The translations under genes and the position numbers were made by a program. From the NCBI GenBank assembly GCA_024975835.1, contig GCA_024975835.1_4840.1: a stretch of 64,000 bases of DNA; one strand, 5' to 3'. This stretch comes from a phage. Within the stretch, counting starts at the first letter, position 1; the number at the start of each line of letters is the position of its first letter. Positions 1 to 64,000 of the stretch are shown one piece after another. The notes beneath the pieces were generated by a model. It saw nothing but the letters and a program-made list of their open reading frames with translations, was not told the origin of the DNA and ran no database searches.

Positions 1-321
1 AGATTTACCGAGTTCGGTCAGGCGATAGAACGTCACCTCAGTGTTCGGCCAGTTCACGTAAGAACCGTCATGAACCATTGAGCCAGCTGGTTCGATCAAC
101 CCCTTGGCGAGCAGGGAAGCCCCAGTGCGGGGGTTGCCTTTGACGGAGGTGAAACCACCAGCGTTCGGGCATACCTGGAACGTCCAGACGGTGTTGCCCT
201 TGTCATTGGTCCAGGATTTGGGATGAAAGTACCATTCACCATAACGGTAATGACCTTTCTCAAAGTTCAACATTCCTAAAAGGACGCAGAGTTGATGTCC
301 TGTGATGCGCGGCTTTTTCAT
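1..321 (-). CDS. hypothetical protein, partial (3' end beyond window edge)
   Basis: Minus-strand ORF with ATG at 321..319 and no stop before position 1 ([18 protein letters not shown]...); start overlaps stop of upstream gene (ATGA). Confidence 0.45.
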   Translation of the reverse strand, partial: MKKPRITGHQLCVLLGMLNFEKGHYRYGEWYFHPKSWTNDKGNTVWTFQVCPNAGGFTSVKGNPRTGASLLAKGLIEPAGSMVHDGSYVNWPNTEVTFYRLTELGKS

Positions 322-635
322 GACAATACTCCTTTCAGAGCTAAAACGGAAAGCACACCAATAATCAACCATGTCGGGATAATTGGCTTGCAGTTCATGT
401 GGGTTTCTCCACCTTCGATGTTCGGGCTTCCTTGTATAAGAACGTGTTCACAGGAAGCTCTGAACGTCATTACACAGCCCATCAACACAATTGGCCTGAT
501 ATAATAACCCGTTTTAGTTTGCTTCACGATACATGGAGAGGAGAAGCGCAGATATGGATCCCCTTTCCGGTAGCCTGTGATTGTGACCTTCTGCACTTCA
601 GAAGGCACTTTTTGGCCAGGAAAATAAATTTTCAT
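318..635 (-). CDS. hypothetical protein
   Basis: 105-aa ORF; GGGGA ribosome-binding site upstream; 4-nt overlap with neighbouring genes in an operon-like array. Confidence 0.45.
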
Positions 636-1192
636 ATTTCAATCCCCAGATTGGTGTATAACAACTCAGACAGGGTTACAGGACGCTTGAATTGTTCCCA
701 GCTGCAGTTCAGGTATTCGCGCTCTTCACGCATTTCACCGTGAAGATGGCCATGGATATTATACACCCAGCGGTCTAATTGATAAGGAACGTGAGTGGTC
801 AGCACACGACCAACCGGAGTATCACGCTCATACATCGCACCAAAGGAGCTAATCCATCCCTCTTGATACAGCTGCATCAACATCTTGAATTTGTCATGGT
901 TGCCTTGCGCCACCCTGATGATAAAGTTCGGTCGCCAGTCATCAGGGACGGGGCGGCGCTTGAACTCATCAATATTCCGCTTGGCACCCTCGCGCATCAG
1001 GCGAATGAACCCCTCAGCCCCGATGAAGCAGATGTCCCCAGCCAGTTCAAGGACGTCTCGGGACTTCAGCCCCTGAAAGATACTGTCGATAACTGCAGCA
1101 TCATGTGCCTCTTGGGTATCGAACCCACGGGGCTTGAAGATCTTCTTGTGTCCGAGGTGAGTGTCGCCCAGATACTTTACAATTCCTGCCAT
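632..1192 (-). CDS. calcineurin-like metallophosphoesterase
   Basis: Motifs GDTHLG, GNHD and HGHLHGE in the expected order; start moved to internal ATG (MAGIVKY) preceded by GAGGAG. Confidence 0.6.
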
Positions 1193-1620
1193 TATGGTCT
1201 CCTCAACCATTCTAAAATCGGTACGTTCACAAACCCTTTATGCCAGCGATGGGGTTTATGGCCTCTGTTGTGTTCGAGCAAACACGTATCCGGTGGGACA
1301 CTGAAGTGGATGCCTTCGATGTCGTAGTAATGCCCATCAATCAGAGTATACACATGACCTTCGGTCTGACTGTAATGGATCTCTGCTTGGGGATACACGT
1401 GCTTCAGAAGTAGAGCAACCTGGTAACACTTCCCGTTCTTCCCCACGTACTCGACATCCACCTGTTGTGGAAACACATCTTTGATAAGGTTTATCAATCT
1501 CGTGATGTCATTTACGACAACCGAACGTTTCATATCACCTCTCCCGAGGATTCGTTGGTGAACCAATGATACTCTATCCCGGATATAGAAAAGCCCCTCA
1601 CGGGGCTTGATCGTCTTCAT
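1192..1620 (-). CDS. hypothetical protein
   Basis: 142-aa ORF; stop overlaps start of downstream phosphoesterase (TAATG); alternative start at MKRSVVV with GGAGAGG site. Confidence 0.45.
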
Positions 1621-1900
1621 CAGGGAATATACGCCATCGACCTATTCCATACCACTCACCGATAGAGTTCCATGTCCTTTCCCCAGGCCAGCCACCGACC
1701 GAGTAGTAATGCGCCACCAGCCGCCAGTAAGGAAGAGAGGCCGTGTTCACGCCGCCGTCGGCCTTTAGGCAGGCCAAGTACCAATTCGTGAGACTGAACG
1801 CCTGAAATAACGGATGAAGGAACATGAAGTACAGGTAGCCCAATATGGCTGTGAATACCCCAGCTGTTACGATCACACCGATGACAGTGAATACAATCAT
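1598..1900 (-). CDS. small membrane protein
   Basis: 100-aa ORF with hydrophobic N-terminal segment; GGAGG upstream; ATGA overlap with upstream gene. Confidence 0.5.
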   Translation of the reverse strand: MIVFTVIGVIVTAGVFTAILGYLYFMFLHPLFQAFSLTNWYLACLKADGGVNTASLPYWRLVAHYYSVGGWPGERTWNSIGEWYGIGRWRIFPDEDDQAP

Positions 1901-2529
1901 CCCACAACCTCCAGACCCATCAGATCTTCCATGGTCTTCTGAATACGCAGCCAGTCAAGCGCAGCGTCATAACGAGGGTCATGATAGACCATACCTTCCA
2001 GTTCCCACGCCTTGATACCAGCATACCGATCCTGCTGTCCAACACCCTTCAGCCAACTCACGATGTCGAAGGTGTGGTGGTAGTCCCAAGGCTCGTTGGA
2101 GTCCTGCTTACATGTCACCTCAATGATGTGCTGAGCCTTGCGCAGATCAAACAGGTTGCGATCACACCAGTCGACCGAGCGCGGGTCTACCCCAAGACGA
2201 TGACAACCCTTGCGGATTTCATCGGCCAATTGGAAGATAGAGATGTCATCTTCCTTGGGGTACAGACTGACTGCGCGAGCCGCATCACACGGGTTACGTT
2301 TACCCGCCCCCAACCACCATTCTACCGTCCCAGCGTCCTTCACGCGACCAAGTTCGAGCTGCTCTTTGACATTCAGCTTAATGAACGTCGTGCGCTCCTC
2401 AACCAGCTGCTGAAGAGTATAACGCTTGGTCAAGTCAGCGATGGTATGTGCCCAAGACAGCATGACTGCATCATCCCAGCGCCCCAGGGTTTCGCTGTCG
2501 GCCACAGCCAAAAAATTTGATTTATACAT
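1897..2529 (-). CDS. DEDDh-type 3'-5' exonuclease (DexA/oligoribonuclease-like)
   Basis: N-terminal AVADSETLG (D-x-E exo motif I) and C-terminal YHDPRYD (H-x4-D) by eye. Confidence 0.5.
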   Translation of the reverse strand: MYKSNFLAVADSETLGRWDDAVMLSWAHTIADLTKRYTLQQLVEERTTFIKLNVKEQLELGRVKDAGTVEWWLGAGKRNPCDAARAVSLYPKEDDISIFQLADEIRKGCHRLGVDPRSVDWCDRNLFDLRKAQHIIEVTCKQDSNEPWDYHHTFDIVSWLKGVGQQDRYAGIKAWELEGMVYHDPRYDAALDWLRIQKTMEDLMGLEVVG

Positions 2530-2773
2530 GTTTATTCTCCCAACACTTTATTTTGGCTTTTACTGTATAATAATTTTCATCAATGAACTTTTTGTTGACG
2601 CGCTTAATTTCTATCTCTGGGCAAAGTAACCCTATAGTTTCCCTCAAAATCTGGCTCACCCTGGCCTGTGAAATACAATAAATTTCTGATACTTCTTTCG
2701 AACTAGTTCCAGACATGACAAGTTTTAGAATATTGACCTTTTTATAAAATTCTTGATCAAACGCACATATCAT
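2522..2773 (-). CDS. small helix-turn-helix protein
   Basis: 83-aa ORF with HTH-like segment SEIYCISQARVSQILRE; strong GAGGAGGGG site inside the end of the upstream gene; AT-rich by eye. Confidence 0.5.
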   Translation of the reverse strand: MICAFDQEFYKKVNILKLVMSGTSSKEVSEIYCISQARVSQILRETIGLLCPEIEIKRVNKKFIDENYYTVKAKIKCWENKHV

Positions 2774-2776
2774 TAT

Positions 2777-3376
2777 TCACCCCTCCTCGTCGATGATTTC
2801 TTGCTCATCTTCGACAATCATGATACCTTCTGCGTCCAGATGAGAAAGTTCCATCAGATCATTATCGAATCCGTCTCCTTCCCTGATATAGAAGACTGGG
2901 ACGACACGACGGCGGGTCTCTTCATACACGCTTTCAGAGATTCGATTGATATGGCGTACTACACTGTAGAGGTTCAGGCCACCAATACCACAGCCGATAG
3001 CAGGCAGGCCGACATAGACAGTTTCGTCTTTAGTTGCTTCCACAATTTCATGCACCTGCTCAAACAGGGTCTGAACAGAACTGATGACAGACGGCATGCG
3101 AGCGTTCGGGCCTGGATAAAACTGAGTGTAGAGGTTCGCGCCCCAAACGCCCTTGCTGTGGTCAAATGCATAGGACATACCACCCAGGCGTTGCTCTGGA
3201 CCACGAGGGTCGTTCGCATCGACTTCGCGCAGCGCTGGGAAGTTGTTGCCGATGTGCAGGGCAATACCCGCGCCCATGGTAGACCAACAGTTGGCACCGT
3301 GGGCAAAGATGTCGATCAGATTGAAGCTACAGGCGGCTTTCAGTAAATCGCCGCCATTGATTACATAGGTTGTCAT
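2777..3376 (-). CDS. macro-domain protein (ADP-ribose binding/processing)
   Basis: GGDLLKAA...IDIFAHGANCWSTMGAGIALHI and VGLPAIGCGIGG resemble macro-domain glycine-rich ADP-ribose binding loops; acidic C-terminus; start moved to ATG at 3376 (GGAGACAG site, ATGA overlap). Confidence 0.55.
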   Translation of the reverse strand: MTTYVINGGDLLKAACSFNLIDIFAHGANCWSTMGAGIALHIGNNFPALREVDANDPRGPEQRLGGMSYAFDHSKGVWGANLYTQFYPGPNARMPSVISSVQTLFEQVHEIVEATKDETVYVGLPAIGCGIGGLNLYSVVRHINRISESVYEETRRRVVPVFYIREGDGFDNDLMELSHLDAEGIMIVEDEQEIIDEEG

Positions 3377-3615
3377 GCGTACTGTCTCCATTCAATAATG
3401 CTGTTGTCAACACATGACACCTGGATGATGCCTGTGCGGTGGTGATAATCAGTCATCTGCATGATAAAGTTGTTCCCATTGCGGATAATGGTGTTGACAA
3501 CGATACCCTTGGCAGCAAGGCGTATTACAATGGCAGTGCAAAGACGGTCCATGTAACCGGACACAGAACCTGGTTCGAAGCATCGCTCGAACAGGTTTTC
3601 AAATTCTGGGCTCAT
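3373..3615 (-). CDS. hypothetical protein
   Basis: 80-aa ORF whose stop overlaps the macro-domain gene start. Confidence 0.4.
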   Translation of the reverse strand: MSPEFENLFERCFEPGSVSGYMDRLCTAIVIRLAAKGIVVNTIIRNGNNFIMQMTDYHHRTGIIQVSCVDNSIIEWRQYA

Positions 3616-3665
3616 TTGATGTTACCAAACAAGAGGTCGAGGCGGTAATAATACCGCCTTTTTCT

Positions 3666-4076
3666 TCAATAGAGGTCTTCGGAAAAGAGTTCGCGGAAAG
3701 GGGTTGTCTTCAGGCGCACCTGATTGATCTGTCCAGCTTCACGGGCTACGATGCACGCCTCTTCACGAGTGAGGAAGTTGCCCTGGTTGTCGATGAATCC
3801 CTGTTCGCGGGTATGGGTGGATTTAATGACGCCTGCTTCTTTCAGGATCTTGAGCTGGCTGTTCATGAATCGGCTGTGGTGACGGTCGGCAACGACGATC
3901 ACGTCACCATATTTGTTGGCGGCAGCGACCACACGGCGCTCCCAGGCACCTTCGGCAGGAAGTTCACGAGTGTACAATGGAATCATCGTATCGCCGATGT
4001 CATCCCCTTTCACCTGTGAGAACAACTTGCCTTCAGTGCCCGTTGGGAGTTCACGAAAATATCCCAGTAATTTCAT
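3666..4076 (-). CDS. hypothetical protein
   Basis: 136-aa ORF with protein-like composition. Confidence 0.45.
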   Translation of the reverse strand: MKLLGYFRELPTGTEGKLFSQVKGDDIGDTMIPLYTRELPAEGAWERRVVAAANKYGDVIVVADRHHSRFMNSQLKILKEAGVIKSTHTREQGFIDNQGNFLTREEACIVAREAGQINQVRLKTTPFRELFSEDLY

Positions 4077-4135
4077 AATCTATTCAATCCAAATTTCAGG
4101 TTCATGGATGTCGACCATACCCACTGTCTGGTTCT

Positions 4136-4357
4136 TCAGATCGTGGAAACAGTCGCCGAGGAATTGTATTTGCCGTCGGTCAGGAACAGATGGCAACGTG
4201 ATGCTGGATCAGATGCATTCACCAGCAGGCTCGGTGTGAACGTAGGCTCAATAACATTGTTGTTCCACGACCACATCGGACCTTGGGTTTCGCCCTTAAT
4301 GTGATATAGATGAAGCATATCACACCTAGGACAATGAAAATACAAGGAATCATCCAT
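4136..4357 (-). CDS. hypothetical small Cys-containing protein
   Basis: 73-aa ORF with CPRC motif; weak support. Confidence 0.3.
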   Translation of the reverse strand: MDDSLYFHCPRCDMLHLYHIKGETQGPMWSWNNNVIEPTFTPSLLVNASDPASRCHLFLTDGKYNSSATVSTI

Positions 4358-4392
4358 AGACAGAAGTTTAGGGCTCAGAAGCTATGTTATGA

Positions 4393-4680
4393 TCAACCAT
4401 CTACAGTGGCTTCAGGATCGTAGGGGCGCAGTTCACCAACCAGTTTCGGAAAGAGTGCAAGCCCGAACAGGTTGAAAGAACGCATAGTGCCGACCATTGC
4501 AACATCTTCCCCTTCCTCGATATCTTTCATGGCGCACATTGGGTAATATTCATCGACCTCTGGGTCTTCCGTCTCACCATAGAGACCAAACGCTACCTCT
4601 TCTTTGATAAAGCGAGGAACCAAGAAATCAAATAGGATAATGATGAATACCACAGGTGCTGCAGAACGGAGATAGAACAT
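4393..4680 (-). CDS. small membrane protein
   Basis: 95-aa ORF with hydrophobic N-terminal segment. Confidence 0.4.
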   Translation of the reverse strand: MFYLRSAAPVVFIIILFDFLVPRFIKEEVAFGLYGETEDPEVDEYYPMCAMKDIEEGEDVAMVGTMRSFNLFGLALFPKLVGELRPYDPEATVDG

Positions 4681-4721
4681 AGCACAACCCTCCAGGTGAG
4701 GAGGGGCGAACCCCTCCGATG

Positions 4722-6062
4722 TTATAGGCCAAGAGCCTTTTCAAGGTCATCAAGGTCTTCAGTGTAAAGATCGATGTCCTCTTTCTTACTTAATTCCTTG
4801 TGCTGTGCTTCAAGGTTCTCAATCTGCTTGAGTAGGCGCTCACGGGCATCCAGAGTAATAGACGACAGAGGCATCTTGAACAACTCGTCAAGATCACCAC
4901 CAAAGTCCGGGTAGTCCTGCATGAACAGAGACTTCAGCACGTCAATCTTTTGGCGGAGATCAACACGCGTCGCCCATTCAATGAACACCGCCCGGTCACC
5001 CAGCTTGCGGATCCTGTCTGCCATGTCCTTCAACAGATACTGGCGACGGTCTTCATACCGTGACAGGCGATAATTGAAGAACGGCAGCAGCATATCCCGC
5101 CAACCAGAATAACGATGAATGACACCGTCTTCATCCCATGCCGTCCAAACAGGCTTGTTGGCTGAATACAACTTGAACATCTGCTCAACCTGCTCGTCAC
5201 TTAGCTTAGAGAGTTCGCCGCGCTTAAACACAACCGTGATATCCCAGCCGTCTTCGGTCGTGTCGTTGGCGTACTCGGTGAGGATACCAGCCTTGTACAG
5301 AGGCAGCAACACCTTGGTCTCATAGGTTTTGGCAAACCAACCCACTGGGACTTCGGTGATATGCAGGGTGGTGGCATTGACGCGACGGAAGATACCGCGA
5401 CTGTATGCTCTTCCTTCCTCAGTATAGCCTGTCTCTCCTTTGAAGCCGTTCCAGTACGGTTTTAAGTCTTTCGGGTCTTCGCCACGGAGAAGCGCTCTCA
5501 GGGCATTCAGCACGGACTTAACGCAATGACACGGGGTGTCGGTGGAATATCCGGTGCCGATACCATTGATCCCATTCACCAGGAACATGGGCAGGATGGG
5601 CAGAAAGAACTTCGGCTCTAGCCTTTCTTCACCAAGGTAGTTGTATTCCAAGATACCCTCATCCTCCTTGCGGAAGATCTTGCGGATAACATCAGACACA
5701 GCCACCGAAATGTAACGTGCTGACGACGCGTCGCGCCCCATGATAGAACCAAACTGGCCATCGCGGTCAAAGTACGGGATGTTGTTCGTGCCTGGGAACC
5801 CCTGAGCCATGTTCACGATAGTGCCGCTCATGTTCTCACCACCAGACTTGTAGTTGGTGCGAGCGGCGGCGAACATACCAAGGCGGTCAACAATCTCCTC
5901 CTTGTTGTACTCAAGAGCAGCGAAAAGGATCTTGCGCTGGCTTGGCTTGAGGCTGTCAATCAGCTGAGGGATTTGACGGATGCTGTTGACCACAGAAAAC
6001 TGCTTATGGTCAGTGTTGACAAAGTCCGTTACAGTAATGCTCTTAGCAACCATCTTATTCAT
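4722..6062 (-). CDS. 52: DNA topoisomerase II medium subunit (T4 gp52-like)
   Basis: Type II topoisomerase A-subunit-like sequence directly downstream of the ATPase subunit; start moved to internal ATG near the upstream stop. Confidence 0.8.
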   Translation of the reverse strand: MNKMVAKSITVTDFVNTDHKQFSVVNSIRQIPQLIDSLKPSQRKILFAALEYNKEEIVDRLGMFAAARTNYKSGGENMSGTIVNMAQGFPGTNNIPYFDRDGQFGSIMGRDASSARYISVAVSDVIRKIFRKEDEGILEYNYLGEERLEPKFFLPILPMFLVNGINGIGTGYSTDTPCHCVKSVLNALRALLRGEDPKDLKPYWNGFKGETGYTEEGRAYSRGIFRRVNATTLHITEVPVGWFAKTYETKVLLPLYKAGILTEYANDTTEDGWDITVVFKRGELSKLSDEQVEQMFKLYSANKPVWTAWDEDGVIHRYSGWRDMLLPFFNYRLSRYEDRRQYLLKDMADRIRKLGDRAVFIEWATRVDLRQKIDVLKSLFMQDYPDFGGDLDELFKMPLSSITLDARERLLKQIENLEAQHKELSKKEDIDLYTEDLDDLEKALGL

Positions 6063-7965
6063 CCTCAGTTTCAAACAGGCAAACATCGCTAAACCAGGTT
6101 TTACGGTAATCGGCAGCCTCATCACCGAAGCCATTCTTCAGTGACTGTTGGTAGCCATCGTCCAGCGTGACCGTCGTAGTATACGCATCTAGGTTGTTTA
6201 GAATACGTTTGAAGTCTTCAGTGCTGTTACCACCAAGACCTTTCAGATATTTCTTCTTCGTGATCTTCTTGGCATCAGGCGTCTTCAGGAACTCCTCATA
6301 CTCGGCGTTGTTCATGAACTCATGCATCACCTTACCACACCACACACGCATGTAAGGGGTGCGCAGGAGCTTCAGCCTGCCCTGACGGACATACTCCGGC
6401 CAGTAGGTGCAATACAGGGTGATCAACAACCCACGGATGTGGATGCCGTCATCGTCCGCATCGGTAGCCACAACAGTCTGTGGGTAACGGGTGATATCAA
6501 GGGGCTGGCCTGGCACTGCGCCGCCATGGATCGTACACAGGTTCTTGAACTCTTCATTGTTCATCACCTTTGAGCGCGGGGCGTTCAGGCAGTTGATGAA
6601 CTTACCACGAAGCGGGAACAACCCGATCTTCTTGGTGTCGCGGGCGTTCAGGATAGGATTGGAGGCACTATCACCCTCTGTCAGCAACAGGGAGCATCCG
6701 CTGCGGTCACCACGGGCGGTCGCCGGGTAATACTTCTCAATCTCACGATAATCCCGCTTGCTGATGTCCTTCTTGGCCTTTTCAAACTCAGCATCATCCT
6801 GCTCATTGCGCAGGGAAGCCAGTTCTTTGCTCAGACCAGCCGTAACGAACTCAAGCGCCTTGCGGATCAGTTTATCACTGGGCTTGTACGACGTACCGAA
6901 CTGGCTGACAGGAGTGGTCATGCGCTCCTTGGTCTGGCTGTCAAAGCGCGGGTTGTTGATGTCGGCAGCGATGAACAAGGACATGTGGTTCTTGATCATT
7001 GCTGGCTTCAGTTCGGTCTTGAACTTCTTCACCAGCTGGGGACGAATCGCTGCCACGATCTGGTCAGCAACATAATCAACGTGAGGACCACCGATGTGGG
7101 TGGCAATAGAGTTCACGTATGATGCGTGCATGAACGTACCGGATGAAGGGGCTACAGCAACAGACCAATCCCCGGTTTCGTCAACAGCCGAACCAGCATG
7201 GAAGTAATCAACGAAGTGGCCAAAGCGGTCAATCCGGATTTGCTTCCCGTTGAGAACAATCTTCAGGCGCGGGTTACACGCAGCCACTTCAAACGCGCGG
7301 CGATAGATCATCAGCAGGTTGTTCTGGTCAAGTCCTTTGACGCCCAGACGAGCATAGTCAGGGATCCAGGCGATGGATGTGCCAGGACTGTTCACGTTGC
7401 TGATGACTGGGTTAGATTTCTTGCTCATGTTGTCTTCAAACGTCTGAGTATAAGACTTCTTGCCGTCATTAGTCGTGACGCGGAACCATTTGGAGAACAC
7501 GTTGACGAGGGACGCCCCTTCGCCATTCTGACCACCGGACTTCTGGTTGTTGTACTCTTCGTCTTCGTCGTTGAAGTTCGATCCCGCATATAGAGAGCCG
7601 AACAACATTTCAGGAAGCCACTCGTTGGTGACGCCATGCTTGACCACAGGGATACCCCCGTTGTCAGCAACGATGATTTGACCGTTCATCGGGGAAACTG
7701 TGACGGTGATTTCCGTCAGGGATTTGCCCTCAGGGGTCTTGCTGTGGTCAACACAGTTGGTGATGATTTCATCAAACTGTTTGATCAGTGCGGGGGAGTA
7801 CTCAAAGTTGTCACGGAAGATGACTTTATCCTTAGTTGGGTCATACACCCACACCGTCCCCACAGACGAACGAATACTACCCAGATGACGCTCTGGGCGG
7901 AGTAGGATATGCTCAACGTGAGTGAGCTTCTTGTACTTGCGTTCAATATCAATTTTGTTGGACAT
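6055..7965 (-). CDS. 39: DNA topoisomerase II large subunit (ATPase; T4 gp39 and gp60 equivalents fused)
   Basis: 636-aa GyrB/ParE-like ORF with GHKL ATPase and TOPRIM-like regions; single ORF about the combined length of T4 gp39 plus gp60. Confidence 0.85.
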   Translation of the reverse strand: MSNKIDIERKYKKLTHVEHILLRPERHLGSIRSSVGTVWVYDPTKDKVIFRDNFEYSPALIKQFDEIITNCVDHSKTPEGKSLTEITVTVSPMNGQIIVADNGGIPVVKHGVTNEWLPEMLFGSLYAGSNFNDEDEEYNNQKSGGQNGEGASLVNVFSKWFRVTTNDGKKSYTQTFEDNMSKKSNPVISNVNSPGTSIAWIPDYARLGVKGLDQNNLLMIYRRAFEVAACNPRLKIVLNGKQIRIDRFGHFVDYFHAGSAVDETGDWSVAVAPSSGTFMHASYVNSIATHIGGPHVDYVADQIVAAIRPQLVKKFKTELKPAMIKNHMSLFIAADINNPRFDSQTKERMTTPVSQFGTSYKPSDKLIRKALEFVTAGLSKELASLRNEQDDAEFEKAKKDISKRDYREIEKYYPATARGDRSGCSLLLTEGDSASNPILNARDTKKIGLFPLRGKFINCLNAPRSKVMNNEEFKNLCTIHGGAVPGQPLDITRYPQTVVATDADDDGIHIRGLLITLYCTYWPEYVRQGRLKLLRTPYMRVWCGKVMHEFMNNAEYEEFLKTPDAKKITKKKYLKGLGGNSTEDFKRILNNLDAYTTTVTLDDGYQQSLKNGFGDEAADYRKTWFSDVCLFETEDE

Positions 7966-8014
7966 CGGCCTATCCCGTCAATGGTAAACACACAAGATTA
8001 TGTATGGGGTCGGC

Positions 8015-8596
8015 TTATAGACCAAATTTGCTACGCCACTTTTCAACCTTGTGTTCAATAGCGTGCTCCACTTTAATGCGAGTGGCCATCAAAGAGGATC
8101 CATGGATCGCCCCTTCCCCACACCCCATGCGCGCAACATGCTTGATTAGGTCATTGACGAGTTGATCCAATCTGTCTTGACTGCGATAAGGCTGGTTGCA
8201 CAACCGGATAATCCGGCCATGATAATGATGGATAAGATTCAGATGCTTTTGAGGATCACGATCAATCAGACGGAACCAGTCTTCTTCCAACAGATTAGAA
8301 GAAATATCGTTCACTGTCGCCATGTGGTTGATGACAGAGTCGATCATTTCGGCCTTGTTCATAGAGCCGCGCATTTGGACGTCGTCATAATCCATGACGT
8401 ACAGAAGGTCAATAGCAGAGATAATGACATCAGCAACTTCGCCATTCAACGGCTCAGAAGATACTATGCCATGAAACACATCAGACAGTTCACAGATCTC
8501 TTCACCTAGTTTGTTCAGAACAAACACAGGCGAGCGGTCTGGGGTATGAGCAGTGCAGTCATAAGAAGCGTCGACGATAGTGTGTAGAAATTTCAT
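8015..8596 (-). CDS. MazG-like nucleoside triphosphate pyrophosphohydrolase (putative)
   Basis: LGEEICEL...EVADVI acidic helical motif pair typical of MazG/HisE all-alpha NTP-PPases. Confidence 0.45.
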   Translation of the reverse strand: MKFLHTIVDASYDCTAHTPDRSPVFVLNKLGEEICELSDVFHGIVSSEPLNGEVADVIISAIDLLYVMDYDDVQMRGSMNKAEMIDSVINHMATVNDISSNLLEEDWFRLIDRDPQKHLNLIHHYHGRIIRLCNQPYRSQDRLDQLVNDLIKHVARMGCGEGAIHGSSLMATRIKVEHAIEHKVEKWRSKFGL

Positions 8597-9096
8597 TTCA
8601 AAGTTCCTTGTATGCGGAGACGATTAATGTGGGCAATGATATAGTCCATAGAGTTTTGAAAACTGTATTTCCCGTTCTGAACGTATGCATGGATCAGGGG
8701 TAGGCGACTGTACGCCAATCTGATCTTCAGACGTTCAGGCATTGTCTGGAGTTTCATACTAGTTGCAAATAGGATATCGCGCTTGAATTCTTCGGTAGAC
8801 GGGTCCAGGACAATGACGCGGGAAGCCGCCAATCCCTGTCCATATTGCTTGGCCTCATAACCGTCGAGCAGGCGCAGGTTGTCATCCCTATACTTCAGCC
8901 AATACCAGTACCCCTCCATGGAGTTAAACACACCATGTTCATGGGTAGTCATTGGATGATGGGTAAAATGCGAGAGGAAGCGCCCGAGTTCCGTCTGGCT
9001 CCGGCTGTAGATGTTGAAGTGATTCTTACCCTCTGTTGCAGGGGTCATCTTGTTCTGTGGAACGCTCATTAACATCATCATGATGTAGTTTCTCAA
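8593..9096 (-). CDS. hypothetical protein
   Basis: 167-aa ORF; Trp/Tyr/His-rich; no family recognised. Confidence 0.45.
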   Translation of the reverse strand: MRNYIMMMLMSVPQNKMTPATEGKNHFNIYSRSQTELGRFLSHFTHHPMTTHEHGVFNSMEGYWYWLKYRDDNLRLLDGYEAKQYGQGLAASRVIVLDPSTEEFKRDILFATSMKLQTMPERLKIRLAYSRLPLIHAYVQNGKYSFQNSMDYIIAHINRLRIQGTLK

Positions 9097-9123
9097 ATCA
9101 AAGTATTGCTGTGTGTAGCCAGT

Positions 9124-9321
9124 TTATTTCTTCACACACCCCAAATAGGAGCAGAGTAAACCGACAACAGAAAATATAATGGCAAGAAGGTAACGAGTCA
9201 CCTGCATTTGTGGTGTTGTAAGCAGGCCGATAACGCTTTCGAGCGCCAGGAACAAACACACCCCAGCGATTACACCGAATTTGAACGAATTACGTTCTCT
9301 GTTAATTCTGAACTTGTACAT
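9124..9321 (-). CDS. small membrane protein
   Basis: 65-aa ORF with two hydrophobic helices. Confidence 0.4.
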   Translation of the reverse strand: MYKFRINRERNSFKFGVIAGVCLFLALESVIGLLTTPQMQVTRYLLAIIFSVVGLLCSYLGCVKK

Positions 9322-9370
9322 TGCGCACCTCCTGTTAGGGAAATAGGGGAGTTTCCTCCCCTGTAACTAT

Positions 9371-9871
9371 CTAGCCCAGAAACACTACTAAAGTCAAATT
9401 AGTGAGGGCGCTGCGGCCTTCCCGCAGCATTTCATGCGCAGATGCAAGGCGCTTGGGGTCATGCAACGTATCAGAGAACACGATGATGTTTGCTTTATCG
9501 ATGCCCGTGCCCATGTAATGGGAGATGGTTGTCGTGTGCTGTTTCTTGTCTACATCGGGCAATGATACATCCGCGCCTGCTCGGGAGCGGAAGAAAGAAT
9601 CGCGTTCACTAACGCTATGGAAGACACCCATGATGTTGAGGTTGTTCTCTGTCTGGAAATCATAGGACAGAATCTTCTTCAGCGCGGCGGTGTGCCCAGT
9701 CTGGCGCAGCATGCGATAGTACAGTATGTTTCCAGGACAGGTGGGGTCCGTCACACCTCCCCTCGATTGGCGATCTTTCTGGATTTCATACGCATCCAGG
9801 ATAAGTTGTTGGACCATTTCAATATGGGCAGTCAGGGAGATTTCGACTTTACGTTTGACCATGGATTTCAT
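9371..9871 (-). CDS. hypothetical protein
   Basis: 166-aa ORF. Confidence 0.45.
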   Translation of the reverse strand: MKSMVKRKVEISLTAHIEMVQQLILDAYEIQKDRQSRGGVTDPTCPGNILYYRMLRQTGHTAALKKILSYDFQTENNLNIMGVFHSVSERDSFFRSRAGADVSLPDVDKKQHTTTISHYMGTGIDKANIIVFSDTLHDPKRLASAHEMLREGRSALTNLTLVVFLG

Positions 9872-9941
9872 TTGGTGTATCCTCAGTTAGGTTCCGCTCA
9901 TGGGGAACGGGTCCATTATACACCAAATGCTGGAAATGAAA

Positions 9942-9957
9942 AAGAGGCCGGAGCCTC
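9942..9957. terminator. stem-loop terminator (AGAGGCCGGAGCCTCT) with T-tracts on both sides
   Basis: Perfect hairpin followed by TTTTGTT on plus and TTTTTCATTT on minus; same stem core recurs at 12050. Confidence 0.5.
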
Positions 9958-9989
9958 TTTTGTTAACCCATGATCATCGCGTTCATGGC

Positions 9990-10223
9990 TCATTCCTCTT
10001 CATATTTGCCTGTCCTGAAGTTCCACTTTCGCGCATTCTTCAGGTCGAGGTCTTTGAAGATGTTTCCAAAGATCTTTTGGAAGGAGGTCTGCTCTTGTTC
10101 TTCCTCAAGATCCTTGGGCTTCTTGACAGGCTCTTTCACCATACCGCCTTCGGGTTTCCCCACATCGGCGGTCGTGGTTCCAGGGGCTGCTGAGTCTTCA
10201 AGGAAGTCCTGGAAGCCTTTCAT
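9990..10223 (-). CDS. hypothetical protein
   Basis: ORF trimmed to first ATG (MKGFQDF); translationally coupled to upstream Ig-like gene. Confidence 0.4.
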   Translation of the reverse strand: MKGFQDFLEDSAAPGTTTADVGKPEGGMVKEPVKKPKDLEEEQEQTSFQKIFGNIFKDLDLKNARKWNFRTGKYEEE

Positions 10224-10225
10224 GA

Positions 10226-11035
10226 TTAGACCGCAGCCATTTCGCAACGAGTAGAGGTCACAGAGTGGCCGTCAGCGTCTTCAACAACACACCAGTACTC
10301 ACCCTCGTTTTCGGCAGCAACTGCAGTGATAACCAGGCTCGCAGTTGCAGCAGTGGGGTTAGTGCCAGCATCGATCACCTCACCTTCACCACCAGGGACA
10401 TCAGAGAAGTACCAAGTATGTGTGTATGGGGTAGTGCCGCCTGTAGCAGCGATGGTGAAGGTTGCGGATTCACCTGTTGTTACATCCTGAGAAGCAGCCA
10501 GATCGGTAGACAGAGACAGAGCGCCAGCCACTGTGATGACGGTAGAGTCAGTGTGGTCACCTTCGATGGTCACGCCATAAACTGTTACCGAGCCAGGGGC
10601 CAGCAGCTTGAATTTACCACCACCGATGTGCACAGCTTTGGTCAGATCGCCAGAGTACCAGTTGACACCCTGGTAGGTCGCGTTCTCCGGAGCGACGACC
10701 GCCTTCAGTTCAACAACCTGACCGACTTCACCATTAGCAGTTTCAGGGGTGATGGTCAGGCCAGTGGTCAGCACAGCGCTTGGGTCGTGGATTTCATAAG
10801 ACAGCTGGAAGCCAACGGGCTTGGTTGGATCCACTTTGGTGACGCCATCGGCCTGCAAATTGCTCTTGGTCAGCAGTGCATCCAGACCTTTACACTCAGT
10901 CAGGATCTCGTCTGGGTCTTGGTTAAGACTGGTCTTTTCCCAACCCCGAGCAGTACCTGTTACAGTGTGAAGACGCTCAGTTTCCGGTTTGTTGCGAACA
11001 ACTTCCGGTGCTACTAATACAGTGATCGTTGGCAT
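10226..11035 (-). CDS. Ig-like domain protein (possible Hoc-like capsid decoration or adhesin)
   Basis: Thr/Val-rich beta-strand repeats and C-terminal GEYWCVVEDADG (Ig-fold Y-x-C signature); start at ATG 11035 preceded by GGAGGA. Confidence 0.5.
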   Translation of the reverse strand: MPTITVLVAPEVVRNKPETERLHTVTGTARGWEKTSLNQDPDEILTECKGLDALLTKSNLQADGVTKVDPTKPVGFQLSYEIHDPSAVLTTGLTITPETANGEVGQVVELKAVVAPENATYQGVNWYSGDLTKAVHIGGGKFKLLAPGSVTVYGVTIEGDHTDSTVITVAGALSLSTDLAASQDVTTGESATFTIAATGGTTPYTHTWYFSDVPGGEGEVIDAGTNPTAATASLVITAVAAENEGEYWCVVEDADGHSVTSTRCEMAAV

Positions 11036-11406
11036 GGTTTCCTCCACTCATCCAAATCGTTGTTCAGAGCCATCATCAGCTCATTATCTGGTTCGTATGA
11101 ACCGGAACATAAATCATCGCGCCATACGCCTAATGTCAACAAAGCAGCCTTGAGGCGTGGCAACTGGGGCTTATCCACCTTCAAAACGAGCATACGGCAA
11201 GCGGCCTCTGTTTCGAACGTATTGAAGACAGTAATCAATTGATTGAGAATCAACCGAGGACTCTTACCAGGGACAAATCTCTTCAATGATTGATTAATTA
11301 GCGAAATCCGCTGAATGTCTACCAGCAGTTCATCCCACGAGACAGAATCTACAATATAATGCCTCAGTGCATAATCCATCAAGTTGCTTTCGTCAACGAT
11401 AGGCAT
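11014..11406 (-). CDS. hypothetical protein
   Basis: 130-aa ORF. Confidence 0.45.
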   Translation of the reverse strand: MPIVDESNLMDYALRHYIVDSVSWDELLVDIQRISLINQSLKRFVPGKSPRLILNQLITVFNTFETEAACRMLVLKVDKPQLPRLKAALLTLGVWRDDLCSGSYEPDNELMMALNNDLDEWRKPCQRSLY

Positions 11407-11435
11407 ATTGAATAAGTTCAGCTGTTGTCATCGGC

Positions 11436-11861
11436 TTATTTAATCTGCAATTTTTCGATCAGCTTCGCAATCAGCTGAATGCGATCTTCTTCTGTGATAC
11501 CCAGCGGCGCAGCCAACAACTTGAGATCGTCAACCCCCAACAGGTTCAGAGTCTCGACTGTGATGTTGGTTTCAATCACAGCCCCGGTTTCAAACGGCTT
11601 GCCGAACTTGTCGCGACCATAACGCTTGAGGGTCGCAGCCAGCCCTGGAAGCTCCTGGAGGAGTTCTTTGGTGCCGTCTTGGTATTCGCACACCCAACCG
11701 TACCCGCCAGCGTAGACGACGCCTCCGTCTCCCCCTGGAGGGATGTTATCGATGGCGCGTTGTAGGTAGGTAGGCAACACACCTTCCTCCTTCGCCTGGA
11801 TGTCATCGACTGGGGCTTCGGTTTTAATTTCAACTTTCTTGACTTCAGGTTTCTTCGCCAT
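11436..11861 (-). CDS. hypothetical protein
   Basis: 141-aa ORF. Confidence 0.45.
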   Translation of the reverse strand: MAKKPEVKKVEIKTEAPVDDIQAKEEGVLPTYLQRAIDNIPPGGDGGVVYAGGYGWVCEYQDGTKELLQELPGLAATLKRYGRDKFGKPFETGAVIETNITVETLNLLGVDDLKLLAAPLGITEEDRIQLIAKLIEKLQIK

Positions 11862-12049
11862 GTTTGGTTCTCCTATAGACTGTTACGTATTTACCACAGC
11901 AATTGCAGCAGTATACGTGCATCGCGTATCCTTCGTCTGTGAAGTCGAAACCACCACAGCGACAGAACAATTTCACGAACTGTTGGTCATGAACTTCACG
12001 GGGAGGGAATTGTTTGTGGGGGTATTCCCTGGTCTCGCCTTCGAACTGA

Positions 12050-12067
12050 AAGGAGGCCGGAGCCTCC
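12050..12067 (-). terminator. stem-loop terminator downstream of the rIIB-like gene
   Basis: GGAGGCCGGAGCCTCC hairpin 20 nt after the stop codon, followed by TTTCAGTT on the minus strand. Confidence 0.45.
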
Positions 12068-12085
12068 TTGATGGATGGGGTTTAG

Positions 12086-13651
12086 TTACTTGTACAGACC
12101 TGTCACGTCAATAGACTTGTGCTGGCGGTTGTACTCAGCAGTGTAGTCATCCAACACCAGATATTCACAGCATCGGATCTTGCTGGAGCCATAGTCGTTG
12201 GTAATAGACACGATGTCTTTTGGGTTCAGCTTACAGCGAACAACGCGCTGGCCAACAGAACCGAAGCACTGTTTCAGATAGGCCAGGGAGCAAACGTGCA
12301 AACCGTATGAACACAGGTCAGAGTTGTTGTCGTTCACGAATGAGCGAGCCATCCGCACGATAGTGCCTGGGGCGTTGCTGATCGTGTTGCTGTGCTTGTC
12401 CATGTAGTTGCCGCGCACCGATTTGTAGAGGATGATGTCACCATCGTCGTCAATTTCGATGTCAGAGTACGCCATGAACTCATAGATGCGCCCAGACTGA
12501 ACCAGAGAAGCAGACGGGTTCTGGAACATTTTGTCCATAAACTTCGCCATGCGGTCCAGGTTGTGAAAGTCACCCTTCAGCATCAGCGCCAGTACACGCT
12601 TGGCGATGGATGTGCCTGTGATGTCATGGCCAGACCAGCGGACACGGTTGTCAGACACGTCTACCAGTCCAGCAGCGTACTTCGCGATCGCTTCACGAGG
12701 GCGCATCAGCGAGTATGCCAGCTTCACGTCTTTGTCTTTGATCGCCTGTACGATGCGGTCATAGGCCGGGTGTGAAGTGGTGATCGTTTCCGGCTTGCCG
12801 TCAATCGCGATAACAACGCTGTCAGGAAGAATCAGGATCTGGTGTTCGTTCAGGAACACGTCCAGGTCTTTCGCGCCGAAGTCCTGTTTGGTTTTCTTGT
12901 TATCAGCCGCTTCTTCAACTTCTTTGATAACAACAGCGAATTCCACAGAAGACAGAGCCAGGCGCAGAGTGCGGCCGAGGATGGCATCGAAGTAACCAAC
13001 ACGGCGACGGGCATCCAAGGATCCACGGATAGGATAGGTTTCCCCGTCAACCACAACGCTGATTTCAACGTTGCTCGGAACTTTGTCAGCGCCTTCTGTC
13101 AGCGCCACAGAAATTTCTGCCATCTTACCGACAGCTTCAACACCGAAAGCGCGACTATCACCTTCCACAGGAGTCAGTTCGGATTTTTCAAAGAGAGCCC
13201 CTTTGAAATTGCCGTCATTGGTGAGACACAGATACTTGTTATAGTTTGGTAAATATGCCCCAACATACCATTCTGAGCCATCTTTGTCTTTGGCCGTGCC
13301 GCCCGGTTGGACCTCGAATACTTCCTGCTCTTCCGGCTTGATAGGAGAGATCACAGTTACCTTGTTTTCCTCCTCGGTAATGCGGACCAACAGAGCGCGA
13401 GCAATGGTCTTGGCGGACACACCGTACACCTTGGCCAAGAATGCATTGCTGACATTACCTGCCGCCGAATCCCTTTGGATATTGGCGATCTGATCTGTTG
13501 TCAGGGATTTCAGCGAAGTAGGGTCAACACCAATTTCCGTGTCGGAAACACGTTGTACAGTCGAGCGGGGTATGCCCAACAGAGTAGCAATTGCGCTCTG
13601 GCTTTTGCCTTCCTTCAAATACTTCAGGATCTTTTCGTCAATCTTGTTCAT
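12086..13651 (-). CDS. rIIB: rIIB-like protein with N-terminal HTH domains
   Basis: Immediately downstream of the rIIA-like gene; two N-terminal HTH-like segments; C-terminal KHSNT...GLHVCS region recalled as rIIB-like; start moved to ATG (MNKIDEK). Confidence 0.55.
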   Translation of the reverse strand: MNKIDEKILKYLKEGKSQSAIATLLGIPRSTVQRVSDTEIGVDPTSLKSLTTDQIANIQRDSAAGNVSNAFLAKVYGVSAKTIARALLVRITEEENKVTVISPIKPEEQEVFEVQPGGTAKDKDGSEWYVGAYLPNYNKYLCLTNDGNFKGALFEKSELTPVEGDSRAFGVEAVGKMAEISVALTEGADKVPSNVEISVVVDGETYPIRGSLDARRRVGYFDAILGRTLRLALSSVEFAVVIKEVEEAADNKKTKQDFGAKDLDVFLNEHQILILPDSVVIAIDGKPETITTSHPAYDRIVQAIKDKDVKLAYSLMRPREAIAKYAAGLVDVSDNRVRWSGHDITGTSIAKRVLALMLKGDFHNLDRMAKFMDKMFQNPSASLVQSGRIYEFMAYSDIEIDDDGDIILYKSVRGNYMDKHSNTISNAPGTIVRMARSFVNDNNSDLCSYGLHVCSLAYLKQCFGSVGQRVVRCKLNPKDIVSITNDYGSSKIRCCEYLVLDDYTAEYNRQHKSIDVTGLYK

Positions 13652-13682
13652 CTTGTAGTTCCCACGTTGGTTAACAGGACTA

Positions 13683-16439
13683 TTATGCCCTGATAATGGA
13701 ATTTGAAATAACGTCCAAGTAATCCGAAGATTTTTCAATCGGGTTCAGGGCGCTTGGTTTGTAATTCTCTTTCAAGAACCGGACAACACGATGACGCTCG
13801 ATGGTCAATCGGTTTTCCCGCCTTGCTTTCAATGACGGAGTCCTCGATATATCAAACGGTGTAAATCCATGAAACCGCAACACATCCGAAGCGCATTCAA
13901 AGATCTGTAGCATCTGATGTTCTGAACGGAAGATCTTTTCGTCACGCTCGTTGGCGTACAAATTCACGTTAAGAGAATGTATTGTGTCCTGGAAATGGCT
14001 AAATCGACGCTTGTCATTGATTGAAACCGGGGCTTTCGCCAGGCTTTGGTAATGACGTACAGTCTGCTCATCCAAGATATCGTCCACAACTTTCATTAAC
14101 TTGTTGTAACGGCTGACCAATTTGCCATAACGATCGTCTTCAACATCACCAAACGCCTGATGAACCAGATGGCTCCCGTATTTTAATCGATCCGCCCCAA
14201 GGCGCATGCGGCGGTATGATTCCAGTATGCGCTTGGCGCTATCGCGCTCCATCATAGGCTTCACGTTTTCCAACATGATCTTCAGGATTTCATCGATCGG
14301 TATGAAGACCTCTGGGAACTTCTTCATCATTGGCACGGATTTACGACGAGCCAAGAAGATTCGGTTGTGAACGTTCAACATATCGCTGATGTACACTGGC
14401 TTGCCTTCATCGTCGACACTGACTGCGTGCTCATACAGAGATTTACGAATACCCCGCGCCGCCGCAGTCGTCAACGTTCTGTCCATCACCTGATGGATAC
14501 ACGCATGGCCAGACACCTCAATATAGACGATGCGCTCGCCCTTGTTGATGATATCTGAGATCTGGTCGCCCGTTAGTTCTTCATACTGGTATATGTCGAA
14601 GTTGCTGCGCGTGAACGGAAACAGGCCAGGGTCTTTGGTGACCGGGGGCGTGACATACGACAGTTCGTTCATGAACTTGACTTCAGCAGGCTCCAACACC
14701 GCACTCAGCCAATCGACGAACTTGTCGGCGAAGCACAGATAATCAACCGTCGTTTCTTCTTTACCAATCCAAGTTTCAAAGAAATCATAGAGAGCCTGAG
14801 AATTCTTGAACGCAGGGTTGTCCTTAGATTGGTTGCGCTTGGTGACATAGGATGTGTTCGGCTTGGCCACGATGACTATCGTCCCTGTATCTTTCAGCTG
14901 CTTGATCTTCAGGTTACGAGCACGAACACTATCTTCGATCACCACAGTAACATGCTGGCCGCGATCAATCCACTTCTGGATTTCTGAAATGGTCAAATTA
15001 CTGGACTCACCCCAGTCATAGAAGATCTCCATAGAGAACGGCGATGACAGCTCATTGAACGGCGCGGTATGGTCATAATCGCGATCTATCTCAACAGGCA
15101 GCGGGTAACGGTAATATGAATCATGAAAGCGCTTGTCTGCCGGGTATTCCTTTTCAACCATCTTGCGGAACCCACTGCCGAACATTTCACTCAGTTTTAC
15201 CTTCTCCATATACAGGGCAAGAGGACCACGCTTACACGCCAGCTCCAGGTCACGCATCTTTTCTGTCAAGATTGCATTGGCGGTGCCCTTAAACTCCTCA
15301 GAGAGCGTCTCACGCGTGAATTCGTCATATGAAAGGTCTTCACGCGACGGTGGTACGTTCAGCGAGCCAAGTTCGAAGAACGTATAGGACGATGGAAACT
15401 TGCTCATGATGGAAGCAGTGTCCGGGTCCAGCTGGTCCAGGTCAATCGGGTACGACACGCCACCCATTACAGCATAATGGGTGTTCCCCTGACCTTTCGG
15501 CTGGATGTACGTGTTGTTGACCTTGAAATCATAACTGATATCTTCCCAGCTGAAGCGGTATGAAGCGTTCTCAACAATTGGACGTTGTTCAGGGCGCATA
15601 ACACGACCAAGGCGAACCAGTTCATCAGAGAATGCGGAGAAGCGAGCGTTCTTCACCGGGATCTTCACCGTCATGCCGTTGAACTCATCGGTGTCTTCCG
15701 GCTTAGGATCACGGGTTTCAAGATCTTTGGTGATCAGGTCAACAGTCGGGATGCGCTTGGCATTCAGGTACATCAGGAAGCGATGGAGTTTACCGTCCAT
15801 GCGGCTTTCCACAGTGAACGAATCCGATACCGCAAATGGTGATTTGGAGCCAAGACCGAATGCCCCAATCTGATCATCATCTTCTTCCTTCGTACTGTGG
15901 AAGAGAGTGGTATACAACCCAGGCGTACGAATGATTTCACCATCTTCGCGACGGAACACTAGACCACCATTATAGAACGCAGGCACGCCGATGACCTCAG
16001 CTGAGTCAGGGATCTCATCTTCCTTGACCACCATGTTGCCTTCCAGCAACACTTCATCTTCCTGCGCTGGGATAGGCTCGCCAATGATCTTCTCAAGTGG
16101 CAGACCGATGCCGTAATCACGGATTTCCAGCCATGGCTCAAAGTCATCAGGTAGATGCACAACAACCTGCTTACCCTTCGGTGCAAGGTATTTGCTATGG
16201 CGGGCAGGAGGCGGAGTGAGAGGCGCGTAGTGGGACGCCATCACACGGTGCATACGATCACGCATGCCATGGGAGTCGATGGCGTTACAGACGGTTTCGC
16301 GCAGGGCTGCAGCCTCTTTGTAACGATACAATGATGAGAACAGAGTCTCAAACATCTTATCGTTCATCTTCACGTTGAACGCCTGCCCCTGAATGGAAGA
16401 CGACGAGCGGATAAAGTGCTCGGACTTGCGCATTTTCAT
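13683..16439 (-). CDS. rIIA: rIIA-like protein (N-terminal GHKL/Bergerat ATPase fold)
   Basis: N-terminal NAIDSH and IRDYGIGL boxes plus GAFGLGSKSPF glycine box, as in T4 rIIA; 918 aa; adjacent to rIIB-like and topoisomerase genes. Confidence 0.65.
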   Translation of the reverse strand: MKMRKSEHFIRSSSSIQGQAFNVKMNDKMFETLFSSLYRYKEAAALRETVCNAIDSHGMRDRMHRVMASHYAPLTPPPARHSKYLAPKGKQVVVHLPDDFEPWLEIRDYGIGLPLEKIIGEPIPAQEDEVLLEGNMVVKEDEIPDSAEVIGVPAFYNGGLVFRREDGEIIRTPGLYTTLFHSTKEEDDDQIGAFGLGSKSPFAVSDSFTVESRMDGKLHRFLMYLNAKRIPTVDLITKDLETRDPKPEDTDEFNGMTVKIPVKNARFSAFSDELVRLGRVMRPEQRPIVENASYRFSWEDISYDFKVNNTYIQPKGQGNTHYAVMGGVSYPIDLDQLDPDTASIMSKFPSSYTFFELGSLNVPPSREDLSYDEFTRETLSEEFKGTANAILTEKMRDLELACKRGPLALYMEKVKLSEMFGSGFRKMVEKEYPADKRFHDSYYRYPLPVEIDRDYDHTAPFNELSSPFSMEIFYDWGESSNLTISEIQKWIDRGQHVTVVIEDSVRARNLKIKQLKDTGTIVIVAKPNTSYVTKRNQSKDNPAFKNSQALYDFFETWIGKEETTVDYLCFADKFVDWLSAVLEPAEVKFMNELSYVTPPVTKDPGLFPFTRSNFDIYQYEELTGDQISDIINKGERIVYIEVSGHACIHQVMDRTLTTAAARGIRKSLYEHAVSVDDEGKPVYISDMLNVHNRIFLARRKSVPMMKKFPEVFIPIDEILKIMLENVKPMMERDSAKRILESYRRMRLGADRLKYGSHLVHQAFGDVEDDRYGKLVSRYNKLMKVVDDILDEQTVRHYQSLAKAPVSINDKRRFSHFQDTIHSLNVNLYANERDEKIFRSEHQMLQIFECASDVLRFHGFTPFDISRTPSLKARRENRLTIERHRVVRFLKENYKPSALNPIEKSSDYLDVISNSIIRA

Positions 16440-16506
16440 AGTATAGAAATCCTATCAATGTCAAAGGGGAACATATTGGTTGAGTGGGTATAATACGGTG
16501 GGCGTC

Positions 16507-16528
16507 TTCAATTGAAAAAGCCCTCAGC
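16507..16528 (-). terminator. rho-independent terminator
   Basis: AAAGCCCTCAGCTGAGGGCTTT hairpin followed by TTTTTCAATTG on the minus strand, upstream of the rIIA-like gene. Confidence 0.5.
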
Positions 16529-16545
16529 TGAGGGCTTTGTTCAGA

Positions 16546-16893
16546 TCAATCTTCAGTGGCAAATTGTGCCTGGAAGTTGAATGTCGGTCGGGTGGCACCA
16601 GGCTCAAGGGTTTCCTCAAGATAGCCCACGACCGTGCGGGTGACTGACACAGTCTCTTTGCGCGGTTTGACTGGAGTGGCCAGTGCGATGATAGATGCCT
16701 TCTCTTCTTCAGTGCGGGTATAATCCACGTTGAAATGATAACGGCTACCGAACGCTGCCACTTCCACTTTGGTGATCTGTAGATCTTTCAGTTCAGTGCT
16801 GTTCAGGGTTCCCACGTTCAACTGTGAGCGCAGATGCTCAACAATGTTGGAGTACACATACTGTGGGGTGATCAGCTGTTCAATAGAACTCAT
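16546..16893 (-). CDS. hypothetical protein
   Basis: 115-aa ORF. Confidence 0.45.
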   Translation of the reverse strand: MSSIEQLITPQYVYSNIVEHLRSQLNVGTLNSTELKDLQITKVEVAAFGSRYHFNVDYTRTEEEKASIIALATPVKPRKETVSVTRTVVGYLEETLEPGATRPTFNFQAQFATED

Positions 16894-17034
16894 AACATAT
16901 CCTCTACTTTTTGGGTTCGGTTTTACTTAATCGAGCGACCTCTGCTCGAAGGAAGATTATCTCGTCGGTCATCAAACATCACCCATGATCTGCCTAACTT
17001 AGGATTGCCAACGGACAAATCCTTCAGGCGCTCC

Positions 17035-17235
17035 TCACTTACGTTTGCGCTTGTTCTTTCCATGAGTCTTCGCCTTCTTCTTGCGGGTTACAGACGGGCG
17101 ACCATGTCCCGGTTCGCCGGGTGTGCCACCCTGAGTGTAACGACGCCCCCACATGTCATCACCACGATGCGCGGCGACGATTTCCATTTCTGACAGCGCT
17201 AGCATAGCAGCAACAGCCGCAGATGATTTCTTCAT
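17035..17235 (-). CDS. small protein with Lys/Arg-rich C-terminal tail
   Basis: 66-aa ORF, AAGGGGGA site, ATGA overlap with upstream gene. Confidence 0.4.
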   Translation of the reverse strand: MKKSSAAVAAMLALSEMEIVAAHRGDDMWGRRYTQGGTPGEPGHGRPSVTRKKKAKTHGKNKRKRK

Positions 17236-17687
17236 TTCGTTTCCCCCTTGGCAGCATAGGACAGTGCCTTGACGATCATTACAGCCAGATCGATCGGCGA
17301 GTAGGTGCTGTTCAGATCTTCTCGAACACTCTGCTCTATTTCTTCATCAGACTGGACTACAGGACAGTTCTTTCCCTGGCGACGGCGTTCTGTGTTGATC
17401 ATATCACGCAGGAGCAGATCGGTGAAGGAGTACTCATCAAAGTTTTCCAGATAATTCTGAATCCCAGTGGATACAGGGGTTGGCTCCGGTTCCTGTTCTC
17501 CAGGATCTTTCAGGGCAGCAACAGTGGCATCAATATCCCACAGAGGGTTCAGCAGTAACAGAAGATTAACTGTTTCTCCTGACTCTGAAGTCGGGTTATT
17601 TCCCAGCACCTTGTACAGATTCTTCAGGGTGCTGTCGAAGGTCAGAACGGTCTGCGCCAGTTCTTCATAAGTTGGTTTGGTAGTCAT
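17232..17687 (-). CDS. hypothetical acidic protein
   Basis: ORF-track TTG start lies inside a terminator hairpin; trimmed to in-frame ATG (MTTKPTY) preceded by GGAG. Confidence 0.45.
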   Translation of the reverse strand: MTTKPTYEELAQTVLTFDSTLKNLYKVLGNNPTSESGETVNLLLLLNPLWDIDATVAALKDPGEQEPEPTPVSTGIQNYLENFDEYSFTDLLLRDMINTERRRQGKNCPVVQSDEEIEQSVREDLNSTYSPIDLAVMIVKALSYAAKGETK

Positions 17688-17754
17688 CAGCGTTTGCTCC
17701 GGCGTTTGTTCTTCATCTTTCTTGGCTTGTCTGTCATGTTCCTGTCCACGAAAA

Positions 17755-17796
17755 AGGGGATAGAGCAATAATACCCTATCCCCTTTTATTGAAGAA
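17755..17796 (-). promoter_or_regulatory. terminator hairpin overlapping a sigma70-like promoter (TTCTTC-N17-TATTAT)
   Basis: GGGGATAG...CTATCCCC hairpin with TTTTT tract after the 17800 gene stop; minus-strand -35 TTCTTC at 17796..17791 and -10 TATTAT at 17773..17768 in the loop. Confidence 0.4.
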
Positions 17797-17799
17797 CGA

Positions 17800-18213
17800 T
17801 TAGTCTTCAGATTCTACTTTGCCGCCTCGTAGATCCCGAACTGGTTTACCGTCCGGTGCCATCACATAAATGGTGTTGATTGTCTCAAACCAAGACAGCT
17901 GGTCAACACCCTCGGTGTATGGGGTCACCGGAACAGAAGTCTTGACCTCTTTGCCTTTCGTGTTCGGATGTTCAACCACATCCAAGAACGCACATTTCCC
18001 GCTCGGAAGGATCACACCATCAGTAAACAGCACGATCTTCTTGCGAGGGTTGCTGGCCTCACCCAGGCACACCACCAGATGATGGATCATCTCGGGGCGG
18101 TCAATCAACATGTCGTCTTTGATAATCCCTTGCTTGATAGCAGAGATCACCACCTCATCCAACAGAGCCTGCTGTTGGTCCAGTGTCAGGGATTCAGTGA
18201 GTTTCACGCTCAT
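17800..18213 (-). CDS. hypothetical protein
   Basis: 137-aa ORF. Confidence 0.45.
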   Translation of the reverse strand: MSVKLTESLTLDQQQALLDEVVISAIKQGIIKDDMLIDRPEMIHHLVVCLGEASNPRKKIVLFTDGVILPSGKCAFLDVVEHPNTKGKEVKTSVPVTPYTEGVDQLSWFETINTIYVMAPDGKPVRDLRGGKVESED

Positions 18214-18217
18214 GACA

Positions 18218-18787
18218 TCAGCCTTTGAAGTTAATCGGTTTCTGAATACCAGCGTCGAACGCGGCCTGGGTACGGGTATCGCTCACCACCTGGCAGGTCT
18301 TGTCAAGGTCGATACGCGGGTAGCCGAACATGCCAGCAATCAACGAACCAGGGAACTGAGCCAGCTTGGTTTCGTATATTGTGCAGATATCCAGCTTCTT
18401 GGTCTGGCTGATGCGGAATTCATCACGCCCAGAACTGATCACCACCTGGATCTCTTTGTACAGGCTGGAATCGAACTGAATATTCTGCTCCTGGATCCAC
18501 TGCATGACGGCCTTGGAACCATCAGCACCATAACGCCCTTCGAACGTGCCTTTGATCACTTCCTTCAAGCCGTCTTTATACATGTCAGGAATCTGCGCCG
18601 TCTCCTGAACTTTGAGCGTGTAGTTGCTCAGGTAGTTCTCGGAGTCTTTGTTGAACTTCTTGACCTGCTGCTCAGTGCGGTTGAAGTCGTTGAAGTAGCT
18701 GATGACTGTACCGATGCCGAGAATCACTACACCCAGAAAAGCCAAACCAACTATCCAACCTGTTGCAATACCCTTAGATTGAGACAT
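18218..18787 (-). CDS. LemA-family membrane protein
   Basis: N-terminal transmembrane helix; C-terminal GRDEFRISQTK...FPGSLIAGMFGYP matches the LemA signature; AGAGGAAG site. Confidence 0.6.
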   Translation of the reverse strand: MSQSKGIATGWIVGLAFLGVVILGIGTVISYFNDFNRTEQQVKKFNKDSENYLSNYTLKVQETAQIPDMYKDGLKEVIKGTFEGRYGADGSKAVMQWIQEQNIQFDSSLYKEIQVVISSGRDEFRISQTKKLDICTIYETKLAQFPGSLIAGMFGYPRIDLDKTCQVVSDTRTQAAFDAGIQKPINFKG

Positions 18788-18805
18788 TCTTACTTCCTCT
18801 TTTGA

Positions 18806-19921
18806 TTAAAAATTAAACGGATAACGACGACGGCCACCATTGTACTCCATTCGCTGTAATATGAAAATTGCGGTGAATGGTAAGCAGCCCAGCAGAACAA
18901 CAACCACAACTTCCCAGGTCTTGAGTTCCCGCCACTTCAGGTACTCCATTTCCTTCATCTCAACGCGGTTGTAGCCTTTGGTGATGTTAGCGACAACATC
19001 AGCCATGACACCGACACCCATGTCGTGGCCTGTGAGAGCCATGCCATTGCGAGAATGGAGTTCACGGTTGTGCATACCATCAGCGAACGAAGTGCTCTTA
19101 CCCCAGTTGATCTTCAGGTCTTTGTTGATGTCGGTCACGACGATAACGTCGTTCTTTTTACCACCATCCCAAGCATAGACCAAGCCCTGGAAGTATTCAA
19201 CTGGCTGCCCGGAAGTCACAACCCAGACGATGTTCACCTGCTTGGCTGCGCCCAGCTTCTTCAGGGCATCATTCAGATAATCGTTCCAGTATGTGGTCGG
19301 TAACGCCAGGCCGGACACGTTCAGCACACGAGTGACGCGATAGTAGTCATAGACTTCGGGATACTTCGGAATCTTGTCTTTGAAGCGCTCAGCAAACTGC
19401 TGGTCTGAACGAGAGAACAGAGAGTCTTTGTTGCCCAGCACATAATTCATATATGAATGTTCACGTGCCGCAGGTTCCCCGATTTTAACTTGTGTCCAAC
19501 GCGGAGGCTCTGTAGTACCCTGACGATCAATACGGTCAATGCTCAGATCGCCGACGGTTGTTAATACATCCCAATCAACGTCATAAGAGTGCTCATAGCA
19601 TGTGCTGCAATGACGCGTTTGTGTACAAGATCGGTTATTTCCTGAACCTGTACAAGATGTTGTGTAATAGCACATACATTCATATGAATGCTCACAGCTC
19701 ACCTTATTGCGCTCCTTGCCAGTGACGTATCCGTTCAGGATCTCAACGTCCCCTGAACTGCCGAGGGAGAACGCAGCATAAGCCCCGACCTGAATCAGAC
19801 AGGACAGCACCACCACAATCGCCGTCGCTATCAGGGTCTCTTTCGGCTCATGGGTCTTGCGGTGGTAGGTCACAAACAGGATAGCCAGTACCAATGGCAC
19901 ACCAAACAGGAGGTAGATCAT
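18806..19921 (-). CDS. TPM-domain-like membrane protein with Cys-rich region
   Basis: Transmembrane segments at both ends; ten-Cys segment; VWVVTSGQPVEYFQGLVYAWDGGKKNDVIVVTD resembles the TPM core; paired with LemA as in bacterial LemA-TPM loci. Confidence 0.5.
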   Translation of the reverse strand: MIYLLFGVPLVLAILFVTYHRKTHEPKETLIATAIVVVLSCLIQVGAYAAFSLGSSGDVEILNGYVTGKERNKVSCEHSYECMCYYTTSCTGSGNNRSCTQTRHCSTCYEHSYDVDWDVLTTVGDLSIDRIDRQGTTEPPRWTQVKIGEPAAREHSYMNYVLGNKDSLFSRSDQQFAERFKDKIPKYPEVYDYYRVTRVLNVSGLALPTTYWNDYLNDALKKLGAAKQVNIVWVVTSGQPVEYFQGLVYAWDGGKKNDVIVVTDINKDLKINWGKSTSFADGMHNRELHSRNGMALTGHDMGVGVMADVVANITKGYNRVEMKEMEYLKWRELKTWEVVVVVLLGCLPFTAIFILQRMEYNGGRRRYPFNF

Positions 19922-20304
19922 TTGGATTCACCGACGAGCTGTGCCTTGGTCATCCCAAGGAGTTGATCTTTATGCTCAGGATTGGCACCGTTCTTTAACA
20001 ACAAATCCCAACGCTCTTCATGGTACTGTGGAGTTATTGCATCGTCAAAAGAAACATGGTGGCGATGCATAATTGTTGCAACGGTGTGAAGAACGATTGC
20101 TGTTGCTCTTTTTAAAGCACGTGTATCCGTGATGTGGTCTTCGTATTCGATTCCCAACAAATCGAGTTCTTTTCGGATATATGCTATAGACAAATTACCT
20201 TCAGAATGCAACGCGACGATAGTGGCTTTCTTAGGGTGGAGTGTACCATCCGTTTCTTTCATGAACAGATCGTACAGGTACTGTTTGTATTCGGACTGTG
20301 TCAT
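19918..20304 (-). CDS. hypothetical protein
   Basis: 128-aa ORF overlapping neighbours by 4 nt. Confidence 0.45.
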   Translation of the reverse strand: MTQSEYKQYLYDLFMKETDGTLHPKKATIVALHSEGNLSIAYIRKELDLLGIEYEDHITDTRALKRATAIVLHTVATIMHRHHVSFDDAITPQYHEERWDLLLKNGANPEHKDQLLGMTKAQLVGESK

Positions 20305-20513
20305 TTAGATTCTCCCATGACGATAACAGGAGCGCCATTACGGAAACAACTATATTCTGCAGGAAGACCTTCGCGAACCTTCTGGGCGAACGCTTCAGAA
20401 ACAACCAAACGACCAACCAGAGGTTCTTTTTGTTTTGGGGTGGACTCAAAGTAATCACCAAAAGTCGCTTCCATATCGAGCGCAGACATGTCTTCAATTC
20501 GTTGCATTGCCAT
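20301..20513 (-). CDS. hypothetical protein
   Basis: 70-aa ORF. Confidence 0.4.
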   Translation of the reverse strand: MAMQRIEDMSALDMEATFGDYFESTPKQKEPLVGRLVVSEAFAQKVREGLPAEYSCFRNGAPVIVMGESK

Positions 20514-20524
20514 GATATAGGACC

Positions 20525-20716
20525 TCAGTATAATTTCGTATAAACTTGTTTAACGCCAATATCGGCAGGAGCTGTGCTCTGCTGCATATTATAGAATGCC
20601 AAATCTGCTTGTTCTTTGTTTTCAAAATCAACTACAACTGTGTGTACTGATATTGCTTCACCCTGTCCATAAGCATAACAACGGCTGGTGACCAATATTT
20701 TGTATTGAGGTGTCAT
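20525..20716 (-). CDS. hypothetical protein
   Basis: 63-aa ORF with AAGGA site. Confidence 0.4.
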   Translation of the reverse strand: MTPQYKILVTSRCYAYGQGEAISVHTVVVDFENKEQADLAFYNMQQSTAPADIGVKQVYTKLY

Positions 20717-20738
20717 AAATCAATCCTTGCAAAAAGAA

Positions 20739-20780
20739 AGGGGAACGGGCTAATATTAACCCATTCCCCTTTATTGAAGA
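20739..20780 (-). promoter_or_regulatory. terminator hairpin overlapping a sigma70-like promoter (TTCTTC-N16-TAATAT)
   Basis: AGGGGAACGGG...CCCATTCCCCT hairpin followed by TTTCTTTTTGC on minus; -35 TTCTTC at 20780..20775, -10 TAATAT at 20758..20753 in the loop; same layout as 17755. Confidence 0.4.
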
Positions 20781-20797
20781 ACGCAATCCGCAGTCAG

Positions 20798-20965
20798 ATT
20801 ACTTTTTCTTCAGCTCTTCCAGCTTGGCTTCGATTTGTTCCAGGATGTCCTTACCCTTCTGAACAATCACTTCACCGTCTTGCGCGTGTTTACGGAAGAC
20901 CAGAGCACCAGCTACGAAACCGACAACAACGCCAGGAAGCGCGTACACCAACAGATCTTGTAACA
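20798..20965 (-). CDS. small single-pass membrane protein (55 aa; below ORF-track cutoff)
   Basis: ATG at 20965 preceded by GTGAGGA; MLQDLLVYALPGVVVGFVAGALVF transmembrane segment then charged tail. Confidence 0.4.
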
Positions 20966-21002
20966 TGATAATATCCTCACTTTATAGGCGAGGATATTTA
21001 TA

Positions 21003-22241
21003 TCAGCGTTTCAAGAGTGTCATGAGGTTGACGCTATGTTTGCGCGGCTGCTTGTCCTCAACCTTGCGCACAGGCATCTTCAGGTTCGTACATACCTCGG
21101 ATGGTTCCCAGCGCGTACCCTTTTGCAGGTGCCAGATGTGCAGAGGAACGCCAGTCTCAAAGAACACAGGCATCTTCCACTTCTGGACGCCTGGAACGTG
21201 CCCTGCAGGAGCCTTTTCACACAACAGGGTATCTGGCAGCCAGAGCGAACGGGCTTCCCAGAGCGCTGCGCAGGAGTATTCAGGCCAGACGCGTTCCATG
21301 TAGTCTATCTCATCCCAGGTACGCTCTGCGTCCCACCCGATGTAACGGGTATTCTTCAGTCGGAAGAACTTCTTCAGCCAGCATGCACCGGAGGTTTCAA
21401 AGTTCAGACGGTTGATGAACGTCAGGTGCCCGAACTCAGCCACACAATCCTGGAACGCCTGCTCAAGGTCGGCCTCAAGGATGTCACACTCTTCATCCGT
21501 GATAGGACAACCGTTGATCTTTTTCTTCCCGTGTTTAGTCACCCAATCGTCACGGTTGGACAAGAACGCCGCGCCATTACGGTTGGACTCGCTTCCATCA
21601 CGATCACGCAGCATGAAGCCAGGGACGTCAATGGTGTATTCGTTCCCGAAGACCATGTTCAGGGCTTCCAGGAAGTTCCAGGCGCTCAGGCGACCGAAGT
21701 ATTTCCAGGACATCGCCGTGTCCCACAGCTGGGTGAATTGTTCTGTCTTATCGATGCACACCAACATCCCACGGAAAGCGTCATATTGAGTACGGCCAGC
21801 CAGCCAGTCAATATAGGACTGAACACACGGAATCATCTTGGACTTGCGGTAGCGACAGTCGGTATCGAATCGCATGCGTTCAAAGTTCAGGTTATACCAA
21901 TCAGAGAAGCGCTGCATCTCTTCCTTAGACTGAGGCGGCACAGGGAACTCACTGTAGATTGTCCACGGTCCGACAGCGTTATAGCAACAACCCCACAGGA
22001 ATGCCATCCAGATCTTGCGCTCGACTTTCTGTTCGAGGCTGATGCCTTCAGTGACTTCGATCGCATAGTCCATCAGACGCATCTGCTGGTTGTGCTCTTC
22101 TGTGTAGGACAGCGCCTCCACCCAAGCCTTGAGCAGGTACATGCGATTCTCAGGCTTGCGATAATCAACAGCCAGGTCAATCGGGTACTTCCATTCAGCC
22201 GGAGGCGTATAGCCCGTCGGCATTTTAGATAAATGATGCAT
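21003..22241 (-). CDS. conserved hypothetical protein (412 aa; candidate DNA-modification enzyme)
   Basis: Trp/Cys/Tyr-rich composition; the opposite-strand ORF is Arg/Leu/His-rich; sits with the P-loop kinase and HAD genes. Confidence 0.5.
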   Translation of the reverse strand: MHHLSKMPTGYTPPAEWKYPIDLAVDYRKPENRMYLLKAWVEALSYTEEHNQQMRLMDYAIEVTEGISLEQKVERKIWMAFLWGCCYNAVGPWTIYSEFPVPPQSKEEMQRFSDWYNLNFERMRFDTDCRYRKSKMIPCVQSYIDWLAGRTQYDAFRGMLVCIDKTEQFTQLWDTAMSWKYFGRLSAWNFLEALNMVFGNEYTIDVPGFMLRDRDGSESNRNGAAFLSNRDDWVTKHGKKKINGCPITDEECDILEADLEQAFQDCVAEFGHLTFINRLNFETSGACWLKKFFRLKNTRYIGWDAERTWDEIDYMERVWPEYSCAALWEARSLWLPDTLLCEKAPAGHVPGVQKWKMPVFFETGVPLHIWHLQKGTRWEPSEVCTNLKMPVRKVEDKQPRKHSVNLMTLLKR

Positions 22242-22581
22242 CTTTCGCTTCCTCTTCAGGAGCCAACTGAATGTCTTCTGGTTTCACAAACCCCATCGGA
22301 CGTTCCCACATATCGATGAAGCGGCGGTCGGCGGTCACAAACCAAAGACGGGCTGCAGTGTGGGTCTTACCCGAGATGAACATCTGGGCATTCGTCTGGG
22401 TACGGAACGGAGCCGCCTGCAACCACTTACCGAAGTCTTTGGACGACGGATTGGCATTCAACTGGAACTGAGGGATGACGCAGTTCTTTTCAGGAATCAG
22501 GCGCACGGCAGTAATGTGCTTGGCGTTTCCGGTGTAGTCGATCGCAACAGCCACAGCATCGCGAGGGATTTGAATTTTCAT
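22225..22581 (-). CDS. hypothetical protein
   Basis: 118-aa ORF overlapping neighbours. Confidence 0.45.
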   Translation of the reverse strand: MKIQIPRDAVAVAIDYTGNAKHITAVRLIPEKNCVIPQFQLNANPSSKDFGKWLQAAPFRTQTNAQMFISGKTHTAARLWFVTADRRFIDMWERPMGFVKPEDIQLAPEEEAKDASFI

Positions 22582-22781
22582 TTTGGTTCCTTGAATATTT
22601 TATAGCCAGCAGCGCCGATAGCCATAATCGCGCCGATACAATACAACATGGTCAGGTTCATCTTTTCTGAGGTTGTTAAGTCCAGAGGGGTGAAATGATA
22701 GGCTAGGGCAGTACACATTGAAACGGCTGCCATAACCAGACCAATGAACAACAGATAATTAGACAACCGTTTCATGATCAC
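22578..22781 (-). CDS. small two-helix membrane protein
   Basis: 67-aa ORF with two hydrophobic segments; ATGA overlap with kinase stop. Confidence 0.4.
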   Translation of the reverse strand: MIMKRLSNYLLFIGLVMAAVSMCTALAYHFTPLDLTTSEKMNLTMLYCIGAIMAIGAAGYKIFKEPK

Positions 22782-23695
22782 CCCTTCTTCATCAGGTCAA
22801 GGAGAGAGCGCGACGCTGCCTTCGTTGCTTCTGGCTGGGCGCTCGCCTTGGTTTTAGTTTTGGATGCCTTCTGCGGCTTCTCAGGGACTCTGTGCGCCAA
22901 AGGATCCTGGCCGCCGATTTCACGAGTCATCGGATTGGTTTCACAGTAGGCGTAGAAGTCTTTGGTGTCCATGTTAACTTCACGCAGTTCGGACCGTATC
23001 TGATGACAAATCGCATTACCCACAACCCACAGCGGGGCGTCGAACGGTAGTACCGCCAACTCGGACTGCTGTTTGGTCGTGAACTCCTGGGTGTTGGCGT
23101 CCGGTGATTTATACAGGATATCCTGTCCGCTGTAATCATCAACAGCCACAGTGAAGCCCAGCGCCAGCATTTCGGCCTTCGACTTCTCAAACTCCTTGTA
23201 GTAAGATTCGTTGCGCGACCAGCCGGAGTTCCCTGCTTCTTTACCAGATCGACCACGGATACGAGCATCGTACTGATAGCGGTCGGGGTACGCAAAGTAC
23301 AGCAGCGCCAATGATTCAATCGGATAGTTCTTGAACATCCATTCAGGACGCCATTTGTCCGATAGCATGAGGGGTTCACCCTCGCACACCAGAGTGTATC
23401 CCTGAACCAACCAGCACTTGATTAGATCACGAGCAATATCGCCTGAGCCTGTAGCAGCATGGATTGCATCCATTGAAGTCCAGGAAGCCAGGCCGGATTT
23501 GTTAGACACGGTGTACTGTCCAACGAAGATTAACTTCAGCTCTCCGAACTTCAAGCCAAACGGGCGAGTCTTGTCACCAACGGTGTAGGTCAGTTCGGTA
23601 GGCTCCAGCTTAGTGCGCAGCCATTCGATGAACTGGACCACTCTCGTACCCTTGCCCGTGGCCGAGGTGCCTTTCACTACGATAATTTTTGCCAT
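22778..23695 (-). CDS. P-loop kinase (candidate 5-hydroxymethyl-dU DNA kinase type)
   Basis: N-terminal Walker A IIVVKGTSATGKGTR; 305 aa; Lys-rich C-terminal tail; identity beyond P-loop kinase not established. Confidence 0.55.
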   Translation of the reverse strand: MAKIIVVKGTSATGKGTRVVQFIEWLRTKLEPTELTYTVGDKTRPFGLKFGELKLIFVGQYTVSNKSGLASWTSMDAIHAATGSGDIARDLIKCWLVQGYTLVCEGEPLMLSDKWRPEWMFKNYPIESLALLYFAYPDRYQYDARIRGRSGKEAGNSGWSRNESYYKEFEKSKAEMLALGFTVAVDDYSGQDILYKSPDANTQEFTTKQQSELAVLPFDAPLWVVGNAICHQIRSELREVNMDTKDFYAYCETNPMTREIGGQDPLAHRVPEKPQKASKTKTKASAQPEATKAASRSLLDLMKKG

Positions 23696-24000
23696 TACAC
23701 AGCATCCTCAATACGCCAGCTCACGCCGCCCAGCCAAGGTGCCCAGAACACAGCAACCTGTGGGCGGCCATTCTCTTCAAACTTCACTTTATACTGGTCG
23801 TCGAAGTTATAGAAGATTTCATCCGCTTCAGAGCGCTGGCCGATCTTCACCAGTACATCATGAAGAGCCTTGGCTGCACCGATAGGAGTCGGAGTCTCCT
23901 GCTGACGAATGAAGTTGTTCACATGGTTAATCACGCCATCCATGTCGCTATCACCGAAACGCTCGTCGGGGATTTCCCCGAACTTGGATTGTTCTTGCAC
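23695..24000 (-). CDS. hypothetical protein
   Basis: 101-aa ORF, TAATG overlap with kinase start. Confidence 0.45.
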   Translation of the reverse strand: MQEQSKFGEIPDERFGDSDMDGVINHVNNFIRQQETPTPIGAAKALHDVLVKIGQRSEADEIFYNFDDQYKVKFEENGRPQVAVFWAPWLGGVSWRIEDAV

Positions 24001-24009
24001 GATGTCCTC

Positions 24010-24789
24010 CTATCGGACGTATTGATAATGACTAATCAGGCGGTTCACCACTTCGACAATATTGCGGTTCAGGAAGTCGAAGTGATTCTGGCCTTCTACT
24101 GGTTTAATATAAAGCATGTCTTCCGAATTCGAAAGATCCAGTTTTTCATAATTGCCCTGAGGAACAAAGATGACAAAGATGTTGTTCAGGCCACACGGCT
24201 CGACATACTTCGGATTGTCATCAATCAGGACATCGCCAGCCAGCAGATGCTTTTCGTCGGTGCTGACAAACCCGTTGAAGATACCAGGGAACTTGTCATA
24301 GACAAACTGACGCTTGCTGCGCTCGTGTTCCGGCTCGCACTTCGACACCGCGATGAATTCCACATTGTCGAAATCTTCAAGCAAGATATCCTTCAGATTT
24401 ACCAGGAACTCGTAAGCGCCGGGGAGCGGGTTCATCTTGGCGTACAGGTCAGGGCGACGCCACCAATCCATAGGATCGTTACCGCTTGGCACACGTTGTT
24501 TGTGCATCCCCAATTGGACTTCATGGTATAGCCACGCCGGATGCGCACGTTCACGCATCAGAATAGCCAGGTCGCCAGCATGGGACATATAACACTCTTT
24601 GGTGATCGGCTGGAACTGGTATGACTTATGTTCCCCCGTAGCGATAGCAGCGGCGGCGATGTTCTCTTCGTTGAACCACTGCACCCAAGGGGAGAGGCTG
24701 TCGACCAACGTCAGGTCAACATCCACGAGGACGCGATACAGGCCACCGACCTTTGATTTCATATCATAGATACAAACCAGGTTGTTCAT
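24010..24789 (-). CDS. HAD-superfamily hydrolase (5'(3')-deoxyribonucleotidase-like)
   Basis: N-terminal LVDVDLTLVDS (DxDxT HAD motif I); 259 aa. Confidence 0.5.
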   Translation of the reverse strand: MNNLVCIYDMKSKVGGLYRVLVDVDLTLVDSLSPWVQWFNEENIAAAAIATGEHKSYQFQPITKECYMSHAGDLAILMRERAHPAWLYHEVQLGMHKQRVPSGNDPMDWWRRPDLYAKMNPLPGAYEFLVNLKDILLEDFDNVEFIAVSKCEPEHERSKRQFVYDKFPGIFNGFVSTDEKHLLAGDVLIDDNPKYVEPCGLNNIFVIFVPQGNYEKLDLSNSEDMLYIKPVEGQNHFDFLNRNIVEVVNRLISHYQYVR

Positions 24790-25127
24790 TTGTCTTCCTC
24801 AACTTTATCGTAGCCTGTAGCAACACACTGTTCTTCGGTACAATCTGCATACAGAACGACGGAGGCCTGCTTCACGTAGGTGATGCAGTGGTAAGTTTCG
24901 TCTTCCTGGATGGAATCGTCATAGTTGCAGACAGTTTGGAGCGGACCCGGAGTAGTGTTGTCCAGTGCTGCATGTGCCTTAATGGTGTCTTCCATCTTGG
25001 ACACGGCCTGCTCATTGGTGAACGTCGGCGCGTCAAGGTCTACAGTAGACGCAACGTCCAGAAGGGTGGAACACGCAGTGGTAGAGAAAGCCAGAGCACA
25101 CACCAGAAGAATCTTATTGAGTTTCAT
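24786..25127 (-). CDS. secreted protein or lipoprotein (4 Cys)
   Basis: Signal-peptide-like N-terminus KILLVCALAFSTTAC; start moved to ATG with AGGTGA site; strong promoter upstream. Confidence 0.5.
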   Translation of the reverse strand: MKLNKILLVCALAFSTTACSTLLDVASTVDLDAPTFTNEQAVSKMEDTIKAHAALDNTTPGPLQTVCNYDDSIQEDETYHCITYVKQASVVLYADCTEEQCVATGYDKVEEDK

Positions 25128-25157
25128 TTCAATCACCTGTTTGTCAAAGGGTTAACA

Positions 25158-25193
25158 GGGGGAATTATATCCCCCTTTGGTTTATTGAATCAA
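25158..25193 (-). promoter_or_regulatory. sigma70-like promoter (TTGATT-N18-TATAAT) overlapping a GGGGG/CCCCC hairpin
   Basis: Minus-strand -35 TTGATT at 25193..25188 and consensus -10 TATAAT at 25169..25164 in the hairpin loop; follows the DNA polymerase stop. Confidence 0.45.
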
Positions 25194-28189
25194 CCTTTCT
25201 TCTTTTGCATCATGGCAAGAAGGTTCACACGGCGCTTGTGTGACCAGCCGACCACGTCGAGGATAGACTGAATCGGATCAATGAAGGACTTCTCAAAGGC
25301 CGCCTGATAATCCACCCATTTGCCCAGACCAAGCTCCTCAGGGAAGAACTCAGGATATGCGAAGTAATTCTGGCCGAATGGGTTGCCTGGCTTCAACAAC
25401 ACCATCTGTACCTTATCACCCGACTCGATCATCGGCAGGCCGAGATCTTCGTTCTTCTCAACCAGACGGTTGTAACCCACACAAGCCTTTGCAGCAAAAT
25501 GAGCACCAGAGATGAACGATCCGTCAGCAGCCACACACTTCTCTATGTCGGACACGCCTGACGCCTTGGCGATATCGTCTACAGAGAGTTTCATGTACTC
25601 CTCTTTGTACTGGGAGATGAGCGCCTGTACTTCCTCTTCGGTGCCGAGTAGGATCTTCTCATAGCACTTGACAAGGCGCTCACGACACCATTCCGGCGTG
25701 GTGGACTTGCGGGCTTCCAGACCTTTGAACTTGATCTTCGGCTTCTCGTACTTGATACCCTCACTGTCGTACACGGCCATGGCATACATCTTCTTGGCTC
25801 GCCAGACAGCGGCTGACGCAATGACCTCACGCTCCCACACCATGCGCTGTTCAAATCCGTTCATGGTGTTACATAGAAGCTGTGCCCACTCATTGGTCTT
25901 CGGCTGGTAGTTGTCTTTGATCCATTGGTCGATATTATCAACCATAGCATGATGGTCAGTAACATCAGGCCACAACTGCTTGACAAGACGCTCAATGCAG
26001 ATGTAGTTGGAGTCGGTATCCCCTGCGATGACGAAGTCCTGACCTGTTGTACCACACAGCTTGTTCAGATAGTCATCAGTGTAACGCTTGTTCCACTTGT
26101 TGATCAGCTGACCGGATGTGGTGATGGCTTCGGCAATGTTGAGGTTGAAGTACTCTTTGAACCAGACGTTTGAGATCGCGCCATAACCTGCGTTCATCAA
26201 GATCTTCAGACCTTGCTGAAGGGTATCTTGAGCAACGCCCAGATCTTCCCACTTCTTCATCACTTCGGTCAGTGCATCAAGATCAACGTTCTTGTGCTCT
26301 TCATACCACTCTGGGTCATAGTAGCGAGACTTCATGGCAGACTCAAGATGGAAGTCGCCCTTCGACATCTCTTTACACCAGCCAGCCCACTGCTCATACT
26401 TCAGACCCTTGGCCTTCTCTACTTTACGGTCGCTGTAGATACCACGCATGATTTCAGACAGGAACGACATCTTCTCGTTGCTGAAGAACTGAACGTTCGG
26501 CGTGAAGGACACGTTGTAGAGGCGCAGGGTTTCAAAGTGGAACTCACCCAGGGCAACCAACTCATCAACAACCTGCAGGCGTTCGTCAACCGCACGCAAC
26601 AGCTTGTCGTGAAGGGCTTTCATCAACCGACGTTTGTGCATCGGCGTTGCCATGTTATTCATCTGAGCAGCCAGCTCTTCACACATAGCCTCAATAATCT
26701 CGCGGCGCTGGTGTTTGTCGCCAACGATAGTCTCTGGACCGAGGTTGTACTGCTGAATGATGTGAGGATACAGGGAGTTCAAATCTTCCGAGAAGACCCA
26801 GAAGTAGATTCCTGGTGTCACATCCATGACGTATGCACCCTCAAAGTCGGTCGGACCATCGTATACACGCTGGATCTTAGGCACTATCCCCTTCTCGTAC
26901 AGGCGATAGTAGCACATGGCCAGCCACGGAGCCACAGTGCCCAGACCGTCTTCATAGTTGGACTTGGTGCGGTAGGCCAGGACGAACATCAGCTGGAGCA
27001 GGCGCAGCTTCTGTTCAAGTCGCCATACCAGCTTAACGTCTTTGATACCATATCGGGTGTGTTTGCAGTAGTCGTTGAAGTACAGATCAAAGAGCGACTT
27101 GCTCTCACTGTAGTCCATCTTCTTCTCACCCAGCTCACAATACGCAATCCAGTCAAGAGAGTAGCGTTCACGGGTGGTGTACGTGTGTTTCTTGTAGATC
27201 TGCATATAATCGAGCATAGGGCAACCCACGAACTGATACGTCGTGATATCGCCCTTCTTATCGCGAATGATACGCTTCTTAATGATACCCCAAGGACTGA
27301 GGCGCGACGTTTCAGCCTCTCCCAGAACCTGATTCATGCGCTCAACAAGATAAGGGCTATCAAACGTCTCAATGTTCCAGCCAGTCCATCCGTCGAACTG
27401 ACGCTCCGACCAGAAGTCCAGGAAAGAGCGCAGCAGGTCTTGTTCGGTGGTGAACTCCTGATAAACAACCTCCAGGCCGCCGATCTCTTTGTCTTCTGCG
27501 TCATAGGTGAATTTGTTACGATCTTTGGCGCACGGCATACCCCAGACCATGAACTTGTTGGTCGCCATATCCTGAAGCTGGATCAGGGTAATGGGGAACG
27601 CCGCATTCATGTCTTGGGTGATCTTGCCGTTGCTGTCAATGATAGGGAACTGATCAGTGACGTTGTTGCTGATGAAAGAACCAGGGAAGTGCTCACGGAC
27701 AAAATCATGGTTGGCCAGCACTTGTTTATGGAAGCGGCGAATGCGCGCCTCATTCCCTTTGAACGTCTGCTGCTCAATGGTTGGGTGAGGGAATGGACCT
27801 TTGGTCATCTTTCCGTCTTTCCACCCGGCGGAGAACACTTCGATATCGAGGTTAGCAATATGGATGTTGGAATAATCCGGCTCAATCTTTCCAGGAAAGC
27901 TATGGGCGATGAACTGGTATGCATAATCGGTCTGCCCGTAAATGGCAGCACCCTGGACTTCCTTGTACTCTTCAAGATAGTTGTCAGCGTCACGCATGGA
28001 AGGGAACTGCTTGGCTACCAGGGGTTCATTGAGAAGGCCAACCTTTTCAACATTTGAATAGTCAGCCGTGGGTAAATAGAGAGTGGGTTCGAATTTCTTT
28101 TTCAACAGACGGCGATTACCCATGTCATCTGCAATTCGAATCAACAGGTCATTGCCCCTGCGGGCAACGTTCGTATAGAAAACGGTCAT
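25190..28189 (-). CDS. 43: family B DNA polymerase (T4 gp43-like)
   Basis: 999-aa ORF with DLNSLYP (motif A), KILMNAGYG (motif B) and IAGDTDS (motif C); N-terminal exonuclease-region length. Confidence 0.9.
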   Translation of the reverse strand: MTVFYTNVARRGNDLLIRIADDMGNRRLLKKKFEPTLYLPTADYSNVEKVGLLNEPLVAKQFPSMRDADNYLEEYKEVQGAAIYGQTDYAYQFIAHSFPGKIEPDYSNIHIANLDIEVFSAGWKDGKMTKGPFPHPTIEQQTFKGNEARIRRFHKQVLANHDFVREHFPGSFISNNVTDQFPIIDSNGKITQDMNAAFPITLIQLQDMATNKFMVWGMPCAKDRNKFTYDAEDKEIGGLEVVYQEFTTEQDLLRSFLDFWSERQFDGWTGWNIETFDSPYLVERMNQVLGEAETSRLSPWGIIKKRIIRDKKGDITTYQFVGCPMLDYMQIYKKHTYTTRERYSLDWIAYCELGEKKMDYSESKSLFDLYFNDYCKHTRYGIKDVKLVWRLEQKLRLLQLMFVLAYRTKSNYEDGLGTVAPWLAMCYYRLYEKGIVPKIQRVYDGPTDFEGAYVMDVTPGIYFWVFSEDLNSLYPHIIQQYNLGPETIVGDKHQRREIIEAMCEELAAQMNNMATPMHKRRLMKALHDKLLRAVDERLQVVDELVALGEFHFETLRLYNVSFTPNVQFFSNEKMSFLSEIMRGIYSDRKVEKAKGLKYEQWAGWCKEMSKGDFHLESAMKSRYYDPEWYEEHKNVDLDALTEVMKKWEDLGVAQDTLQQGLKILMNAGYGAISNVWFKEYFNLNIAEAITTSGQLINKWNKRYTDDYLNKLCGTTGQDFVIAGDTDSNYICIERLVKQLWPDVTDHHAMVDNIDQWIKDNYQPKTNEWAQLLCNTMNGFEQRMVWEREVIASAAVWRAKKMYAMAVYDSEGIKYEKPKIKFKGLEARKSTTPEWCRERLVKCYEKILLGTEEEVQALISQYKEEYMKLSVDDIAKASGVSDIEKCVAADGSFISGAHFAAKACVGYNRLVEKNEDLGLPMIESGDKVQMVLLKPGNPFGQNYFAYPEFFPEELGLGKWVDYQAAFEKSFIDPIQSILDVVGWSHKRRVNLLAMMQKKKG

Positions 28190-28268
28190 GTAATTCTCCA
28201 GGTTATCCGTGCCGTTAGCACGTGGGCATATTTAACCATAGAGCCATTCATTGACCAAGGAGTTTAAT

Positions 28269-28841
28269 ATGGCAATCCCCCTCGTTGGTATGATCCCAGG
28301 GGCGCTCAAGCAACTCTGGAACCTCGGGACTGATTTGATCCAATATAAGCGGGAAGTTGTACAGGCCAAACACGACGTCAAGCTGGAGGCCATCAAGTCC
28401 TCCTCAGATTGGGAGCTGTCTAAGATCACCGAAGTCGGCGGATCTTGGAAAGATGAATTCTGGACTATCGTGTTGGCCATACCCGCCATCCTCGTCATGA
28501 CTGCTCCGGTTGTGGAACTGATTCTGTTCCCTGGTGAGTATCATAAAGGGGATTTCATCAAAGCAGTAATCGGTGGCCTTCAGGCACTAGATACCGCACC
28601 TGAATGGTATACCTATTCGTTATTGACAGCAATTAGTGCATCATTCGGTATCAAAGGCTACAACCACTACAAAAGCAACAGGCGAAAAGCCCAAGCTATG
28701 GATGCTCTCAAGCAATTTGGGGTTCGGGTCGTACAGAAAGATCCCACTGTTGTTACTCAGTCGGGTGCTCCCGATCTTGAGTCTGCTCCCCCAGCTGGGT
28801 CTACTGCGACCTCTGGTGCGTGGCCTGATCTGAAGAAATAA
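28269..28841 (+). CDS. membrane protein (holin-like topology?)
   Basis: Start at ATG 28269 with AAGGAG site; central hydrophobic segments; divergent from DNA polymerase gene. Confidence 0.5.
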   Translation: MAIPLVGMIPGALKQLWNLGTDLIQYKREVVQAKHDVKLEAIKSSSDWELSKITEVGGSWKDEFWTIVLAIPAILVMTAPVVELILFPGEYHKGDFIKAVIGGLQALDTAPEWYTYSLLTAISASFGIKGYNHYKSNRRKAQAMDALKQFGVRVVQKDPTVVTQSGAPDLESAPPAGSTATSGAWPDLKK

Positions 28842-28845
28842 GTTC

Positions 28846-28865
28846 AAGGGGAGGAAACTCCCCTT
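28846..28865 (+). terminator. rho-independent terminator
   Basis: AAGGGGAGGAAACTCCCCTT hairpin followed by TCTTTTGG. Confidence 0.5.
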
Positions 28866-28883
28866 TCTTTTGGTGTTTAGGGA

Positions 28884-29096
28884 ATGAATGTGGTAAACAA
28901 GAGATTGCTCGTCACCCAAGGCGGGGCGACGATAGTGCGCGGAAGGATCTATGAACAAACACAGCTGGGTGATCACAAGACGCGCCTGACTGTTAAGGCT
29001 CCAGATGGTGGTTGGCCGACAAAGGTAATTGTCCCTGACGGTCTCATAGAACGAGGGTCGGCGGTGTATAAAGGAGCAGAGTTCAAAATTTATTAA
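28884..29096 (+). CDS. hypothetical protein
   Basis: 70-aa ORF after a GGGAATGAATG start context. Confidence 0.4.
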   Translation: MNVVNKRLLVTQGGATIVRGRIYEQTQLGDHKTRLTVKAPDGGWPTKVIVPDGLIERGSAVYKGAEFKIY

Positions 29097-29191
29097 AATA
29101 TTTATTGAATAAAGTTTACTTCTTCAATAACTGGCGTATACTTCTAATTGTAGTACGAACAAACAACAATCTGAAGAGAAGGAAATACATC

Positions 29192-29749
29192 ATGGCAATC
29201 GAAATTATCGCTCAATCCAAATCTGGTAAAACTGTAATGTACGGCACTGAAGAAGGCCGCGCAATCACCACTCTGGGCACAATTGACGGTTCCAACCCAG
29301 TGAAAGGCGGTCGCTACCTGGTTGAATACGGTTCACACCTGCTGATGGTAAGCAAAGTCGATGGTCGTGAAATCATGATTCCCCGCAAAGAGTACTTCGA
29401 CTCGCGCATTGAAGCCATGAACTTCTTCCTTTTCCAGGAACGTCACGAACTGTTCGTTGAAGCGAAAGACGCAGGCCTGGACGATGCGACTGCCGAACTG
29501 ATTGCCGAAGGTAAAATGTCCCTCGAAGAAGCTCTGGGTGACATGGATTGCGATGCTGAAGCCCATTACATCGAATATTCCGCTTATCAGAATGAATGCG
29601 AAGACGATCCTGAAGATGACGGCTTCGACCCTGACCTTCACGGTGGCGAGGATGACAATACTCCTTCCCTGGAAGTGATCATGGCAGGCGGCCAGGCCGC
29701 TTGGGAGTGGCAGAACGAAAAGAACGCCTGGCTGGATTCCCACCTTTAA
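29192..29749 (+). CDS. acidic hypothetical protein
   Basis: Start at ATG 29192 with AAGGAAAT site; strongly acidic C-terminal half. Confidence 0.5.
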   Translation: MAIEIIAQSKSGKTVMYGTEEGRAITTLGTIDGSNPVKGGRYLVEYGSHLLMVSKVDGREIMIPRKEYFDSRIEAMNFFLFQERHELFVEAKDAGLDDATAELIAEGKMSLEEALGDMDCDAEAHYIEYSAYQNECEDDPEDDGFDPDLHGGEDDNTPSLEVIMAGGQAAWEWQNEKNAWLDSHL

Positions 29750-29765
29750 TGTGAAGAAATAAAGA

Positions 29766-29784
29766 AAGGGGCTTAACGCCCCTT
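29766..29784. terminator. bidirectional terminator between convergent genes
   Basis: GGGGCTTAACGCCCC hairpin with T-tracts on both strands between the 29749 and 29788 gene ends. Confidence 0.55.
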
Positions 29785-29787
29785 TTC

Positions 29788-30246
29788 TTATTCTTCCCAG
29801 AAGTCTTCGTCGTCCCCGACAGCAGCCAGTTCCGTGTCCAGTTCTTCATCGGTAAACGGTGGCAGCACCCCGTTCTGAATCAGATAATCCATCTCATCAT
29901 CTTCCAGCTGCAGGTCGGTGGCAATATACAGCGCTCCGCTGCCCTCTTCGTCCGTCTCGATACTGTACGAAGTGTATGGCACCCCATTCACTGTAATGAT
30001 GATAGACGTTGGATCCTTGGGATCTACGTGCGCCTCGAACGGCACGCCATCAATCGGTGCGTCTTCCAGGAAGGTGGCAAGTGCTACGGCGGCGCGGACA
30101 ACATCAGTGCCTTCAACGCCTGCATAGATCTCTTCCGCGCCTGTCTCTTCACGATCAAACAGCTCAATCGTGATACCGTCTTGAACACCAGTCCATACAG
30201 GGATGTCATTAGTGTATTCTGATTCAAACAATTTGGAGGTTGGCAT
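29788..30246 (-). CDS. highly acidic hypothetical protein
   Basis: 152-aa ORF, Asp/Glu-rich throughout. Confidence 0.5.
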   Translation of the reverse strand: MPTSKLFESEYTNDIPVWTGVQDGITIELFDREETGAEEIYAGVEGTDVVRAAVALATFLEDAPIDGVPFEAHVDPKDPTSIIITVNGVPYTSYSIETDEEGSGALYIATDLQLEDDEMDYLIQNGVLPPFTDEELDTELAAVGDDEDFWEE

Positions 30247-30390
30247 GTTAGGTTCCTCAGTGGGTTAGCCATATGGGGTATTTAGGCTTCCCGCTTGGCG
30301 ATGCCTGGTTTGTACAGGACGCCTCTCGGAATATTGGAGGAAGGTTTTCATAGATACCCCACACTGGTTGTATGGGGTATTTAGGATGGA

Positions 30391-31584
30391 TCAGGAAGGG
30401 GTGAAGTCGTTCACAGGAACTGTTTCAGGGATAGCCAGCTCAGGGCATGCTGCCTTCATTGGCTCAATGTACGGCTTACTACCCACAATCCAGAACAGAG
30501 TGTTCTCATTGAGCAACTCTGGCTTGTTCTGCTGGATCCAGGTCATGACCTTGCCTTCATAGCGAGGATGCAACTCAATATCGCCCCACTGATATTCCAT
30601 CAGGTCATTATAACGAACCCAATTAGTGGTATGAAGATCCCAATGGTGTACCTCAAAGCGAGGAAGCACGACCTCTGGCTCTTCCTTCTGCCTGATACCA
30701 CTTAGGAGGCCAGCCAGCGAAACGCTCTTAGAGGCATGCTGAAGCTCCTTCTTGCCGTGTACATAGTCTGGGTTGTCGTGATAGCGACGGGTAAAGTCGA
30801 CAATGTGCGGCAGATTGGCATGTTTGCCGATGATGCGCAGGCGGCTCTCGATAAAGTCAAGGCGGTTAGGACCGATGCCGATTAGATACACACGCTTCAG
30901 ATTAGGCTTCGGATGCATTGCCAGCCCGGTCAGGATGCTTGTGCAAGAGTTGCACGATCCGGCTGGGATGATCAGGTCAGTAATGTGATCAGGAATGTTG
31001 GCAACCTGCTCGCCACCCAACATATGGAACCCAGCAATGCGCTCAGGGGAGTGGGCTGTATGGTCGAGGGTGATACCATACTCCAGATAATACGCCTTTG
31101 GATTCTGTTGTTCGATCAACTTCTTACAGCGCGGCTGGATGGTGCTGTTGTAACCCGAGCCGACGAAGTTGAACTCACTACCAAACCAGGCTGACATTGC
31201 CACCATTTCATGGTTCATACAGGTGGTGGGTTTGGTCGCGCCGAGCACAGTAGTTGTCTTGCCGCCGAAGTGCCGAGAGACTGCTGTCGCCATAGGGGAC
31301 TGCGGACTACCAACGACAGTACCATGGATGATGTCAGGGGAGCCTCCGGCCTTGAGGTGCTCAACCATCAACCAGATGGCCTGGCGGAGTTTGCTGCCAT
31401 TGATGCCCTGCTTGGCGTTGGCATAGTTAGACAGCGGCGCAAAATAATCTTCACGCTTGAACCAGACCTGCTGGTTGGTTTCGGGATTGACGACAAGTTC
31501 GCACGGGGTGTGCTTGTAGAGATAGTCTTCCCAGTGAACCAGATTGCGGTCGAGGGAAAGGGTATCGAAAATGGTCTTGTTCAT
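30391..31584 (-). CDS. PLP-dependent enzyme (fold-type II-like; candidate base-modification enzyme)
   Basis: About 400 aa with Gly-rich loops (IIPAGSCNSCTSILTGL) resembling tryptophan-synthase-beta/ACC-deaminase-type PLP enzymes; start moved to ATG with AGGAGAAA site. Confidence 0.5.
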   Translation of the reverse strand: MNKTIFDTLSLDRNLVHWEDYLYKHTPCELVVNPETNQQVWFKREDYFAPLSNYANAKQGINGSKLRQAIWLMVEHLKAGGSPDIIHGTVVGSPQSPMATAVSRHFGGKTTTVLGATKPTTCMNHEMVAMSAWFGSEFNFVGSGYNSTIQPRCKKLIEQQNPKAYYLEYGITLDHTAHSPERIAGFHMLGGEQVANIPDHITDLIIPAGSCNSCTSILTGLAMHPKPNLKRVYLIGIGPNRLDFIESRLRIIGKHANLPHIVDFTRRYHDNPDYVHGKKELQHASKSVSLAGLLSGIRQKEEPEVVLPRFEVHHWDLHTTNWVRYNDLMEYQWGDIELHPRYEGKVMTWIQQNKPELLNENTLFWIVGSKPYIEPMKAACPELAIPETVPVNDFTPS

Positions 31585-31654
31585 TCTATTTTCTCCTGTA
31601 GACATTGGTTTATCATAGTGTATCTACAGGAGTATAGAAAAGGAGAATCTCGGC

Positions 31655-32314
31655 TTATTTCTTGAATAAACGAAGGAACTTCATCATGTTTTCCATGAAA
31701 GTCGGCTTCTTGACCTTTTGTTTTACCGGAGCGCCCTGATCATTCAGAACACGACTGGCCGGAGGAGTAGGTGGTGTCGGTGCTTTCGTTTCACAGGCCG
31801 GAACGATGTTCACGTCATGATGAGAAGACTCAGCTGTAGTGTTAACAACATTGTTCTCCTGGACGACAGGCTTAACGAGATTCTTTTCATACTCGCGAGC
31901 AATCGCCTGGTACTTCCGATTCTCCGCGTCAAAGTCCATAGAAACGACTTTACGACGGCGGCGCGTCGCGCTCTCATCACCATAGAAATCGTATCCGTTC
32001 TTGACCAGCCAGTGTACAGCTTGGACAAATGAATGGAAGATCATGAACGGCTGGCCATTACCCTCTTCAGCAGCGGTGATGCCGGAGTAGCCCATGAGCA
32101 CAACCTGACCCTTTACGTCGAGGTCAAAAGATGTACATTCACCGTGCTGGTTCAGATCACGCGGAGCCAGCTGGGAATCACGATGGATATAATTCGGCGA
32201 CAAAAACTCATTCAGAGTTCGTTTGTTGCCTTTGTATTCAAACAGGCGAATACAGATGGGAGTCGTCAGTTCATGCCATTCGGCATCGTTGACCCAGATA
32301 GAAACATTACGCAT
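31655..32314 (-). CDS. hypothetical protein
   Basis: 219-aa ORF with GAGGA site; Pro/Thr-rich linker; promoter-like element upstream. Confidence 0.5.
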   Translation of the reverse strand: MRNVSIWVNDAEWHELTTPICIRLFEYKGNKRTLNEFLSPNYIHRDSQLAPRDLNQHGECTSFDLDVKGQVVLMGYSGITAAEEGNGQPFMIFHSFVQAVHWLVKNGYDFYGDESATRRRRKVVSMDFDAENRKYQAIAREYEKNLVKPVVQENNVVNTTAESSHHDVNIVPACETKAPTPPTPPASRVLNDQGAPVKQKVKKPTFMENMMKFLRLFKK

Positions 32315-32354
32315 CGGTGTATCCTCAAATCAATGGATAGGGGTTTAACGGTTA

Positions 32355-32383
32355 AATTTTAAACCATTCTATCTCATTGAACA
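32355..32383 (-). promoter_or_regulatory. sigma70-like promoter (TTGTTC-N17-TAAAAT)
   Basis: Minus-strand -35 TTGTTC (32383..32378) and -10 TAAAAT (32360..32355) upstream of the 32314 gene start. Confidence 0.4.
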
Positions 32384-32413
32384 AATACAGAATGGGAAGG
32401 ATGGACAAAAGAA

Positions 32414-32435
32414 AGCCGGATAAGGATATCCGGCT
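32414..32435 (-). terminator. rho-independent terminator closing the tRNA cluster
   Basis: Perfect 9-bp stem AGCCGGATA/TATCCGGCT followed by TTCTTTTGTCC on the minus strand. Confidence 0.55.
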
Positions 32436-32653
32436 ATACCACATCGATGGGATGGGTTGAAAAGACTACACGCTTGCACTGGTACTGCCTTATGGGAGAG
32501 CGCGTCAGGAGTCGAACCTGAAGTCGTCGACGTAGAGAAAGCTATTTGCATTTCACTATCCTCGCCGCGATTTTCTTAACTTCCTAAACACCCCGATTAC
32601 GAGAGAGTCGACATGCACATCTTCTAACTCTTCAGGAAGTCACGCCCGTAATT

Positions 32654-32742
32654 TGGCGGAAGGTGAAGGATTCGAACCTTCGGGGGCTAAAAGCCCCACT
32701 CGATTAGCAATCGAGTCCCTTAAACCTCTCGGGCAACCTTCC
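32654..32742 (-). tRNA. tRNA-Ser (anticodon GCT)
   Basis: Hand-folded: acceptor GGAAGGT/ACCTTCC, anticodon arm CTCGA-TTGCTAA-TCGAG, long variable arm GGGGC/GCCCC, T-arm GAAGG-TTCGAAT-CCTTC, encoded CCA; 89 nt. Confidence 0.85.
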
Positions 32743-32962
32743 AATTTGGACGGGCTTCGCACCCGATTGAGCATTTGATCTACCGTAGCCCAACTCCCCG
32801 CGCTTCTCAGCGCCGATTGGTTAACTGGCGACCAGTGCCTTCTGGTTCGATCTCCTGGAACTTTACAGGCTTTGCGCCAGACCATTTCTGGAAGTTGGGG
32901 CATCGTTTCCGATGTGGAGTCACCCCATTTTATACACAGCTGGCTGCAACGCTTACTGTGTT

Positions 32963-33046
32963 TGGTGTGAGTGGATGGATTCGAACCACCGCGCTGTTAC
33001 GGGGAGATTTACAGTCTCCTGCATTCGACCGCTCTGCCACACTCAC
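32963..33046 (-). tRNA. tRNA-Tyr (anticodon GTA)
   Basis: Hand-folded: acceptor GTGAGTG/CACTCAC, anticodon arm GGAGA-CTGTAAA-TCTCC, extended variable region, T-loop TTCGAAT, encoded CCA; 84 nt. Confidence 0.75.
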
Positions 33047-33303
33047 ATTTGGTCTGCCGCTGCGTGCTGGGCCACGCTCGAGGACATCGGCCATCCTTCC
33101 TCAGCTAATCCACGCAGCGGTAGATTTGTATCAGAGTGTCCGGTGTAGCAACCCGTGAGGTGCGCACTACTGTAGCCTCTACACTCTGAATTTGGTGGGT
33201 GTTACTATCGTCGTCTTCGGATTCCGTTCGGCTATTGGACAGAGGCTTGGAGCTTGTCGGTCGCGTACTTTATGCCTATTCACTTTCGTTCACACCCATT
33301 GTC

Positions 33304-33379
33304 TGGCGACGATGGCAGGACTTGAACCTGCGACATATGGATTAACAGTCCACCGTTCTACCGACTGAACTACATCGTC
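33304..33379 (-). tRNA. tRNA-Asn (anticodon GTT)
   Basis: Hand-folded canonical cloverleaf: acceptor GACGATG/CATCGTC, D-arm GTTC-AGTCGGTA-GAAC, anticodon loop CTGTTAA, T-arm GCAGG-TTCAAGT-CCTGC, CCA; 76 nt. Confidence 0.85.
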
Positions 33380-33388
33380 TTGCAAATC

Positions 33389-33416
33389 ACTATACCATAT
33401 AAAGTTTATTGAACAA
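33389..33416 (-). promoter_or_regulatory. sigma70-like promoter (TTGTTC-N16-TATAGT, TG-extended) upstream of tRNA-Asn
   Basis: Minus-strand -35 TTGTTC (33416..33411) and TGgTATAGT -10 (33394..33389); predicted start falls within a few nt of the tRNA-Asn 5' end. Confidence 0.45.
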
Positions 33417-33550
33417 ACATTTATTTTACAACAAACTGTATTGGCGGGGTCTGAGGCTTTTCACCTCACCTGCTGGGTTTGGCCGCCCAGCCGTTCTCTA
33501 TGAGGATTCACTGTCCGGACAGCTATCCATTAAACTATCGCCCCTCAATA

Positions 33551-33627
33551 TGGTGATCCTGATTGGGTTTGAACCAATGACCAATGAATTATGAGTTCAC
33601 TGCTCTAACCGACTGAGCTACAGGACC
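33551..33627 (-). tRNA. tRNA-Met or tRNA-Ile2 (anticodon CAT)
   Basis: Hand-folded: acceptor GGTCCTG/CAGGATC, D-arm GCTC-AGTCGGTTA-GAGC, anticodon loop CTCATAA, T-arm ATTGG-TTCAAAC-CCAAT, CCA; Met versus lysidine-Ile not resolvable by eye. Confidence 0.8.
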
Positions 33628-35011
33628 AAATTATTGTGTGACCAACCAAGGACTGTCAACCCTTTATCCCGTTTGTGCATGATCAGTTCATACAGGCCTC
33701 TTTGTGCTGCCTCACGGCATGCGCTTCTGTTGGTCATTGGCTTACACTGTGGCCTCACAACAGGCGTTTATTTTTCCAGGGCTTTCCACTTACAAGTCTT
33801 AACCAGACCGGGATACGGGCTTGTAAGATCGGGTTGGACACAACTTTGAGGACACTGACGACGTATACGAGTCACCCATAACAGATATTCGGATGCCAGT
33901 GTCCTCAAAGTTGCAACCAATGTCGCAACTCGCAGCTTCCATACAGAAGCAACTTGTCCTCTAACGCTCGGACCAAACGAGGCTGGCTGGTTGATTCAGA
34001 GCCGCTGGTTGCTCCAGCAAGCATGGGTTGATAGCCCGGCAACATAGAATCACCCAAAGATGAAGAACATTCATGACTCACATCACACCACGAATGGCCT
34101 GAAAGAGAATCGAACTCTTTAAATGCTCTTCATTTTGTGAACTTGAGAATACTACGCCTGTCTCGGGTTTCCCCTTAGTTCGGCCTCCCAGTCCTCGCCG
34201 CGCCGGGTAGCTAACCCTGATGGCTCGTCTGCTACTGAGTTCTTCTTGGTGCCCACCAGTGTCCGGAATGTGTAGGCATCGCAATCTGCAAGGCATGGTC
34301 TATTTCACCCAATGCTCTCTCAAGTTCACAAATCGAAGTGCCCTGACTCAACAGTATGGCCCAATATGCTGTTATCGTCCACCGGATTGGCCGCCCAATT
34401 TGTAGATCAACCTTTGGGTTTAAGATAAATTGTCAAGGCACTTCGATTTGTGTGCCCTTCACCTGCCAGGGATCAGGGCTGATGGCAAGACTTCGCTCAC
34501 ATCTTTCAAGATACTCGTGAGAATATCCTCAAAGATGTGGAGCCGTTTTAGGGAGTCGAACCCAAATGCTTGGCCAGCGCTGACCTTACATCCCATCTGA
34601 CTTAGGCAACCCACCTCTGCTTACTCAGGAGCTTATCCCCTTTGGACAGTCAGATATAACGGCATTGTCGACGGGAGCTTATTAATCACACCCTCCCGTC
34701 TATTTTAGTGCGCCGAATTTGGTGATGAGGAATCGGAAGACCTCACTGACTTATAGGCTGTTACGCCGCCATCAGAACTTCGGAATCATTAGCAGTTATT
34801 TGCTTGGTCAGTTTCTAAAAACCCGCAAAGTCACTCACAACGAAAACGAAAACCTGTTTGAGCACAAGACGCCATGTCCTGGGTTCACATCGAAGTGTTT
34901 GTCTAATGCCCAAACAGCTTTTCGTTCAGTGGGTTAACTATACTTTGTAACCCGTTATTGACAAAACCTTAAATTAAGTTGCGGTGTACTCAAGACCACC
35001 GCACTATTAAT

Positions 35012-35326
35012 CTACTTCAGCCAGCCCATGACTGCTTTGATGGTGTTGTCTGAATTAACTTCCACAGACTCAACCCAAACAGCCTGACACGAGGCCGAGA
35101 AATTATACAGGGCATCGTAGTTCTCAAACTTCTTGTCCACCAGAGCGATGGCACGCTTCCGTCCTGAGATTTCTACCTTGGTTGAGTCTTCAGATTTCAC
35201 CAGAGTGCATGAAACCCCATCCCAACCCAGTTGCTTCTGTAAATTCTCTAAATTGATCATAACTACCTCTTTGTCGATATTTGTTGGACATTTCCATTCG
35301 CGGACTATGTCAACACCCACCAACAT
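35012..35326 (-). CDS. hypothetical protein
   Basis: 104-aa ORF. Confidence 0.4.
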   Translation of the reverse strand: MLVGVDIVREWKCPTNIDKEVVMINLENLQKQLGWDGVSCTLVKSEDSTKVEISGRKRAIALVDKKFENYDALYNFSASCQAVWVESVEVNSDNTIKAVMGWLK

Positions 35327-35772
35327 TTTGCCGGAACTTACGCATCCGGCCTCGCCTGTTGGTGCTCCTTCGAATCCGGGAAGATCAGTAGGAACTATGA
35401 ATCAAGTTAATTCGACCAACAGGAACCTTGTTGCCCTTTGACGCAACATTATGAACCCTCTATGGAAGACTCATAATGTTGTCGGCGTGATGGAGATTAG
35501 CGCCCCCGACCTCCCCTTGTGTTGGTGTCGACTTGCCAACGGGGTGCTCTCTATTTCTGAGCTAATCACGCTGCAACAGGGAGTTTCGTTCTCCGACGGT
35601 CAAGTGCGTCCACTGACACCATGCAAGGTGGATATTGACTTATGAAGCCGGAGTCCTCGTCCTAGGACTGTGCTTGGCCTCAGCCTTTACACCGCTGGTC
35701 GCCCGACTCTTTACACCATAAAATTTACTATACTACAGCCAAGCTAATTTGAAAAGTCCTCTCCTCTTTGTG

Positions 35773-35919
35773 CTACACTGCCCACAGCAGTGCGGACGAA
35801 CCTTCACACAAAACCGGATGCGCCGAAGTGGGCGACTGTTTACCGGACTGATCGGGTAGACCCAGGAGAGAGCAGGTAATCCCGATCAGGAGGATGAGGA
35901 GTAACATCATGTAAAACAT
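35773..35919 (-). CDS. small membrane protein (48 aa; below ORF-track cutoff)
   Basis: ATG at 35919 preceded by GGAAGGGAGGG; MFYMMLLLILLIGITCSLLGL hydrophobic segment. Confidence 0.35.
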   Translation of the reverse strand: MFYMMLLLILLIGITCSLLGLPDQSGKQSPTSAHPVLCEGSSALLWAV

Positions 35920-35976
35920 AGTGTTCCCTCCCTTCCATGCAACTAACTTTACTGCAATTATTTATTGAATAAAGCG

Positions 35977-36546
35977 TTATTTTAACACTTCTAACTTCAC
36001 AATACGACGCAGAAGGTAAACATATTCGCCAGCAGCTTCATGCGTCATATAATGGGTAGAAGGTGTGGAATGAGTGTTCTGGGTTTCTTTTAATCCAACG
36101 CGTTCAGCCCAACCATTAATAGAGTTCCCATAGAAACCGATAATCGCGCCAAAATAAATACGCCCGCTTTCTGGCTCTAAAACGTAGTTGACAGTGAAGC
36201 AAATGTCAGAACGAATAGACTCCAGTTTCATACCAACACGACCTTCAGAGAATTCGTTACGAACATATAAATGACGGAAGCGATCGCGCCGTGCTTGTGA
36301 TGATTCTTCCAATTCTTGTCGAAGTGAAGAAGTTATGTCAATATTAAATGAAAATGTTGGATTTCGTAAATCAGAACGGGCCAACTCTAACGCAGATTCA
36401 ATAACGCGACGGAAATTGATACTTTTACCTGTCAGGCGTTTCACTTCATCGGTGATTTTTTCAAAAGGGATTTTCGTGGCGCGTTCCCCTTCGTATTTTG
36501 CTAACAAAGGAACAATGTGTTTCATGATTGCTGTGTTAATGTGCAT
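35977..36546 (-). CDS. hypothetical protein (AT-rich orphan)
   Basis: 189-aa ORF in an AT-rich patch between the tRNA region and baseplate genes; no family recognised. Confidence 0.45.
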   Translation of the reverse strand: MHINTAIMKHIVPLLAKYEGERATKIPFEKITDEVKRLTGKSINFRRVIESALELARSDLRNPTFSFNIDITSSLRQELEESSQARRDRFRHLYVRNEFSEGRVGMKLESIRSDICFTVNYVLEPESGRIYFGAIIGFYGNSINGWAERVGLKETQNTHSTPSTHYMTHEAAGEYVYLLRRIVKLEVLK

Positions 36547-36861
36547 TCCGGAGCCTCACTGGATTGATTAAATGTCTCCGTTATTATATTGGGAGTATGT
36601 TTATTGAATATAAACACAGGAATGACCAATAAAATAATGACAGTGATTATTAATAGGTAAAAACTACTTTTCTACAACATCAAGAAACTGTATCCTAACG
36701 CAGTGCCCTTCGAGTTGTGAGTGTTAACGAACAACGAGAAGCAGCCTCCATGGCTGTGGAATGGTGCTGCCCGCATAGGGCGGTGTTACGAGCGAGGGCG
36801 TTAGCCCCCTCGCGAGTTATATTCGAATAAATTAAACGCGCGCGAGCGTTTTGATTCCCGT

Positions 36862-36875
36862 TGGCTAAATATCTT
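36862..36875 (+). promoter_or_regulatory. late-promoter-like motif CTAAATA (T4 TATAAATA analogue)
   Basis: GGCTAAATATC about 40 nt upstream of the gp6-like start; motif recurs upstream of six other plus-strand structural genes. Confidence 0.45.
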
Positions 36876-36911
36876 CAACACCATATTCAAACTCAGGTGA
36901 TGGAGATTATC

Positions 36912-38690
36912 ATGGCCACGCAAACAGTCCCTTCACTCGATGTCAGGGCTTTCGAGTATCTTATCAAGAAGCGTATGAAAGCTGATCCAACTTTCAAGGA
37001 TTATGACTTTGAAGGTTCTGGTCTCAGTGCAATCGTGCGTATCTTGGCCTCGGATGCCAACTCTATCGGGTTCATGCAGAACATGCTGAATGGCGAAAGC
37101 CATCTTCACTCTGCTCAACAGCGTTCTAATGTCGGTCTTGCGGCCGGGTTCTTGTCGTACACCCCTCATAACTACCAGGCGGCGTACCTGTATGCAAACG
37201 TCACAGTCACTCCATATGACGCCAGCACGGCTCCGGACACGATTATAATGGATCGCCGCGCGATGTTCATTGGGGCGAAGGATGGCAAATCCTACAACTT
37301 CACGGTTGAACAACCTGTGAGTGCCTCTCTTGTAGACGGCTCTTACAAGTTCGAGAACATCAAACTCATACAGGGTAACTGGCTGTACAAGTCCTATGAC
37401 GTGGAAGGCAGCGCGATTTCTACCTATGTGATCCCATCTTCTTCCGTGGACATCGACCATATGGTAGTGCAGGTACAGGAATCTGAGACATCTGACGTGC
37501 GGTCTACCTTCTCACGGTATGTCAGCCCGTTCGATTTGAGCCAGTATGCGCAACTCTACTTCGTTGAGCTGGGGTTGGACGGAATGTACACGTTCGAATT
37601 CGGTGATGGGTACATCTGCAAGCGAGTAGAAGACGGCAATGTTGTGTACCTCCAGTATCTGGAGACAGCTGGTGCGGACGGCAATGACATCACTGCCTTG
37701 TCCTCCGCGTCTTCCATCGGGGGATTCAACCTTGTAGATGTTGAGCTGGTGTCAGAACGTTCTTCCGGCGGTGCGGACCCAGAGAGCATTGAGGACATCA
37801 AGCGCCTTGCTCCGCTGGCTTATCAGGCAGAGGGTGCGGCGGTAGCCGAAGTCGATTATGCTGTGTTGACCGAGCGTCTGTTCTCCAACGTCTCCCGCGC
37901 CAAAGCATATGGCGGAGACACGCTCTCTCCGCCCGACTCCGGATACGTTTACATTGCTGTGGTGCCTTCTGTTGGTGAGACGCTCTCGGACGCCGAGAAG
38001 GCAGATATCGTGGCGACGTTGGACAAGTACAATGTGGGTACGATCACACCCAAGATTGTCGACGCTGAACTGACTTATGTTGATGTCACCACCCGCGTGT
38101 TCTGGGATCCGACTTCCACGTCCTATACCGAAGAGCAGTTGAAGACAGTCGTGAAGAACGGTGTTGTCAACTGGGGCTTGGGGAACCTAGAAGGATTCGA
38201 CGAACTGTTCGATAAAGAGCAGTTACAGTCGGCCATCACCGACATGGACAGATCGATAGTGTCAAACATCACTTCTGTGAAGTATAAGCGCCATTTCAAG
38301 CCAGACTATGGGGTACTGGACAGCTTCACATTCGATTTTGGGCGCTCGATTGCGTCTGGTTCTGTGCGTATCAGTGGGTTTAAGCCGCTTCCGGCCGAGG
38401 TCGAATTCACTTACTACATACGCGACGTCAGTGGTGTCCTGAATATGTACAAGGTGAGTACAACAGACACGACCAAGGAATATCTGGTACAAGCTGTTGG
38501 AACGGTTGATTATGTGAATGGCGTTGTTGAACTCCAGCGTATCATAGTATCCAACTACAACACTGAGGGTGTGACAATAATTGTGTCTCCAGACGGTCTT
38601 GACCAGAACATTCAGGCCACACAGAATCAGGTGCTCCGCATCGGTGCTGTAACTGTGGAGCCGGAGGTGCGTTATGTCCAAAGATCTTAA
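36912..38690 (+). CDS. 6: baseplate wedge protein (T4 gp6-like)
   Basis: KDYDFEGSGLSAIVRILAS resembles the N-terminal region of T4 gp6 as recalled; about 590 aa; start at ATG 36912 with GGTGATGGAG site. Confidence 0.65.
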   Translation: MATQTVPSLDVRAFEYLIKKRMKADPTFKDYDFEGSGLSAIVRILASDANSIGFMQNMLNGESHLHSAQQRSNVGLAAGFLSYTPHNYQAAYLYANVTVTPYDASTAPDTIIMDRRAMFIGAKDGKSYNFTVEQPVSASLVDGSYKFENIKLIQGNWLYKSYDVEGSAISTYVIPSSSVDIDHMVVQVQESETSDVRSTFSRYVSPFDLSQYAQLYFVELGLDGMYTFEFGDGYICKRVEDGNVVYLQYLETAGADGNDITALSSASSIGGFNLVDVELVSERSSGGADPESIEDIKRLAPLAYQAEGAAVAEVDYAVLTERLFSNVSRAKAYGGDTLSPPDSGYVYIAVVPSVGETLSDAEKADIVATLDKYNVGTITPKIVDAELTYVDVTTRVFWDPTSTSYTEEQLKTVVKNGVVNWGLGNLEGFDELFDKEQLQSAITDMDRSIVSNITSVKYKRHFKPDYGVLDSFTFDFGRSIASGSVRISGFKPLPAEVEFTYYIRDVSGVLNMYKVSTTDTTKEYLVQAVGTVDYVNGVVELQRIIVSNYNTEGVTIIVSPDGLDQNIQATQNQVLRIGAVTVEPEVRYVQRS

Positions 38691-39528
38691 TAACGGACAC
38701 AATGGGGTGAAATATGAAACCCCATTGTTTTACCAGAATGAATTCCCAGTATTCATCGAGTTTATGGATACGTTCTTCAACTGGTTGTATCGACAGCAGG
38801 GATTCACCGAAGAGGAGATCTTGGCGTATCTGGCAGACACTGGTGGCTGGGTGAACCCAAATACGGATCAGTCTCCTATTGAGCAGTTGATTGACATCAA
38901 GAAGCGCAAGACGCCAGGTACTGAGGCCAAAGACTTCTTGGAAGACAAGTTCCTGACGCGCACGTTTGAGAACATGATGGCGCTAGACTTCGAAGATTTG
39001 CTGGACGTGGACGGTCGGCCATTAATCTCAATGGAAGACAAGAACGAACGCATCGACGATTGGTATGCTGATTTTGGATTCCAGAGAACGGTTGATAAGT
39101 CCTTCCTGGAGTTCGGGAAGTTTGTGCCAGTTGGTTCGGACAGTTTGGTGACTTCAGACGGAGACACTCTCTCTGTATATGTCGAGGGAACTGAACGCCG
39201 GACACTGGACCATGTACGCTGGTTGAAGTTACTTAAACACATTTATCGCATTCGCGGGACGAAGAAAGCGATTGAATTGTTCTTCTGGATTTACTTTGGT
39301 TGCCCAGTGAGTGTGTATTATCCCAAGGAAGCAATTGGTGGCCTGGATGACAACTTTGAATGTGACGGCGCGACAGGAATGCGTGACGATTACTACTATG
39401 ATGAATTCACGTATGTGATAAGAGTTCCTGGCAACGTATCTGATTTTGAAGGTGTGTTTGATCGCGTCTTCCGTCAGCATTTCCATCCTGCTGGGTTTAC
39501 TGTATTCCTAGAAAGTTCAAGGAGTTAA
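38674..39528 (+). CDS. baseplate-associated structural protein (putative)
   Basis: 284-aa ORF coupled to gp6-like gene (GGAGG site, 17-nt overlap); assignment by position only. Confidence 0.4.
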   Translation: MSKDLNNGHNGVKYETPLFYQNEFPVFIEFMDTFFNWLYRQQGFTEEEILAYLADTGGWVNPNTDQSPIEQLIDIKKRKTPGTEAKDFLEDKFLTRTFENMMALDFEDLLDVDGRPLISMEDKNERIDDWYADFGFQRTVDKSFLEFGKFVPVGSDSLVTSDGDTLSVYVEGTERRTLDHVRWLKLLKHIYRIRGTKKAIELFFWIYFGCPVSVYYPKEAIGGLDDNFECDGATGMRDDYYYDEFTYVIRVPGNVSDFEGVFDRVFRQHFHPAGFTVFLESSRS

Positions 39529-39530
39529 AA

Positions 39531-40721
39531 ATGGCCGATTTTCTGAGTCAATACACAGGTCAGCAGATTGATGCAATCCTTTCTTCTGTTGACGATAAAA
39601 TAAGCAAGACTGATGTTGTCAACGATTTCGCTGTTGATGATCCGTTGTTCCCTCCTTCAGCTCATTTGACATACGAGCTGAAGCGTTCTGTGGATAATAT
39701 CTACGACACACTGGAAAACAAAGTGATCCGCACCGACGGTGGTGAACAAACGATCAACGGGAGAAAGACTTTTGTTGCGTTGTTGACCGCCAACGGCGGC
39801 CTGACTGTTCCGGCTGGAAAGAAACTTTCTATCGCGGATGAGCCTACGATAGCGACAGATGGTGTTAACCTGAGCATGTTGAGAAAGCATGGTGTCAGTG
39901 AAGACACTACCCCACCTGGTTCTGGTTTGGCTGGGGAGTTGTTGGCATCCGGATATTACAAATTCAATTTGGATTTCACCAAATTGTCTGCGTATATCGG
40001 ATCAACGTTGCCGACTTCAATCCCAGTACAAACAGATTCTGGAGCGCGTTATTGGACAATGACTGCATTTTTTGATGCGTTGTTTGCAGATAACCGATTT
40101 AATGGATATGTGACAACGACAGCGTATGATGCAGATATGCTGAGTTTAGAGTCCCAGATTAATAACATCAACACATCGTTGAACGGGAAAGTCAACACAT
40201 CGACTTACAACACTAAGATGGCGTCATTGGATTTGAGTATCTCCAATATCAATACGTCTCTGGGTAATAAAGTCGAGGTCAGCACGTACAACACGAAGAT
40301 GACATCTCTGGATAACAGCATCAGTTCTCTTTCCAGTGATAAAGTTAATGTATCAACGTATAATGCCAAGATGACCTCTGTCGACAATAGTTTAGGGAAC
40401 GCCGTTTATCGTACCAAAACGAATTTGTCTTCTTACACGGTTTCGGCTTCTGGGACGACGGCTCTTCCAGATTTTGATTTGGTGAACCTTTGTCAAATAC
40501 TGGTGACCGCGCAATGGGGAACAGGTAACGTTGTTGATACATATCGAGTAACCATAACTCGCGACGGAACTATCAAATCGGAGTTGTTGGTTCAGAAAAG
40601 TACGAGCGGTACAGTGACGTTCACAGGTTCTGTGGTGGGTGGTAAATTGAGAATTTCCGTTGTTAATGCGAACACGACGACTGCGTGCTACGTTGACTAC
40701 AATCTAGTCGCTTCTTTCTAA
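39531..40721 (+). CDS. tail fibre/fibritin-like protein with internal 27-aa tandem repeats
   Basis: AAGGAG site; three repeats of the KVNTSTYNTKM-SLD-SIS type; Ser/Thr/Asn-rich. Confidence 0.5.
   Translation: MADFLSQYTGQQIDAILSSVDDKISKTDVVNDFAVDDPLFPPSAHLTYELKRSVDNIYDTLENKVIRTDGGEQTINGRKTFVALLTANGGLTVPAGKKLSIADEPTIATDGVNLSMLRKHGVSEDTTPPGSGLAGELLASGYYKFNLDFTKLSAYIGSTLPTSIPVQTDSGARYWTMTAFFDALFADNRFNGYVTTTAYDADMLSLESQINNINTSLNGKVNTSTYNTKMASLDLSISNINTSLGNKVEVSTYNTKMTSLDNSISSLSSDKVNVSTYNAKMTSVDNSLGNAVYRTKTNLSSYTVSASGTTALPDFDLVNLCQILVTAQWGTGNVVDTYRVTITRDGTIKSELLVQKSTSGTVTFTGSVVGGKLRISVVNANTTTACYVDYNLVASF
40164..40400 (+). repeat. in-frame tandem repeat (about 81 nt x 3) within the fibre-like gene
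   Basis: Repeated nucleotide and peptide units visible by eye. Confidence 0.5.
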
Positions 40722-40726
40722 AGTGA

Positions 40727-40740
40727 AAACTAAATACCCC
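40727..40740 (+). promoter_or_regulatory. late-promoter-like motif CTAAATACCCC
   Basis: 34 nt upstream of the first tailspike ATG (40774); part of an 11-bp inverted repeat with the GGGGTATTT ribosome-binding region. Confidence 0.45.
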
Positions 40741-40773
40741 TAGATGAAACGAACACATTTAGGGGTATTTGAA

Positions 40774-43700
40774 ATGGCTAATAAACCAACACAGCCTGTT
40801 TTCCCTCTCGGTCTGGTGGCTGAAGAGCAGTCTACTTTGGCTGGTGTCGTCAACACGGGTACGATTGAGCATGGACCAGATGCTGTCCTGACTTTACCCG
40901 AGGGTAATGCCAGCGCAGGACTCCCGTCTTCCGTTCGCTACAATGCCGACTCCGACGAATTTGAGGGCTTCTATGAAAATGGTGGATGGTTGCCGCTGGG
41001 TGGCGGTGGTATCCGCTGGGAAGTCCTTCCGCATGCCTCTACGGCAACGCTCACTGAAGGGCGAGGCTATCTCATTAATAATACCACAGGGGCATCTACA
41101 GTGGTTCTCCCTTCCCCTACGCGTGTTGGGGATTCTGTTACTATTTGCGACGCTTATGGGAAATTTGCCACTTACCCATTGACTGTGTCTCCTTCTGGAA
41201 ATAATTTGTATGGCTCCACTGAAGACATGGCTATAACAACTGATAACGTATCAGCAACGTTCACTTGGTCTGGACCTGAACAAGGTTGGATTATTACATC
41301 CGGCGTCGGTCTTGGCCAAGGTCGTGTCTACAGTCGTGAAATCTTTACAAAAATTTTGGCGTCTGAGACAAGTTCTGTCACTCTCAATACTCCACCAACA
41401 ATCGTGGACGTGTATGCTGATGGAAAACGTCTTGCGGAATCCAAATATTCACTAGATGGGAATGTAATCACTTTCAGTCCTTCTTTGCCAGCCAGCACAG
41501 AACTTCAGGTGATTGAATATACTCCTATTCAATTGGGTATTGGGGATGGTTCTGGCTCTTCCACGATTACCTGGGTCTATAATGGGGGTTCAGCGATTGG
41601 TGGTGAAACCGAAATCACGTTGGACGTCGTTGTTGATGATGTTCCGGCCATTGATATAAACGGAAGTCGCCAGTATAAAAATCTGGGGTTCACATTCGAT
41701 CCATTAACCAGTAAAATCACTCTTGCGCAAGAACTGGAACCAGAGGATGAAGTTGTTGTAATTATCAATGGAACACCAAACATCTATAATCAAATTGATC
41801 ATACTTTGCGGGAAGTTGCTCGCGCAACCAATGTTAAAGATACAGAGGTCGTTTATTTTAGTGTTGGTGCTGCGTTAAGTGGGTATAAAGTTATTTATGA
41901 CAAGGAGACGCAAAGGGCTTATCCCTTGCCTGCTGATATTGCCCCTGGTACTACTGCTGTCAGTCTTAGTTCTTCCGCTGTACTTGTGCATTCAGCGGGT
42001 TCTGTAGACCTCGGGGAATTGGCTGTTACTCGTGAAGAGTACGTCACATTGTCCGGAACATTTGATACTGGTGTAACAGTTAATACCAAGAATGAACTGG
42101 TTGTTTTTACTGATGGTAAGTACCGTTGGGATGGGGTGTTGCCTAAAGAAGTTTCTGCTGGCTCAACTCCAGAGACTGCTGGTGGTGTAGGTGCGGGAAA
42201 ATGGTTGAGTGTTGGTGATGTATCATTGAGAGCCGACTTACTGTCAGGTGGCATGACTGATTTAATTGGATTTCCTGGGTACAACAATCTTACAGCATTC
42301 TTGCATACCACTGTTCGTACAGTAGAAGAGTTCAGAAGTGACGGACTAACTGACGCACAGGTATTCCAAGCGGCAATCAATGCAGGTAACGTGCGTGTGC
42401 CAGCAGGTAGCGTTATTAACATCACAGGGAATATTGATATCACTATCCCAGCCAATCGTTTAATTGTTGTAGATGACGGAGGTATATTACGCTCTAACGG
42501 TCGTTTTACAGCTTACGGCGTAAACGATGTTCATTGGGTAATTAACGGACTAGTTGAAAGCACTGGCATGGTTGCGGCCCCGGCAAAATCTGGATGGCCC
42601 AATACAGCAGAAGGCACTCAAGCGGGAGATGAGCGTGGGTTTATTGAGTTTGGTGGTGTTGTATTCGCCGGTAACGATGGGAAGAATTATTCTGTAACTG
42701 GTTCAGGGCACATTCAGGGTCCATGGTCTGGAACTCCTAACGTTTCAGATTTAGCCAATCAGTTAAATAAAAAGGGTATTGCTGCGTGGAACTGCTCAGG
42801 ATTCACTGTTGAAGGCGTTAGTATCGACGGCTTTGAAGGTGAGCAAGTGTATTGGTTTGCTCGCAACGCAGACAACAGAGACGCAATTTTCAATAGAGTA
42901 AAAAGTACCAATGCACGTTTTAACGCCCTGAACATGAACGTGTACAGCGCAACAAAAAATATTCGTGTGATCGATTGTTACACCAATAATTCGTACAACG
43001 GAATTGAATCATCTGCTGGTGATATCATTAACACAATCCATGACAATCCGGTTAACACAGGTATTCTGTTTGGTTCAGGTACTGGTGGTGGCAACCGATT
43101 AATTGAAGGCAATCAGGTGAACGAATGCCTCGGAACACCTTATTCACTACTTTATAATAAGGACTATGAAAGTCGTGGGTATGTACCTAACGTTACAGTG
43201 GTAAACAACACCGCAACAAACCCCGGCGTTCACTTCATCGCCATCTCAGGCATCACTGGATTCAAAGTCGCCAACAATACATGTTACGGGCTTAAAACAG
43301 GTAGATTTATTCAGGCCACCGTTTTACAAGGCGGTATTATAGAAAATAATACTAACTACAAACCATCACCAGGGACAGAGCACGTCTATCGTGGCGAATG
43401 TTATAGCGTAGAAGAGCATAATAACGCGCGTGTACTTTTAGGCGGTTCGTATGTTACTGCCGCCGCGTCAGACCACGCCATAACCGGGGGGAATTCAAGC
43501 GCTATAACGACATTCGGCAATCGTGAAAACTTCAAGGATTTACGTGCTGACAGTCCAGCAATCGGAACTGGCGCAGAACTTAGATACTCTGTTGATATAG
43601 GCGCCGCATTTACTCCTGTATCGTTAAGTATGCAACTGACCACATATGGGGGTTCAGGCGCTCAAGCTGACTGGTCTATCAATAACCTAAAGATAAATCC

Positions 43701-44253
43701 TAATGATGTACTTGGGCAGTCATGGGTGTCTCGACATACAGGACATTGGGAACCTGGGACTGATGGTATACAAAATTTCGGGTCACCAACGCGCCGTGTT
43801 AACAACAGCTATTTCACGGTAGCGCCTACTGTAACGTCTAATGAAATGGCTAAAACTGCGCTGTTAGATCTATCTGAAGCAGAACGTAACGCGGCATTAG
43901 AAATTAAAGATAACATTCGCAAGTATAAGCTATTAGATGCTATCGCTATTAAAGGGGAGGATGGTGCCCGTTGGCACTTCGGTGTGGGTGCACAAACGGT
44001 AGGCGATATAATGAGAAAACATGGACTTAATCCTGCTGACTATGGGTTTTGGTGTCACGATACATGGGAAGACCAATACACGGATGTAATGAAAAAAATT
44101 TATACCGGAAATACCGTTGTAAATGAGGAAGGACTTTCAGTTCCTGAATACACATTAGAACCAACAGGTGAAAGGATGCTTGTTAGGACCGCCGGAGAAA
44201 ACTACGGCATTCGTTATGATGAATTGTCTATGTTTATATTAAGTGCAATATAA
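40774..44253 (+). CDS. tailspike protein with N-terminal anchor region, beta-helix and C-terminal chaperone-like domain
   Basis: 1159 aa; conserved about 130-aa module (VKDTEVVYFSVGA...KYRWDG) shared with the next tailspikes; Gly/Asn/Thr-rich beta-helix composition; start at 40774 because the promoter motif precludes the 40744 ATG. Confidence 0.7.
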   Translation: MANKPTQPVFPLGLVAEEQSTLAGVVNTGTIEHGPDAVLTLPEGNASAGLPSSVRYNADSDEFEGFYENGGWLPLGGGGIRWEVLPHASTATLTEGRGYLINNTTGASTVVLPSPTRVGDSVTICDAYGKFATYPLTVSPSGNNLYGSTEDMAITTDNVSATFTWSGPEQGWIITSGVGLGQGRVYSREIFTKILASETSSVTLNTPPTIVDVYADGKRLAESKYSLDGNVITFSPSLPASTELQVIEYTPIQLGIGDGSGSSTITWVYNGGSAIGGETEITLDVVVDDVPAIDINGSRQYKNLGFTFDPLTSKITLAQELEPEDEVVVIINGTPNIYNQIDHTLREVARATNVKDTEVVYFSVGAALSGYKVIYDKETQRAYPLPADIAPGTTAVSLSSSAVLVHSAGSVDLGELAVTREEYVTLSGTFDTGVTVNTKNELVVFTDGKYRWDGVLPKEVSAGSTPETAGGVGAGKWLSVGDVSLRADLLSGGMTDLIGFPGYNNLTAFLHTTVRTVEEFRSDGLTDAQVFQAAINAGNVRVPAGSVINITGNIDITIPANRLIVVDDGGILRSNGRFTAYGVNDVHWVINGLVESTGMVAAPAKSGWPNTAEGTQAGDERGFIEFGGVVFAGNDGKNYSVTGSGHIQGPWSGTPNVSDLANQLNKKGIAAWNCSGFTVEGVSIDGFEGEQVYWFARNADNRDAIFNRVKSTNARFNALNMNVYSATKNIRVIDCYTNNSYNGIESSAGDIINTIHDNPVNTGILFGSGTGGGNRLIEGNQVNECLGTPYSLLYNKDYESRGYVPNVTVVNNTATNPGVHFIAISGITGFKVANNTCYGLKTGRFIQATVLQGGIIENNTNYKPSPGTEHVYRGECYSVEEHNNARVLLGGSYVTAAASDHAITGGNSSAITTFGNRENFKDLRADSPAIGTGAELRYSVDIGAAFTPVSLSMQLTTYGGSGAQADWSINNLKINPNDVLGQSWVSRHTGHWEPGTDGIQNFGSPTRRVNNSYFTVAPTVTSNEMAKTALLDLSEAERNAALEIKDNIRKYKLLDAIAIKGEDGARWHFGVGAQTVGDIMRKHGLNPADYGFWCHDTWEDQYTDVMKKIYTGNTVVNEEGLSVPEYTLEPTGERMLVRTAGENYGIRYDELSMFILSAI

Positions 44254-44257
44254 CAAA

Positions 44258-44277
44258 AACCCCGCTTTGGCGGGGTT
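44258..44277 (+). terminator. rho-independent terminator
   Basis: AACCCCGCTTTGGCGGGGTT hairpin then CTTATTATAC. Confidence 0.5.
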
Positions 44278-44288
44278 CTTATTATACC

Positions 44289-44352
44289 TTTGTTCATAAA
44301 TTTATTAGTTCAGACTAAATACCCTATATTGGCAAATCCTTTATGGGGTATT
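44289..44352 (+). repeat. direct repeat copy 1 (intergenic promoter/leader cassette)
   Basis: About 64 nt nearly identical to 46949..47012 (one mismatch by eye), containing TTGTTCATAAATTTATTAG and CTAAATACCC. Confidence 0.6.
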
Positions 44353-44355
44353 ATC

Positions 44356-46674
44356 ATGATTTCTCAATTCAATCAACCACGCGGCTCCGCTTCCATAGAA
44401 GTTAACAAACAATCTATCGCTCGAAATTTCGGTGTCAAAGAAGACGAAGTCGTTTATTTCACTGCTGGTATTGATCTCAGTGGATTTAAAGTAATTTATG
44501 ATGAGACCACCCAACGGGCTTATTCTCTCCCTTCCGGTATTGTTTCAGGGACAACTGCAATTAGTCTGGACGAACGAGCTATCCTCACTCATTCCGCTGG
44601 TTCTGTTGATCTAGGGGAACTTGCCGTAGCCAGAGAAGAATATGTAACCTTACCTGGTTCATTTGATACCGGTGTAACCGTCAATGCTAAGAATGAATTG
44701 GTTGTCTTTACCGACGGCAAGTACCGTTGGGATGGGGAGATTCCCAAAATAGTACCTGTCAACACAACCCCTAAAGATACTGGGGGTGTTGGTCTAGGGG
44801 CATGGTTAAGAGTCGGCGATGCATCTTTGCGTTCTGAAGTTTACTCAAATATGGCTTGGGTTTCTCCTGAAATGTACGGTGCACTTGAAACGGAATCTGA
44901 TGCGGATACTCAAGCTGTTATAGATGCGTTTATTACCGCGAAGACAATGGGGCTGGCTGTGAAGCTGTCCAGAATATATAAGTGTGATCAAAACATATCA
45001 GTAGCTAATTTTTACGGAGATATTTTTGGCGTAAGTATGGCCACATGCGGAATAAAATTTGCTGCTGGATATGGTCTTATCATTGATAACTCTGGGACCA
45101 CAGTAGTACGCAAACCTGTAGGTCTTTGTAATTTCACCATTAAAGCCACTGGTAAACGACAAGGCACTGCTCTAGAGTTTCTAGGTACTGGTGGAATAGC
45201 TTATGCACGACAACTTATTGTAAGAGATTTAGATGTATCAAATGATGCTGGAACCCCTACCTCTTTTGATGTAGTATTCAAGTTAAACCGTGCAGGTCAA
45301 TGTGTATTTGATGGGGTGAATGTCGCTGGCGGTGGCACAAGCGACCCCAACGCTCGCATGGGCAAAATATTCGACCTGTACTCAACAAAGAATATCAATG
45401 TTGTCAACGGTTCTTATCAGAACTTCGACACCTTCATGTACGCGCATGACGATACCGAAGGTGTTGTGGTTTTCGGTAACCACATCATCGCAGGTCGTCG
45501 TGGTGTTGTCTCAGAAAACAATGTTGGCAACTTGTTCCAGGTAACGAACAACCACTTCAACACATCGTTGAGTGCTGTAGAGTTGGGCGATCTGTCTAAC
45601 AACGGTGGGAACCATAGCATAATCACCGACAACTTCTGTATGGTATGGAATGGGATTCCTGAAGATGATACTACGCCATATATCGGGTTCAAGTCCTGTG
45701 CCATGTACGGAACCTATAGTGATAATGAGGTGCTTCTGTCTGGTTTCACTAAAGACGTTACTCACACCTTGTTTACTTCTAATGCCACAGGGACCAGAAC
45801 GGCACAATACAATATAGTAAGCAACCCAAGAGTTAATAATTGTACCAGAGGCATTCATATGCTGGCTGGCACCCAATCGAACCATGTGAGCAACGTCCAG
45901 CGCGTAGGCGTAACACTGGCAAATGCCATCATAGATGAAGGGGCAAACAACAGGTCATGGATGTTTGATGTAGATAATAATGCATTTATGACCAGAAACA
46001 TAAAATTGTGCACTCCAGGTTCAGCCGTTGCGCAGCAAATTCGTTTTTACTCCGCTACTGATGCAAATACACCAAGCGCCATTCTCCGAGTATCTGGAGG
46101 CGTTGCCGGTGTTGGCGGGGATGGGACGGCAGAGCTTACTGCTGGTACTACCGTCTTTAAAAACATTAGACCGTCAGCTGCAAACACTTATAGCTGCGGA
46201 TCTAGCGGTGCACCGTGGTCTGGCGGGTTCACACAAACTGCATTCACCGTGACATCTGATGCTGATTACAAATCAGATCCACTGCTGATGACTGATGATA
46301 TTCTTGATGCAGCAGAAGAGGTACAACTTGTCCAGTATCAATATCTCGACAGGATTGAAGAAAAAGGAGCTGACGGTGCCCGCTGGCACTTCGGAGCCAT
46401 TGCACAACGGTATGTAGAGGCATTTGAAAGACACGGGCTTGATGCTCATCGCTTTGGGTTCATCTGTTATGATGAATGGGGTGATGCTCCTGCTGTCATA
46501 GATGAAGATACTGGCGAAGTGATCACGCCAGCTATTGAGGCAGGATCAAGATACGGCATTCGTTATGAAGAAATGCTGGTAATGGAAGCAGCGCTGCAAC
46601 GCAGAAACTATGCGCGGCTACTTGATAAATACGAAACACTTGAGGCTCGTATTAGCTCATTAGAGAATAAATAA
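44356..46674 (+). CDS. tailspike protein with C-terminal chaperone-like domain
   Basis: 772 aa from ATG 44356 (GGGG site); N-terminal module shared with the other tailspikes; C-terminal GARWHFG...YGIRYEE region shared with the first tailspike. Confidence 0.7.
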   Translation: MISQFNQPRGSASIEVNKQSIARNFGVKEDEVVYFTAGIDLSGFKVIYDETTQRAYSLPSGIVSGTTAISLDERAILTHSAGSVDLGELAVAREEYVTLPGSFDTGVTVNAKNELVVFTDGKYRWDGEIPKIVPVNTTPKDTGGVGLGAWLRVGDASLRSEVYSNMAWVSPEMYGALETESDADTQAVIDAFITAKTMGLAVKLSRIYKCDQNISVANFYGDIFGVSMATCGIKFAAGYGLIIDNSGTTVVRKPVGLCNFTIKATGKRQGTALEFLGTGGIAYARQLIVRDLDVSNDAGTPTSFDVVFKLNRAGQCVFDGVNVAGGGTSDPNARMGKIFDLYSTKNINVVNGSYQNFDTFMYAHDDTEGVVVFGNHIIAGRRGVVSENNVGNLFQVTNNHFNTSLSAVELGDLSNNGGNHSIITDNFCMVWNGIPEDDTTPYIGFKSCAMYGTYSDNEVLLSGFTKDVTHTLFTSNATGTRTAQYNIVSNPRVNNCTRGIHMLAGTQSNHVSNVQRVGVTLANAIIDEGANNRSWMFDVDNNAFMTRNIKLCTPGSAVAQQIRFYSATDANTPSAILRVSGGVAGVGGDGTAELTAGTTVFKNIRPSAANTYSCGSSGAPWSGGFTQTAFTVTSDADYKSDPLLMTDDILDAAEEVQLVQYQYLDRIEEKGADGARWHFGAIAQRYVEAFERHGLDAHRFGFICYDEWGDAPAVIDEDTGEVITPAIEAGSRYGIRYEEMLVMEAALQRRNYARLLDKYETLEARISSLENK

Positions 46675-46762
46675 AAATCCTACTCTCCTGAGAGTACTAT
46701 GTATATGCATTCGTTATTTACGGTTGTAAACTATAGTAATTACATTAACAATCCAATAGGTA

Positions 46763-46780
46763 AGCCCCAGCATATGGGCT
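46763..46780 (+). terminator. rho-independent terminator
   Basis: AGCCCCAGCATATGGGCT hairpin followed by TTTTTGTTG. Confidence 0.5.
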
Positions 46781-46914
46781 TTTTGTTGTACCCCAAACAA
46801 TCCTTTATGTAGACTGTTTTAGTCAATTACGACTTAACTAACCTGAGAAAGTCCCTATGGGAAATGAACCAGATAACGTAACTCTAGCGAGAGACTGAGA
46901 AACATTTCGAAAAC

Positions 46915-46937
46915 CAAAACCCCGCTTCGGTGGGGTT
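46915..46937 (+). terminator. rho-independent terminator (second, tandem)
   Basis: AACCCCGCTTCGGTGGGGTT hairpin then TCTCTTATAC; homologous to the 44258 terminator. Confidence 0.45.
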
Positions 46938-46948
46938 TCTCTTATACA

Positions 46949-47012
46949 TTTGTTCATAAATTTATTAGTTCAGACTAAATACCCCATATTGGCAAATCCT
47001 TTATGGGGTATT
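46949..47012 (+). repeat. direct repeat copy 2 (intergenic promoter/leader cassette)
   Basis: Near-identical to 44289..44352; includes the late-promoter-like CTAAATACCCC and GGGGTATTT leader. Confidence 0.6.
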
Positions 47013-47017
47013 TTCAA

Positions 47018-49081
47018 ATGACCAGAAACGTCGAGAGCATCTTTGGAGCGGTCGTAACAGCTCCACACCAGATTCCATACACTTACACAGCAACTGGCGG
47101 AGAGAAGTTTATCTCCCTCCCTTTCTACCCTGTCACTGGAGTAGTCACAGTCAACGGTAGTATGCAAGTTCCGTTAGACAACTTCGAGATAGACGGGAAT
47201 ACGTTAAACCTTGGGCGCGCATTATCCAAAGGCGATGTTGTGTTCTGTCTGTTTGATAAGATTCTTTCGCCAGAAGATTATAAAACCGGGATTCGAATCT
47301 ATAAGTTTCAGGCTGTAGGAGGTGAAACTGAGTTCACTCCTGATTTCACATCTTATGGAGTCCAATCTCTTTATATCGGTGGTGAGTACAAAACACCCGA
47401 AATTGAATATTCCTATAACAGCACGACAGGGAAAGTGTCTTTGCAAACTGCACTGACTGCAGGCGTTTGGGTTGTGGCTGAAATGTCTGCTAAACAACCG
47501 AATATCGGTCCGTTGTTTGACCGAAGTATTCAAGAAATCGCTCGTGCAGCTAACGTAAAAGACTCTGAAGTAATCCTTAGTACAGATAGTACCCAGTTCC
47601 TGAATGACAAGAAGATTGTTTATTCTGTTAGTGAACAGAAGGCTTATGGGTTACCAGTATTACCTACTAACGTATTCATTCAGTCTGTGGATAATGGCAA
47701 GTTAACTTACTCCCCAGGTAACATTGCTGTAGACCTGGTTCCTGTTCCTGGCTCTGCTGAGTCACTTACTGCTTCGGATGTTCCAACTACTTCTGGGGAT
47801 TCCGTACAGGATGGGTTAGATAGTATTGATGTATTTATTGATACTGACTCATATAAGAGAGTTGGGGATATTCGCGGTTATACAACCACGCAGGATGTAA
47901 CTCCTGTTAACGCAATTATTGCAGCAAATCAAGATGTTGGTATTATTCGGCTACCTAAGGGTAACTGGACTGGTAACTTTGCTCTGCTAAATAAAACTAG
48001 TTTAGATGGCACTTCACTTGCTACTACAACGTTAACTGTTCCAATTAATACAGCAGGTATTAAACCCTCCGGTACTGATGTACGTGGTATTAACATTAGT
48101 AACATTGCTATGCAGGTGGTGGGTGCTGTGTCTGGTGGGGCACCAATTGGTACAGGTATTGGTCTGGATATGACTGGCTGTACTAAGATGGTTAACTGTA
48201 CTATTTCTAATATCTATAGTGATTTCTTTGATATTGGTTTCAAAGCTGGCCCTGCTGATTTCTCTAACGTTTACAATAACATTCGCTGTAATAACAACCG
48301 TATTGGTTTTGATATTTCTAGTAACGGGCAGATTATTGAGAATACCTGGAACAGCCCATATGCTGCTAACTGGACCCAGATTGGTATGAAGATTAGTGGT
48401 GTTGGTGGTCAGGTAATCAATGCACCAAACTTTGGGCATAATGGCACCGCTGGCGCTTACTTCATGCACATTGACACCAACTCCCGTGGAGTGATTATTA
48501 ATGGTGCTAACTTCGAAATGGATGCTGTAGGTGGTAAACTTTCTGCTGGTAGCCAAGCAGTAATTGTAGCTTCTGACTCAGCAGTTACTTTTAATGCCCC
48601 TGTATTCAATAAGGTTGGTGCTGCTGGCCCTAATACCTATCTTTTTCGTATCCGTGGTACATGTGTAGTACATATTAACAATCCGCAGATTTACAATGAT
48701 GATGGGATTGTTGGACACTTACGTATTGAAGATACTGCTACTGTATATCTGAATGACCCTAAAGGCGTTATTACGGTAATTTCTGTGGCAGCAGGTGCTA
48801 AGTTGATTCGTGTACATGAAAAACTGGCTAATGCACCTAGTTATACGGCTGTTCAATCAGTTCAGTCTGGTACAGTTGTAAACGTTGGTTTCTATCCTAC
48901 GTATGCTATAGGTGTACCGGATTTCCATGCCAGCGCACTACCAGCTACATTTAAGTATGCCGTTACCTTTGATACGTATAACTCTACCCATGGAACTATG
49001 GTAGCTAGGGTTTACGATACTACTACCGGGTTGTATGTTACTTCAGTATCTGTTCCCACATTCATTCAAGCATGGCGTTAG
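47018..49081 (+). CDS. tailspike protein (divergent N-terminal module, beta-helix)
   Basis: 687 aa; Gly/Asn/Thr-rich repeats; VKDSEV remnant of the shared module; start at 47018 after the promoter cassette. Confidence 0.65.
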   Translation: MTRNVESIFGAVVTAPHQIPYTYTATGGEKFISLPFYPVTGVVTVNGSMQVPLDNFEIDGNTLNLGRALSKGDVVFCLFDKILSPEDYKTGIRIYKFQAVGGETEFTPDFTSYGVQSLYIGGEYKTPEIEYSYNSTTGKVSLQTALTAGVWVVAEMSAKQPNIGPLFDRSIQEIARAANVKDSEVILSTDSTQFLNDKKIVYSVSEQKAYGLPVLPTNVFIQSVDNGKLTYSPGNIAVDLVPVPGSAESLTASDVPTTSGDSVQDGLDSIDVFIDTDSYKRVGDIRGYTTTQDVTPVNAIIAANQDVGIIRLPKGNWTGNFALLNKTSLDGTSLATTTLTVPINTAGIKPSGTDVRGINISNIAMQVVGAVSGGAPIGTGIGLDMTGCTKMVNCTISNIYSDFFDIGFKAGPADFSNVYNNIRCNNNRIGFDISSNGQIIENTWNSPYAANWTQIGMKISGVGGQVINAPNFGHNGTAGAYFMHIDTNSRGVIINGANFEMDAVGGKLSAGSQAVIVASDSAVTFNAPVFNKVGAAGPNTYLFRIRGTCVVHINNPQIYNDDGIVGHLRIEDTATVYLNDPKGVITVISVAAGAKLIRVHEKLANAPSYTAVQSVQSGTVVNVGFYPTYAIGVPDFHASALPATFKYAVTFDTYNSTHGTMVARVYDTTTGLYVTSVSVPTFIQAWR

Positions 49082-49085
49082 TAAC

Positions 49086-49112
49086 TGCCCCCCCCTTCTC
49101 TCCTGGGAGGGG
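49086..49112 (+). terminator. stem-loop (weak terminator) between tailspike genes
   Basis: CCCCCCT...AGGGGGG hairpin followed by TTTCC. Confidence 0.35.
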
Positions 49113-49140
49113 GGTTTCCTAGAAAAACAAAGAGGTTTAT

Positions 49141-51219
49141 ATGAACGAAATGTTCTCACAAGGTGGTAAGGGTTCAACTGGAATCTTAACCAACAAACAA
49201 GCAGTAGCTCGTCACTTTGGGGTTAAACAATCTGAGGTTGTTTACTTCTCAGTGGGTGCTGTACTAAGCGGTTATAAAGTTATCTATGACAAAGTGTCAC
49301 AGCGTGCTTATTCCTTACCTGCCGACATTGGTTCAGGGGTTACTGCTGTAAGCCTTAGTCCTGCTGGGGTATTAGTTCACTCTGACGGTAATGTTGACTT
49401 GGGTGCACTAGCCGTTACCCGCGAAGAGTATGTAACCCTACCTGGCTCATTTACTACAGGCGTTACTGTTAATAGTAAAAATGAACTTGTTGTGAGTGTT
49501 GGTGTTAAATACCGTTGGGATGGTTCTCTACCTAAAGTAGTTCCTCCTGATTCTACTCCATTAAGCACTGGGGGAGTTGGCCCAGGGGCATGGATAGTAG
49601 AAGGTGTTGCTGGGTTGGAGCAACGTTTGGCTTCCTGGGAAGGTTCATCCATTATTGACTCTGGTAATCTGTCCCTTTACAAAAAGAGTGGTGTATTTGG
49701 TGATGGTGGGGAAGTAACTGATAAGCAACAGGTTATTAAGCATACAGATGGATTTTGGTACAAGTATACTGGAACCCTGCCCGTTAGCTATGGCTCTGCC
49801 CCAGACTCTTCCTGGACTAATGTTGGTAAGTTAACCGGGTTTAATGAACACTCACCTGAGAACTTTGGGGCAATCCCGAACGATGCCAGCTTTGACTGTC
49901 TACCTGCTATAAAATTAGCTATAGCTACAGGCACATTAAACCTGGATGGTAATTCTACCTACCACGTAACTGATGAGGTTATCATACCCTCACATCTACG
50001 TGGGAATTTGAATGGGGCAACAATCAAAGCAATCGGTCCTACCTGGCCTGTATTAAAATCTGTTGTTCGTGTTAGTAAATTTCCTATTGGAACCCCAACC
50101 GTTGATGTAGCTAATACTGAGAACCAGGTACGAGGGCTACGTTTAATTGGTAGTTTGAACATAGACTGTGCAGATATTGCATCGTATGGTTTTTACGCAC
50201 GACTAATGTGTGCAGAATCCGAGATGGGTAGTATCTATTCTTACAATGCTAATAAGTATGGCATTGTAATGTTCGCTTGCTGGTATTTTCAGATGGGCGT
50301 GCTTCATGCAAACAATTGTGCAAGGGGGATGGCTTTAGGTTACTCAACAGAAGGGGAGCAGGGCGATACTTACGTAAACGCAACATACTTCCCACACATT
50401 AGTGCATGGGGTACTGATAAGTCTACGGGGCTAGGCTATGACCCAATCACCGACGATGCAAGTAAGTACACAATAGGTGCTGGTATTATTCTAGGCCGTG
50501 GTTTGTCCACTAGTGTTGGTGTGCTGTGCTCTGAGAATACATCCGGTGCTGGTGTGGTAACAATGGACCCTGCTGCGTGGGATATTGGAGTTATGTACTG
50601 TGAGGGCAACAGTAAAGACTTCACTCAGGAGGGTGAGCCGAAGGTATCATTGTTGTCATCTAAGGCTAACAGCGAGAGTCATACACTTACCATCTCTACA
50701 CTTCACCTATCTGCTGGTTGTGGCATTTTAACCAGAAGTAAACAAGAACGGGTGTTGATCAGAAGTCTTTACCGTTTTGATAATTCAAAAACCTTCCACT
50801 CTTACTGCACAGAAGATACAATAGAGATTGGTAGTAGCAACTACTATGTACTTAATGGTCATAATTACAATGCACCTGCTGCACTTATTAAAGAACCTCT
50901 CAATGTGGATTTTGTGCGATCAGGGCTGACCTTGAGTGAGTGGACACCTACCGTTATTGGTTACTTTCCTGGCAGCACGTCAGAACAACAGCTTTATGTT
51001 AAGCTGCCTGTAAGCCCTAGTGGGCTAGATCTACAGATTGCTAGTGAAGATGGTACAGAATACATCACTGTAACTGGCACAGATTTTAAAGCCTCTTTAA
51101 CCAAGAAAAGGCTGCCCAGTAAGGTGTATGAGATAAAGATTGGGTCTGTCTCAACAGTAGCTGTTACTGATTGCTCCATTTTAATCAGAAGTAAAAAAGG
51201 AGATTGGTACTACTGGTAA
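49141..51219 (+). CDS. tailspike protein
   Basis: 692 aa; AAAGAGG site; N-terminal module VKQSEVVYFSVGAVLSGYKVIYDK...KYRWDG closely matches the first two tailspikes. Confidence 0.65.
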   Translation: MNEMFSQGGKGSTGILTNKQAVARHFGVKQSEVVYFSVGAVLSGYKVIYDKVSQRAYSLPADIGSGVTAVSLSPAGVLVHSDGNVDLGALAVTREEYVTLPGSFTTGVTVNSKNELVVSVGVKYRWDGSLPKVVPPDSTPLSTGGVGPGAWIVEGVAGLEQRLASWEGSSIIDSGNLSLYKKSGVFGDGGEVTDKQQVIKHTDGFWYKYTGTLPVSYGSAPDSSWTNVGKLTGFNEHSPENFGAIPNDASFDCLPAIKLAIATGTLNLDGNSTYHVTDEVIIPSHLRGNLNGATIKAIGPTWPVLKSVVRVSKFPIGTPTVDVANTENQVRGLRLIGSLNIDCADIASYGFYARLMCAESEMGSIYSYNANKYGIVMFACWYFQMGVLHANNCARGMALGYSTEGEQGDTYVNATYFPHISAWGTDKSTGLGYDPITDDASKYTIGAGIILGRGLSTSVGVLCSENTSGAGVVTMDPAAWDIGVMYCEGNSKDFTQEGEPKVSLLSSKANSESHTLTISTLHLSAGCGILTRSKQERVLIRSLYRFDNSKTFHSYCTEDTIEIGSSNYYVLNGHNYNAPAALIKEPLNVDFVRSGLTLSEWTPTVIGYFPGSTSEQQLYVKLPVSPSGLDLQIASEDGTEYITVTGTDFKASLTKKRLPSKVYEIKIGSVSTVAVTDCSILIRSKKGDWYYW

Positions 51220-51278
51220 TAGATAGGAAAAGCCCCCAGAATTGGGGGCTTATTTCTTTCTATTCCTCGGTTGGTTGT

Positions 51279-51292
51279 ATACTAAATATCTC
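51279..51292 (+). promoter_or_regulatory. late-promoter-like motif CTAAATATC
   Basis: TACTAAATATCTC about 35 nt upstream of ATG 51323. Confidence 0.4.
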
Positions 51293-51322
51293 TATAATGG
51301 CACCTATCGATGGAGCATCAAA

Positions 51323-54300
51323 ATGCAAGAAATGAACCTCAACCGCCGCCCATATTGGGATGACTGGAATCCAGAGAAGCGTTTTTCGCGCATCCTATTC
51401 CGTCCGGCACCTATCAAAGTTCAGACGCGTGAACTGAACCAGATGCAGACCATCTTCCAGGATCAACTGGAGAAACTTGGCAACCATCTGTTCAAAGACG
51501 GTTCAATGGTTATCCCCGGCGGCCTAACGATCACCAACACTGCTGTGTCCATGAAGTTCACTCTGGCTGGTGGTAGTGAGTTCACTGATCTGGAAGGTAT
51601 CTCCGAACTCTATGTTCTGGGCAAGGACAACAATGCGAAAGCACGCGTCCTGTCCTTGGAACGTTATCCGGCTGAGCCAGATACAATGTATGCCATCTTA
51701 GAGATGACTGAGAGTGGTAGTTCAGACGGTTTCGAAGCTGGCGACAATCTATACTTCAACACCTATGACGTGAACGATAACTTCATCCGTGTCGGCTATG
51801 GTGTGGCCGATACTGTTGGTGGTTCGATTGTCGCTCGCATGACAAAGGGTGTTTATTTCGTTCGTGGTATGTTCCTGGATGTTGAACCAACCACTTTGAT
51901 CGTAGACAACGCATCGAACTCTACATCTCACCGCATTGGCTTCAAAGTTACAGAAACAATCGTGACTGAAGCAGAAGATGAAAGTCTGTTCTCCAATGCT
52001 CAGGGTACTCCGAACTCTAAAGCCCCTGGTGCGCATCGCCTGCGCGTCGACCTCGTGTTGTCTCGCTACGGTTATGATGAAGAAGTGGCCGACTTCGTTG
52101 AACTGGCGAAGGTGAAAGACGGTCGCATTCAGTCCATGGTCACCCAGTCAACGTACAACATCCTCGAAGACGCCATGGCTCAGCGTACCTATGAGACTAA
52201 TGGTGACTACAACGTCTCTACTCACCAGATCGACCTGCGCGAACATCTGAAACAGAACAACAACGGCGGCGTTTACACTCCGGCTGAAGGTGGTGATGAA
52301 AGCAAATTCGTGGCGGTTATGAAGCCAGGGATATCCTACGTTCGTGGTCGTCGTATCGAAAACCTCGGCGAAGAGCTGGTCATAATTGAAAAAGCCCGTG
52401 ACACTGATATCCTGAACAACAACCCTGTGGCTGTTTCGACTGGCAACTATCTGGTGTCCAAGAACTCCAAAGGGGTTCCGGTTGTCTCCCGCACAATCCG
52501 CTACAAGTTCCTGAACGCATCTAGCGATGTGCAGGCCACCGCCCTGCTGATTTCGGCAGAGCGCTCCGGTACTGAATTCCGTCTGTATATGCGCGACCTG
52601 GTTGTGACTGGAGACATGGGTACGGTGACCAAAGTCGCTTATGAAGAAAGCGGTACAACGATGTTCTCTTGCGAACTGGAGTCCAATCAGTTCAGTCAGA
52701 GTTCGGCGATTGACCTGATCTTCCCTCTTCCTGTATTTGGTGTGAAGACCCTAGCACCTACAGGCACCATCGACATCAACTACACTGTCCTGCGGTCAAA
52801 CAAGATCACGTTGAACGCCGCTGGTGCAGGCTCAATCTCTGCTCCTCTGGGTTACAGCTTCAGCCCTGAGTTTTCACTGTACTCCGCAGCGAAAGCAGAT
52901 GGCACTGCAGCTCAGTTTGATATCTCTTCGGGACTGTCCCTGGCTGGTACTCCGGTTGGTTCAGCACTGCAGATTTCCCTGGGCGCGGGGTACGCCAACC
53001 AGTCTATCAACCTGTTGGCATTGATGGTCCGCACCACAGCGACGATCAAGACCAAGACTGTTACCGAAGTCACCGAGACTGTGACGTTTACTACGGCAGC
53101 CAGCGTACAACTTGGGAACCACGACGGATACAAGCTGGTCAGCGTGAAGAACGCAAATGGTGCTGACGTCACCTCGAACTTCACTCTGGACGGCGGTCAG
53201 CGTGATGCTGCATACTACCTTTCTAACCTCGTATCGTCTACTGGATCCATCTCAGGCGTGTTCACAGTGGTGTACCAGTACTTCGCTCACAGTTCTGGTG
53301 ATTTCTTCACAGCGGACTCCTATTCGTCCATCAACTACCCAGACATCCCGAACTATGTTTCATCCAGTTCTGGTACTGTGTATGGGTTGGCCGACAGCCT
53401 GGACTTCCGTCCTAAGATCACCAACGGAACGTCTGACACGGACATGGTTCGCCCGAACACCGCGATCATCCTAGATGCAGAGTACTATCTGCCTCGTATT
53501 GATGCCGTGTATCTGGCAGACAACGGCGTGTTCAACGTTGCTCGCGGTGTGAGTTCCAACAGCCTGGCTTCCCCTGCGATCCCAGACAACGGCATGCGTC
53601 TGTACGAATTGATGATCCCACCATACACGGCCAACATTGACGACATCCAGATTCGCACTATCGACAACCGCCGCTACACGATGCGCGATATCGGTAAACT
53701 GGAGACCCGTATCTCCAATGTCGAATATTACACCTCACTGTCTCAGCTGGAATCCTCGGCGATGGCGCAACAGGTGTTCGATCCAATTACTGGCAACCCG
53801 CGCTTCAAGAACGGTATCGCAGCAGACCCGTTCAAAGACTTCCGTCTGATCGACGATTTGTCTGCAGACTGGGTGGGTTCAATCGACACTGACAATGGTC
53901 GCCTGCGTCCGTTTGTTCAGCAGAACGCGATTGACCTGACGCCAGTCGGTTGGAACAACGTTCAGGATGGCATGGTTGTATGCAACTACACCCGTGAGAT
54001 CTCTGTCCGCCAGGACTATGCAACCACGACCATCAACGTGAACCCGTATGCGGTGTTCAACTGGGAAGGTTTCCTGAAACTGAACCCAACTACTGATTAC
54101 TGGTTTGAGAACTACTATGTTACCCCACGTGTGATCAACGAAACGATCAACACCCGTGGTGCGATCAAAGAAGGTTCTGTGTATGGCACATGGCGTACTG
54201 TGTCCGTGTCTGAGCGTGTGTGGGAACCGCATGGTGCGGGTGGTGTATGGTGGGGCTACCGCTACCGCACGACTGTGTCTACCCGTGACATTACCACGTA

Positions 54301-56161
54301 CACGTACACCGACAGGACGACTACCACCATGACTGGTGAGCAGATCGTTGAAACGCAGGTAATCCCATACATGCGCAAAACGAACATCAACTTCGAAGCC
54401 ACAGGCCTGCGTCCGTTCACTCGTGTGTATCCGTTCTTCTCCGGGCGTGATGTGAGCGCGTACTGTACCCCAAACGGTGGCGCTCTGGGTGGTGCGTTGA
54501 ATACTGATGCCAACGGCAACATCAAAGGTGTGTTTGCGGTTCCTCAGAACGAGACTATCAAGTTTAACACGGGTGACAACGTCTTCCGTCTGACTGACAG
54601 TCCTGTGGACAGCAAGTCTGCTGATGATACCCTGACCAATGCTGAGGCTGTTCATAAGTCCTTCGGTAAGAAACAGGGTATCCAGAAGACTTATGTCAAC
54701 ACTCGCGTCCTGGGATACACTGCGACCAAGTCTACGGAAAACAAAACAGAGACGGTTGAAGTCGCGAAGTGGAAAGATCCTATCGCCCAGTCCTTCATGG
54801 TTGCCACCAATATCGGCGGCGAATACATCGAAGGCATCGAAGTGTTCTTCTCTACCAAGTCTCGCGATATTCCAATCACTTTGGAAATCCGTGAGATGAG
54901 CAATGGTCTGCCAGCGACGACTGTCGTCACTCGTAAGACTCTGAATCCATCAGAAGTTTCCATCTCCACAGACTCTTCTGTGCCGACGATGTTCAAGTTT
55001 GATTATCCTGTGTATCTGCAGGCGCAGACTGAGTTCGCGATTGTTCTCTTGGCCAACACTCAGGACTACAACGCATACATCGCAGAGATGGGTAAGAAGA
55101 ACTTGCTGACCAACGAGTTCATTGCCAAACAGCCGTATACTGGCGTGTTCTTCACATCTTCAAATGGTACGACCTGGACTCCAAACCAGACTGCTGATAT
55201 GAAGTTCCGTGTGTATCGCTGTAACTTCTCCGCTGGTTCAAACATCGTGACCTTCGATGCTAAAGTCGGTCCGAAGATCCGCCCTCTGGGTCTGAACACC
55301 GTGAAATGTGTCAACGGTTCTTCAACTGTTACTGTGTACGCTCCGGGGCATGGCCTGACTGCGGGTGAAAGTGTTACTCTGTCTGGGTTGACGGGTGGTT
55401 GTGGTTTCACTCCTGAGCAACTGAACGCTCGACACACTGTGACTGATGCGACGTTCACGACGTTCAAATTCGTTCTGAGTTCCAACGCCGACTCCGACGG
55501 TCAGATTGGTGGTGAAGCGGCTTCTTTCCTAGGCAACTACTTGGTAGACATGTTCTATGCAAGCGTCACCAATTCAGCCCTAGAAGGATCTGTATTGAAA
55601 CTGGAATACCGCTATCGCGATGCGACCTCCAACTCATTCTCTGATTGGGTTGAGTTCGAATCCGATACGGACGTGTCTCTGCCGACGGAAGGTATCTATC
55701 GTCAGGTGGGCGACTTCCAGGTTCGTGCAACTATGACTCGCAACGAGAGTAATGTCTACACGGCTCCAATGATCGACGGTGATGATTTCACTATCATCTT
55801 CAACACCTACGGTGTGGATCCGTTTGAAGACGTGTTCAGCTACGTGACCAAGGATATCGGATTCGATAACCCTTGCACCACTCTGAAACAATACTTCGGC
55901 GCGATGCTACCTTCTCAGTCTTCAATGACTGTACAGGTTAAACTGCTGCGCGCAGGTCAGGAGATGGATGACGTGGAATGGGAAACTGTGACACCGACAT
56001 CCCCTCTGGTCAATGACGGTTCTACATTCTTCGAATATGAGTATGACAAGACTGTAGCCAGTACCAATCCTTTCGTTGGCCTGAAGATCCGCCTGCTGGT
56101 CAGAGGCAACCGCACAGCACCGCCGTCATTCAAAGATTTCCGTTTGATTGCTCTGGCATAA
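51323..56161 (+). CDS. large virion structural protein (1612 aa; baseplate/tail-associated)
   Basis: Very long ORF with structural-protein composition between tailspike and neck genes; start at ATG 51323 with GGAG site. Confidence 0.5.
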   Translation: MQEMNLNRRPYWDDWNPEKRFSRILFRPAPIKVQTRELNQMQTIFQDQLEKLGNHLFKDGSMVIPGGLTITNTAVSMKFTLAGGSEFTDLEGISELYVLGKDNNAKARVLSLERYPAEPDTMYAILEMTESGSSDGFEAGDNLYFNTYDVNDNFIRVGYGVADTVGGSIVARMTKGVYFVRGMFLDVEPTTLIVDNASNSTSHRIGFKVTETIVTEAEDESLFSNAQGTPNSKAPGAHRLRVDLVLSRYGYDEEVADFVELAKVKDGRIQSMVTQSTYNILEDAMAQRTYETNGDYNVSTHQIDLREHLKQNNNGGVYTPAEGGDESKFVAVMKPGISYVRGRRIENLGEELVIIEKARDTDILNNNPVAVSTGNYLVSKNSKGVPVVSRTIRYKFLNASSDVQATALLISAERSGTEFRLYMRDLVVTGDMGTVTKVAYEESGTTMFSCELESNQFSQSSAIDLIFPLPVFGVKTLAPTGTIDINYTVLRSNKITLNAAGAGSISAPLGYSFSPEFSLYSAAKADGTAAQFDISSGLSLAGTPVGSALQISLGAGYANQSINLLALMVRTTATIKTKTVTEVTETVTFTTAASVQLGNHDGYKLVSVKNANGADVTSNFTLDGGQRDAAYYLSNLVSSTGSISGVFTVVYQYFAHSSGDFFTADSYSSINYPDIPNYVSSSSGTVYGLADSLDFRPKITNGTSDTDMVRPNTAIILDAEYYLPRIDAVYLADNGVFNVARGVSSNSLASPAIPDNGMRLYELMIPPYTANIDDIQIRTIDNRRYTMRDIGKLETRISNVEYYTSLSQLESSAMAQQVFDPITGNPRFKNGIAADPFKDFRLIDDLSADWVGSIDTDNGRLRPFVQQNAIDLTPVGWNNVQDGMVVCNYTREISVRQDYATTTINVNPYAVFNWEGFLKLNPTTDYWFENYYVTPRVINETINTRGAIKEGSVYGTWRTVSVSERVWEPHGAGGVWWGYRYRTTVSTRDITTYTYTDRTTTTMTGEQIVETQVIPYMRKTNINFEATGLRPFTRVYPFFSGRDVSAYCTPNGGALGGALNTDANGNIKGVFAVPQNETIKFNTGDNVFRLTDSPVDSKSADDTLTNAEAVHKSFGKKQGIQKTYVNTRVLGYTATKSTENKTETVEVAKWKDPIAQSFMVATNIGGEYIEGIEVFFSTKSRDIPITLEIREMSNGLPATTVVTRKTLNPSEVSISTDSSVPTMFKFDYPVYLQAQTEFAIVLLANTQDYNAYIAEMGKKNLLTNEFIAKQPYTGVFFTSSNGTTWTPNQTADMKFRVYRCNFSAGSNIVTFDAKVGPKIRPLGLNTVKCVNGSSTVTVYAPGHGLTAGESVTLSGLTGGCGFTPEQLNARHTVTDATFTTFKFVLSSNADSDGQIGGEAASFLGNYLVDMFYASVTNSALEGSVLKLEYRYRDATSNSFSDWVEFESDTDVSLPTEGIYRQVGDFQVRATMTRNESNVYTAPMIDGDDFTIIFNTYGVDPFEDVFSYVTKDIGFDNPCTTLKQYFGAMLPSQSSMTVQVKLLRAGQEMDDVEWETVTPTSPLVNDGSTFFEYEYDKTVASTNPFVGLKIRLLVRGNRTAPPSFKDFRLIALA

Positions 56162-56174
56162 GTAGTATTAACAA

Positions 56175-56191
56175 GGCGGGGTTGCCCCGCC
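56175..56191 (+). terminator. stem-loop after the large structural gene
   Basis: GGCGGGGTTGCCCCGCC hairpin; no strong T-tract. Confidence 0.3.
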
Positions 56192-56210
56192 ATTAACAGA
56201 GGATATTATC

Positions 56211-56459
56211 ATGCGTGGTGTAAAAGTACAAGGGCATGCATCGATGATGAGAAGTAGCTCTTGCCCTGGGGCTATCATCTGCACAGACAATGCTGCCGGT
56301 TTGGCAGCACTGAACGCTCGTCGAAATCAGGAAGAAAAGGACAGAACTATTGCAGCGCAGGCAGCGCAAATAGATCAACTGACAGCGATGGTACAACTCA
56401 TGGCGGAACACCTCGGGATTGAACTCCCGTCAGGAGGCCAAGATGGCAACCCAAACTGA
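56211..56459 (+). CDS. hypothetical protein
   Basis: 82-aa ORF with GAGGA site; overlaps the next gene by 17 nt in another frame. Confidence 0.35.
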   Translation: MRGVKVQGHASMMRSSSCPGAIICTDNAAGLAALNARRNQEEKDRTIAAQAAQIDQLTAMVQLMAEHLGIELPSGGQDGNPN

Positions 56460-56781
56460 CACTGTGATCGATGTGAAAGCGATCCTCACCGGGGTGCTGA
56501 CGGCGACGATAGTCTCTGTTGGCTCGGTTGTTTGGATGATGGGTAAATTTGAGAATCGCCTTGATGTGGTTGAGCGTGACTCCAACAAGGTCGACCTAAT
56601 CCTCACCAAGGTGAACGATATGAATGAGAAGATTGCTGTGTTAAACACAGACGTTAACTACGTCAAGCAGAACGTTGCTGAGTTGAAACTCAATAGCAAC
56701 AGTCTATCCGACGACGTTCGCACTTTACGTATCACCGTCGCTGATATCCAGAGCAACAAGGGGAATGGCAATGGCCGTTAA
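56443..56781 (+). CDS. small membrane/coiled-coil protein
   Basis: Start at ATG with GGAGG site; one hydrophobic helix then heptad-like region. Confidence 0.45.
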   Translation: MATQTDTVIDVKAILTGVLTATIVSVGSVVWMMGKFENRLDVVERDSNKVDLILTKVNDMNEKIAVLNTDVNYVKQNVAELKLNSNSLSDDVRTLRITVADIQSNKGNGNGR

Positions 56782-57523
56782 TTCTATTGTTGATCGTAAA
56801 GGATTTATGAATTACATTCTCAAGAAATTGGGGGCACCTGTAATTCAGATCAACCTTGACCCAACGCAAGTTTCGGATGCTGTAGACGATGCTCTACAGA
56901 AGTTTTGGGAGTATCATCGTGATGGCAGTCAGGACGCATTCTTTGTTCACCAGGTGACTGAAGAAACTATCACCAACGGTTACATCGAATTCCCCAAAGA
57001 CATCGACGACGTGGTGGAAGTCATCGTTGGCCCTCCGATTGAATCGATCGGTAACTGGGCAACCCCTCAATGGCAGATGGCCCAAGCCATGTTGGTACCA
57101 AAGGCCGCCCTCGTTTCCATCCGCTTGGTCGACTATGTTTCAATGCAACAGCGTTTGTCTGACATCACCAGTGTGCTGAACGTGAAGCGCACCTTCGTTT
57201 ACAAGAAATTCCAGCGCAAACTCTACCCACAATTCGCCCTGATAAAGGACGAGGTGTTGGCGTTCAAATGCTTCCAGAACATCGACCCAGAGGTTGAGGG
57301 TAATGAAGAAGCATGGAATGATATGTGGCTGAAGGCATATGCAACTGCGTTGGTCAAGCGCCGCTGGGCAGAAGTGCTCAAGAAGGCAAGAGGCATCCGT
57401 CTCCCTGGCGGTATCGAGCTGGATGGCGATAGTATGTTCAGTGAGGCTGAAGCGGAGATCGAGCGTTTAGAGGAAGAATTGCGTACTGGTCAGCAGTACC
57501 CTATCGACTTCTACATGGGATAA
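56765..57523 (+). CDS. neck protein (gp13-like, by position)
   Basis: 252-aa ORF ahead of neck/terminase genes; alternative start at 56771. Confidence 0.4.
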   Translation: MAMAVNSIVDRKGFMNYILKKLGAPVIQINLDPTQVSDAVDDALQKFWEYHRDGSQDAFFVHQVTEETITNGYIEFPKDIDDVVEVIVGPPIESIGNWATPQWQMAQAMLVPKAALVSIRLVDYVSMQQRLSDITSVLNVKRTFVYKKFQRKLYPQFALIKDEVLAFKCFQNIDPEVEGNEEAWNDMWLKAYATALVKRRWAEVLKKARGIRLPGGIELDGDSMFSEAEAEIERLEEELRTGQQYPIDFYMG

Positions 57524-57526
57524 GGA

Positions 57527-57547
57527 AAGGCGGGATTACCCGCCCTT
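57527..57547. terminator. bidirectional terminator
   Basis: AAGGCGGGATTACCCGCCCTT hairpin between the plus gene end (57523) and the minus gene end (57551), T-tracts on both sides. Confidence 0.45.
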
Positions 57548-57550
57548 CTT

Positions 57551-57763
57551 TTAGATTTTCAAATCCAGGTTTCCGTTACCACTACCACGCAGCAGACCGT
57601 CTTCTGTCTTGTCTTTGGAGTTCCACCACTCAATGAAGTCTGTGCCGTCTACTTCTTTCACCAGACCGACGATGTCGTAATCACCACCTCCAATCTTGGC
57701 GTCTACACAGATGATTCGGACGCGACGACCGCTGCGAACTTCTTTGATGTCTTCCACTTGCAT
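57551..57763 (-). CDS. small hypothetical protein encoded antisense within the late gene block
   Basis: 70-aa ORF with ATG start and GAGGAA site; only minus-strand gene in the structural module. Confidence 0.4.
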   Translation of the reverse strand: MQVEDIKEVRSGRRVRIICVDAKIGGGDYDIVGLVKEVDGTDFIEWWNSKDKTEDGLLRGSGNGNLDLKI

Positions 57764-57789
57764 GAGCTATTCCTCAAAAGAATAAACTT

Positions 57790-57802
57790 CGACTAAATAC
57801 CT
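57790..57802 (+). promoter_or_regulatory. late-promoter-like motif CTAAATACC
   Basis: GACTAAATACC 24 nt upstream of ATG 57823; near-inverted repeat with the TTGAGGGTAT ribosome-binding region. Confidence 0.45.
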
Positions 57803-57822
57803 TCAAAATTGAGGGTATCGAT

Positions 57823-58473
57823 ATGGCCACTTCTAAATATTTCAACGCCACCAATCACCAAGGCACACAGAAGCTGATTGAAGATTTGGTACAGGAAATG
57901 ATTGAGTTGCGCGGGATAGACATCAAGTATATACCCCGTTCCATCGTTGAAAAATTTCCTATCACCAACGATGCCAACCACAGGTTCGACCAGGCGTTCG
58001 ACATCGAAGCGTACATGCAGGATTATCAGGGCTTCAACACCCAGATGTGGGAGAAGTTTGGGGGTATCCAATTGCAAGACGAAGTGACGTTCTCTATCTC
58101 GCGCCGCCGATTTGCCGAGGTGATAGGCAACGGTGTTGGGTTTGAACAACAACCTCAGGAAGGCGACCTGATCTATCTGCCACTGGCGAACAAGATCTTC
58201 AAGGTCAACAACCCGAACAACGATGAAGACTTCATGCAATTTGGCAAATGGTATACGTTCTCTCTGCCGTGCACGTTGTTCCAGTACGGCAACGAAAACT
58301 TCGATACAGGCGTTCCGGAAATCGACGATATCGACAAACGTCTGTCCATCTTAGACGAAGAGAACGAACCGGACGTGTACAAGGATTCTTCTCTACAGAC
58401 CGACAATGCTTTAGCAGATGTTCTTGAGAAGGGGCTTGCAACAGACAAGATGAAGATCGACTTTGGAGAATAA
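57823..58473 (+). CDS. neck protein (gp14-like, by position)
   Basis: 216-aa ORF following a late-promoter motif. Confidence 0.4.
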   Translation: MATSKYFNATNHQGTQKLIEDLVQEMIELRGIDIKYIPRSIVEKFPITNDANHRFDQAFDIEAYMQDYQGFNTQMWEKFGGIQLQDEVTFSISRRRFAEVIGNGVGFEQQPQEGDLIYLPLANKIFKVNNPNNDEDFMQFGKWYTFSLPCTLFQYGNENFDTGVPEIDDIDKRLSILDEENEPDVYKDSSLQTDNALADVLEKGLATDKMKIDFGE

Positions 58474-58475
58474 TC

Positions 58476-59171
58476 ATGGCCAGACCATTTGAAAATTACT
58501 TCTACCATGATTCATTGATGAAATACATCAATCTGTTTGCCACCATTATGTCTGACCTGAAGGTGAACACAGAGCGTGGACTTATGGAAGTCCCATTACA
58601 CATGGCCATCGGGAGACGCAATGACCTCAACAGGAACGTGCCGTCCAACATGCTTCCATTTGCGACCTTCTCTTTTGGTCAGTTTGAGATCAACAAACAG
58701 GTGACGAAGACGTACCACAATCGACAATCGACACCAACAGCAGGGGCGAAGCAGCGAATCCCCCTGATTATCGATTTTGAGTACAATATCCGAACCAAGA
58801 AATTGGTTGAGATGTTACAGGTGCTAGAGCAGGTTTATTCGGTATTCACTCCCTCTCTAGACTGTGGTATCAAAGACAACGATACACTACAGCAAGACCA
58901 GAAGATCAAGATCCAACTGATCAGCCACCAGATGTCCGATAACTGGGAAGGGGATGCTTCTGATTCACCACACGTCGACTGCTCCTTCATGTTCCAGCTG
59001 AGCGGCTTCATCTACGGGTATGACTATTGGGTGGACAACGGTGGAGGCGGGGATCCTAACGGGATCAAAGAGATAATTATCGAAATGTCTAATGATTTGA
59101 AAACACCGTGGACGGAACTGCCGGAGTGGTTCCGTGTTGACAAAGACGGTGTACATCATCCTGGAGATTGA
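58476..59171 (+). CDS. tail completion/terminator protein (gp15-like, by position)
   Basis: 231-aa ORF coupled to neighbours (GGAGA site). Confidence 0.4.
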   Translation: MARPFENYFYHDSLMKYINLFATIMSDLKVNTERGLMEVPLHMAIGRRNDLNRNVPSNMLPFATFSFGQFEINKQVTKTYHNRQSTPTAGAKQRIPLIIDFEYNIRTKKLVEMLQVLEQVYSVFTPSLDCGIKDNDTLQQDQKIKIQLISHQMSDNWEGDASDSPHVDCSFMFQLSGFIYGYDYWVDNGGGGDPNGIKEIIIEMSNDLKTPWTELPEWFRVDKDGVHHPGD

Positions 59172-59173
59172 TT

Positions 59174-59881
59174 ATGAGTGCTATGTCAGAACGCCTATTA
59201 TCCACCCTCAGCGCTATCCAAGCGCGAGATGAGGTCGCTCAAGAAGTCATGGAGAAGACCTCGCCTGTGGCTGGAAAGGATTACGATCCGGATACAGGTG
59301 TATGGTTGGGTGAAAAGCCTGCGGGGTATGAGCCTGTGGTGTTTCCTCCTTCATTGGACCCAGAAGAGCTGAAGCCCAAGGAGTCTAAGGTTCCAGACTT
59401 CGAAGACACTGATGCCACCACCGACTACAAACGCATCCGTGACACGACTTATGCCATGCAGGAAGCCACGATGTTCATGATGGGGCAGGCAGCCAAACTT
59501 GCGACGACGACTGAAGCACCCCGTGCCTTCACAGTCTTCAAAGAGTTGGGTGAACTCATGCGCGGTCTGAACAAAGACCTGATGGAGAACCAGAAAACCA
59601 TCAAGGCGGTCACGGGCGACAGAGAGCCACCTCCTGGAGACGAAACAACCGTCGAGGTCACCACTTCCCCTGATGGGACAACAACAGTCAACGTCGGTAA
59701 ACAGGCCAGGTCTTCCCGTGATCTACTGAAGACCATCGAAGACGCCCGTAAACGTGCTGAAGAACGTGCTGCAGCGAAATCTGCGCCCAAAGGACCTGAT
59801 CCCGAAGAAGATGTAATCGACGTTCAGGCGGAGCCGCAGCCGAAGGAAGAAGGTGAAGACAATGGCGTATCAGAAGCGTGA
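59174..59881 (+). CDS. terminase small subunit (putative)
   Basis: Immediately upstream of and overlapping the large terminase gene; acidic/Lys-rich C-terminal tail; GGAG site. Confidence 0.45.
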   Translation: MSAMSERLLSTLSAIQARDEVAQEVMEKTSPVAGKDYDPDTGVWLGEKPAGYEPVVFPPSLDPEELKPKESKVPDFEDTDATTDYKRIRDTTYAMQEATMFMMGQAAKLATTTEAPRAFTVFKELGELMRGLNKDLMENQKTIKAVTGDREPPPGDETTVEVTTSPDGTTTVNVGKQARSSRDLLKTIEDARKRAEERAAAKSAPKGPDPEEDVIDVQAEPQPKEEGEDNGVSEA

Positions 59882-62072
59882 TGTAGAATACGCCCCACTC
59901 AAGACGGGGTTTAAAACAGAAGACGTCAGACTGCGTATGGACCAAACGTTCATGCGCAAGCCGTCTGTGCGCGCTCCTCGCGTGGAGTTGATGCTAACAG
60001 ATGAGCAGGAATCGGAGTTCGTCGAGTGCGCGATGGACGCCCATTACTTCGCCGCCAACTACTACAAGATCACGACCATCGATAAAGGCTTCATCCTCTT
60101 TGACATGCACGATTATCAGAAGCAGTTGTTCCATGACTTCCAGGACTATCGATTCAATGTGGTCGTCCAGGCTCGTCAGTCTGGGAAATGTGTAAAAGGT
60201 GACACGCTTGTCACAGTTTACGATACTCTCAGCCAAGAGGAGTTGATCCTGACCATAGGGGAGCTTCACAGCCGCTTCGAGGACGTCAACCACGCTGTGC
60301 CGCTGAATACCATTGGCAACCATGACAAGTTCGTGGACAGCCGCTTCGGTAAACGTTACTTTGTACAATCCGATAGTGGCTGGGTTCCGGTTATCGCGGC
60401 GCATAAGACGAAGAAATATGCGGAATTCGTTATTGTCACCGTTACCGGGCGACGAATTAACGTGGCCGATGAACATATGTTCTTCACTCCGGAAATGAAG
60501 GAGATATTTGCCAAAGACCTGAATGCTGGGTCATACATCATGACGTCAGAAGGTCCAGAAGAAATCCGTGAGATTTGGCAGACTGGTGAAATGCATCACA
60601 TGTATGACCTACAGGTGAAATCTGGTGATCAGCGCTACTACACCAACGGCTTCCTCAGCCACAACACGACAGTCGTGGCAGCATTCCTTCTCTGGTATGC
60701 GATGTTCCACTCCGACAAAGAGATCGCAGTACTGGCGAACAAAGAGAAGCAGGCGATTGAAATCCTGGATCGTATTCGAAAAGCATATCAAGATTTGCCA
60801 TTCTTCCTCCAACAGGGTTGTGAGAAGTTCGGTTCCACGCTGATAGAGTTCGAAAACGGATCAAAGATCTACGCCTATGCGACATCTTCCGACTCCATCC
60901 GTGGTCGATCTGTATCGCTCCTGTATGTGGACGAAGTGGCGTTCATTGAAAACGACTTTGAATTCTGGGAGTCTACATTCCCGGCGATTGCATCTGCAGA
61001 GACTTCACGTTGTATTCTGACCAGTACGCCGAAAGGTCAGCGCGGGTTATTCTACGACATCGTCACCAAGGCGAACCCAGAACACCCACAATACAACGAC
61101 TTCAAACTCACAGAGGTCCCATGGTATCGTGTTCCAACGTACACCAAAGATCCAGACTGGGAATCCAAACAAAGGGCGAAGCTGGGTGATGCACGTTTCG
61201 ATCAAGAATTTGGCATTAAGTTCCGTGGTTCTGTGGGATCACTGATACCTGCCAAGTGTCTGGACAAGATGACCTCGAAGCTGTATCAGGAGCCGAACGA
61301 GTTCACCAAGATTTACCACGACTACGATCCTAAGCGCATCTATATGGGTATCGCAGATACAGGCAAGGGTGTCGAAGGGGATTATTCTGTGCTGACCATT
61401 ATCGACATCACAGACTATCCTCACAAGATCGCAGCCAAGTATCGGAACAACACGATACCTCCAATGATGTATGCGTACACAATCGCCGATATGGGCGAGA
61501 AGTATGGAACGTGCCCGATGCTAGTCGAGACCAACAACGACGTGGGTGGTCAGGTAATCACTATCCTCTACCAGGAAATTGAATATCCCGAGATCATCTT
61601 CACCACAACAGATACCAAGGGCACAGGCAAGAGAATCGGTGGTCGCCGCCCTGAACCTGGTATCAATACCAACAAGAAGGTGCGCACAAACGGCTGTGCC
61701 AACCTGAAAGCCCTGATTGAACGTGAAATGCTGGTGATAGATGACCAGGACACGATAGATGAACTCAGTACATTCGTATGGACTGGGACAAGGTATGAAG
61801 CCGATGATGGTTGTCATGATGACTGTGTAATGCCTCTTGTGCTGTATGCATGGGCGGTGAAACAAGAATGGTTTAGTGACCTCACCAACTCCAGTATCTC
61901 AGTCGACATGAGAGGACGGTTGTCTGCGATGGAAGAATCACAGATGCTACCATTTGGAGGTATGATGTCGACGCCAGATCCTCACTCTGTGGAGAACATC
62001 CCAGGGTTCGGTGGAATTCAGGTTTATGACGACCGCTCTGGTATGTCTATGGAAGAATGGCTGAGACGGTGA
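59862..62072 (+). CDS. 17: terminase large subunit (T4 gp17-like) interrupted by a mini-intein
   Basis: Walker A split as QARQSGK / intein / TTVVAAF; removing 159 aa leaves about 577 aa; start at ATG 59862 (ORF track used GTG 59853). Confidence 0.85.
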   Translation: MAYQKRDVEYAPLKTGFKTEDVRLRMDQTFMRKPSVRAPRVELMLTDEQESEFVECAMDAHYFAANYYKITTIDKGFILFDMHDYQKQLFHDFQDYRFNVVVQARQSGKCVKGDTLVTVYDTLSQEELILTIGELHSRFEDVNHAVPLNTIGNHDKFVDSRFGKRYFVQSDSGWVPVIAAHKTKKYAEFVIVTVTGRRINVADEHMFFTPEMKEIFAKDLNAGSYIMTSEGPEEIREIWQTGEMHHMYDLQVKSGDQRYYTNGFLSHNTTVVAAFLLWYAMFHSDKEIAVLANKEKQAIEILDRIRKAYQDLPFFLQQGCEKFGSTLIEFENGSKIYAYATSSDSIRGRSVSLLYVDEVAFIENDFEFWESTFPAIASAETSRCILTSTPKGQRGLFYDIVTKANPEHPQYNDFKLTEVPWYRVPTYTKDPDWESKQRAKLGDARFDQEFGIKFRGSVGSLIPAKCLDKMTSKLYQEPNEFTKIYHDYDPKRIYMGIADTGKGVEGDYSVLTIIDITDYPHKIAAKYRNNTIPPMMYAYTIADMGEKYGTCPMLVETNNDVGGQVITILYQEIEYPEIIFTTTDTKGTGKRIGGRRPEPGINTNKKVRTNGCANLKALIEREMLVIDDQDTIDELSTFVWTGTRYEADDGCHDDCVMPLVLYAWAVKQEWFSDLTNSSISVDMRGRLSAMEESQMLPFGGMMSTPDPHSVENIPGFGGIQVYDDRSGMSMEEWLRR
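60189..60665 (+). mobile_element. mini-intein (159 aa) in the terminase Walker A motif
   Basis: Begins with Cys (CVKGDTLV), ends with His-Asn (GFLSHN) followed by Thr; splicing reconstitutes GKT; too short for a homing-endonuclease domain. Confidence 0.7.
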
Positions 62073-62084
62073 TCACTAAATATC
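62072..62084 (+). promoter_or_regulatory. late-promoter-like motif CTAAATATC
   Basis: CACTAAATATC about 45 nt upstream of the sheath start. Confidence 0.4.
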
Positions 62085-62124
62085 TTTCAAATTGAGCGAA
62101 ACTCTACAGAGAAGGAATAAGATT

Positions 62125-64000
62125 ATGGCAACTCAAAGCTTCAGCGTTGCGCCGTCCGTACAGTGGACTGAGCGTGATGCCACGCTTCAGACGTCCCCAT
62201 CCGTTGTTGTTCAGGGTGCGGCTGTCGGCAAATTCCAATGGGGTGAAGCAGAACTCCCTGTGTTGGTCACTGGTGGCGAAACTGGTCTGGTGAAGAAATT
62301 CTTCAAGCCAAACGATGCAACTGCCACCGACTTCTTGGTGATTGCTGACTTCCTGTCTTACAGCTCTGTTGCATGGGTGACCCGTGTGGTCGGTCCGGCG
62401 GCACGCAACGCTGTAACCAAAGGTCAGAGTGCAATCCTTATCCGCAACAAACTGGACTTCGAAACTGCGTCCCCATCTGCGTCTATTACCTGGACAGGCC
62501 GCTATGCTGGCTCTCTGGGTAACGACATTGCTGTGAACATCTGTGACGCTGCGCTGTTCCCGACCTGGGAATTCCGTAACAACTTCGCATATGCTCCGCA
62601 GGATGGCGAGTACCATATCGCCATCGTTGACAAAGTAGGTCGCATCACCGACTCTTCTGGCGCTGTTAGTCAGGTTGATCGTATCTCTGTATCCGGTACT
62701 GCCACCGCTGCTGGTTCCATCTCTGTTGCTGGTGAAGCCGTGGCGTACACTGACGCTGACACCCCGGCGACTCTGGCGACAAAGATCGGAACTGCGCTGA
62801 CGGAGCTGTCTGACGTGTATTCTTCTGTTGTCGTGAAGTCCAACACCGTCACCGTCACTCACAAAGCAATCGGTCCTCAGGCTGCGACTGCGATTGTTCC
62901 AGACGCGAATGGTCTGACTGCTACCGCTGCCGTCACCACTGTTGGTGCTTCCGGTACGATCATCGAGAAGTATGAACTGGTTCAGACCGCTCAGGGTTCT
63001 AAGAAATCTGATGGATCCAATGCGTACTTCAAAGACGTGATCAACGGCACCTCAAATTGGGTGTACACCTTCGCCACTACCCTGGCTGCTGGTGTCATTG
63101 AACTCGAAGGTGGTGTAGACGATTACACTGGGAACCGTGTTGCGGCTATCCAGGCACTGAACAACGCCGAAGCGTATGATGCCAAGCCAGTGTTCGGTTT
63201 CTGTGAAGAACTGATTGAGCAGCAGGCACTGATCGACCTGTCCACCGAGCGTAAAGACACAGTGTCCTTCGTGTCTCCTCTTCGCGATACGGTCGTCGGA
63301 AACCGTGGCCGTGAGATGGATGATGTTGTGGCCTGGCGTGAAAGTCTTGTTCGCGACTCCTCCTACTTCTTCATGGATGACAACTGGGCGTATGTGTACG
63401 ACAAGTACAACGACAAAATGCGTTGGATTCCGGCTTGTGGCGGCACCGCAGGTGTTTGGGCGCGCAGCATTGAAATCGCGGGTATCTACAAATCTCCGGC
63501 GTTCCACAACCGTGGTAAATACAACAACTATAATCGAATGGCGTGGTCTGCGTCTTCTGATGAGCGTGCTGTGCTGTATCGCAACCAGATCAACAGCATT
63601 GTCACCTTCTCCAACGAAGGCATCGTGTTGTACGGCGACAAGACTGGCCTGACCCGCCCATCTGCGTTCGACCGCATCAACGTTCGTGGTCTGTTCATTA
63701 TGGCAGAACAGAACATCGCAGCCATCGCCAAATACTACCTTGGTGAGAACAACGATGCATTCACTCGTGGATTGTTCAGCAACGCTGTCCGCCCATATAT
63801 CCGCCAGTTGGCCAACATGGGCGCGATCTATGACGGGATGGTGAAGTGTGATGAGGACAACAACACTGCGGAAGTTATCGCTGCCAACCAGATGGTTGCT
63901 GGTATCTGGCTGAAGCCCGAGTACAGCATAAATTGGGTGTATCTCGACTTCGCCGCCGTTCGCCCGGACATGGAATTCAGTGAGATCGAATCCGGTGGTG
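62125..64000 (+). CDS. 18: tail sheath protein (gp18-like), partial (3' end beyond window edge)
   Basis: Open frame from ATG 62125 (GAAGGA site) to the window end, not in the ORF track because no stop is reached; directly follows terminase as in T4. Confidence 0.65.
   Translation, partial: MATQSFSVAPSVQWTERDATLQTSPSVVVQGAAVGKFQWGEAELPVLVTGGETGLVKKFFKPNDATATDFLVIADFLSYSSVAWVTRVVGPAARNAVTKGQSAILIRNKLDFETASPSASITWTGRYAGSLGNDIAVNICDAALFPTWEFRNNFAYAPQDGEYHIAIVDKVGRITDSSGAVSQVDRISVSGTATAAGSISVAGEAVAYTDADTPATLATKIGTALTELSDVYSSVVVKSNTVTVTHKAIGPQAATAIVPDANGLTATAAVTTVGASGTIIEKYELVQTAQGSKKSDGSNAYFKDVINGTSNWVYTFATTLAAGVIELEGGVDDYTGNRVAAIQALNNAEAYDAKPVFGFCEELIEQQALIDLSTERKDTVSFVSPLRDTVVGNRGREMDDVVAWRESLVRDSSYFFMDDNWAYVYDKYNDKMRWIPACGGTAGVWARSIEIAGIYKSPAFHNRGKYNNYNRMAWSASSDERAVLYRNQINSIVTFSNEGIVLYGDKTGLTRPSAFDRINVRGLFIMAEQNIAAIAKYYLGENNDAFTRGLFSNAVRPYIRQLANMGAIYDGMVKCDEDNNTAEVIAANQMVAGIWLKPEYSINWVYLDFAAVRPDMEFSEIESGG

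Follow-up and report, generated by a model that had tools for sequence, protein, structure and literature searches.

The segment between positions 21003 and 24789 of the window (the whole 64,000-nucleotide stretch of phage DNA analysed here) raises the question of whether three minus-strand open reading frames (ORFs) lying in it encode enzymes of thymidine hypermodification, and of what the HAD protein among them does. The ORFs (21003-22241, 412 aa; 22778-23695, 305 aa; 24010-24789, 259 aa) are as a sequence-only reading had described them: the coordinates, the Trp/Cys-rich composition of the 412-aa protein (20 W, 4.9%; 12 C, 2.9%), the P-loop of the 305-aa protein and the HAD motif of the 259-aa protein were all confirmed. 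They are genuine genes and not chance ORFs: their products match Pfam families above the curated cut-offs, and homologues were found in approximately 280-380 phage records. The source of the window is an Ackermannviridae phage, Aglimvirinae/Agtrevirus-like, among the ViI-like phages; the DNA of the region is 94-96% identical to that of the Escherichia phages AV101, LHE287, A221 and RPN242 (Ackermannviridae), and the thymidine-hypermodifying lineage that had been claimed is the right one. Taken as a whole, the locus is best explained, with good confidence, by a ViI-type pathway making 5-(2-aminoethoxy)methyl-dU (5-NeOmdU) on the DNA, together with a HAD phosphatase of the nucleotide pool.

The three genes belong to a block whose order (DNA polymerase, lipoprotein, HAD, DUF7254, kinase, two small ORFs, amino acid:DNA transferase or AADT) is that of the family and matches both Salmonella phage ViI and the distant Vibrio phage D507. 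All features described here lie on the minus strand. The array genes are co-directional and close-packed (overlaps of 1-17 nt, otherwise 9 nt spacing) immediately downstream of the gene for a 999-aa DNA polymerase (25190..28189; equivalent to ViI orf236), the array starting 53 nt after the polymerase stop codon. The first gene after the polymerase gene (24786..25136; DUF7292, PF23964, E 9e-54; ViI orf237 equivalent) encodes a small protein, probably a lipoprotein, with the N-terminus MKLNKILLVCALAFSTTAC and annotated 'putative lipoprotein' in relatives. Three further small conserved genes separate the three ORFs: the 101-aa DUF7254 protein (23695..24000; PF23912, E 6.4e-51; phrog_3911; ViI orf240 equivalent), in the interval between HAD and kinase genes that also holds a small protein-coding gene in ViI and in Vibrio phage D507 (in D507 the likeness is one of position); a 67-aa hydrophobic protein (22578..22781; phrog_4514, E 8e-32; ViI orf244 equivalent), called 'putative membrane protein' in related phages, whose gene overlaps each neighbour by 4 nt; and a 118-aa protein (22225..22581; phrog_4163, E 2.5e-64; equivalent to ViI orf245, in the same position), whose gene overlaps the AADT start by 17 nt. 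The 118-aa protein had no Pfam match, and its gene is not present between the kinase and AADT genes of Vibrio phage D507.

The 305-aa protein (22778..23695) is assigned by its sequence as a 5-hydroxymethyl-dU (5-hmdU) DNA kinase of clade 2: in the Pfam scan, residues 1-304 matched HMUD2 (PF18747) over profile positions 1-298 of 298 (E 7.7e-158), and the Walker A motif is GTSATGKG at residues 9-16. Its orthologue ViI gp243 is 84% identical, syntenic, of nearly the same length (304 aa) and has the same P-loop, the window kinase diverging chiefly in the C-terminal third (residues ~195-245 and the tail). ViI gp243 phosphorylates 5-hmdU within DNA in vitro, giving 5-PmdU and releasing ADP (PMC8989533). 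A SegD-like homing endonuclease gene adjoins the kinase gene in several close relatives, whereas none does so in the window.

The 412-aa protein (21003..22241) matched ADDT (PF18724; E 4.5e-60) in the Pfam scan and is an AADT (aGPT-Pplase clade 2), orthologous to ViI gp247, with 89% identity over the full length (412 versus 411 aa); substitutions are mainly at residues 78-115, 150-170 and in the C-terminal tail. Residues E282, T283, C287 and K290 were invariant in a 20-sequence alignment including M6 gp51 and PaMx11 gp46, where C287 aligns with Cys247 of PaMx11 gp46. Glu282 and Cys287 are the predicted catalytic residues; the sequence around them is identical in gp247, and alanine in place of the equivalent Cys or Glu kills the activity of gp247 and of M6 gp51. 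The AF2 model (pLDDT 86) had as its only significant PDB neighbours in Foldseek the PaMx11 gp46/PUGT structures 8z2m and 8z2n (probability 1.00, target TM-score 0.59-0.60). PaMx11 gp46/PUGT and M6 gp51 are glycine:DNA transferases with the same Glu...Cys catalytic motif, but they are only ~20% identical to the 412-aa protein, with no phmmer match between them, and the window protein, extended at both termini, is ~120 residues longer. These two enzymes use glycine via its amine and not serine via its hydroxyl, whereas gp247 is a demonstrated serine:DNA transferase that moves serine onto 5-PmdU in vitro (PMC8989533). By analogy with gp247, serine is assumed to be the donor of the 412-aa enzyme.

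A third enzyme of the same pathway, a PLP-dependent decarboxylase, is encoded outside the segment (30391..31605). Its product is 92% identical over 394 residues to its orthologue ViI gp226, which was demonstrated to convert O-SerT to 5-NeOmdU (PMC8989533); relative to gp226, the window ORF lacks 20 N-terminal residues, and its Lys72 aligns with gp226 Lys92, the proposed aldimine lysine. The Pfam PALP match (30.8 bits) lies below the cut-off of 35, and the protein falls in phrog_3650. From the 84-92% identity, the conserved synteny and the conserved catalytic residues we infer that the ViI activities carry over to this phage. 5-hmdU would enter the DNA by replication; the 305-aa enzyme would transfer the ATP gamma-phosphate to its 5-hydroxymethyl group, making 5-PmdU; the 412-aa enzyme would flip the base out and attack C6 with Cys287, the phosphate would depart to leave an exocyclic methylene, and the side-chain hydroxyl of free L-serine would add to it, giving O-serinyl-thymidine; the PLP enzyme would then decarboxylate this to 5-NeOmdU. 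The product and the serine specificity come from ViI and CBA120 (genus Kuttervirus); carried over by analogy to a phage of the Aglimvirinae, both may be expected here.

The proposals that the kinase fits a hypermodification pathway and that the 412-aa protein is its 'pyrophosphorylase-like' transferase are borne out by the HMUD2 and ADDT matches and by the orthology to gp243 and gp247. The statement that both were 'unassigned by sequence alone' is not, since both have dedicated Pfam families and 84-89% identity to gp243/gp247 (PMC8989533). The two window enzymes are near-identical copies of proven ViI 5-NeOmdU enzymes and as such already known; a hypermodification cluster with a HAD gene is ordinary for the phage family and nothing new.

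The 259-aa protein (24010..24789), 76% identical to ViI Vi01_194, belongs, as a divergent member, to the NT5C family of 5'(3')-deoxyribonucleotidases; all the catalytic motifs are present, and the cap is large. Its match to NT5C (PF06941; 35.8 bits where the cut-off is 24.8, E 9.5e-9) spans only residues 109-198; a family profile search gathered 862 representatives, and NT5C was found by Pfam in 9 of the 10 sampled. Motif I reads D23-V-D25-L-T27, and the residues invariant in the family alignment (D23, D25, T27, W110, Y116, K159, K180, D190, D191) include counterparts of human mdN D41/D43 (D23/D25), W96 (W110), F102 (Y116), K143 (K159), K165 (K180) and D175/D176 (D190/D191). Human mdN (mitochondrial), human cdN (cytosolic) and 3bwv (S. 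epidermidis) were the PDB sequence matches and also the top Foldseek matches of the AF2 model (pLDDT 88). They have in common with the window protein the HAD core, motifs I-IV and the aromatic base-binding residues, but identity is 16-19%, target TM-scores are just 0.6-0.76, and the window protein is ~60 residues longer. Its cap (approximately residues 30-125, between motifs I and II, with a beta-hairpin at 88-101) is much larger than, and unlike, that of mdN. Specificity is set by the cap.

Two phage proteins bear on the substrate. PBS1 Dtm (A0A223LEB8), from a Bacillus phage, is a demonstrated dTMP phosphatase, a HAD protein of similar length (241 aa) with the same motif order, and a DNA polymerase gene stands immediately upstream of its own, as is the case for the window array. 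Its authors place Dtm in PF06941; in our Pfam scan it was below the NT5C threshold, and it had no significant direct similarity to the window protein (hhalign E 0.045, hmmsearch E 4.3). PBS1 swaps T for U and not for a 5-hmdU derivative. PhiW-14 gp18 (C9DFZ0, 'nucleotidase'), from a Delftia phage that likewise hypermodifies thymidine via 5-hmdU, is a clear homologue, matching the family profile (E 1.7e-31) and the window protein (Foldseek E 2.5e-11, target TM-score 0.77), but it is 201 aa with a shorter cap, and its gene is ~13 kb away from the polymerase-kinase block and not within it.

We lean towards a HAD protein that takes no part in the DNA chemistry and dephosphorylates dTMP, perhaps dUMP, of the nucleotide pool. 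It would be a Mg-dependent phosphatase with Asp23 as nucleophile. Once it had turned dTMP (perhaps dUMP) into nucleoside, the draining of the dTTP pool could not be reversed, and 5-hmdUTP would be incorporated more readily. Elsewhere the HD-type dTMPase of DSS3_VP1 fills the role of the PBS1 dTMP phosphatase, and in M6 and PaMx11 an HD hydrolase gene adjoins the dUMP hydroxymethylase gene. Approximately 60% of the thymidine in ViI DNA is unmodified, so it is not established for the family that dTTP is kept wholly out of the pool. The sequence-only reading had offered two roles for the HAD enzyme, and the 'nucleotide-pool editor' is favoured over the 'uncharacterised pathway step' because of the NT5C family, the large cap and the in vitro rebuilding of the ViI pathway to 5-NeOmdU without this protein (PMC5889632, PMC8989533). 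That reading is thus partly supported, correct for two proteins and half correct for the third. As a caveat on the pool proposal, a nucleotidase hydrolysing dUMP would use up the substrate of dUMP hydroxymethylase.

A possible but rather unlikely alternative is that the HAD protein is a nucleotidase acting on dNMPs in general, in the service of salvage or of balanced pools; it might, for instance, recycle what the breakdown of host DNA yields. It would then have no part in thymidine replacement and would stand beside the kinase by mere inherited gene order. NT5C-like proteins are common across phages, and distant HAD relatives, the nearest outside ones (31-32% identity) included, occupy T4-like replication modules without hypermodification genes, so this family is not specific to thymidine replacement. 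The co-occurrence of HAD and AADT genes is moreover lineage-wide and thus not phylogenetically independent. Against a general role, the characterised members (human mdN and cdN, PBS1 Dtm) favour dTMP and dUMP, the HAD gene keeps its place beside those for the kinase and AADT in enterobacterial and Vibrio members of the group alike, and the hypermodifier PhiW-14 has a homologue.

An undescribed step on the polymer is improbable: a 5-PmdU DNA phosphatase, which would reverse or pattern the phosphorylation, or a helper in reversion of 5-hmdU to thymidine, for which there is no known route in such phages. The HAD gene does lie inside the modification array, coupled to it by overlapping or close-set genes; the existence of two kinases and of two aGPT-Pplase paralogues points to chemistry beyond the reconstituted route, and HAD phosphatases of DNA ends exist, such as the phosphatase domain of T4 Pnkp. 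However, capped HAD enzymes act on small molecules and capless ones on macromolecules, and in the model motifs I and II are separated by a large cap; the base-stacking W110 and Y116 fit the mononucleotide pocket of mdN, and the reconstitution succeeded with no HAD protein. Very improbable is a phosphoserine phosphatase-like enzyme providing L-serine to the neighbouring transferase: that transferase consumes free serine and phosphoserine phosphatases are HAD superfamily members, but sequence and fold group the protein with NT5C deoxyribonucleotidases and not with SerB-type enzymes, serine comes from the host, and the in vitro work required just free serine. A guanylate or polynucleotide kinase (RefSeq records and phrog_4409 read 'guanylate kinase') paired with a pyrophosphorylase acting on a pyrophosphorylated base (some records still read 'alpha-glutamyl/putrescinyl thymine pyrophosphorylase clade 2') can practically be dismissed as legacy annotation, given the full-length HMUD2 match, the 84% identity to gp243, a kinase that acts on 5-hmdU in DNA with ADP release, and the carrying of serine to 5-PmdU by gp247; the kinase was not found to group with polynucleotide kinases, and the family of the 412-aa protein is not an unrelated one.

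At the edges of the array, a sigma-70-like match (25164..25193; TTGATT, 18 nt, TATAAT) lying after the polymerase stop and ahead of the first array gene is only suggestive of a promoter, since such sites are no more numerous in the region than expected from shuffled sequence. At the downstream end, past the AADT gene and a 55-aa ORF, a terminator-like hairpin (20737..20772; 16-bp stem, then a T run) may mark the end of the transcription unit.

The three open reading frames that the sequence-only reading had proposed as thymidine-hypermodification enzymes, namely a 412-aa protein (21003-22241; here AADT), a 305-aa kinase (22778-23695) and a 259-aa HAD protein (24010-24789), are all in the ORF list of the window with exactly these boundaries, on the minus strand. 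The description given of them holds as well: AADT contains 4.9% Trp and 2.9% Cys, the kinase has a P-loop and the HAD protein has a motif I (D23-V-D25-L-T27). They belong to a co-directional array on the minus strand which begins 53 nt past the stop codon of a gene encoding a 999-aa DNA polymerase (25190-28189, minus strand), and which comprises the genes for a DUF7292 lipoprotein-like protein (24786-25136), the HAD, a DUF7254 protein (23695-24000), the kinase, a 67-aa membrane protein (22578-22781), a 118-aa protein (22225-22581) and AADT; the junctions inside the array are overlaps of 1-17 nt or a spacing of 9 nt. A sigma-70-like site upstream of the array (promoter scan; 25193-25164, minus strand) and a strong terminator-like hairpin (terminator scan; 20772-20737, minus strand), 3' of the 55-aa ORF that comes after it, are only suggestive of its boundaries, since promoter- and terminator-like sites in the region were not above the shuffled-sequence frequency.

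The DNA of this region is 94-96% identical to the Escherichia phages AV101, LHE287, A221 and vB_EcoM-RPN242, the last of which is classified in the Ackermannviridae, Aglimvirinae; it matches 283 phage records, whose hosts are nearly all Enterobacterales. The gene order is identical in the Salmonella phage ViI (NC_015296): pol, orf237, orf239, orf240, orf243, orf244, orf245, orf247. The Vibrio phage D507 retains the linkage between the polymerase, HAD, DUF7254, kinase and AADT genes, although its AADT is only 49% identical; a linkage of this kind may reflect no more than inherited gene order.

The kinase matched the Pfam family HMUD2 (PF18747) with 524.8 bits (cut-off 25; E 7.7e-158), residues 1-304 aligning to positions 1-298 of the 298 in the profile. 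It is 84% identical to ViI gp243, whose neighbouring genes are alike, and its Walker A motif (GTSATGKG, residues 9-16) corresponds to GTSGTGKG in gp243. In Lee et al. 2021 gp243 appears among the 5-hmdU DNA kinases (PMC8989533), and on 5-hmdU DNA it yields the same 418-u nucleotide (5-PmdU) as the kinase of another thymidine-hypermodifying phage, M6 (PMC8989533). The window kinase is by homology a clade 2 5-hmdU DNA kinase, with a predicted ATP-dependent activity carried over from gp243. The end-to-end HMUD2 match and the identity to gp243 bear out its proposed place among the hypermodification enzymes; a grouping with polynucleotide or repair kinases, named beforehand as the contrary outcome, was checked and the protein fell in HMUD2 instead. 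A phmmer search of the kinase against PDB sequences returned nothing, even at E 10. The name 'guanylate kinase' (RefSeq, PHROGs) was discarded as a legacy label, as the protein matches HMUD2 and gp243.

Labels are also misleading in other phages: 'terminase small subunit' is wrongly attached to gp37, the 5-hmdU DNA kinase of the thymidine-hypermodifying phage PhiW-14, and to the kinases of M6 and PaMx11. The PhiW-14 kinase gene lies just downstream of the polymerase gene and is separated from it by a single gene, for a small membrane protein (28001-32132), a placement which echoes the Ackermannviridae layout.

AADT matched Pfam ADDT (PF18724, formerly aGPT-Pplase clade 2) over residues 49-292 (203.7 bits, cut-off 26.2; E 4.5e-60), and is 89% identical to ViI gp247. 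Purified gp247 moves L-serine onto 5-PmdU DNA, generating O-serinyl-thymidine (PMC8989533); a conserved Cys and a nearby Glu are essential to its activity. In an alignment of 20 sequences (19-89% identity, including M6 gp51 and PaMx11 gp46), Glu282, Thr283, Cys287 and Lys290 of AADT were invariant, and Cys287 paired with Cys247 of PaMx11 gp46, the catalytic residue of that enzyme (PMC11472151). A four-sequence MAFFT alignment had paired the catalytic Cys with C341; this pairing was discarded because the 20-sequence alignment disagrees with it and the Pfam domain stops at residue 292.

The AlphaFold (AF2) model of AADT (pLDDT 86) has as PDB neighbours in Foldseek 8z2m and 8z2n (PaMx11 gp46/PUGT; probability 1.00, TM-score on target 0.59-0.60), the next match having a probability of 0.04; the model thus shares the all-helical fold of this solved family member. 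Pairwise BLASTP between AADT and PaMx11 gp46 was not significant, and phmmer against PDB sequences gave nothing, even at E 1, so that the structure model was required to link AADT with the gp46 structure. Together with the ADDT match and the identity to gp247, these neighbours confirm the 412-aa protein as the transferase of the pathway. Its donor would be L-serine, attached via the side-chain oxygen, as judged from the 89% identity to gp247.

An orthologue of the PLP decarboxylase of ViI, gp226 (O-SerT to 5-NeOmdU), is also encoded in the window (30391-31605, minus strand). It shares 92% identity with gp226, its Lys72 pairs with the proposed aldimine Lys92, and it scored 30.8 bits against Pfam PALP fold-type II (cut-off 35); no NCBIfam model matches any of the four enzymes. 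Five ViI proteins jointly reconstitute 5-NeOmdU synthesis (PMC5889632), and at least three of the five, the ones searched for, are encoded in the window; the other two are gp67 (kinase clade 1) and gp160 (the aGPT-Pplase clade 1 paralogue). In ViI, gp160 adjoins orf161, a MazG-like pyrophosphatase gene (ViI 87-90 kb; 87432-89588), whose product is a candidate dTTPase/dUTPase; from how far the window reaches along the ViI map, the gp160/orf161 region probably lies beyond it.

Activity and mechanism have been published for the enzymes to which the kinase, transferase and decarboxylase are orthologous, so the view that the first two were unassigned by sequence alone does not stand in the face of the HMUD2 and ADDT matches. 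The finding is already known, because in addition to these characterised ViI orthologues there are some correctly named records of close relatives (in RPN242, 'alpha-glutamyl/putrescinyl thymine pyrophosphorylase clade 2', 'P-loop nucleotide kinase 2' and '5'(3')-deoxyribonucleotidase') and near-identical deposited proteins (AADT, 98.8% identical to a protein of phage YX22; HAD, 99.6% identical to one of phage vB_CECAV_050). The gain is in annotation: in most related GenBank records the genes are labelled 'hypothetical protein' or 'guanylate kinase', and these wrong or empty labels can give way to names that have an experimental basis, namely 5-hmdU DNA kinase, serine:DNA transferase and O-SerT decarboxylase. 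The DNA of this phage is predicted to contain 5-NeOmdU, a base that blocks many restriction enzymes and that bears on cloning, sequencing and phage-therapy work.

Of the three proteins, only the HAD has no orthologue that has been characterised; its ViI counterpart, Vi01_194 (76% identical), is itself uncharacterised. It matched Pfam NT5C (PF06941) over residues 109-198 only (35.8 bits, cut-off 24.8) and the PHROG 5'-3' deoxyribonucleotidase (E 6e-5). Against PDB sequences, phmmer retrieved the deoxyribonucleotidase-like protein 3bwv of S. epidermidis (E 0.002), followed by the human mitochondrial (mdN) and cytosolic (cdN) 5'(3')-deoxyribonucleotidases. In the phmmer alignments, D41/D43, W96, F102, K143, K165 and D175/D176 of mdN correspond to D23/D25, W110, Y116, K159, K180 and D190/D191 of the HAD, which provide motifs I (D23/D25/T27), III (K180, and K159) and IV (D190/D191). 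D23, D25, T27, W110, Y116, K159, K180, D190 and D191 were invariant in 25 relatives with identities down to 32%; S149, which swaps with Thr among the 25 sequences, appears from its strand position to be motif II.

The AF2 model of the HAD (pLDDT 88) points to the same family, since its top 12 PDB matches in Foldseek are mdN, cdN and 3bwv (E 1e-7 to 2e-6). It predicts a Rossmannoid core and a large cap between motifs I and II (about residues 30-125) holding several helices and a beta-hairpin (88-101); the cap, the part that sets specificity, could not be aligned to mdN. When 1.84 billion representatives (50% clustering) were searched with the family profile, 862 relatives were obtained at E <= 0.001. 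Only three of the best 150 of these are end-to-end long forms, all of the Ackermannviridae type, the others being mostly 170-230 residues long; nine of the ten sampled relatives have a Pfam NT5C domain. Given these NT5C sequence and fold matches and the rarity of full-length forms among its relatives, the HAD represents a large-cap branch, specific to this lineage, within the deoxyribonucleotidase family. A clear homologue is PhiW-14 gp18 (E 1.7e-31 against the family profile, Foldseek E 2.5e-11). The record counts of the HAD and AADT per host genus are nearly identical; this co-occurrence was dropped as independent support for a functional link, being lineage-wide inheritance.

The sequence-only reading had left the HAD as either a pathway step or a nucleotide-pool editor, and the family and the cap move the balance toward the second: we consider it somewhat probable that the HAD is a phosphatase of dTMP, perhaps also of dUMP, in the nucleotide pool. 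This substrate is favoured because the characterised NT5C members act on dTMP and dUMP (human mdN, cdN and the dTMP phosphatase of the Bacillus phage PBS1; PMC12697855). A role in the pool is favoured because the removal of dT nucleotides is established in the pre-replicative pathway of thymidine-replacing phages, in which both dTTPase and dTMPase activities have been reported (PMC8989533, PMC13458397), and because unrelated hypermodifiers have a homologue (PhiW-14 gp18) or analogues of the HAD. The latter are found in M6 and PaMx11, where a gene for an HD-domain hydrolase comes directly after the dUMP hydroxymethylase ('thymidylate synthase') gene (M6 gp59, 15039-15674, and PaMx11 gp52, 13735-14331, of the retrieved stretches); the dTMPase of roseophage DSS3_VP1 is an HD hydrolase, and by analogy gp59 and gp52 are candidate YfbR-type dTMPases. 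A search of the papers available found none connecting 5-NeOmdU with a nucleotidase.

The PBS1 enzyme (Dtm) was traced to PBS1 gene 39 through a search with the N-terminal peptide that the published primer encodes. Its authors place it in PF06941 (PMC12697855); in our Pfam scan it scored below NT5C. There was no significant homology between the HAD and Dtm by hhalign (E 0.045, probability 1.2%) or hmmsearch --max (E 4.3), and consequently a function common to both would be analogy within the superfamily, not orthology. Gene 39 (34536-35261 of the retrieved stretch) is annotated 'hypothetical protein' and lies directly downstream of the DNA polymerase I gene (gene 40, 35341-37266), the same placement as that of the HAD gene in the window.

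The strongest competitor, possible if clearly less probable than a dTMP phosphatase, is that the HAD is a generic dNMP nucleotidase. The nearest HAD relatives outside its own family occur in T4-like replication modules lacking hypermodification genes, as this would have it, and the linkage to the kinase and AADT genes kept into D507 may be explained by inherited order; set against it are the preference of the characterised NT5C members for dTMP and dUMP and the homologue in PhiW-14. Rather unlikely, in our estimate, is that the large-cap form is not a generic deoxyribonucleotidase and has a hypermodification-linked substrate preference bearing on the origin of unmodified T. In one version the HAD would be strictly dTMP-selective, sparing dUMP and 5-hmdUMP; in another it would work on phosphorylated 5-hmdU species. 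In the HAD superfamily, capped enzymes act on small molecules and capless enzymes on macromolecules. Since the HAD carries a cap, a substrate on DNA is disfavoured, and the pool is favoured over a step on DNA because 5-NeOmdU was reconstituted in vitro without a HAD protein (PMC5889632, PMC8989533); the pathway-step half of the earlier proposal is accordingly improbable. That the HAD is a phosphoserine phosphatase is the least credible of all, its matches being to deoxyribonucleotidases.

If the HAD is indeed the dTMPase of the family, the pre-replicative half of the Ackermannviridae pathway would be complete, with a bearing on the source of unmodified thymidine in these genomes. About 60% of the T in ViI DNA is unmodified, which counts as a caveat to a dTMPase role; were the HAD to empty the dT pool, this fraction would have to arise anew on the DNA, out of 5-hmdU, which would give a direct experimental handle on the long-standing question of the conversion of 5-hmdU to thymidine.

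Several further features of the array were observed. A perfect hairpin (GGGGGA-TATAAT-TCCCCC, 25157-25176) occupies part of the 53 nt that separate the polymerase gene from the array; it overlaps the -10-like hexamer of the sigma-70-like site and might serve in regulation or RNA stability. The N-terminus of the DUF7292 protein, MKLNKILLVCALAFSTTAC, resembles the signal peptide of a lipoprotein, including a lipobox-like Cys; translation probably begins at the ATG at 25127, rather than at the GTG (25136) chosen by the ORF finder. Two antisense ORFs on the plus strand, 21036-22232 (398 aa, facing AADT) and 23689-24531 (280 aa, facing HAD/DUF7254), are probably shadow ORFs, as the homology evidence is all on the minus strand. 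A SegD-like homing endonuclease gene is inserted between the kinase and DUF7254 genes in AV101, RPN242 (7039-7725 of the retrieved stretch), Ag3, P46FS4 and Vibrio phage D507; it is absent from the window, where these two genes overlap by 1 nt at 23695, and it is a presence/absence polymorphism within the modification array. The polymerase, a single 999-aa ORF in the window, is divided in RPN242 into two CDS with an intervening ORF (9220-13402 of the retrieved stretch), probably by a mobile intron or an endonuclease insertion.

Follow-up and report, generated by a model that had tools for sequence, protein, structure and literature searches.

The minus-strand gene at positions 30,391 to 31,584 of a 64,000-nucleotide stretch of phage DNA (the window, meaning the whole stretch that was analysed) very probably encodes the last enzyme of the Ackermannviridae 5-NeOmdU thymidine hypermodification, a fold-type II PLP decarboxylase acting on polymeric DNA; we estimate the probability of this reading at about 90%. 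The gene product is 92% identical to gp226 of Salmonella phage ViI over 394 aa without gaps, and its gene lies in the same gene order. The protein has a fold-type II fold with an invariant lysine, and the window also encodes both enzymes acting upstream of it. Substrate, chemistry and product of the window enzyme itself are those predicted by homology. A sequence-only reading of this DNA had linked the gene to the PLP enzymes by which the base substituent is completed in thymidine-hypermodifying phages, and the syntenic gp226 ortholog supports this for a ViI-like phage. The same reading held that neither the substrate nor the chemistry is evident from the sequence. This was too cautious, because both can be inferred from gp226 orthology in combination with a partner transferase 89% identical to ViI gp247.

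Pooled lysates of five ViI proteins, among them gp226, rebuilt 5-NeOmdU on 5-hmdU DNA (Lee et al. 2018 PNAS, PMC5889632). According to Lee et al. 2021/22 (NAR, PMC8989533), omission of gp226 from the lysate mix led to a nucleoside that was 44 u heavier. The purified protein was yellow with an absorbance at 410-425 nm, bound PLP and converted O-serinyl-thymidine DNA to a 301 u nucleoside corresponding to 5-(2-aminoethoxy)methyl-dU (5-NeOmdU), and exactly one carbon was lost in the presence of gp226 when the substrate was labelled with 13C3,15N-serine (PMC8989533). 5-NeOmdU was measured in the Kuttervirus phages ViI and CBA120, and the modification genes are conserved family-wide according to the same review (PMC11721090).

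The steps of the pathway were established for ViI (PMC5889632, PMC8989533). Applied to the window phage, 5-hydroxymethyl-dU would be put into DNA at replication, and its hydroxymethyl group would be phosphorylated by the 5-hmdU DNA kinase, a copy of which is present in the window. In the following step, the transferase would replace the phosphate by the side-chain oxygen of free serine. The O-serinyl-thymidine expected from a transferase of the ViI gp247 type retains a free alpha-amine and would be the substrate of the decarboxylase. The PLP enzyme would then take off the carboxylate of O-serinyl-thymidine in polymeric DNA. Presumably, PLP is bound to Lys65 as internal aldimine until it is taken over, by transaldimination, by the free alpha-amine of the DNA-tethered serine. 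From the resulting external aldimine, CO2 would be expelled, followed by reprotonation of the carbanion. Release would leave 5-(2-aminoethoxy)methyl-dU in the DNA, by which many restriction endonucleases would be blocked.

Kinase and transferase genes are located on the same strand as the PLP gene (Table 1). The distance of about 7 kb between the PLP gene and the kinase cluster, as given in the sequence-only reading, is correct, and the DNA polymerase gene lies in between. Paralogs of the transferase, the kinase or the PLP enzyme were not found in the 64-kb window, and no further ADDT or HMUD2 match was obtained among 10 ORFs scanned with Pfam. Going by the gene numbers of ViI, three further pathway genes are expected outside the window, namely those for the first kinase (ViI gp67), the clade-1 aGPT-Pplase (ViI gp160) and the dUMP hydroxymethylase. 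They are not contained in it, so that the window covers the pathway in part.

Table 1. Coordinates of the PLP gene, its leader, the partner enzymes and neighbouring features in the window.
Feature	Position	Strand	Remarks
Predicted PLP-dependent O-serinyl-thymidine (DNA) decarboxylase CDS	30391..31584	-	397 aa + stop; ortholog of ViI gp226 / Vi01_182 / YP_004327553; PHROG 3650; AF2 model
Predicted Schiff-base lysine codon	31390..31392	-	K65 (397 aa) = K72 (404-aa frame) = ViI K92 = M6 gp52 K36; translates NGSKLR
Predicted leader RNA hairpin	31584..31639	-	pairs AGGAG (31597..31593) and first base of start codon; MFE -20.6 kcal/mol, z -4.1
Upstream co-oriented ORF, 219 aa, function not assigned	31655..32314	-	homolog of ViI Vi01_181 (orf224), 49%
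Terminator-like hairpin between tRNAs and PLP operon	32435..32414	-	terminator scan
tRNA cluster Ser-GCT, Tyr-GTA, Asn-GTT, Met-CAT	32654..33627	-	ARAGORN, Rfam
Sigma-70-like site TTGACA-18-AATAAT, near-consensus	33659..33630	-	promoter scan
Downstream co-oriented ORF, 152 aa, function not assigned	29788..30246	-	homolog of ViI Vi01_184 (orf227), 64%
Bidirectional terminator-like hairpin	29764..29786	both	after 152-aa ORF; terminator scan
DNA polymerase	25190..28189	-	86% to Vi01_190; between kinase/transferase pair and PLP gene, as in ViI
5-hmdU DNA kinase 2, makes 5-phosphomethyl-dU leaving group	22778..23695	-	ortholog of ViI gp243 (Vi01_196), 84%; PF18747 HMUD2 E 7.7e-158
Amino-acid:DNA transferase (aGPT-Pplase clade 2)	21003..22241	-	ortholog of ViI gp247 serine:DNA transferase (Vi01_199), 89%; PF18724 ADDT E 4.5e-60

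In the ORF listing, the minus-strand frame runs without interruption from 30391 to 31605 and comprises 404 aa. The ORF of roughly 400 aa described in the sequence-only reading is thus real, and the end coordinate given there, 31584, is a better start than 31605. The AGGAG at 31597..31593 constitutes a Shine-Dalgarno (SD) sequence 8 nt 5′ of the ATG at 31584. The same ATG is present in ViI and in one Agtrevirus relative, embedded in a near-identical leader of 75 nt, and the PHROG 3650 profile match (E 1e-238) starts at residue 8 of the 404-aa frame. The spacing of the AGGAG, the ATG shared with ViI and the start of the PHROG 3650 match therefore point to a product of 397 aa with a computed mass of 45 kDa and a pI of 6.7. 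The ATG at 31605, which would give the 404-aa version, was rejected as start codon as it lacks an SD sequence and as ViI and the conserved leader use the ATG at 31584.

The PLP protein belongs to PHROG 3650, an unnamed family labelled 'unknown function', and 752 homologs were collected. Its best protein-level match, with 98.7% identity, is a protein of Agtrevirus AV101, while identities across Kuttervirus, Limestonevirus and Taipeivirus range from 87 to 95%. At the nucleotide level, megablast retrieved the gene from 268 phage records, all except two of which bear enterobacterial host names (best match: Escherichia phage YX22, 95.9%). A detailed comparison with ViI gp226, which is itself annotated as 'orf00226' (Vi01_182, YP_004327553), revealed the same start codon, the same leader and the same lysine (K92 in ViI, K65 in the window protein). 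The neighbours correspond as well, namely the tRNA region, the orf224 and orf227 homologs, the DNA polymerase, the gp243 kinase and the gp247 transferase. The two proteins differ by an N-terminal insertion of about 27 aa located right after the shared ATG, which extends ViI gp226 to 424 aa compared to 397 aa in the window, and by 33 scattered substitutions, none of which falls into a family-invariant column. Moreover, gp226 and orf227 of ViI are separated by an additional small gene, Vi01_183, which is without counterpart in the window. All features of the gp226 family that are amenable to sequence tools were found in the window gene. By these measures it is an ordinary, family-wide ortholog of the ViI gp226 enzyme and as such already known. 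The comparison with SP10 proposed in the sequence-only reading is not applicable, as a PLP enzyme was not detected in this phage (Table 3 in PMC5889632).

Pfam assigned residues 33-256 to PALP (PF00291; E 2.5e-7) with 30.8 bits, which is below the gathering score of 35 bits for this family; some of the homologs carry a precomputed PF00291 match. An AlphaFold2 model built on the family alignment reached a pLDDT of 90.6 and a pTM of 0.89, and its sole low-confidence segment is an insert at residues 286-307 (404-aa frame). Foldseek comparison of the model with the PDB yielded 356 matches at E<=1e-3, and all of the matches listed are fold-type II PLP enzymes. Leading among the matches listed are D-cysteine desulfhydrase 4d8t and the ACC deaminase homologue 1j0a; TrpB, O-acetylserine sulfhydrylase (OASS), serine dehydratase and threonine synthase were retrieved in addition. 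Identities in the structural alignments are in the range of 12-18%. 1j0a is also the template taken by Lee et al. for gp226. Together, the model and the Foldseek matches bear out the assignment to fold-type II made in the sequence-only reading, with the Pfam PALP match remaining below its gathering score.

ACC deaminase and D-cysteine desulfhydrase (1j0a, 1tzk, 1rqx, 1f2d, 4d8t) represent the closest solved folds, with Foldseek E values of 1e-10 and target-normalised TM scores of 0.6-0.7. Their Schiff-base lysine motif and their (D/H)PxYEGK motif align with the phage protein. At the sequence level, ACC deaminase was reached only with the family profile (E 1e-5, about 110 residues). In the profile alignment, GINGSK-LRQ is placed on GGNK(51)TRK(L) of ACC deaminase, which brings the invariant lysine onto the known Schiff-base Lys51. 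HPxYEGK is placed on DPVYEGK, a segment that is not significant by itself. K65 is invariant in an alignment of 44 homologs chosen as a spread of the PLP family down to 42% identity. About 38 columns besides the lysine are invariant across the family, among them N69, G70, S100-P101-Q102, G216, N219 and H346-P347-x-Y349-E350-x-K352 (404-aa frame, 44 sequences). PMC8989533 proposes the equivalent ViI K92 as the internal-aldimine lysine on the basis of structural threading. Both the fold-type II fold and the predicted Schiff-base lysine, for which the sequence-only reading had recommended structure prediction, are hence present. The phage protein differs from ACC deaminase and D-cysteine desulfhydrase in being about 60-70 aa longer and in carrying the low-confidence insert 286-307. 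Furthermore, their substrates are free small molecules, which they deaminate or desulfurate, whereas the ortholog of the phage enzyme decarboxylates a DNA-attached residue. Alpha-decarboxylation is atypical for fold-type II PLP enzymes. The invariant S-P-Q loop of the phage family corresponds to S-N-Q in ACC deaminase, and it is a matter of speculation whether this loop and Y349/E350 steer the reaction to decarboxylation.

A second known enzyme with related chemistry is gp52 of Pseudomonas phage M6 (YP_001294560), the PLP-dependent C-alpha-glycinyl-thymidine decarboxylase that makes 5-NedU and likewise acts on an amino acid that is tethered to DNA and has its alpha-amine free. A KRED..APL...SK(L/I)R motif is common to both proteins, in which K36 of M6 gp52 aligns with the lysine of the window protein. 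The similarity is remote only, as reflected by an hhalign E value of 5e-4 with 22% identity over 175 columns; a BLASTP comparison of the window protein with M6 gp52 was not significant. With 278 aa, M6 gp52 is much shorter than the window protein. In addition, the M6 reaction requires a radical-SAM isomerase beforehand, and the M6 gene is part of a tight cluster with transferase, radical-SAM enzyme and kinase.

The distance to M6 gp52 is of importance for the possibility that the Agtrevirus-like lineage has the same DNA-acting type of PLP enzyme, but uses another amino acid or another PLP reaction, so that the final base would not be 5-NeOmdU. Our literature search did not find a nucleoside measurement for any Agtrevirus, and clade-2 transferases of other phages use glycine, putrescine or diaminopropane. 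Moreover, a close relative (locus L001) has a kinase-2 variant of 49% identity with a 235-aa extension, which shows that an exchange of pathway genes is possible within the genus. Even so, a different adduct is unlikely. Transferase (89%) and decarboxylase (92%) are far closer to their ViI counterparts than would be enzymes of differing specificity, as illustrated by the barely detectable M6 gp52. 5-NeOmdU was measured in Taipeivirus phiHS2 (bioRxiv 10.64898/2026.05.19.726188), and the PLP enzymes of Taipeivirus, with 87-89% identity to that of the window, are more distant than the ViI enzyme.

The names 'threonine dehydratase' and 'threonine ammonia lyase' in GenBank and UniRef, along with D-cysteine desulfhydrase and ACC deaminase as closest solved folds, would fit a conventional small-molecule enzyme that reshapes host metabolism, be it a threonine dehydratase (ammonia-lyase), an ACC deaminase or a D-cysteine desulfhydrase. 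Several results make this very improbable. The identity to these enzymes is only 12-18%, NCBIfam models gave no match to the PLP protein, and a phmmer search of the PDB with the single sequence returned no match at E<=10. In contrast, the 92%-identical ortholog acts biochemically on DNA-borne O-serinyl-thymidine (PMC8989533), and distant family members are linked or fused to transferase and kinase genes. Given the orthology to ViI gp226, the fold-type II fold and the Schiff-base lysine, the protein therefore neither lacks a PLP-binding lysine or fold nor appears to be a conventional amino-acid enzyme, the two outcomes that would have spoken against the sequence-only reading. Least probable by far is that the protein is a relic without activity, or that it retains the PLP fold for a structural or regulatory function without catalysis. 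The sub-threshold Pfam score is a nonspecific hint in this direction, against which stand the intact ORF with its strong SD sequence, the invariance of the lysine and the further columns, the high-confidence structure model and the maintenance of the gene at 87-99% across hundreds of phage genomes.

Searches with ViI proteins (tblastn) showed the window to be collinear, in mirror image, with the 108-157 kb region of ViI, gene for gene, from the terminase and tail-spike module over the tRNA region to the DNA polymerase and further. The separation of the PLP gene from its partners was examined in 79 viral-contig loci with family members, about 55 of them divergent (<= ~51% identity) and about 24 of the Ackermannviridae type. 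In about 50 of the 55 divergent loci, the PLP gene adjoins the transferase gene or is fused to it, and a kinase gene lies within 2.3 kb; fusions with transferase and/or kinase occur in loci L047 and L060. By contrast, none of the approximately 24 Ackermannviridae-type loci contains a transferase or kinase gene within 3 kb of the PLP gene. Owing to this difference between dispersed Ackermannviridae-type and clustered divergent loci, dispersal is a lineage trait of the Ackermannviridae. The layout, which had been called unusual in the sequence-only reading, is so only relative to the distant relatives, in which the PLP gene abuts transferase and kinase. Within the Ackermannviridae it is conserved and has been described before (PMC5889632), and the scattered genome organisation of the family was noted in a review (PMC11721090). 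A radical-SAM isomerase adjoining the PLP gene was not detected in the 79 viral loci using M6 gp53 as seed.

Four tRNA genes and a promoter-like site are located upstream of the PLP gene, and to this extent its description as downstream of the tRNA region promoter is valid; the 219-aa ORF and a terminator-like hairpin intervene, so that the gene does not follow the promoter directly (Table 1). A tRNA region 5′ of the PLP gene recurs in Taipeivirus, Miltonvirus, Nezavisimistyvirus and one Vibrio phage. An Rfam search over the window returned nothing besides the four tRNAs.

The current GenBank labels of the protein, 'hypothetical protein' and 'threonine dehydratase', are under-annotations. A better name would be PLP-dependent O-serinyl-thymidine (DNA) decarboxylase of the 5-NeOmdU pathway. 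In conjunction with kinase and transferase, the PLP gene predicts 5-NeOmdU in the phage DNA and resistance to many restriction enzymes, which would be relevant to cloning, sequencing and phage therapy. Beyond the correction of annotation, the gain is small. The only item that is possibly new is the predicted hairpin hiding the ribosome binding site of the PLP gene.

The leader of about 75 nt is nearly invariant between the window and ViI, even though the preceding ORF is only 49% identical. The predicted hairpin formed by this leader is near-identical in ViI and one Agtrevirus relative. In Miltonvirus and Nezavisimistyvirus, the stem sequences are different, but CTCCT(T) again pairs with AGGAG. 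That the architecture is kept with different stems in at least three Ackermannviridae lineages argues for selection on structure and not on sequence alone. Limestonevirus Coodle and the Vibrio phages lack the hairpin. In three sequence-distinct hairpin variants, the calculated probability that the SD sequence is paired was about 1.0, compared to a median of 0.59 for 12 control genes of the window with a strong SD sequence, none of which reached 0.95.

The hairpin loop carries a -10-like box, TATGATAA or TATACAAT. In T4 gene e (lysozyme) and I-TevI, the SD sequence of early transcripts that read through the leader is masked by a hairpin, and late transcripts, which start at a promoter within this hairpin, are translatable. 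The PLP gene resembles these cases in its stable and conserved hairpin, which would pair the SD sequence and the first base of the start codon, and in the -10-like box within the loop. This amounts to no more than a resemblance. The leader element occurs once in the window, a recurring promoter motif matching the loop box was not recognisable elsewhere in it, and the T4-late-like TATAAATA and related boxes displayed no informative pattern there. A literature search for transcriptome or promoter data of Ackermannviridae found nothing relevant. We tentatively consider that translation of the final hypermodification enzyme might be gated by the conserved leader hairpin, a possibility that we regard as rather less than even. 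RNAs reading through from the tRNA/early promoter further upstream would then stay untranslated, while transcripts begun at a putative promoter in the loop, or processed there, would be translated. If true, such gating would set the timing of decarboxylation with respect to replication and serine transfer. The conserved hairpin over the ribosome binding site hints at a temporal control of the last pathway step.

The Shine-Dalgarno (SD) sequence of the PLP gene, together with the initial base of its AUG start codon, is hidden within a strong leader hairpin, the loop of which harbors the -10-like sequence TATGATAA. Comparison with the leader of Salmonella phage ViI revealed near-identity, in contrast to the ORF upstream of the PLP gene, which is only 49% identical between the two phages. 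In Miltonvirus and Nezavisimistyvirus, the architecture of the leader hairpin is kept while the stem sequences are different. By analogy with T4 gene e, where a leader hairpin hides the SD sequence and a promoter inside the hairpin gives translatable transcripts, the PLP leader hairpin may confer translational gating. The distant Ackermannviridae-like Vibrio phage D503 displays a different arrangement, in that a terminator and a TTGATG-17-TATAAT promoter are located upstream of its PLP gene instead of the leader hairpin. In this phage, an RNA polymerase sigma factor is annotated directly downstream of the PLP gene (L006:2360-3537).

A second case of an SD sequence within a hairpin was observed in the window directly downstream of the amino-acid:DNA transferase gene. 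Here, the T4-late-promoter-like sequence TATAAATA is positioned directly 5' of hairpin ATATCCTCGCCTATAAAGTGAGGATAT, whose 3' arm contains a GAGG ribosome-binding site.

Locations of features in the window and in compared loci
Feature	Location	Strand	Remark
PLP gene leader, ~75 nt	window 31584..31655	-	compared with the ViI leader
Promoter-like box and hairpin	window 20966..21002	-	upstream of small ORF 20802..20966
tRNA genes	window 32654..33627		Ser, Tyr, Asn, Met
tRNA genes	L001:14293-15102		five tRNAs
Kinase-2-position gene, 532 aa	L001:3706-5304		annotated 'endonuclease'; equivalent to window 22778..23695
Fused ORF, IMG/VR contig	L047 2914-5187		PLP domain and amino-acid:DNA transferase
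Fused ORF, IMG/VR contig	L060 2131-5421		PLP domain, kinase and transferase
Tail-spike region	window 40774..50000
550-aa ORF	window 12086..13738	-
918-aa ORF	window 13683..16439	-
Type II topoisomerase subunits	window 4722..7965		near the 550-aa and 918-aa ORFs

The neighbourhood of the PLP gene differs from that of ViI in small accessory ORFs, since Vi01_183, Vi01_185c and Vi01_186c, which adjoin gp226 in ViI, gave no tblastn match in the window (regions compared: window 29749..30391 and L002:33853-35523). The close relative Salmonella phage vB_CECAV_050 (L001) differs from the window in tRNA content and spacing, with an extra tRNA-Trp between tRNA-Asn and tRNA-Met, yet the surrounding genes are approximately 95% identical.

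The gene at the kinase-2 position of this Agtrevirus phage encodes a protein with an N-terminal extension of 235 aa. Identity to the window kinase amounts to only 49% across the C-terminal 295 aa of this protein, with the exception of the last ~50 aa, which are near-identical. It appears that a hypermodification gene has undergone mosaic replacement or fusion inside Agtrevirus. Fusions involving the PLP domain were found in two IMG/VR contigs, and both ORFs agree with the fusions already reported in PMC8989533.

Exchange of receptor-binding domains is known for Ackermannviridae. The ViI tail-spike proteins match the tail-spike region of the window through their N-terminal 140-400 aa only, and the GC content of this region is 43-45%, lower than the approximately 50% elsewhere. 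This pattern is consistent with swapped receptor-binding domains.

The 918-aa ORF yielded zero Pfam matches, and the only Pfam match of the 550-aa ORF was to an N-terminal helix-turn-helix.

Follow-up and report, generated by a model that had tools for sequence, protein, structure and literature searches.

A gene-free tract in a Vi1-like phage is densely filled with RNA genes, among them a tmRNA-like RNA

tmRNA is regarded as one molecule in which the tRNA and mRNA halves are necessarily linked, and we know of no mechanism for loading a tag template that is unlinked to a tRNA-like domain. The tRNA cluster of phage T4 yields two stable RNAs of 120-140 nt, species 1 and 2 (rnaC and rnaD), which are processed with the tRNAs and whose function is not known. 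The tmRNAs known from phages (mycobacteriophages and Bacillus phage G) are complete and are detected by ARAGORN, and the RNA of mycobacteriophage DS6A, which consists of the tRNA-like domain only, was reported to inhibit tmRNA (PMC4131195, PMC11915505).

Here we describe a gene-free tract of ~2.7 kb in a Vi1-like phage of the Ackermannviridae. It spans positions 32315-35011 of the window, which is the whole 64,000-nucleotide stretch of DNA that was analyzed, between genes at 31655-32314 and 35012-35326. Both flanking genes and all features named below lie on the minus strand, except for X4, which is given by position only. The tract is a packed RNA-gene array with four tRNAs, several oversized tRNA-like RNAs and a tmRNA-like RNA. 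An earlier note on this DNA had described four tRNAs amid unexplained structured sequence; its observations were confirmed in part, and its interpretation was partly supported. The note had seen no credible ORF, and none of the seven ORFs in the tract (50-127 aa) matched any PHROG family, in contrast to the left flanking gene. Coding potential was rejected because of the empty PHROG search. The tract is also not AT-rich, as stated before; its GC content of 45-52% is similar to that of the adjacent coding DNA. In hundreds of phage genomes, spurious "hypothetical protein" calls overlie the region, with 17 in Klebsiella phage phi1_146041. The Det7 annotation places a pseudo-tRNA in the corresponding region.

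The ARAGORN and Rfam scans that had been proposed agreed on exactly four tRNAs and gave nothing else above threshold: tRNA-Ser (GCT) at 32654-32742, tRNA-Tyr (GTA) at 32963-33046, tRNA-Asn (GTT) at 33304-33379, and a tRNA with the anticodon CAT at 33551-33627 (Met, or Ile if lysidine-modified), which is annotated as tRNA-Ile in phage fGh-Ecl02. All four exceeded the RF00005 threshold with 55-77 bits (77 bits for tRNA-Asn), and anticodons were assigned to them. Rfam matches in the tract at E ≤ 10 comprised tRNA, tmRNA-related families and chance miRNA-like matches to hairpins; no other family (GOLLD, ROOL, group I introns, sRNAs) was matched at this level. The earlier note had also mentioned promoters. 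Their number is at the level of chance (5 versus 5.1 expected), but one site from the promoter scan, the sigma-70-like P1 (TTGTCA-16-TATAGT, 34937-34964, predicted +1 at ~34930), is kept in relatives, its sequence block being conserved in Kuttervirus and Klebsiella relatives. A promoter-like site with 11/12 matches (TTGACA-18-AATAAT, 33630-33659) lies directly 5' of tRNA-Met. An intrinsic terminator-like hairpin with a U-run was found by scanning at 32406-32435, at the end of the RNA array, and is conserved in relatives.

The reading of the remaining sequence as non-canonical tRNAs, small RNAs and tRNA remnants agrees with part of the content, for example the units X1 and X2, a closed permuted hairpin and a remnant at 34980-35003, which are described below. 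It had overlooked what is most informative here, namely a tmRNA-like RNA with a tag template at 34670-34853. This core is the stretch that is conserved across phage families. It contains GUUUUCG repeats, GACUUUGCGGG, UUUAGAAAC, the tag ORF, helix 5 and two pseudoknots. The tag frame at 34761-34793 (GCU AAU GAU UCC GAA GUU CUG AUG GCG GCG UAA) encodes ANDSEVLMAA*. As in tmRNA, it starts at a GCN codon without a start codon and has a hydrophobic, Ala-rich C terminus followed by a stop. The resume codon GCU is preceded by AUAACU (34794-34799). In E. coli tmRNA, U85/A86 upstream of the resume codon set the tag frame; in 90 copies of the phage core, the equivalent element, AUAA[A/C]U with AUA at -6 to -4, is nearly invariant.

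Codon-level constraint acts on the tag. Of 129 copies, 124 retained the 10-codon frame AN[DE]x..L[MA][AV]A, and ten codons and a stop are kept in each of the 27 distinct nucleotide versions found in the 90 copies. Every version is open in frame 0, whereas just 2 and 5 are open in the remaining frames, and pN/pS was 0.49 versus 1.42 and 0.90 in the alternative frames. The stop codon varies (TAA, TAG, TGA), and tags elsewhere read ANDDVVLMAA, ANEEMYLAVA and others. Such constraint would also suit a micro-ORF translated in the conventional way, for instance an attenuator or leader peptide, in place of a trans-translation tag. However, every copy lacks both an in-frame start codon (ATG, GTG or TTG) and a Shine-Dalgarno sequence, the frame opens with GCA/GCU and is closed off upstream by an in-frame stop a few codons away, and the peptide, the AUA element, the following hairpin and the pseudoknots all match tmRNA. 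We consider a micro-ORF highly improbable.

The secondary structure of the core is supported by covariation, for which the comparison across related phages suggested earlier was carried out on this element. A helix-5-like hairpin with the stop codon inside its loop (34746-34775) is followed by two H-type pseudoknots, which is the tmRNA arrangement. In the hairpin, pair 93/116 is G-C in 47 copies and A-U in 42, and pair 98/109 is G-C in 41 and A-U in 23. In PKa (34713-34745), formed by UGAGG/CCUCA with the loop CCGA pairing with a downstream UCGG, compensatory changes occur in three stem pairs and two loop-to-downstream pairs, and >99% of the cells are paired. PKb (34670-34710) consists of CACU/GGUG and GACGGGAG/CUCCCGUC and includes an invariant 12-nt loop, UGUGAUUAAUAA (34679-34690); here, compensatory changes were seen at every one of the four S2 pairs and at one S1 pair. 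Tested together over 90 distinct copies, the six helices had 96.9% of the cells paired compared with 30-47% in slid controls. Compensatory changes affected 12 of the 24 pairs (238 cells), a value matched by none of 500 shuffles.

The ~180-nt core matched 427 phage records from Ackermannviridae, lambdoid, T1-like and N4-like phages and is 70-99% conserved over these four unrelated families. Carriers include HK633, Det7, Vi01, the T1-like phages Bas77 and Bas80 (BASEL), and the N4-like phages St11Ph5 and EC1-UPM; at least 120 IMG/VR contigs contain the core motif. Of 5426 E. coli genomes, 143 carry it in prophages, in the Q-holin gap. Its site in lambdoid prophages is the late-operon leader, and STEC prophages carry it between Q and the lysis genes. 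When species-representative genomes were scanned with a pattern, 23 matches were obtained, most of them by chance; only the six in Enterobacterales prophages were real. The core did not match host ssrA in BLAST and is not annotated in any matching phage record. In the literature searched, the tag strings were absent and no such RNA was described.

The tract itself recurs in conserved form in 300-400 Ackermannviridae records and is thus no unconserved spacer; lack of conservation was one of the two findings that were to speak against the earlier interpretation. A replication origin or other DNA-level element, also raised in the earlier note, would make the stems cruciforms or protein-binding repeats, in keeping with the long inverted repeats and a local GC-skew change at ~32500-36000. 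The skew change coincides, however, with the block of minus-strand RNA genes. Neither iterons, tandem repeats nor an AT-rich unwinding stretch were found (GC 45-52%), the conserved features are RNA-like and strand-specific (tRNAs, tag frame, pseudoknots, G.U pairs), and the same core occupies the lambdoid late-operon leader, which is not an origin. We give an origin only a minimal chance.

The earlier note had pointed to three T-arm motifs without matching 5' halves. The motifs exist (32505-32521, 34103-34119 and 34549-34565), but at two of the three sites a 5' acceptor strand is present 120-150 nt upstream, GGGCGUG at 32647 and GCCGUUA at 34663, backed by unit boundaries or compensatory changes. 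X1 is a tRNA-like RNA of 126 nt (34538-34663) that starts 6 nt after PKb and contains GCCGUUA, the T-arm UUGGG-UUCGACU-CCCUA and the end AAACGGC-U-CCA. It has the same boundaries whichever of four upstream contexts it stands in, and a C-G pair of arm 2 is replaced by U-A in two relatives (L120 and L128). X2 (155 nt, 32493-32647) starts 6 nt after tRNA-Ser and contains GGGCGUG, the T-arm UCAGG-UUCGACU-CCUGA and the end CGCGCUC-U-CCCA. Compared with Det7-type relatives it shows compensatory changes at acceptor pair 4:69 (C-G to U-A) and in the T-stem (A-U to G-C). The MFE structure of X1 is a four-way cloverleaf-like fold and that of X2 closes the acceptor stem beside the T-arm, both with weak z values (-1.35 and -0.96). 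As expected of tRNA-like stable RNAs, both are discrete units among tRNA genes, and both combine a T-arm and an acceptor stem with a CCA-type end. A 103-nt cassette, X3 (GGGG...CCCC-G-CCA, 33442-33544), has ends that coincide with BLAST segment ends in relatives, three hairpins, no canonical T-loop and a cloverleaf-like MFE fold with a z of just -1.7; X4 lies at 33193-33297. A closing stem plus NCCA proved unsuitable as a cassette detector (33 found versus 22.7 ± 5.7 in shuffles), and since this is not above expectation, X3 and X4 are tentative only. X1, X2, X3 and module B, which is described below, all fell short of E ≤ 10 against RF00005 and are therefore not canonical tRNAs.

The long stems pointed out in the earlier note are present, and their stability is far beyond that of shuffled sequences. 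One of them is a 20-bp perfect stem with a 37-nt insert (33839-33915, z = -7.65), a candidate processing stem that resembles the GAGGACA.../...UGUCCUC stems of relatives. An "empty" stem of 9 + 9 bp (34498-34539, z = -7.16) carries, in three relatives (L062, L123, L131), a ~60-nt insert with a T-arm at its tip. Module B (34061-34132, MFE z = -3.71) is a GAAGAGCAU/AUGUUCUUC stem around the remaining T-arm (34103-34119) and a UUCG-capped acceptor-like hairpin. This T-arm indeed lacks an upstream 5' half, but it pairs with a strand just downstream to give a closed hairpin with the topology of a permuted tRNA-like domain; relatives keep the stem with another insert. As read from the sequence, the acceptor-like pairs G1-C72, G2-C71 and U3.G70 are followed by A73 without CCA. 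Directly 5' of the core, module D (34854-34917, MFE z = -3.99) consists of an 11-12 bp stem, CUGUUUGGGCA/UGCUCAAACAG, and a short insert. It occupies the slot of "module 1" (AAGRGCAUU...AGUGCUCUU) of other phages, and Rfam aligns it to the helix closing the tRNA-like domain of permuted tmRNA. The hairpin UGCGGUG...CACCGCA at 34980-35003 is what is left of the acceptor stem of a tRNA-like unit whose full form occurs in relatives; in one of them (L059), the same two strands are separated by 120 nt, and a canonical T-arm lies in the space between.

Conservation of the core stops at GUUUUCG on one side and shortly past PKb on the other. Where the upstream module is missing, a promoter is placed to start a few nt before GUUUUCG. 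The inserts are tRNA-like in many phages, and in two E. coli prophage copies (L155 and L042) the post-core insert is a candidate hammerhead ribozyme with a perfect CUGANGA...GAAA...UH core and three stems, scoring 24.7 bits in Rfam against a threshold of 34. Together this suggests that the variable inserts in conserved stems are putative processing cassettes. Evolutionary debris, that is, functionless decayed tRNA or tmRNA genes and recombination scars between the tRNAs, would be an alternative source of such a pattern. The tract is mosaic in BLAST, with blocks that come and go among close relatives, and the hairpin at 34980-35003, the "empty" stem, degenerate T-loops and the Det7 pseudo-tRNA all look like remnants. 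Debris would not, however, be expected to retain a 70-99% conserved core in four unrelated families with compensatory changes and codon constraint, nor the exact boundaries of X1 in differing contexts and the compensatory changes in X2. Its probability is therefore rated as low.

The core resembles known tmRNAs without being recognized as one. ARAGORN called no tmRNA in 87 extracts (the window and 86 relatives), and no core match reached the Rfam gathering score. The window core scored 22.3 bits with tmRNA_permuted (E = 0.014) and the best relative, L005, 33.7 bits, against a threshold of 47; in five phages the tag region gave repeated sub-threshold matches to tmRNA_permuted, alpha_tmRNA and beta_tmRNA. 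The family is overlooked by tmRNA finders. No conserved tRNA-like domain (T-arm, G3:U70, A73, CCA) linked to the core was detected in scans for 5' partners and G3:U70 stems, and for some copies, among them that of phage SG01, the whole 380-nt intergenic region around the core contains no T-arm. At acceptor position 3-70, X1 has C3-G70, X2 has G3-C70 and module B has U3.G70, none of which provides alanine identity. Because no alanine-type tRNA-like domain accompanies the core, we infer the decoding of the tag rather than demonstrate it.

Several candidates for the tRNA-like domain were considered and rejected. A one-piece tmRNA ending at the T-arm at 34549-34565 would lack a 5' acceptor strand upstream of the tag, and this T-arm belongs to X1. 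An alanine-type stem, GGGGCUG/CGGCUCC, was present in fGh-Ecl02 as the sole case among all loci; because it is unique and arises where two insert types have been joined by recombination, it is probably a coincidence. Pairing in trans of UGACUUUGCG (34824-34833) with UGUAAGGUCA of X1, as a P2-like helix, was also dismissed: in relatives, the change in the X1 strand was compensated inside X1, and no consistent partner was found in the other phage families. A permuted gene order was likewise discarded, as module D has neither a T-arm nor CCA, and module B, of the right topology, lies 550 nt downstream of the tag with U3.G70 and no CCA.

The absent domain would suit a non-translated mimic, a decoy or antagonist that copies the mRNA-like and pseudoknot part of tmRNA, titrates the factors binding there (S1, RNase R and possibly SmpB or the 30S site) and so damps trans-translation or nonstop-mRNA decay of the infected host. 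The invariant loop of PKb looks like a candidate binding site, and the inhibition of tmRNA reported for the DS6A tRNA-like-domain RNA offers a precedent (PMC4131195, PMC11915505). A decoy would have no need of ten open codons that vary synonymously, with differing stops and a pN/pS of 0.49, nor of a preserved AUA-N3-GCN resume context, and we regard it as unlikely. We favor, with a probability of about 0.55, a polycistronic array of tRNAs, X1/X2-type RNAs and a tmRNA-derived mRNA-half RNA that serves as a tag template.

In this polycistronic model, the array would be transcribed leftward, on the minus strand, from sigma-70-like promoters to the terminator at 32406-32435. Besides long stems, its predicted products are the four tRNAs, at least X1 and X2 plus the closed permuted hairpin, and a tmRNA-derived RNA of ~190-260 nt in which the AUA element, the GCN resume codon and a degradation-tag frame of 10 codons are followed by helix 5 and the pair of pseudoknots. 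Long stems and tRNA-like units, joined in some relatives by a hammerhead-like ribozyme, may punctuate the transcript for RNase P, RNase Z, RNase III or self-cleavage, releasing a core RNA with its 5' end near GUUUUCG and its 3' end just past the second pseudoknot. During infection this RNA could act as an alternative template for SmpB-dependent trans-translation, with ...ANDSEVLMAA replacing the host tag ANDENYALAA. As the core lacks a tRNA-like domain, another molecule has to provide the alanine-charged entry module, with host tmRNA-SmpB or a phage tRNA-like RNA as candidates; this is the weakest step of the model. The upstream insert is dispensable, since some copies begin at a promoter just before GUUUUCG.

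A bolder proposal, which we hold tentatively and as rather doubtful, is that a mobile mRNA-half tmRNA, present in at least four phage families and excised by cassettes, reprograms host trans-translation in trans. If so, the stalled ribosome would be entered by SmpB and an alanyl tRNA-like domain of host or phage origin while the phage RNA gives the template, rescued proteins would receive a phage tag ending in LMAA or LAVA and meet a different proteolytic fate, and the core RNA would be cut from long transcripts by interchangeable tRNA-like or hammerhead cassettes. A widespread, conserved and evidently selected phage RNA with the mRNA half alone contrasts with the linked-halves view of tmRNA: either an unrecognized tRNA-like partner exists, or viruses have a new way to hijack or block ribosome rescue. 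The question is directly testable because the core is present in tractable phages and STEC prophages. The oversized tRNA-like RNAs and stem-insert modules also provide new material on RNA processing in phage tRNA clusters.

Compared with one-piece tmRNA (SsrA, RF00023), the core shares the GCN resume codon after AUA at -6 to -4, a 10-residue AND....AA tag of the gammaproteobacterial type, the stop codon in a helix-5-like loop and H-type pseudoknots after the tag. It differs in that its ends form no acceptor stem, with no G3:U70/ACCA and no conserved T-arm, and that it has just two post-tag pseudoknots, no clear PK1 and ~180 instead of ~360 nt. The host-type tag ends in ALAA, whereas the phage-borne cores encode LMAA or LAVA ends. 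The best Rfam similarity (E = 0.004-0.1) is to the two-piece tmRNAs of alpha-/beta-proteobacteria and cyanobacteria (RF01849, RF01850, RF04321), which likewise have an insert-bearing stem directly 5' of the tag region, the slot of the permuted tRNA-like domain, implying a longer precursor; the phage upstream insert, in contrast, is variable and usually without T-arm, acceptor or CCA. The core and stems of the type I hammerhead (RF00163) are matched below the Rfam threshold in relatives and are absent from the window, and a tRNA-like unit fills the hammerhead slot in other phages. X1 (126 nt) and X2 (155 nt) are by description, not by sequence, the same sort of object as T4 species 1 and 2, an analogy already made in the earlier note, and show explicit acceptor stems, T-arms and NCCA ends, unlike the T4 RNAs as described. 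DS6A is a phage with one tmRNA half, the tRNA-like one; the present core represents the opposite, mRNA-like half.

The best-supported reading of the tract at 32315-35011 is an array of RNA genes whose products are freed by tRNA-type and stem-type processing, the distinctive product being a tag-template RNA. Sequence matches place the source phage among Kuttervirus-like Ackermannviridae; the tract matched 319 phage records at the megablast level, with Enterobacter phage fGh-Ecl02 as the nearest relative (95% identity across 92% of the query). Because the RNA features and neighbouring genes of the tract are all encoded on the minus strand, "upstream" denotes higher window coordinates. The earlier note had described a non-coding region with four tRNAs and a composition that is not AT-rich. 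This description was borne out. The stretch without genes extends from 32315 to 35011, ARAGORN and Rfam concurred on the four tRNAs (Ser-GCT, Tyr-GTA, Asn-GTT and a tRNA with a CAT anticodon), none of seven ORFs of 50-127 aa matched PHROG (control: left flanking gene to phrog_4050 at 5e-98), and the GC content of 45-52% is that of the flanks. The three T-arm motifs also proved to be real, and several of the long hairpins were far stabler than shuffled controls (z -3.7 to -7.65). Promoter-like sites were not more numerous than expected by chance, but the sigma-70-like site P1 at 34937-34964 (-) was conserved across relatives. A replication origin, which had also been proposed for the tract, is contradicted by specific results.

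The tmRNA-like core is located at 34670-34853 (-). In a sensitive BLAST search with 33628-35011, ~170 nt (34679-34847) matched phages unrelated to Ackermannviridae, including lambdoid HK633, the N4-like EC1-UPM and PGN829.1, and T1-like Drexlerviridae. The minus strand reads AUAACU GCU AAU GAU UCC GAA GUU CUG AUG GCG GCG UAA, encoding ANDSEVLMAA*. In E. coli tmRNA the tag, ANDENYALAA, comes after AUAGUC-GCA. The 10-codon frame was retained in 124 of 129 core copies; the commonest peptides were ANDDVVLMAA (35 copies), ANEEMYLAVA (20), ANDDLMLMAA and ANDEQFLAVA (18 each), ANDNTFLAVA (10), ANDDQFLAVA (7) and ANDSEVLMAA (6). Among 90 distinct core copies, 27 nucleotide versions of the tag were found. 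In all 27, frame 0 is open up to a TAA, TAG or TGA stop at one common column, whereas the alternative frames are open in only 2/27 and 5/27. The pN/pS ratio was 0.49 in frame 0 compared with 1.42 and 0.90 in the other two frames, and up to seven nucleotide versions encode one identical peptide. The alternative that the frame is a conventional micro-ORF is contradicted by specific results. The most divergent core copy, on IMG/VR contig 3300014912_000001 (L031), carries the tag closest to that of the host, ANDNYALAAA ending at TGA, and is directly followed downstream by a Phd/YefM-type antitoxin-like ORF.

The structure was tested with six helices on an alignment of core copies; pairing partners slid by 1-3 columns and 500 shuffles served as controls. 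The model comprises a helix-5-like hairpin in two parts, whose loop contains the stop codon, the pseudoknot PKa, in which the hairpin loop CCGA pairs with a downstream UCGG, and the pseudoknot PKb with stems CACU/GGUG and GGCCC/GGGC, the second of which is GACGGGAG/CUCCCGUC in the window. Standard pairs were found in 96.9% of 2148 cells, compared with 30-47% in the slid controls, and both sides had changed in 12 of 24 pairs (238 cells). The covariation score was 0.300 compared with 0.05-0.10, and none of the 500 shuffles attained the observed value. The PKa loop covaries from CCGA/UCGG to CCAG/CUGG or CCAA/UUGG, and in PKb an S1 pair changes from C-G to G-C. As judged from this alignment, the structure 3' of the tag is that of a tmRNA. 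The upstream blocks GUUUUCG, GACUUUGCGG and UUUAGAAAC are almost invariant, as is the UGCG/CGCA pairing that RNAalifold proposes for this part. Debris, as an alternative explanation for the tract, is contradicted by specific results. Against curated Rfam thresholds of 47-84 bits for these tmRNA models, the window core scored sub-threshold with tmRNA_permuted (22.3 bits, E = 0.014), as did the core of other phages with tmRNA_permuted, alpha_tmRNA and beta_tmRNA (up to 33.7 bits); neither the window nor any of 86 relatives yielded an ARAGORN tmRNA call.

Three scans, for an acceptor 5' strand to each T-arm, for a T-arm with acceptor and CCA within ~1 kb of every core copy, and for the alanine-type stem pattern GGGGNNN...NNNCUCC-A, revealed no conserved tRNA-like domain. 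Only the positive control, E. coli ssrA, and one phage, fGh-Ecl02, qualified. The fGh-Ecl02 stem was rejected as probably accidental, since it lies at the junction of two different insert types. Some core copies lack any T-arm, for example that of phage SG01, where the entire intergenic region is 380 nt. Because a linked tRNA-like domain is a defining feature of tmRNA, we did not file the core family as tmRNA and call it instead a tmRNA-derived RNA that keeps the mRNA-like half only. With no such domain linked, either the tag-template RNA would need a partner, or the RNA would act as a mimic and disturb host rescue. The latter can be argued from the missing domain and has a precedent in DS6A, which retains the opposite tmRNA half; however, the coding constraint on the tag and the preserved resume context favour a tag that is read. 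On these same grounds, ribosomes would read the tag template by SmpB-type trans-translation.

The 211-nt core query matched 427 phage records, 251 of them with at least 80% coverage. The core was present in 143 of 5426 complete E. coli genomes, where host ssrA gave no match to the query. In the E. coli prophages it is unannotated, in the ~1 kb that separates the antiterminator gene Q from the holin gene; its place in HK633, downstream of pR'/qut, is equivalent. In IMG/VR, at least 120 contigs contained the core motif, and among species-representative genomes the genuine matches were confined to Enterobacterales prophages.

The core of most phages is flanked on both sides by stems whose sequence is conserved, (C)AACAGG-U-AAGRGCAUU ... 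AGUGCYCUU-UCC-GUUG, which hold variable inserts of 30-110 nt. Many inserts contain a canonical T-arm adjoining the 3' strand, giving a tRNA-like geometry. In the prophage of E. coli CFSAN018748 (L155, 2672-2718, between Q and holin) and in contig L042, the insert that immediately follows the core within the conserved stem is a type I hammerhead-like element with three stems and a full, perfect catalytic core, CUGACGAG...CGAAAC...GUC (Rfam 24.7 bits, E = 0.002; threshold 34). Five loci without the upstream module have a sigma-70-like promoter instead, with a predicted start a few nt before GUUUUCG, and conservation across families extends from GUUUUCG to just after PKb. From these arrangements, we infer that the inserts would act as exchangeable cassettes for processing, either as RNase P or Z substrates or as self-cleaving RNA, and that little more than the core would remain in the mature RNA.

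In the window, the core is preceded by module D (34854-34917), a stem with a short insert, and followed after six nt by the oversized tRNA-like RNA X1 (34538-34663, 126 nt). The ends of X1 are constant while its upstream neighbour takes four forms among relatives. X1 has a T-arm and the 3' end AAACGGC-U-CCA; one phage has discriminator A instead of U with CCA kept, one arm shows a compensatory C-G to U-A change, and the predicted MFE fold is four-way and cloverleaf-like. X2 (32493-32647) begins 6 nt after tRNA-Ser. Against Det7-type relatives, compensatory changes are seen at its acceptor-stem pair 4:69 (C-G to U-A) and in its T-stem, and its predicted MFE fold closes the acceptor stem beside the T-arm. 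G3:U70 is absent from both. Module B holds the middle T-arm (34103-34119); its stem GAAGAGCAU/AUGUUCUUC surrounds the T-arm and then a UUCG-capped acceptor-like hairpin, a predicted topology that is that of an unopened permuted tRNA-like domain. Close relatives keep this stem with a different insert. At 34498-34539 and 33839-33915, stems that carry T-arm inserts in relatives are "empty" or have a short insert; they form near-perfect duplexes of 18-20 bp, a length at which we take them to be plausible RNase III sites. X3 (33442-33544) and X4 (33193-33297) are tentative; a closing stem plus CCA alone was no rarer than chance. The hexamer GACAAU lies directly 5' of X1 (34664-34669 (-)) and of X4 (33298-33303 (-)) and may be a common leader for their 5' processing. 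In the Asn-Tyr spacer, a hairpin-forming segment at 33125-33198 (-) shares 83-84% identity with two viral contigs from outside Ackermannviridae, L093 and L098, which also carry the core; it is a second module common to different phage families.

Related units were seen in other phages. Det7 (L002, 1414-1502) and L007 (3910-3998) carry, adjoining tRNA-Ser, a tRNA-like gene with normal acceptor, D-arm and T-arm and a 22-nt "anticodon loop" (CAGG-AGAGCUUCGGAAGAACAAGGUG-CCUG). The loop motif recurs in a lambdoid tRNA-like module, for example downstream of the HK633 core (L004); the window has no such unit. Just upstream of P1, EP75 (L131, 2677-2743) has an annotated 67-nt "tRNA-Ala", not called by ARAGORN, with acceptor GGUGAGG/CCUCGCC (U3.G70, A73) and a T-arm and without an anticodon arm. 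By its sequence it looks like a bare tRNA-like domain. Its window counterpart is only a 7-bp hairpin (34980-35003). The tract is adjoined by a 104-aa ORF at 35012-35326 (-) with a good ribosome-binding site, which has no PHROG family, is missing from fGh-Ecl02 and may be a recent insertion. Upstream of it, 35330-35480 shares conserved sequence with the non-coding DNA that precedes the EP75 unit, so the structured, gene-poor region may continue beyond the right-hand boundary given in the earlier note. Plus-strand GC skew flips sign at ~32500 and ~36000, and the block between them corresponds to the RNA-gene array plus its neighbours upstream. In Klebsiella phage phi1_146041 (L003, 2463-6661), the annotation of the homologous tract has seventeen short "hypothetical protein" genes, many of them on the wrong strand, together with a 63-aa "RNA ligase"; these are probably over-calls.

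In the open-access papers searched we found neither the tag sequences of the core nor a phage RNA with only the mRNA-like tmRNA half, and an earlier description of either elsewhere is possible. In the tmRNA database papers, mycobacteriophages and Bacillus phage G are the only named sources of phage tmRNAs, beside 79 phage entries that are not specified further (PMC4131195, PMC11915505). The DS6A RNA differs from the core in the half of tmRNA that is kept. Otherwise the locus is of a familiar kind, a cluster of phage tRNA genes with additional stable RNAs.
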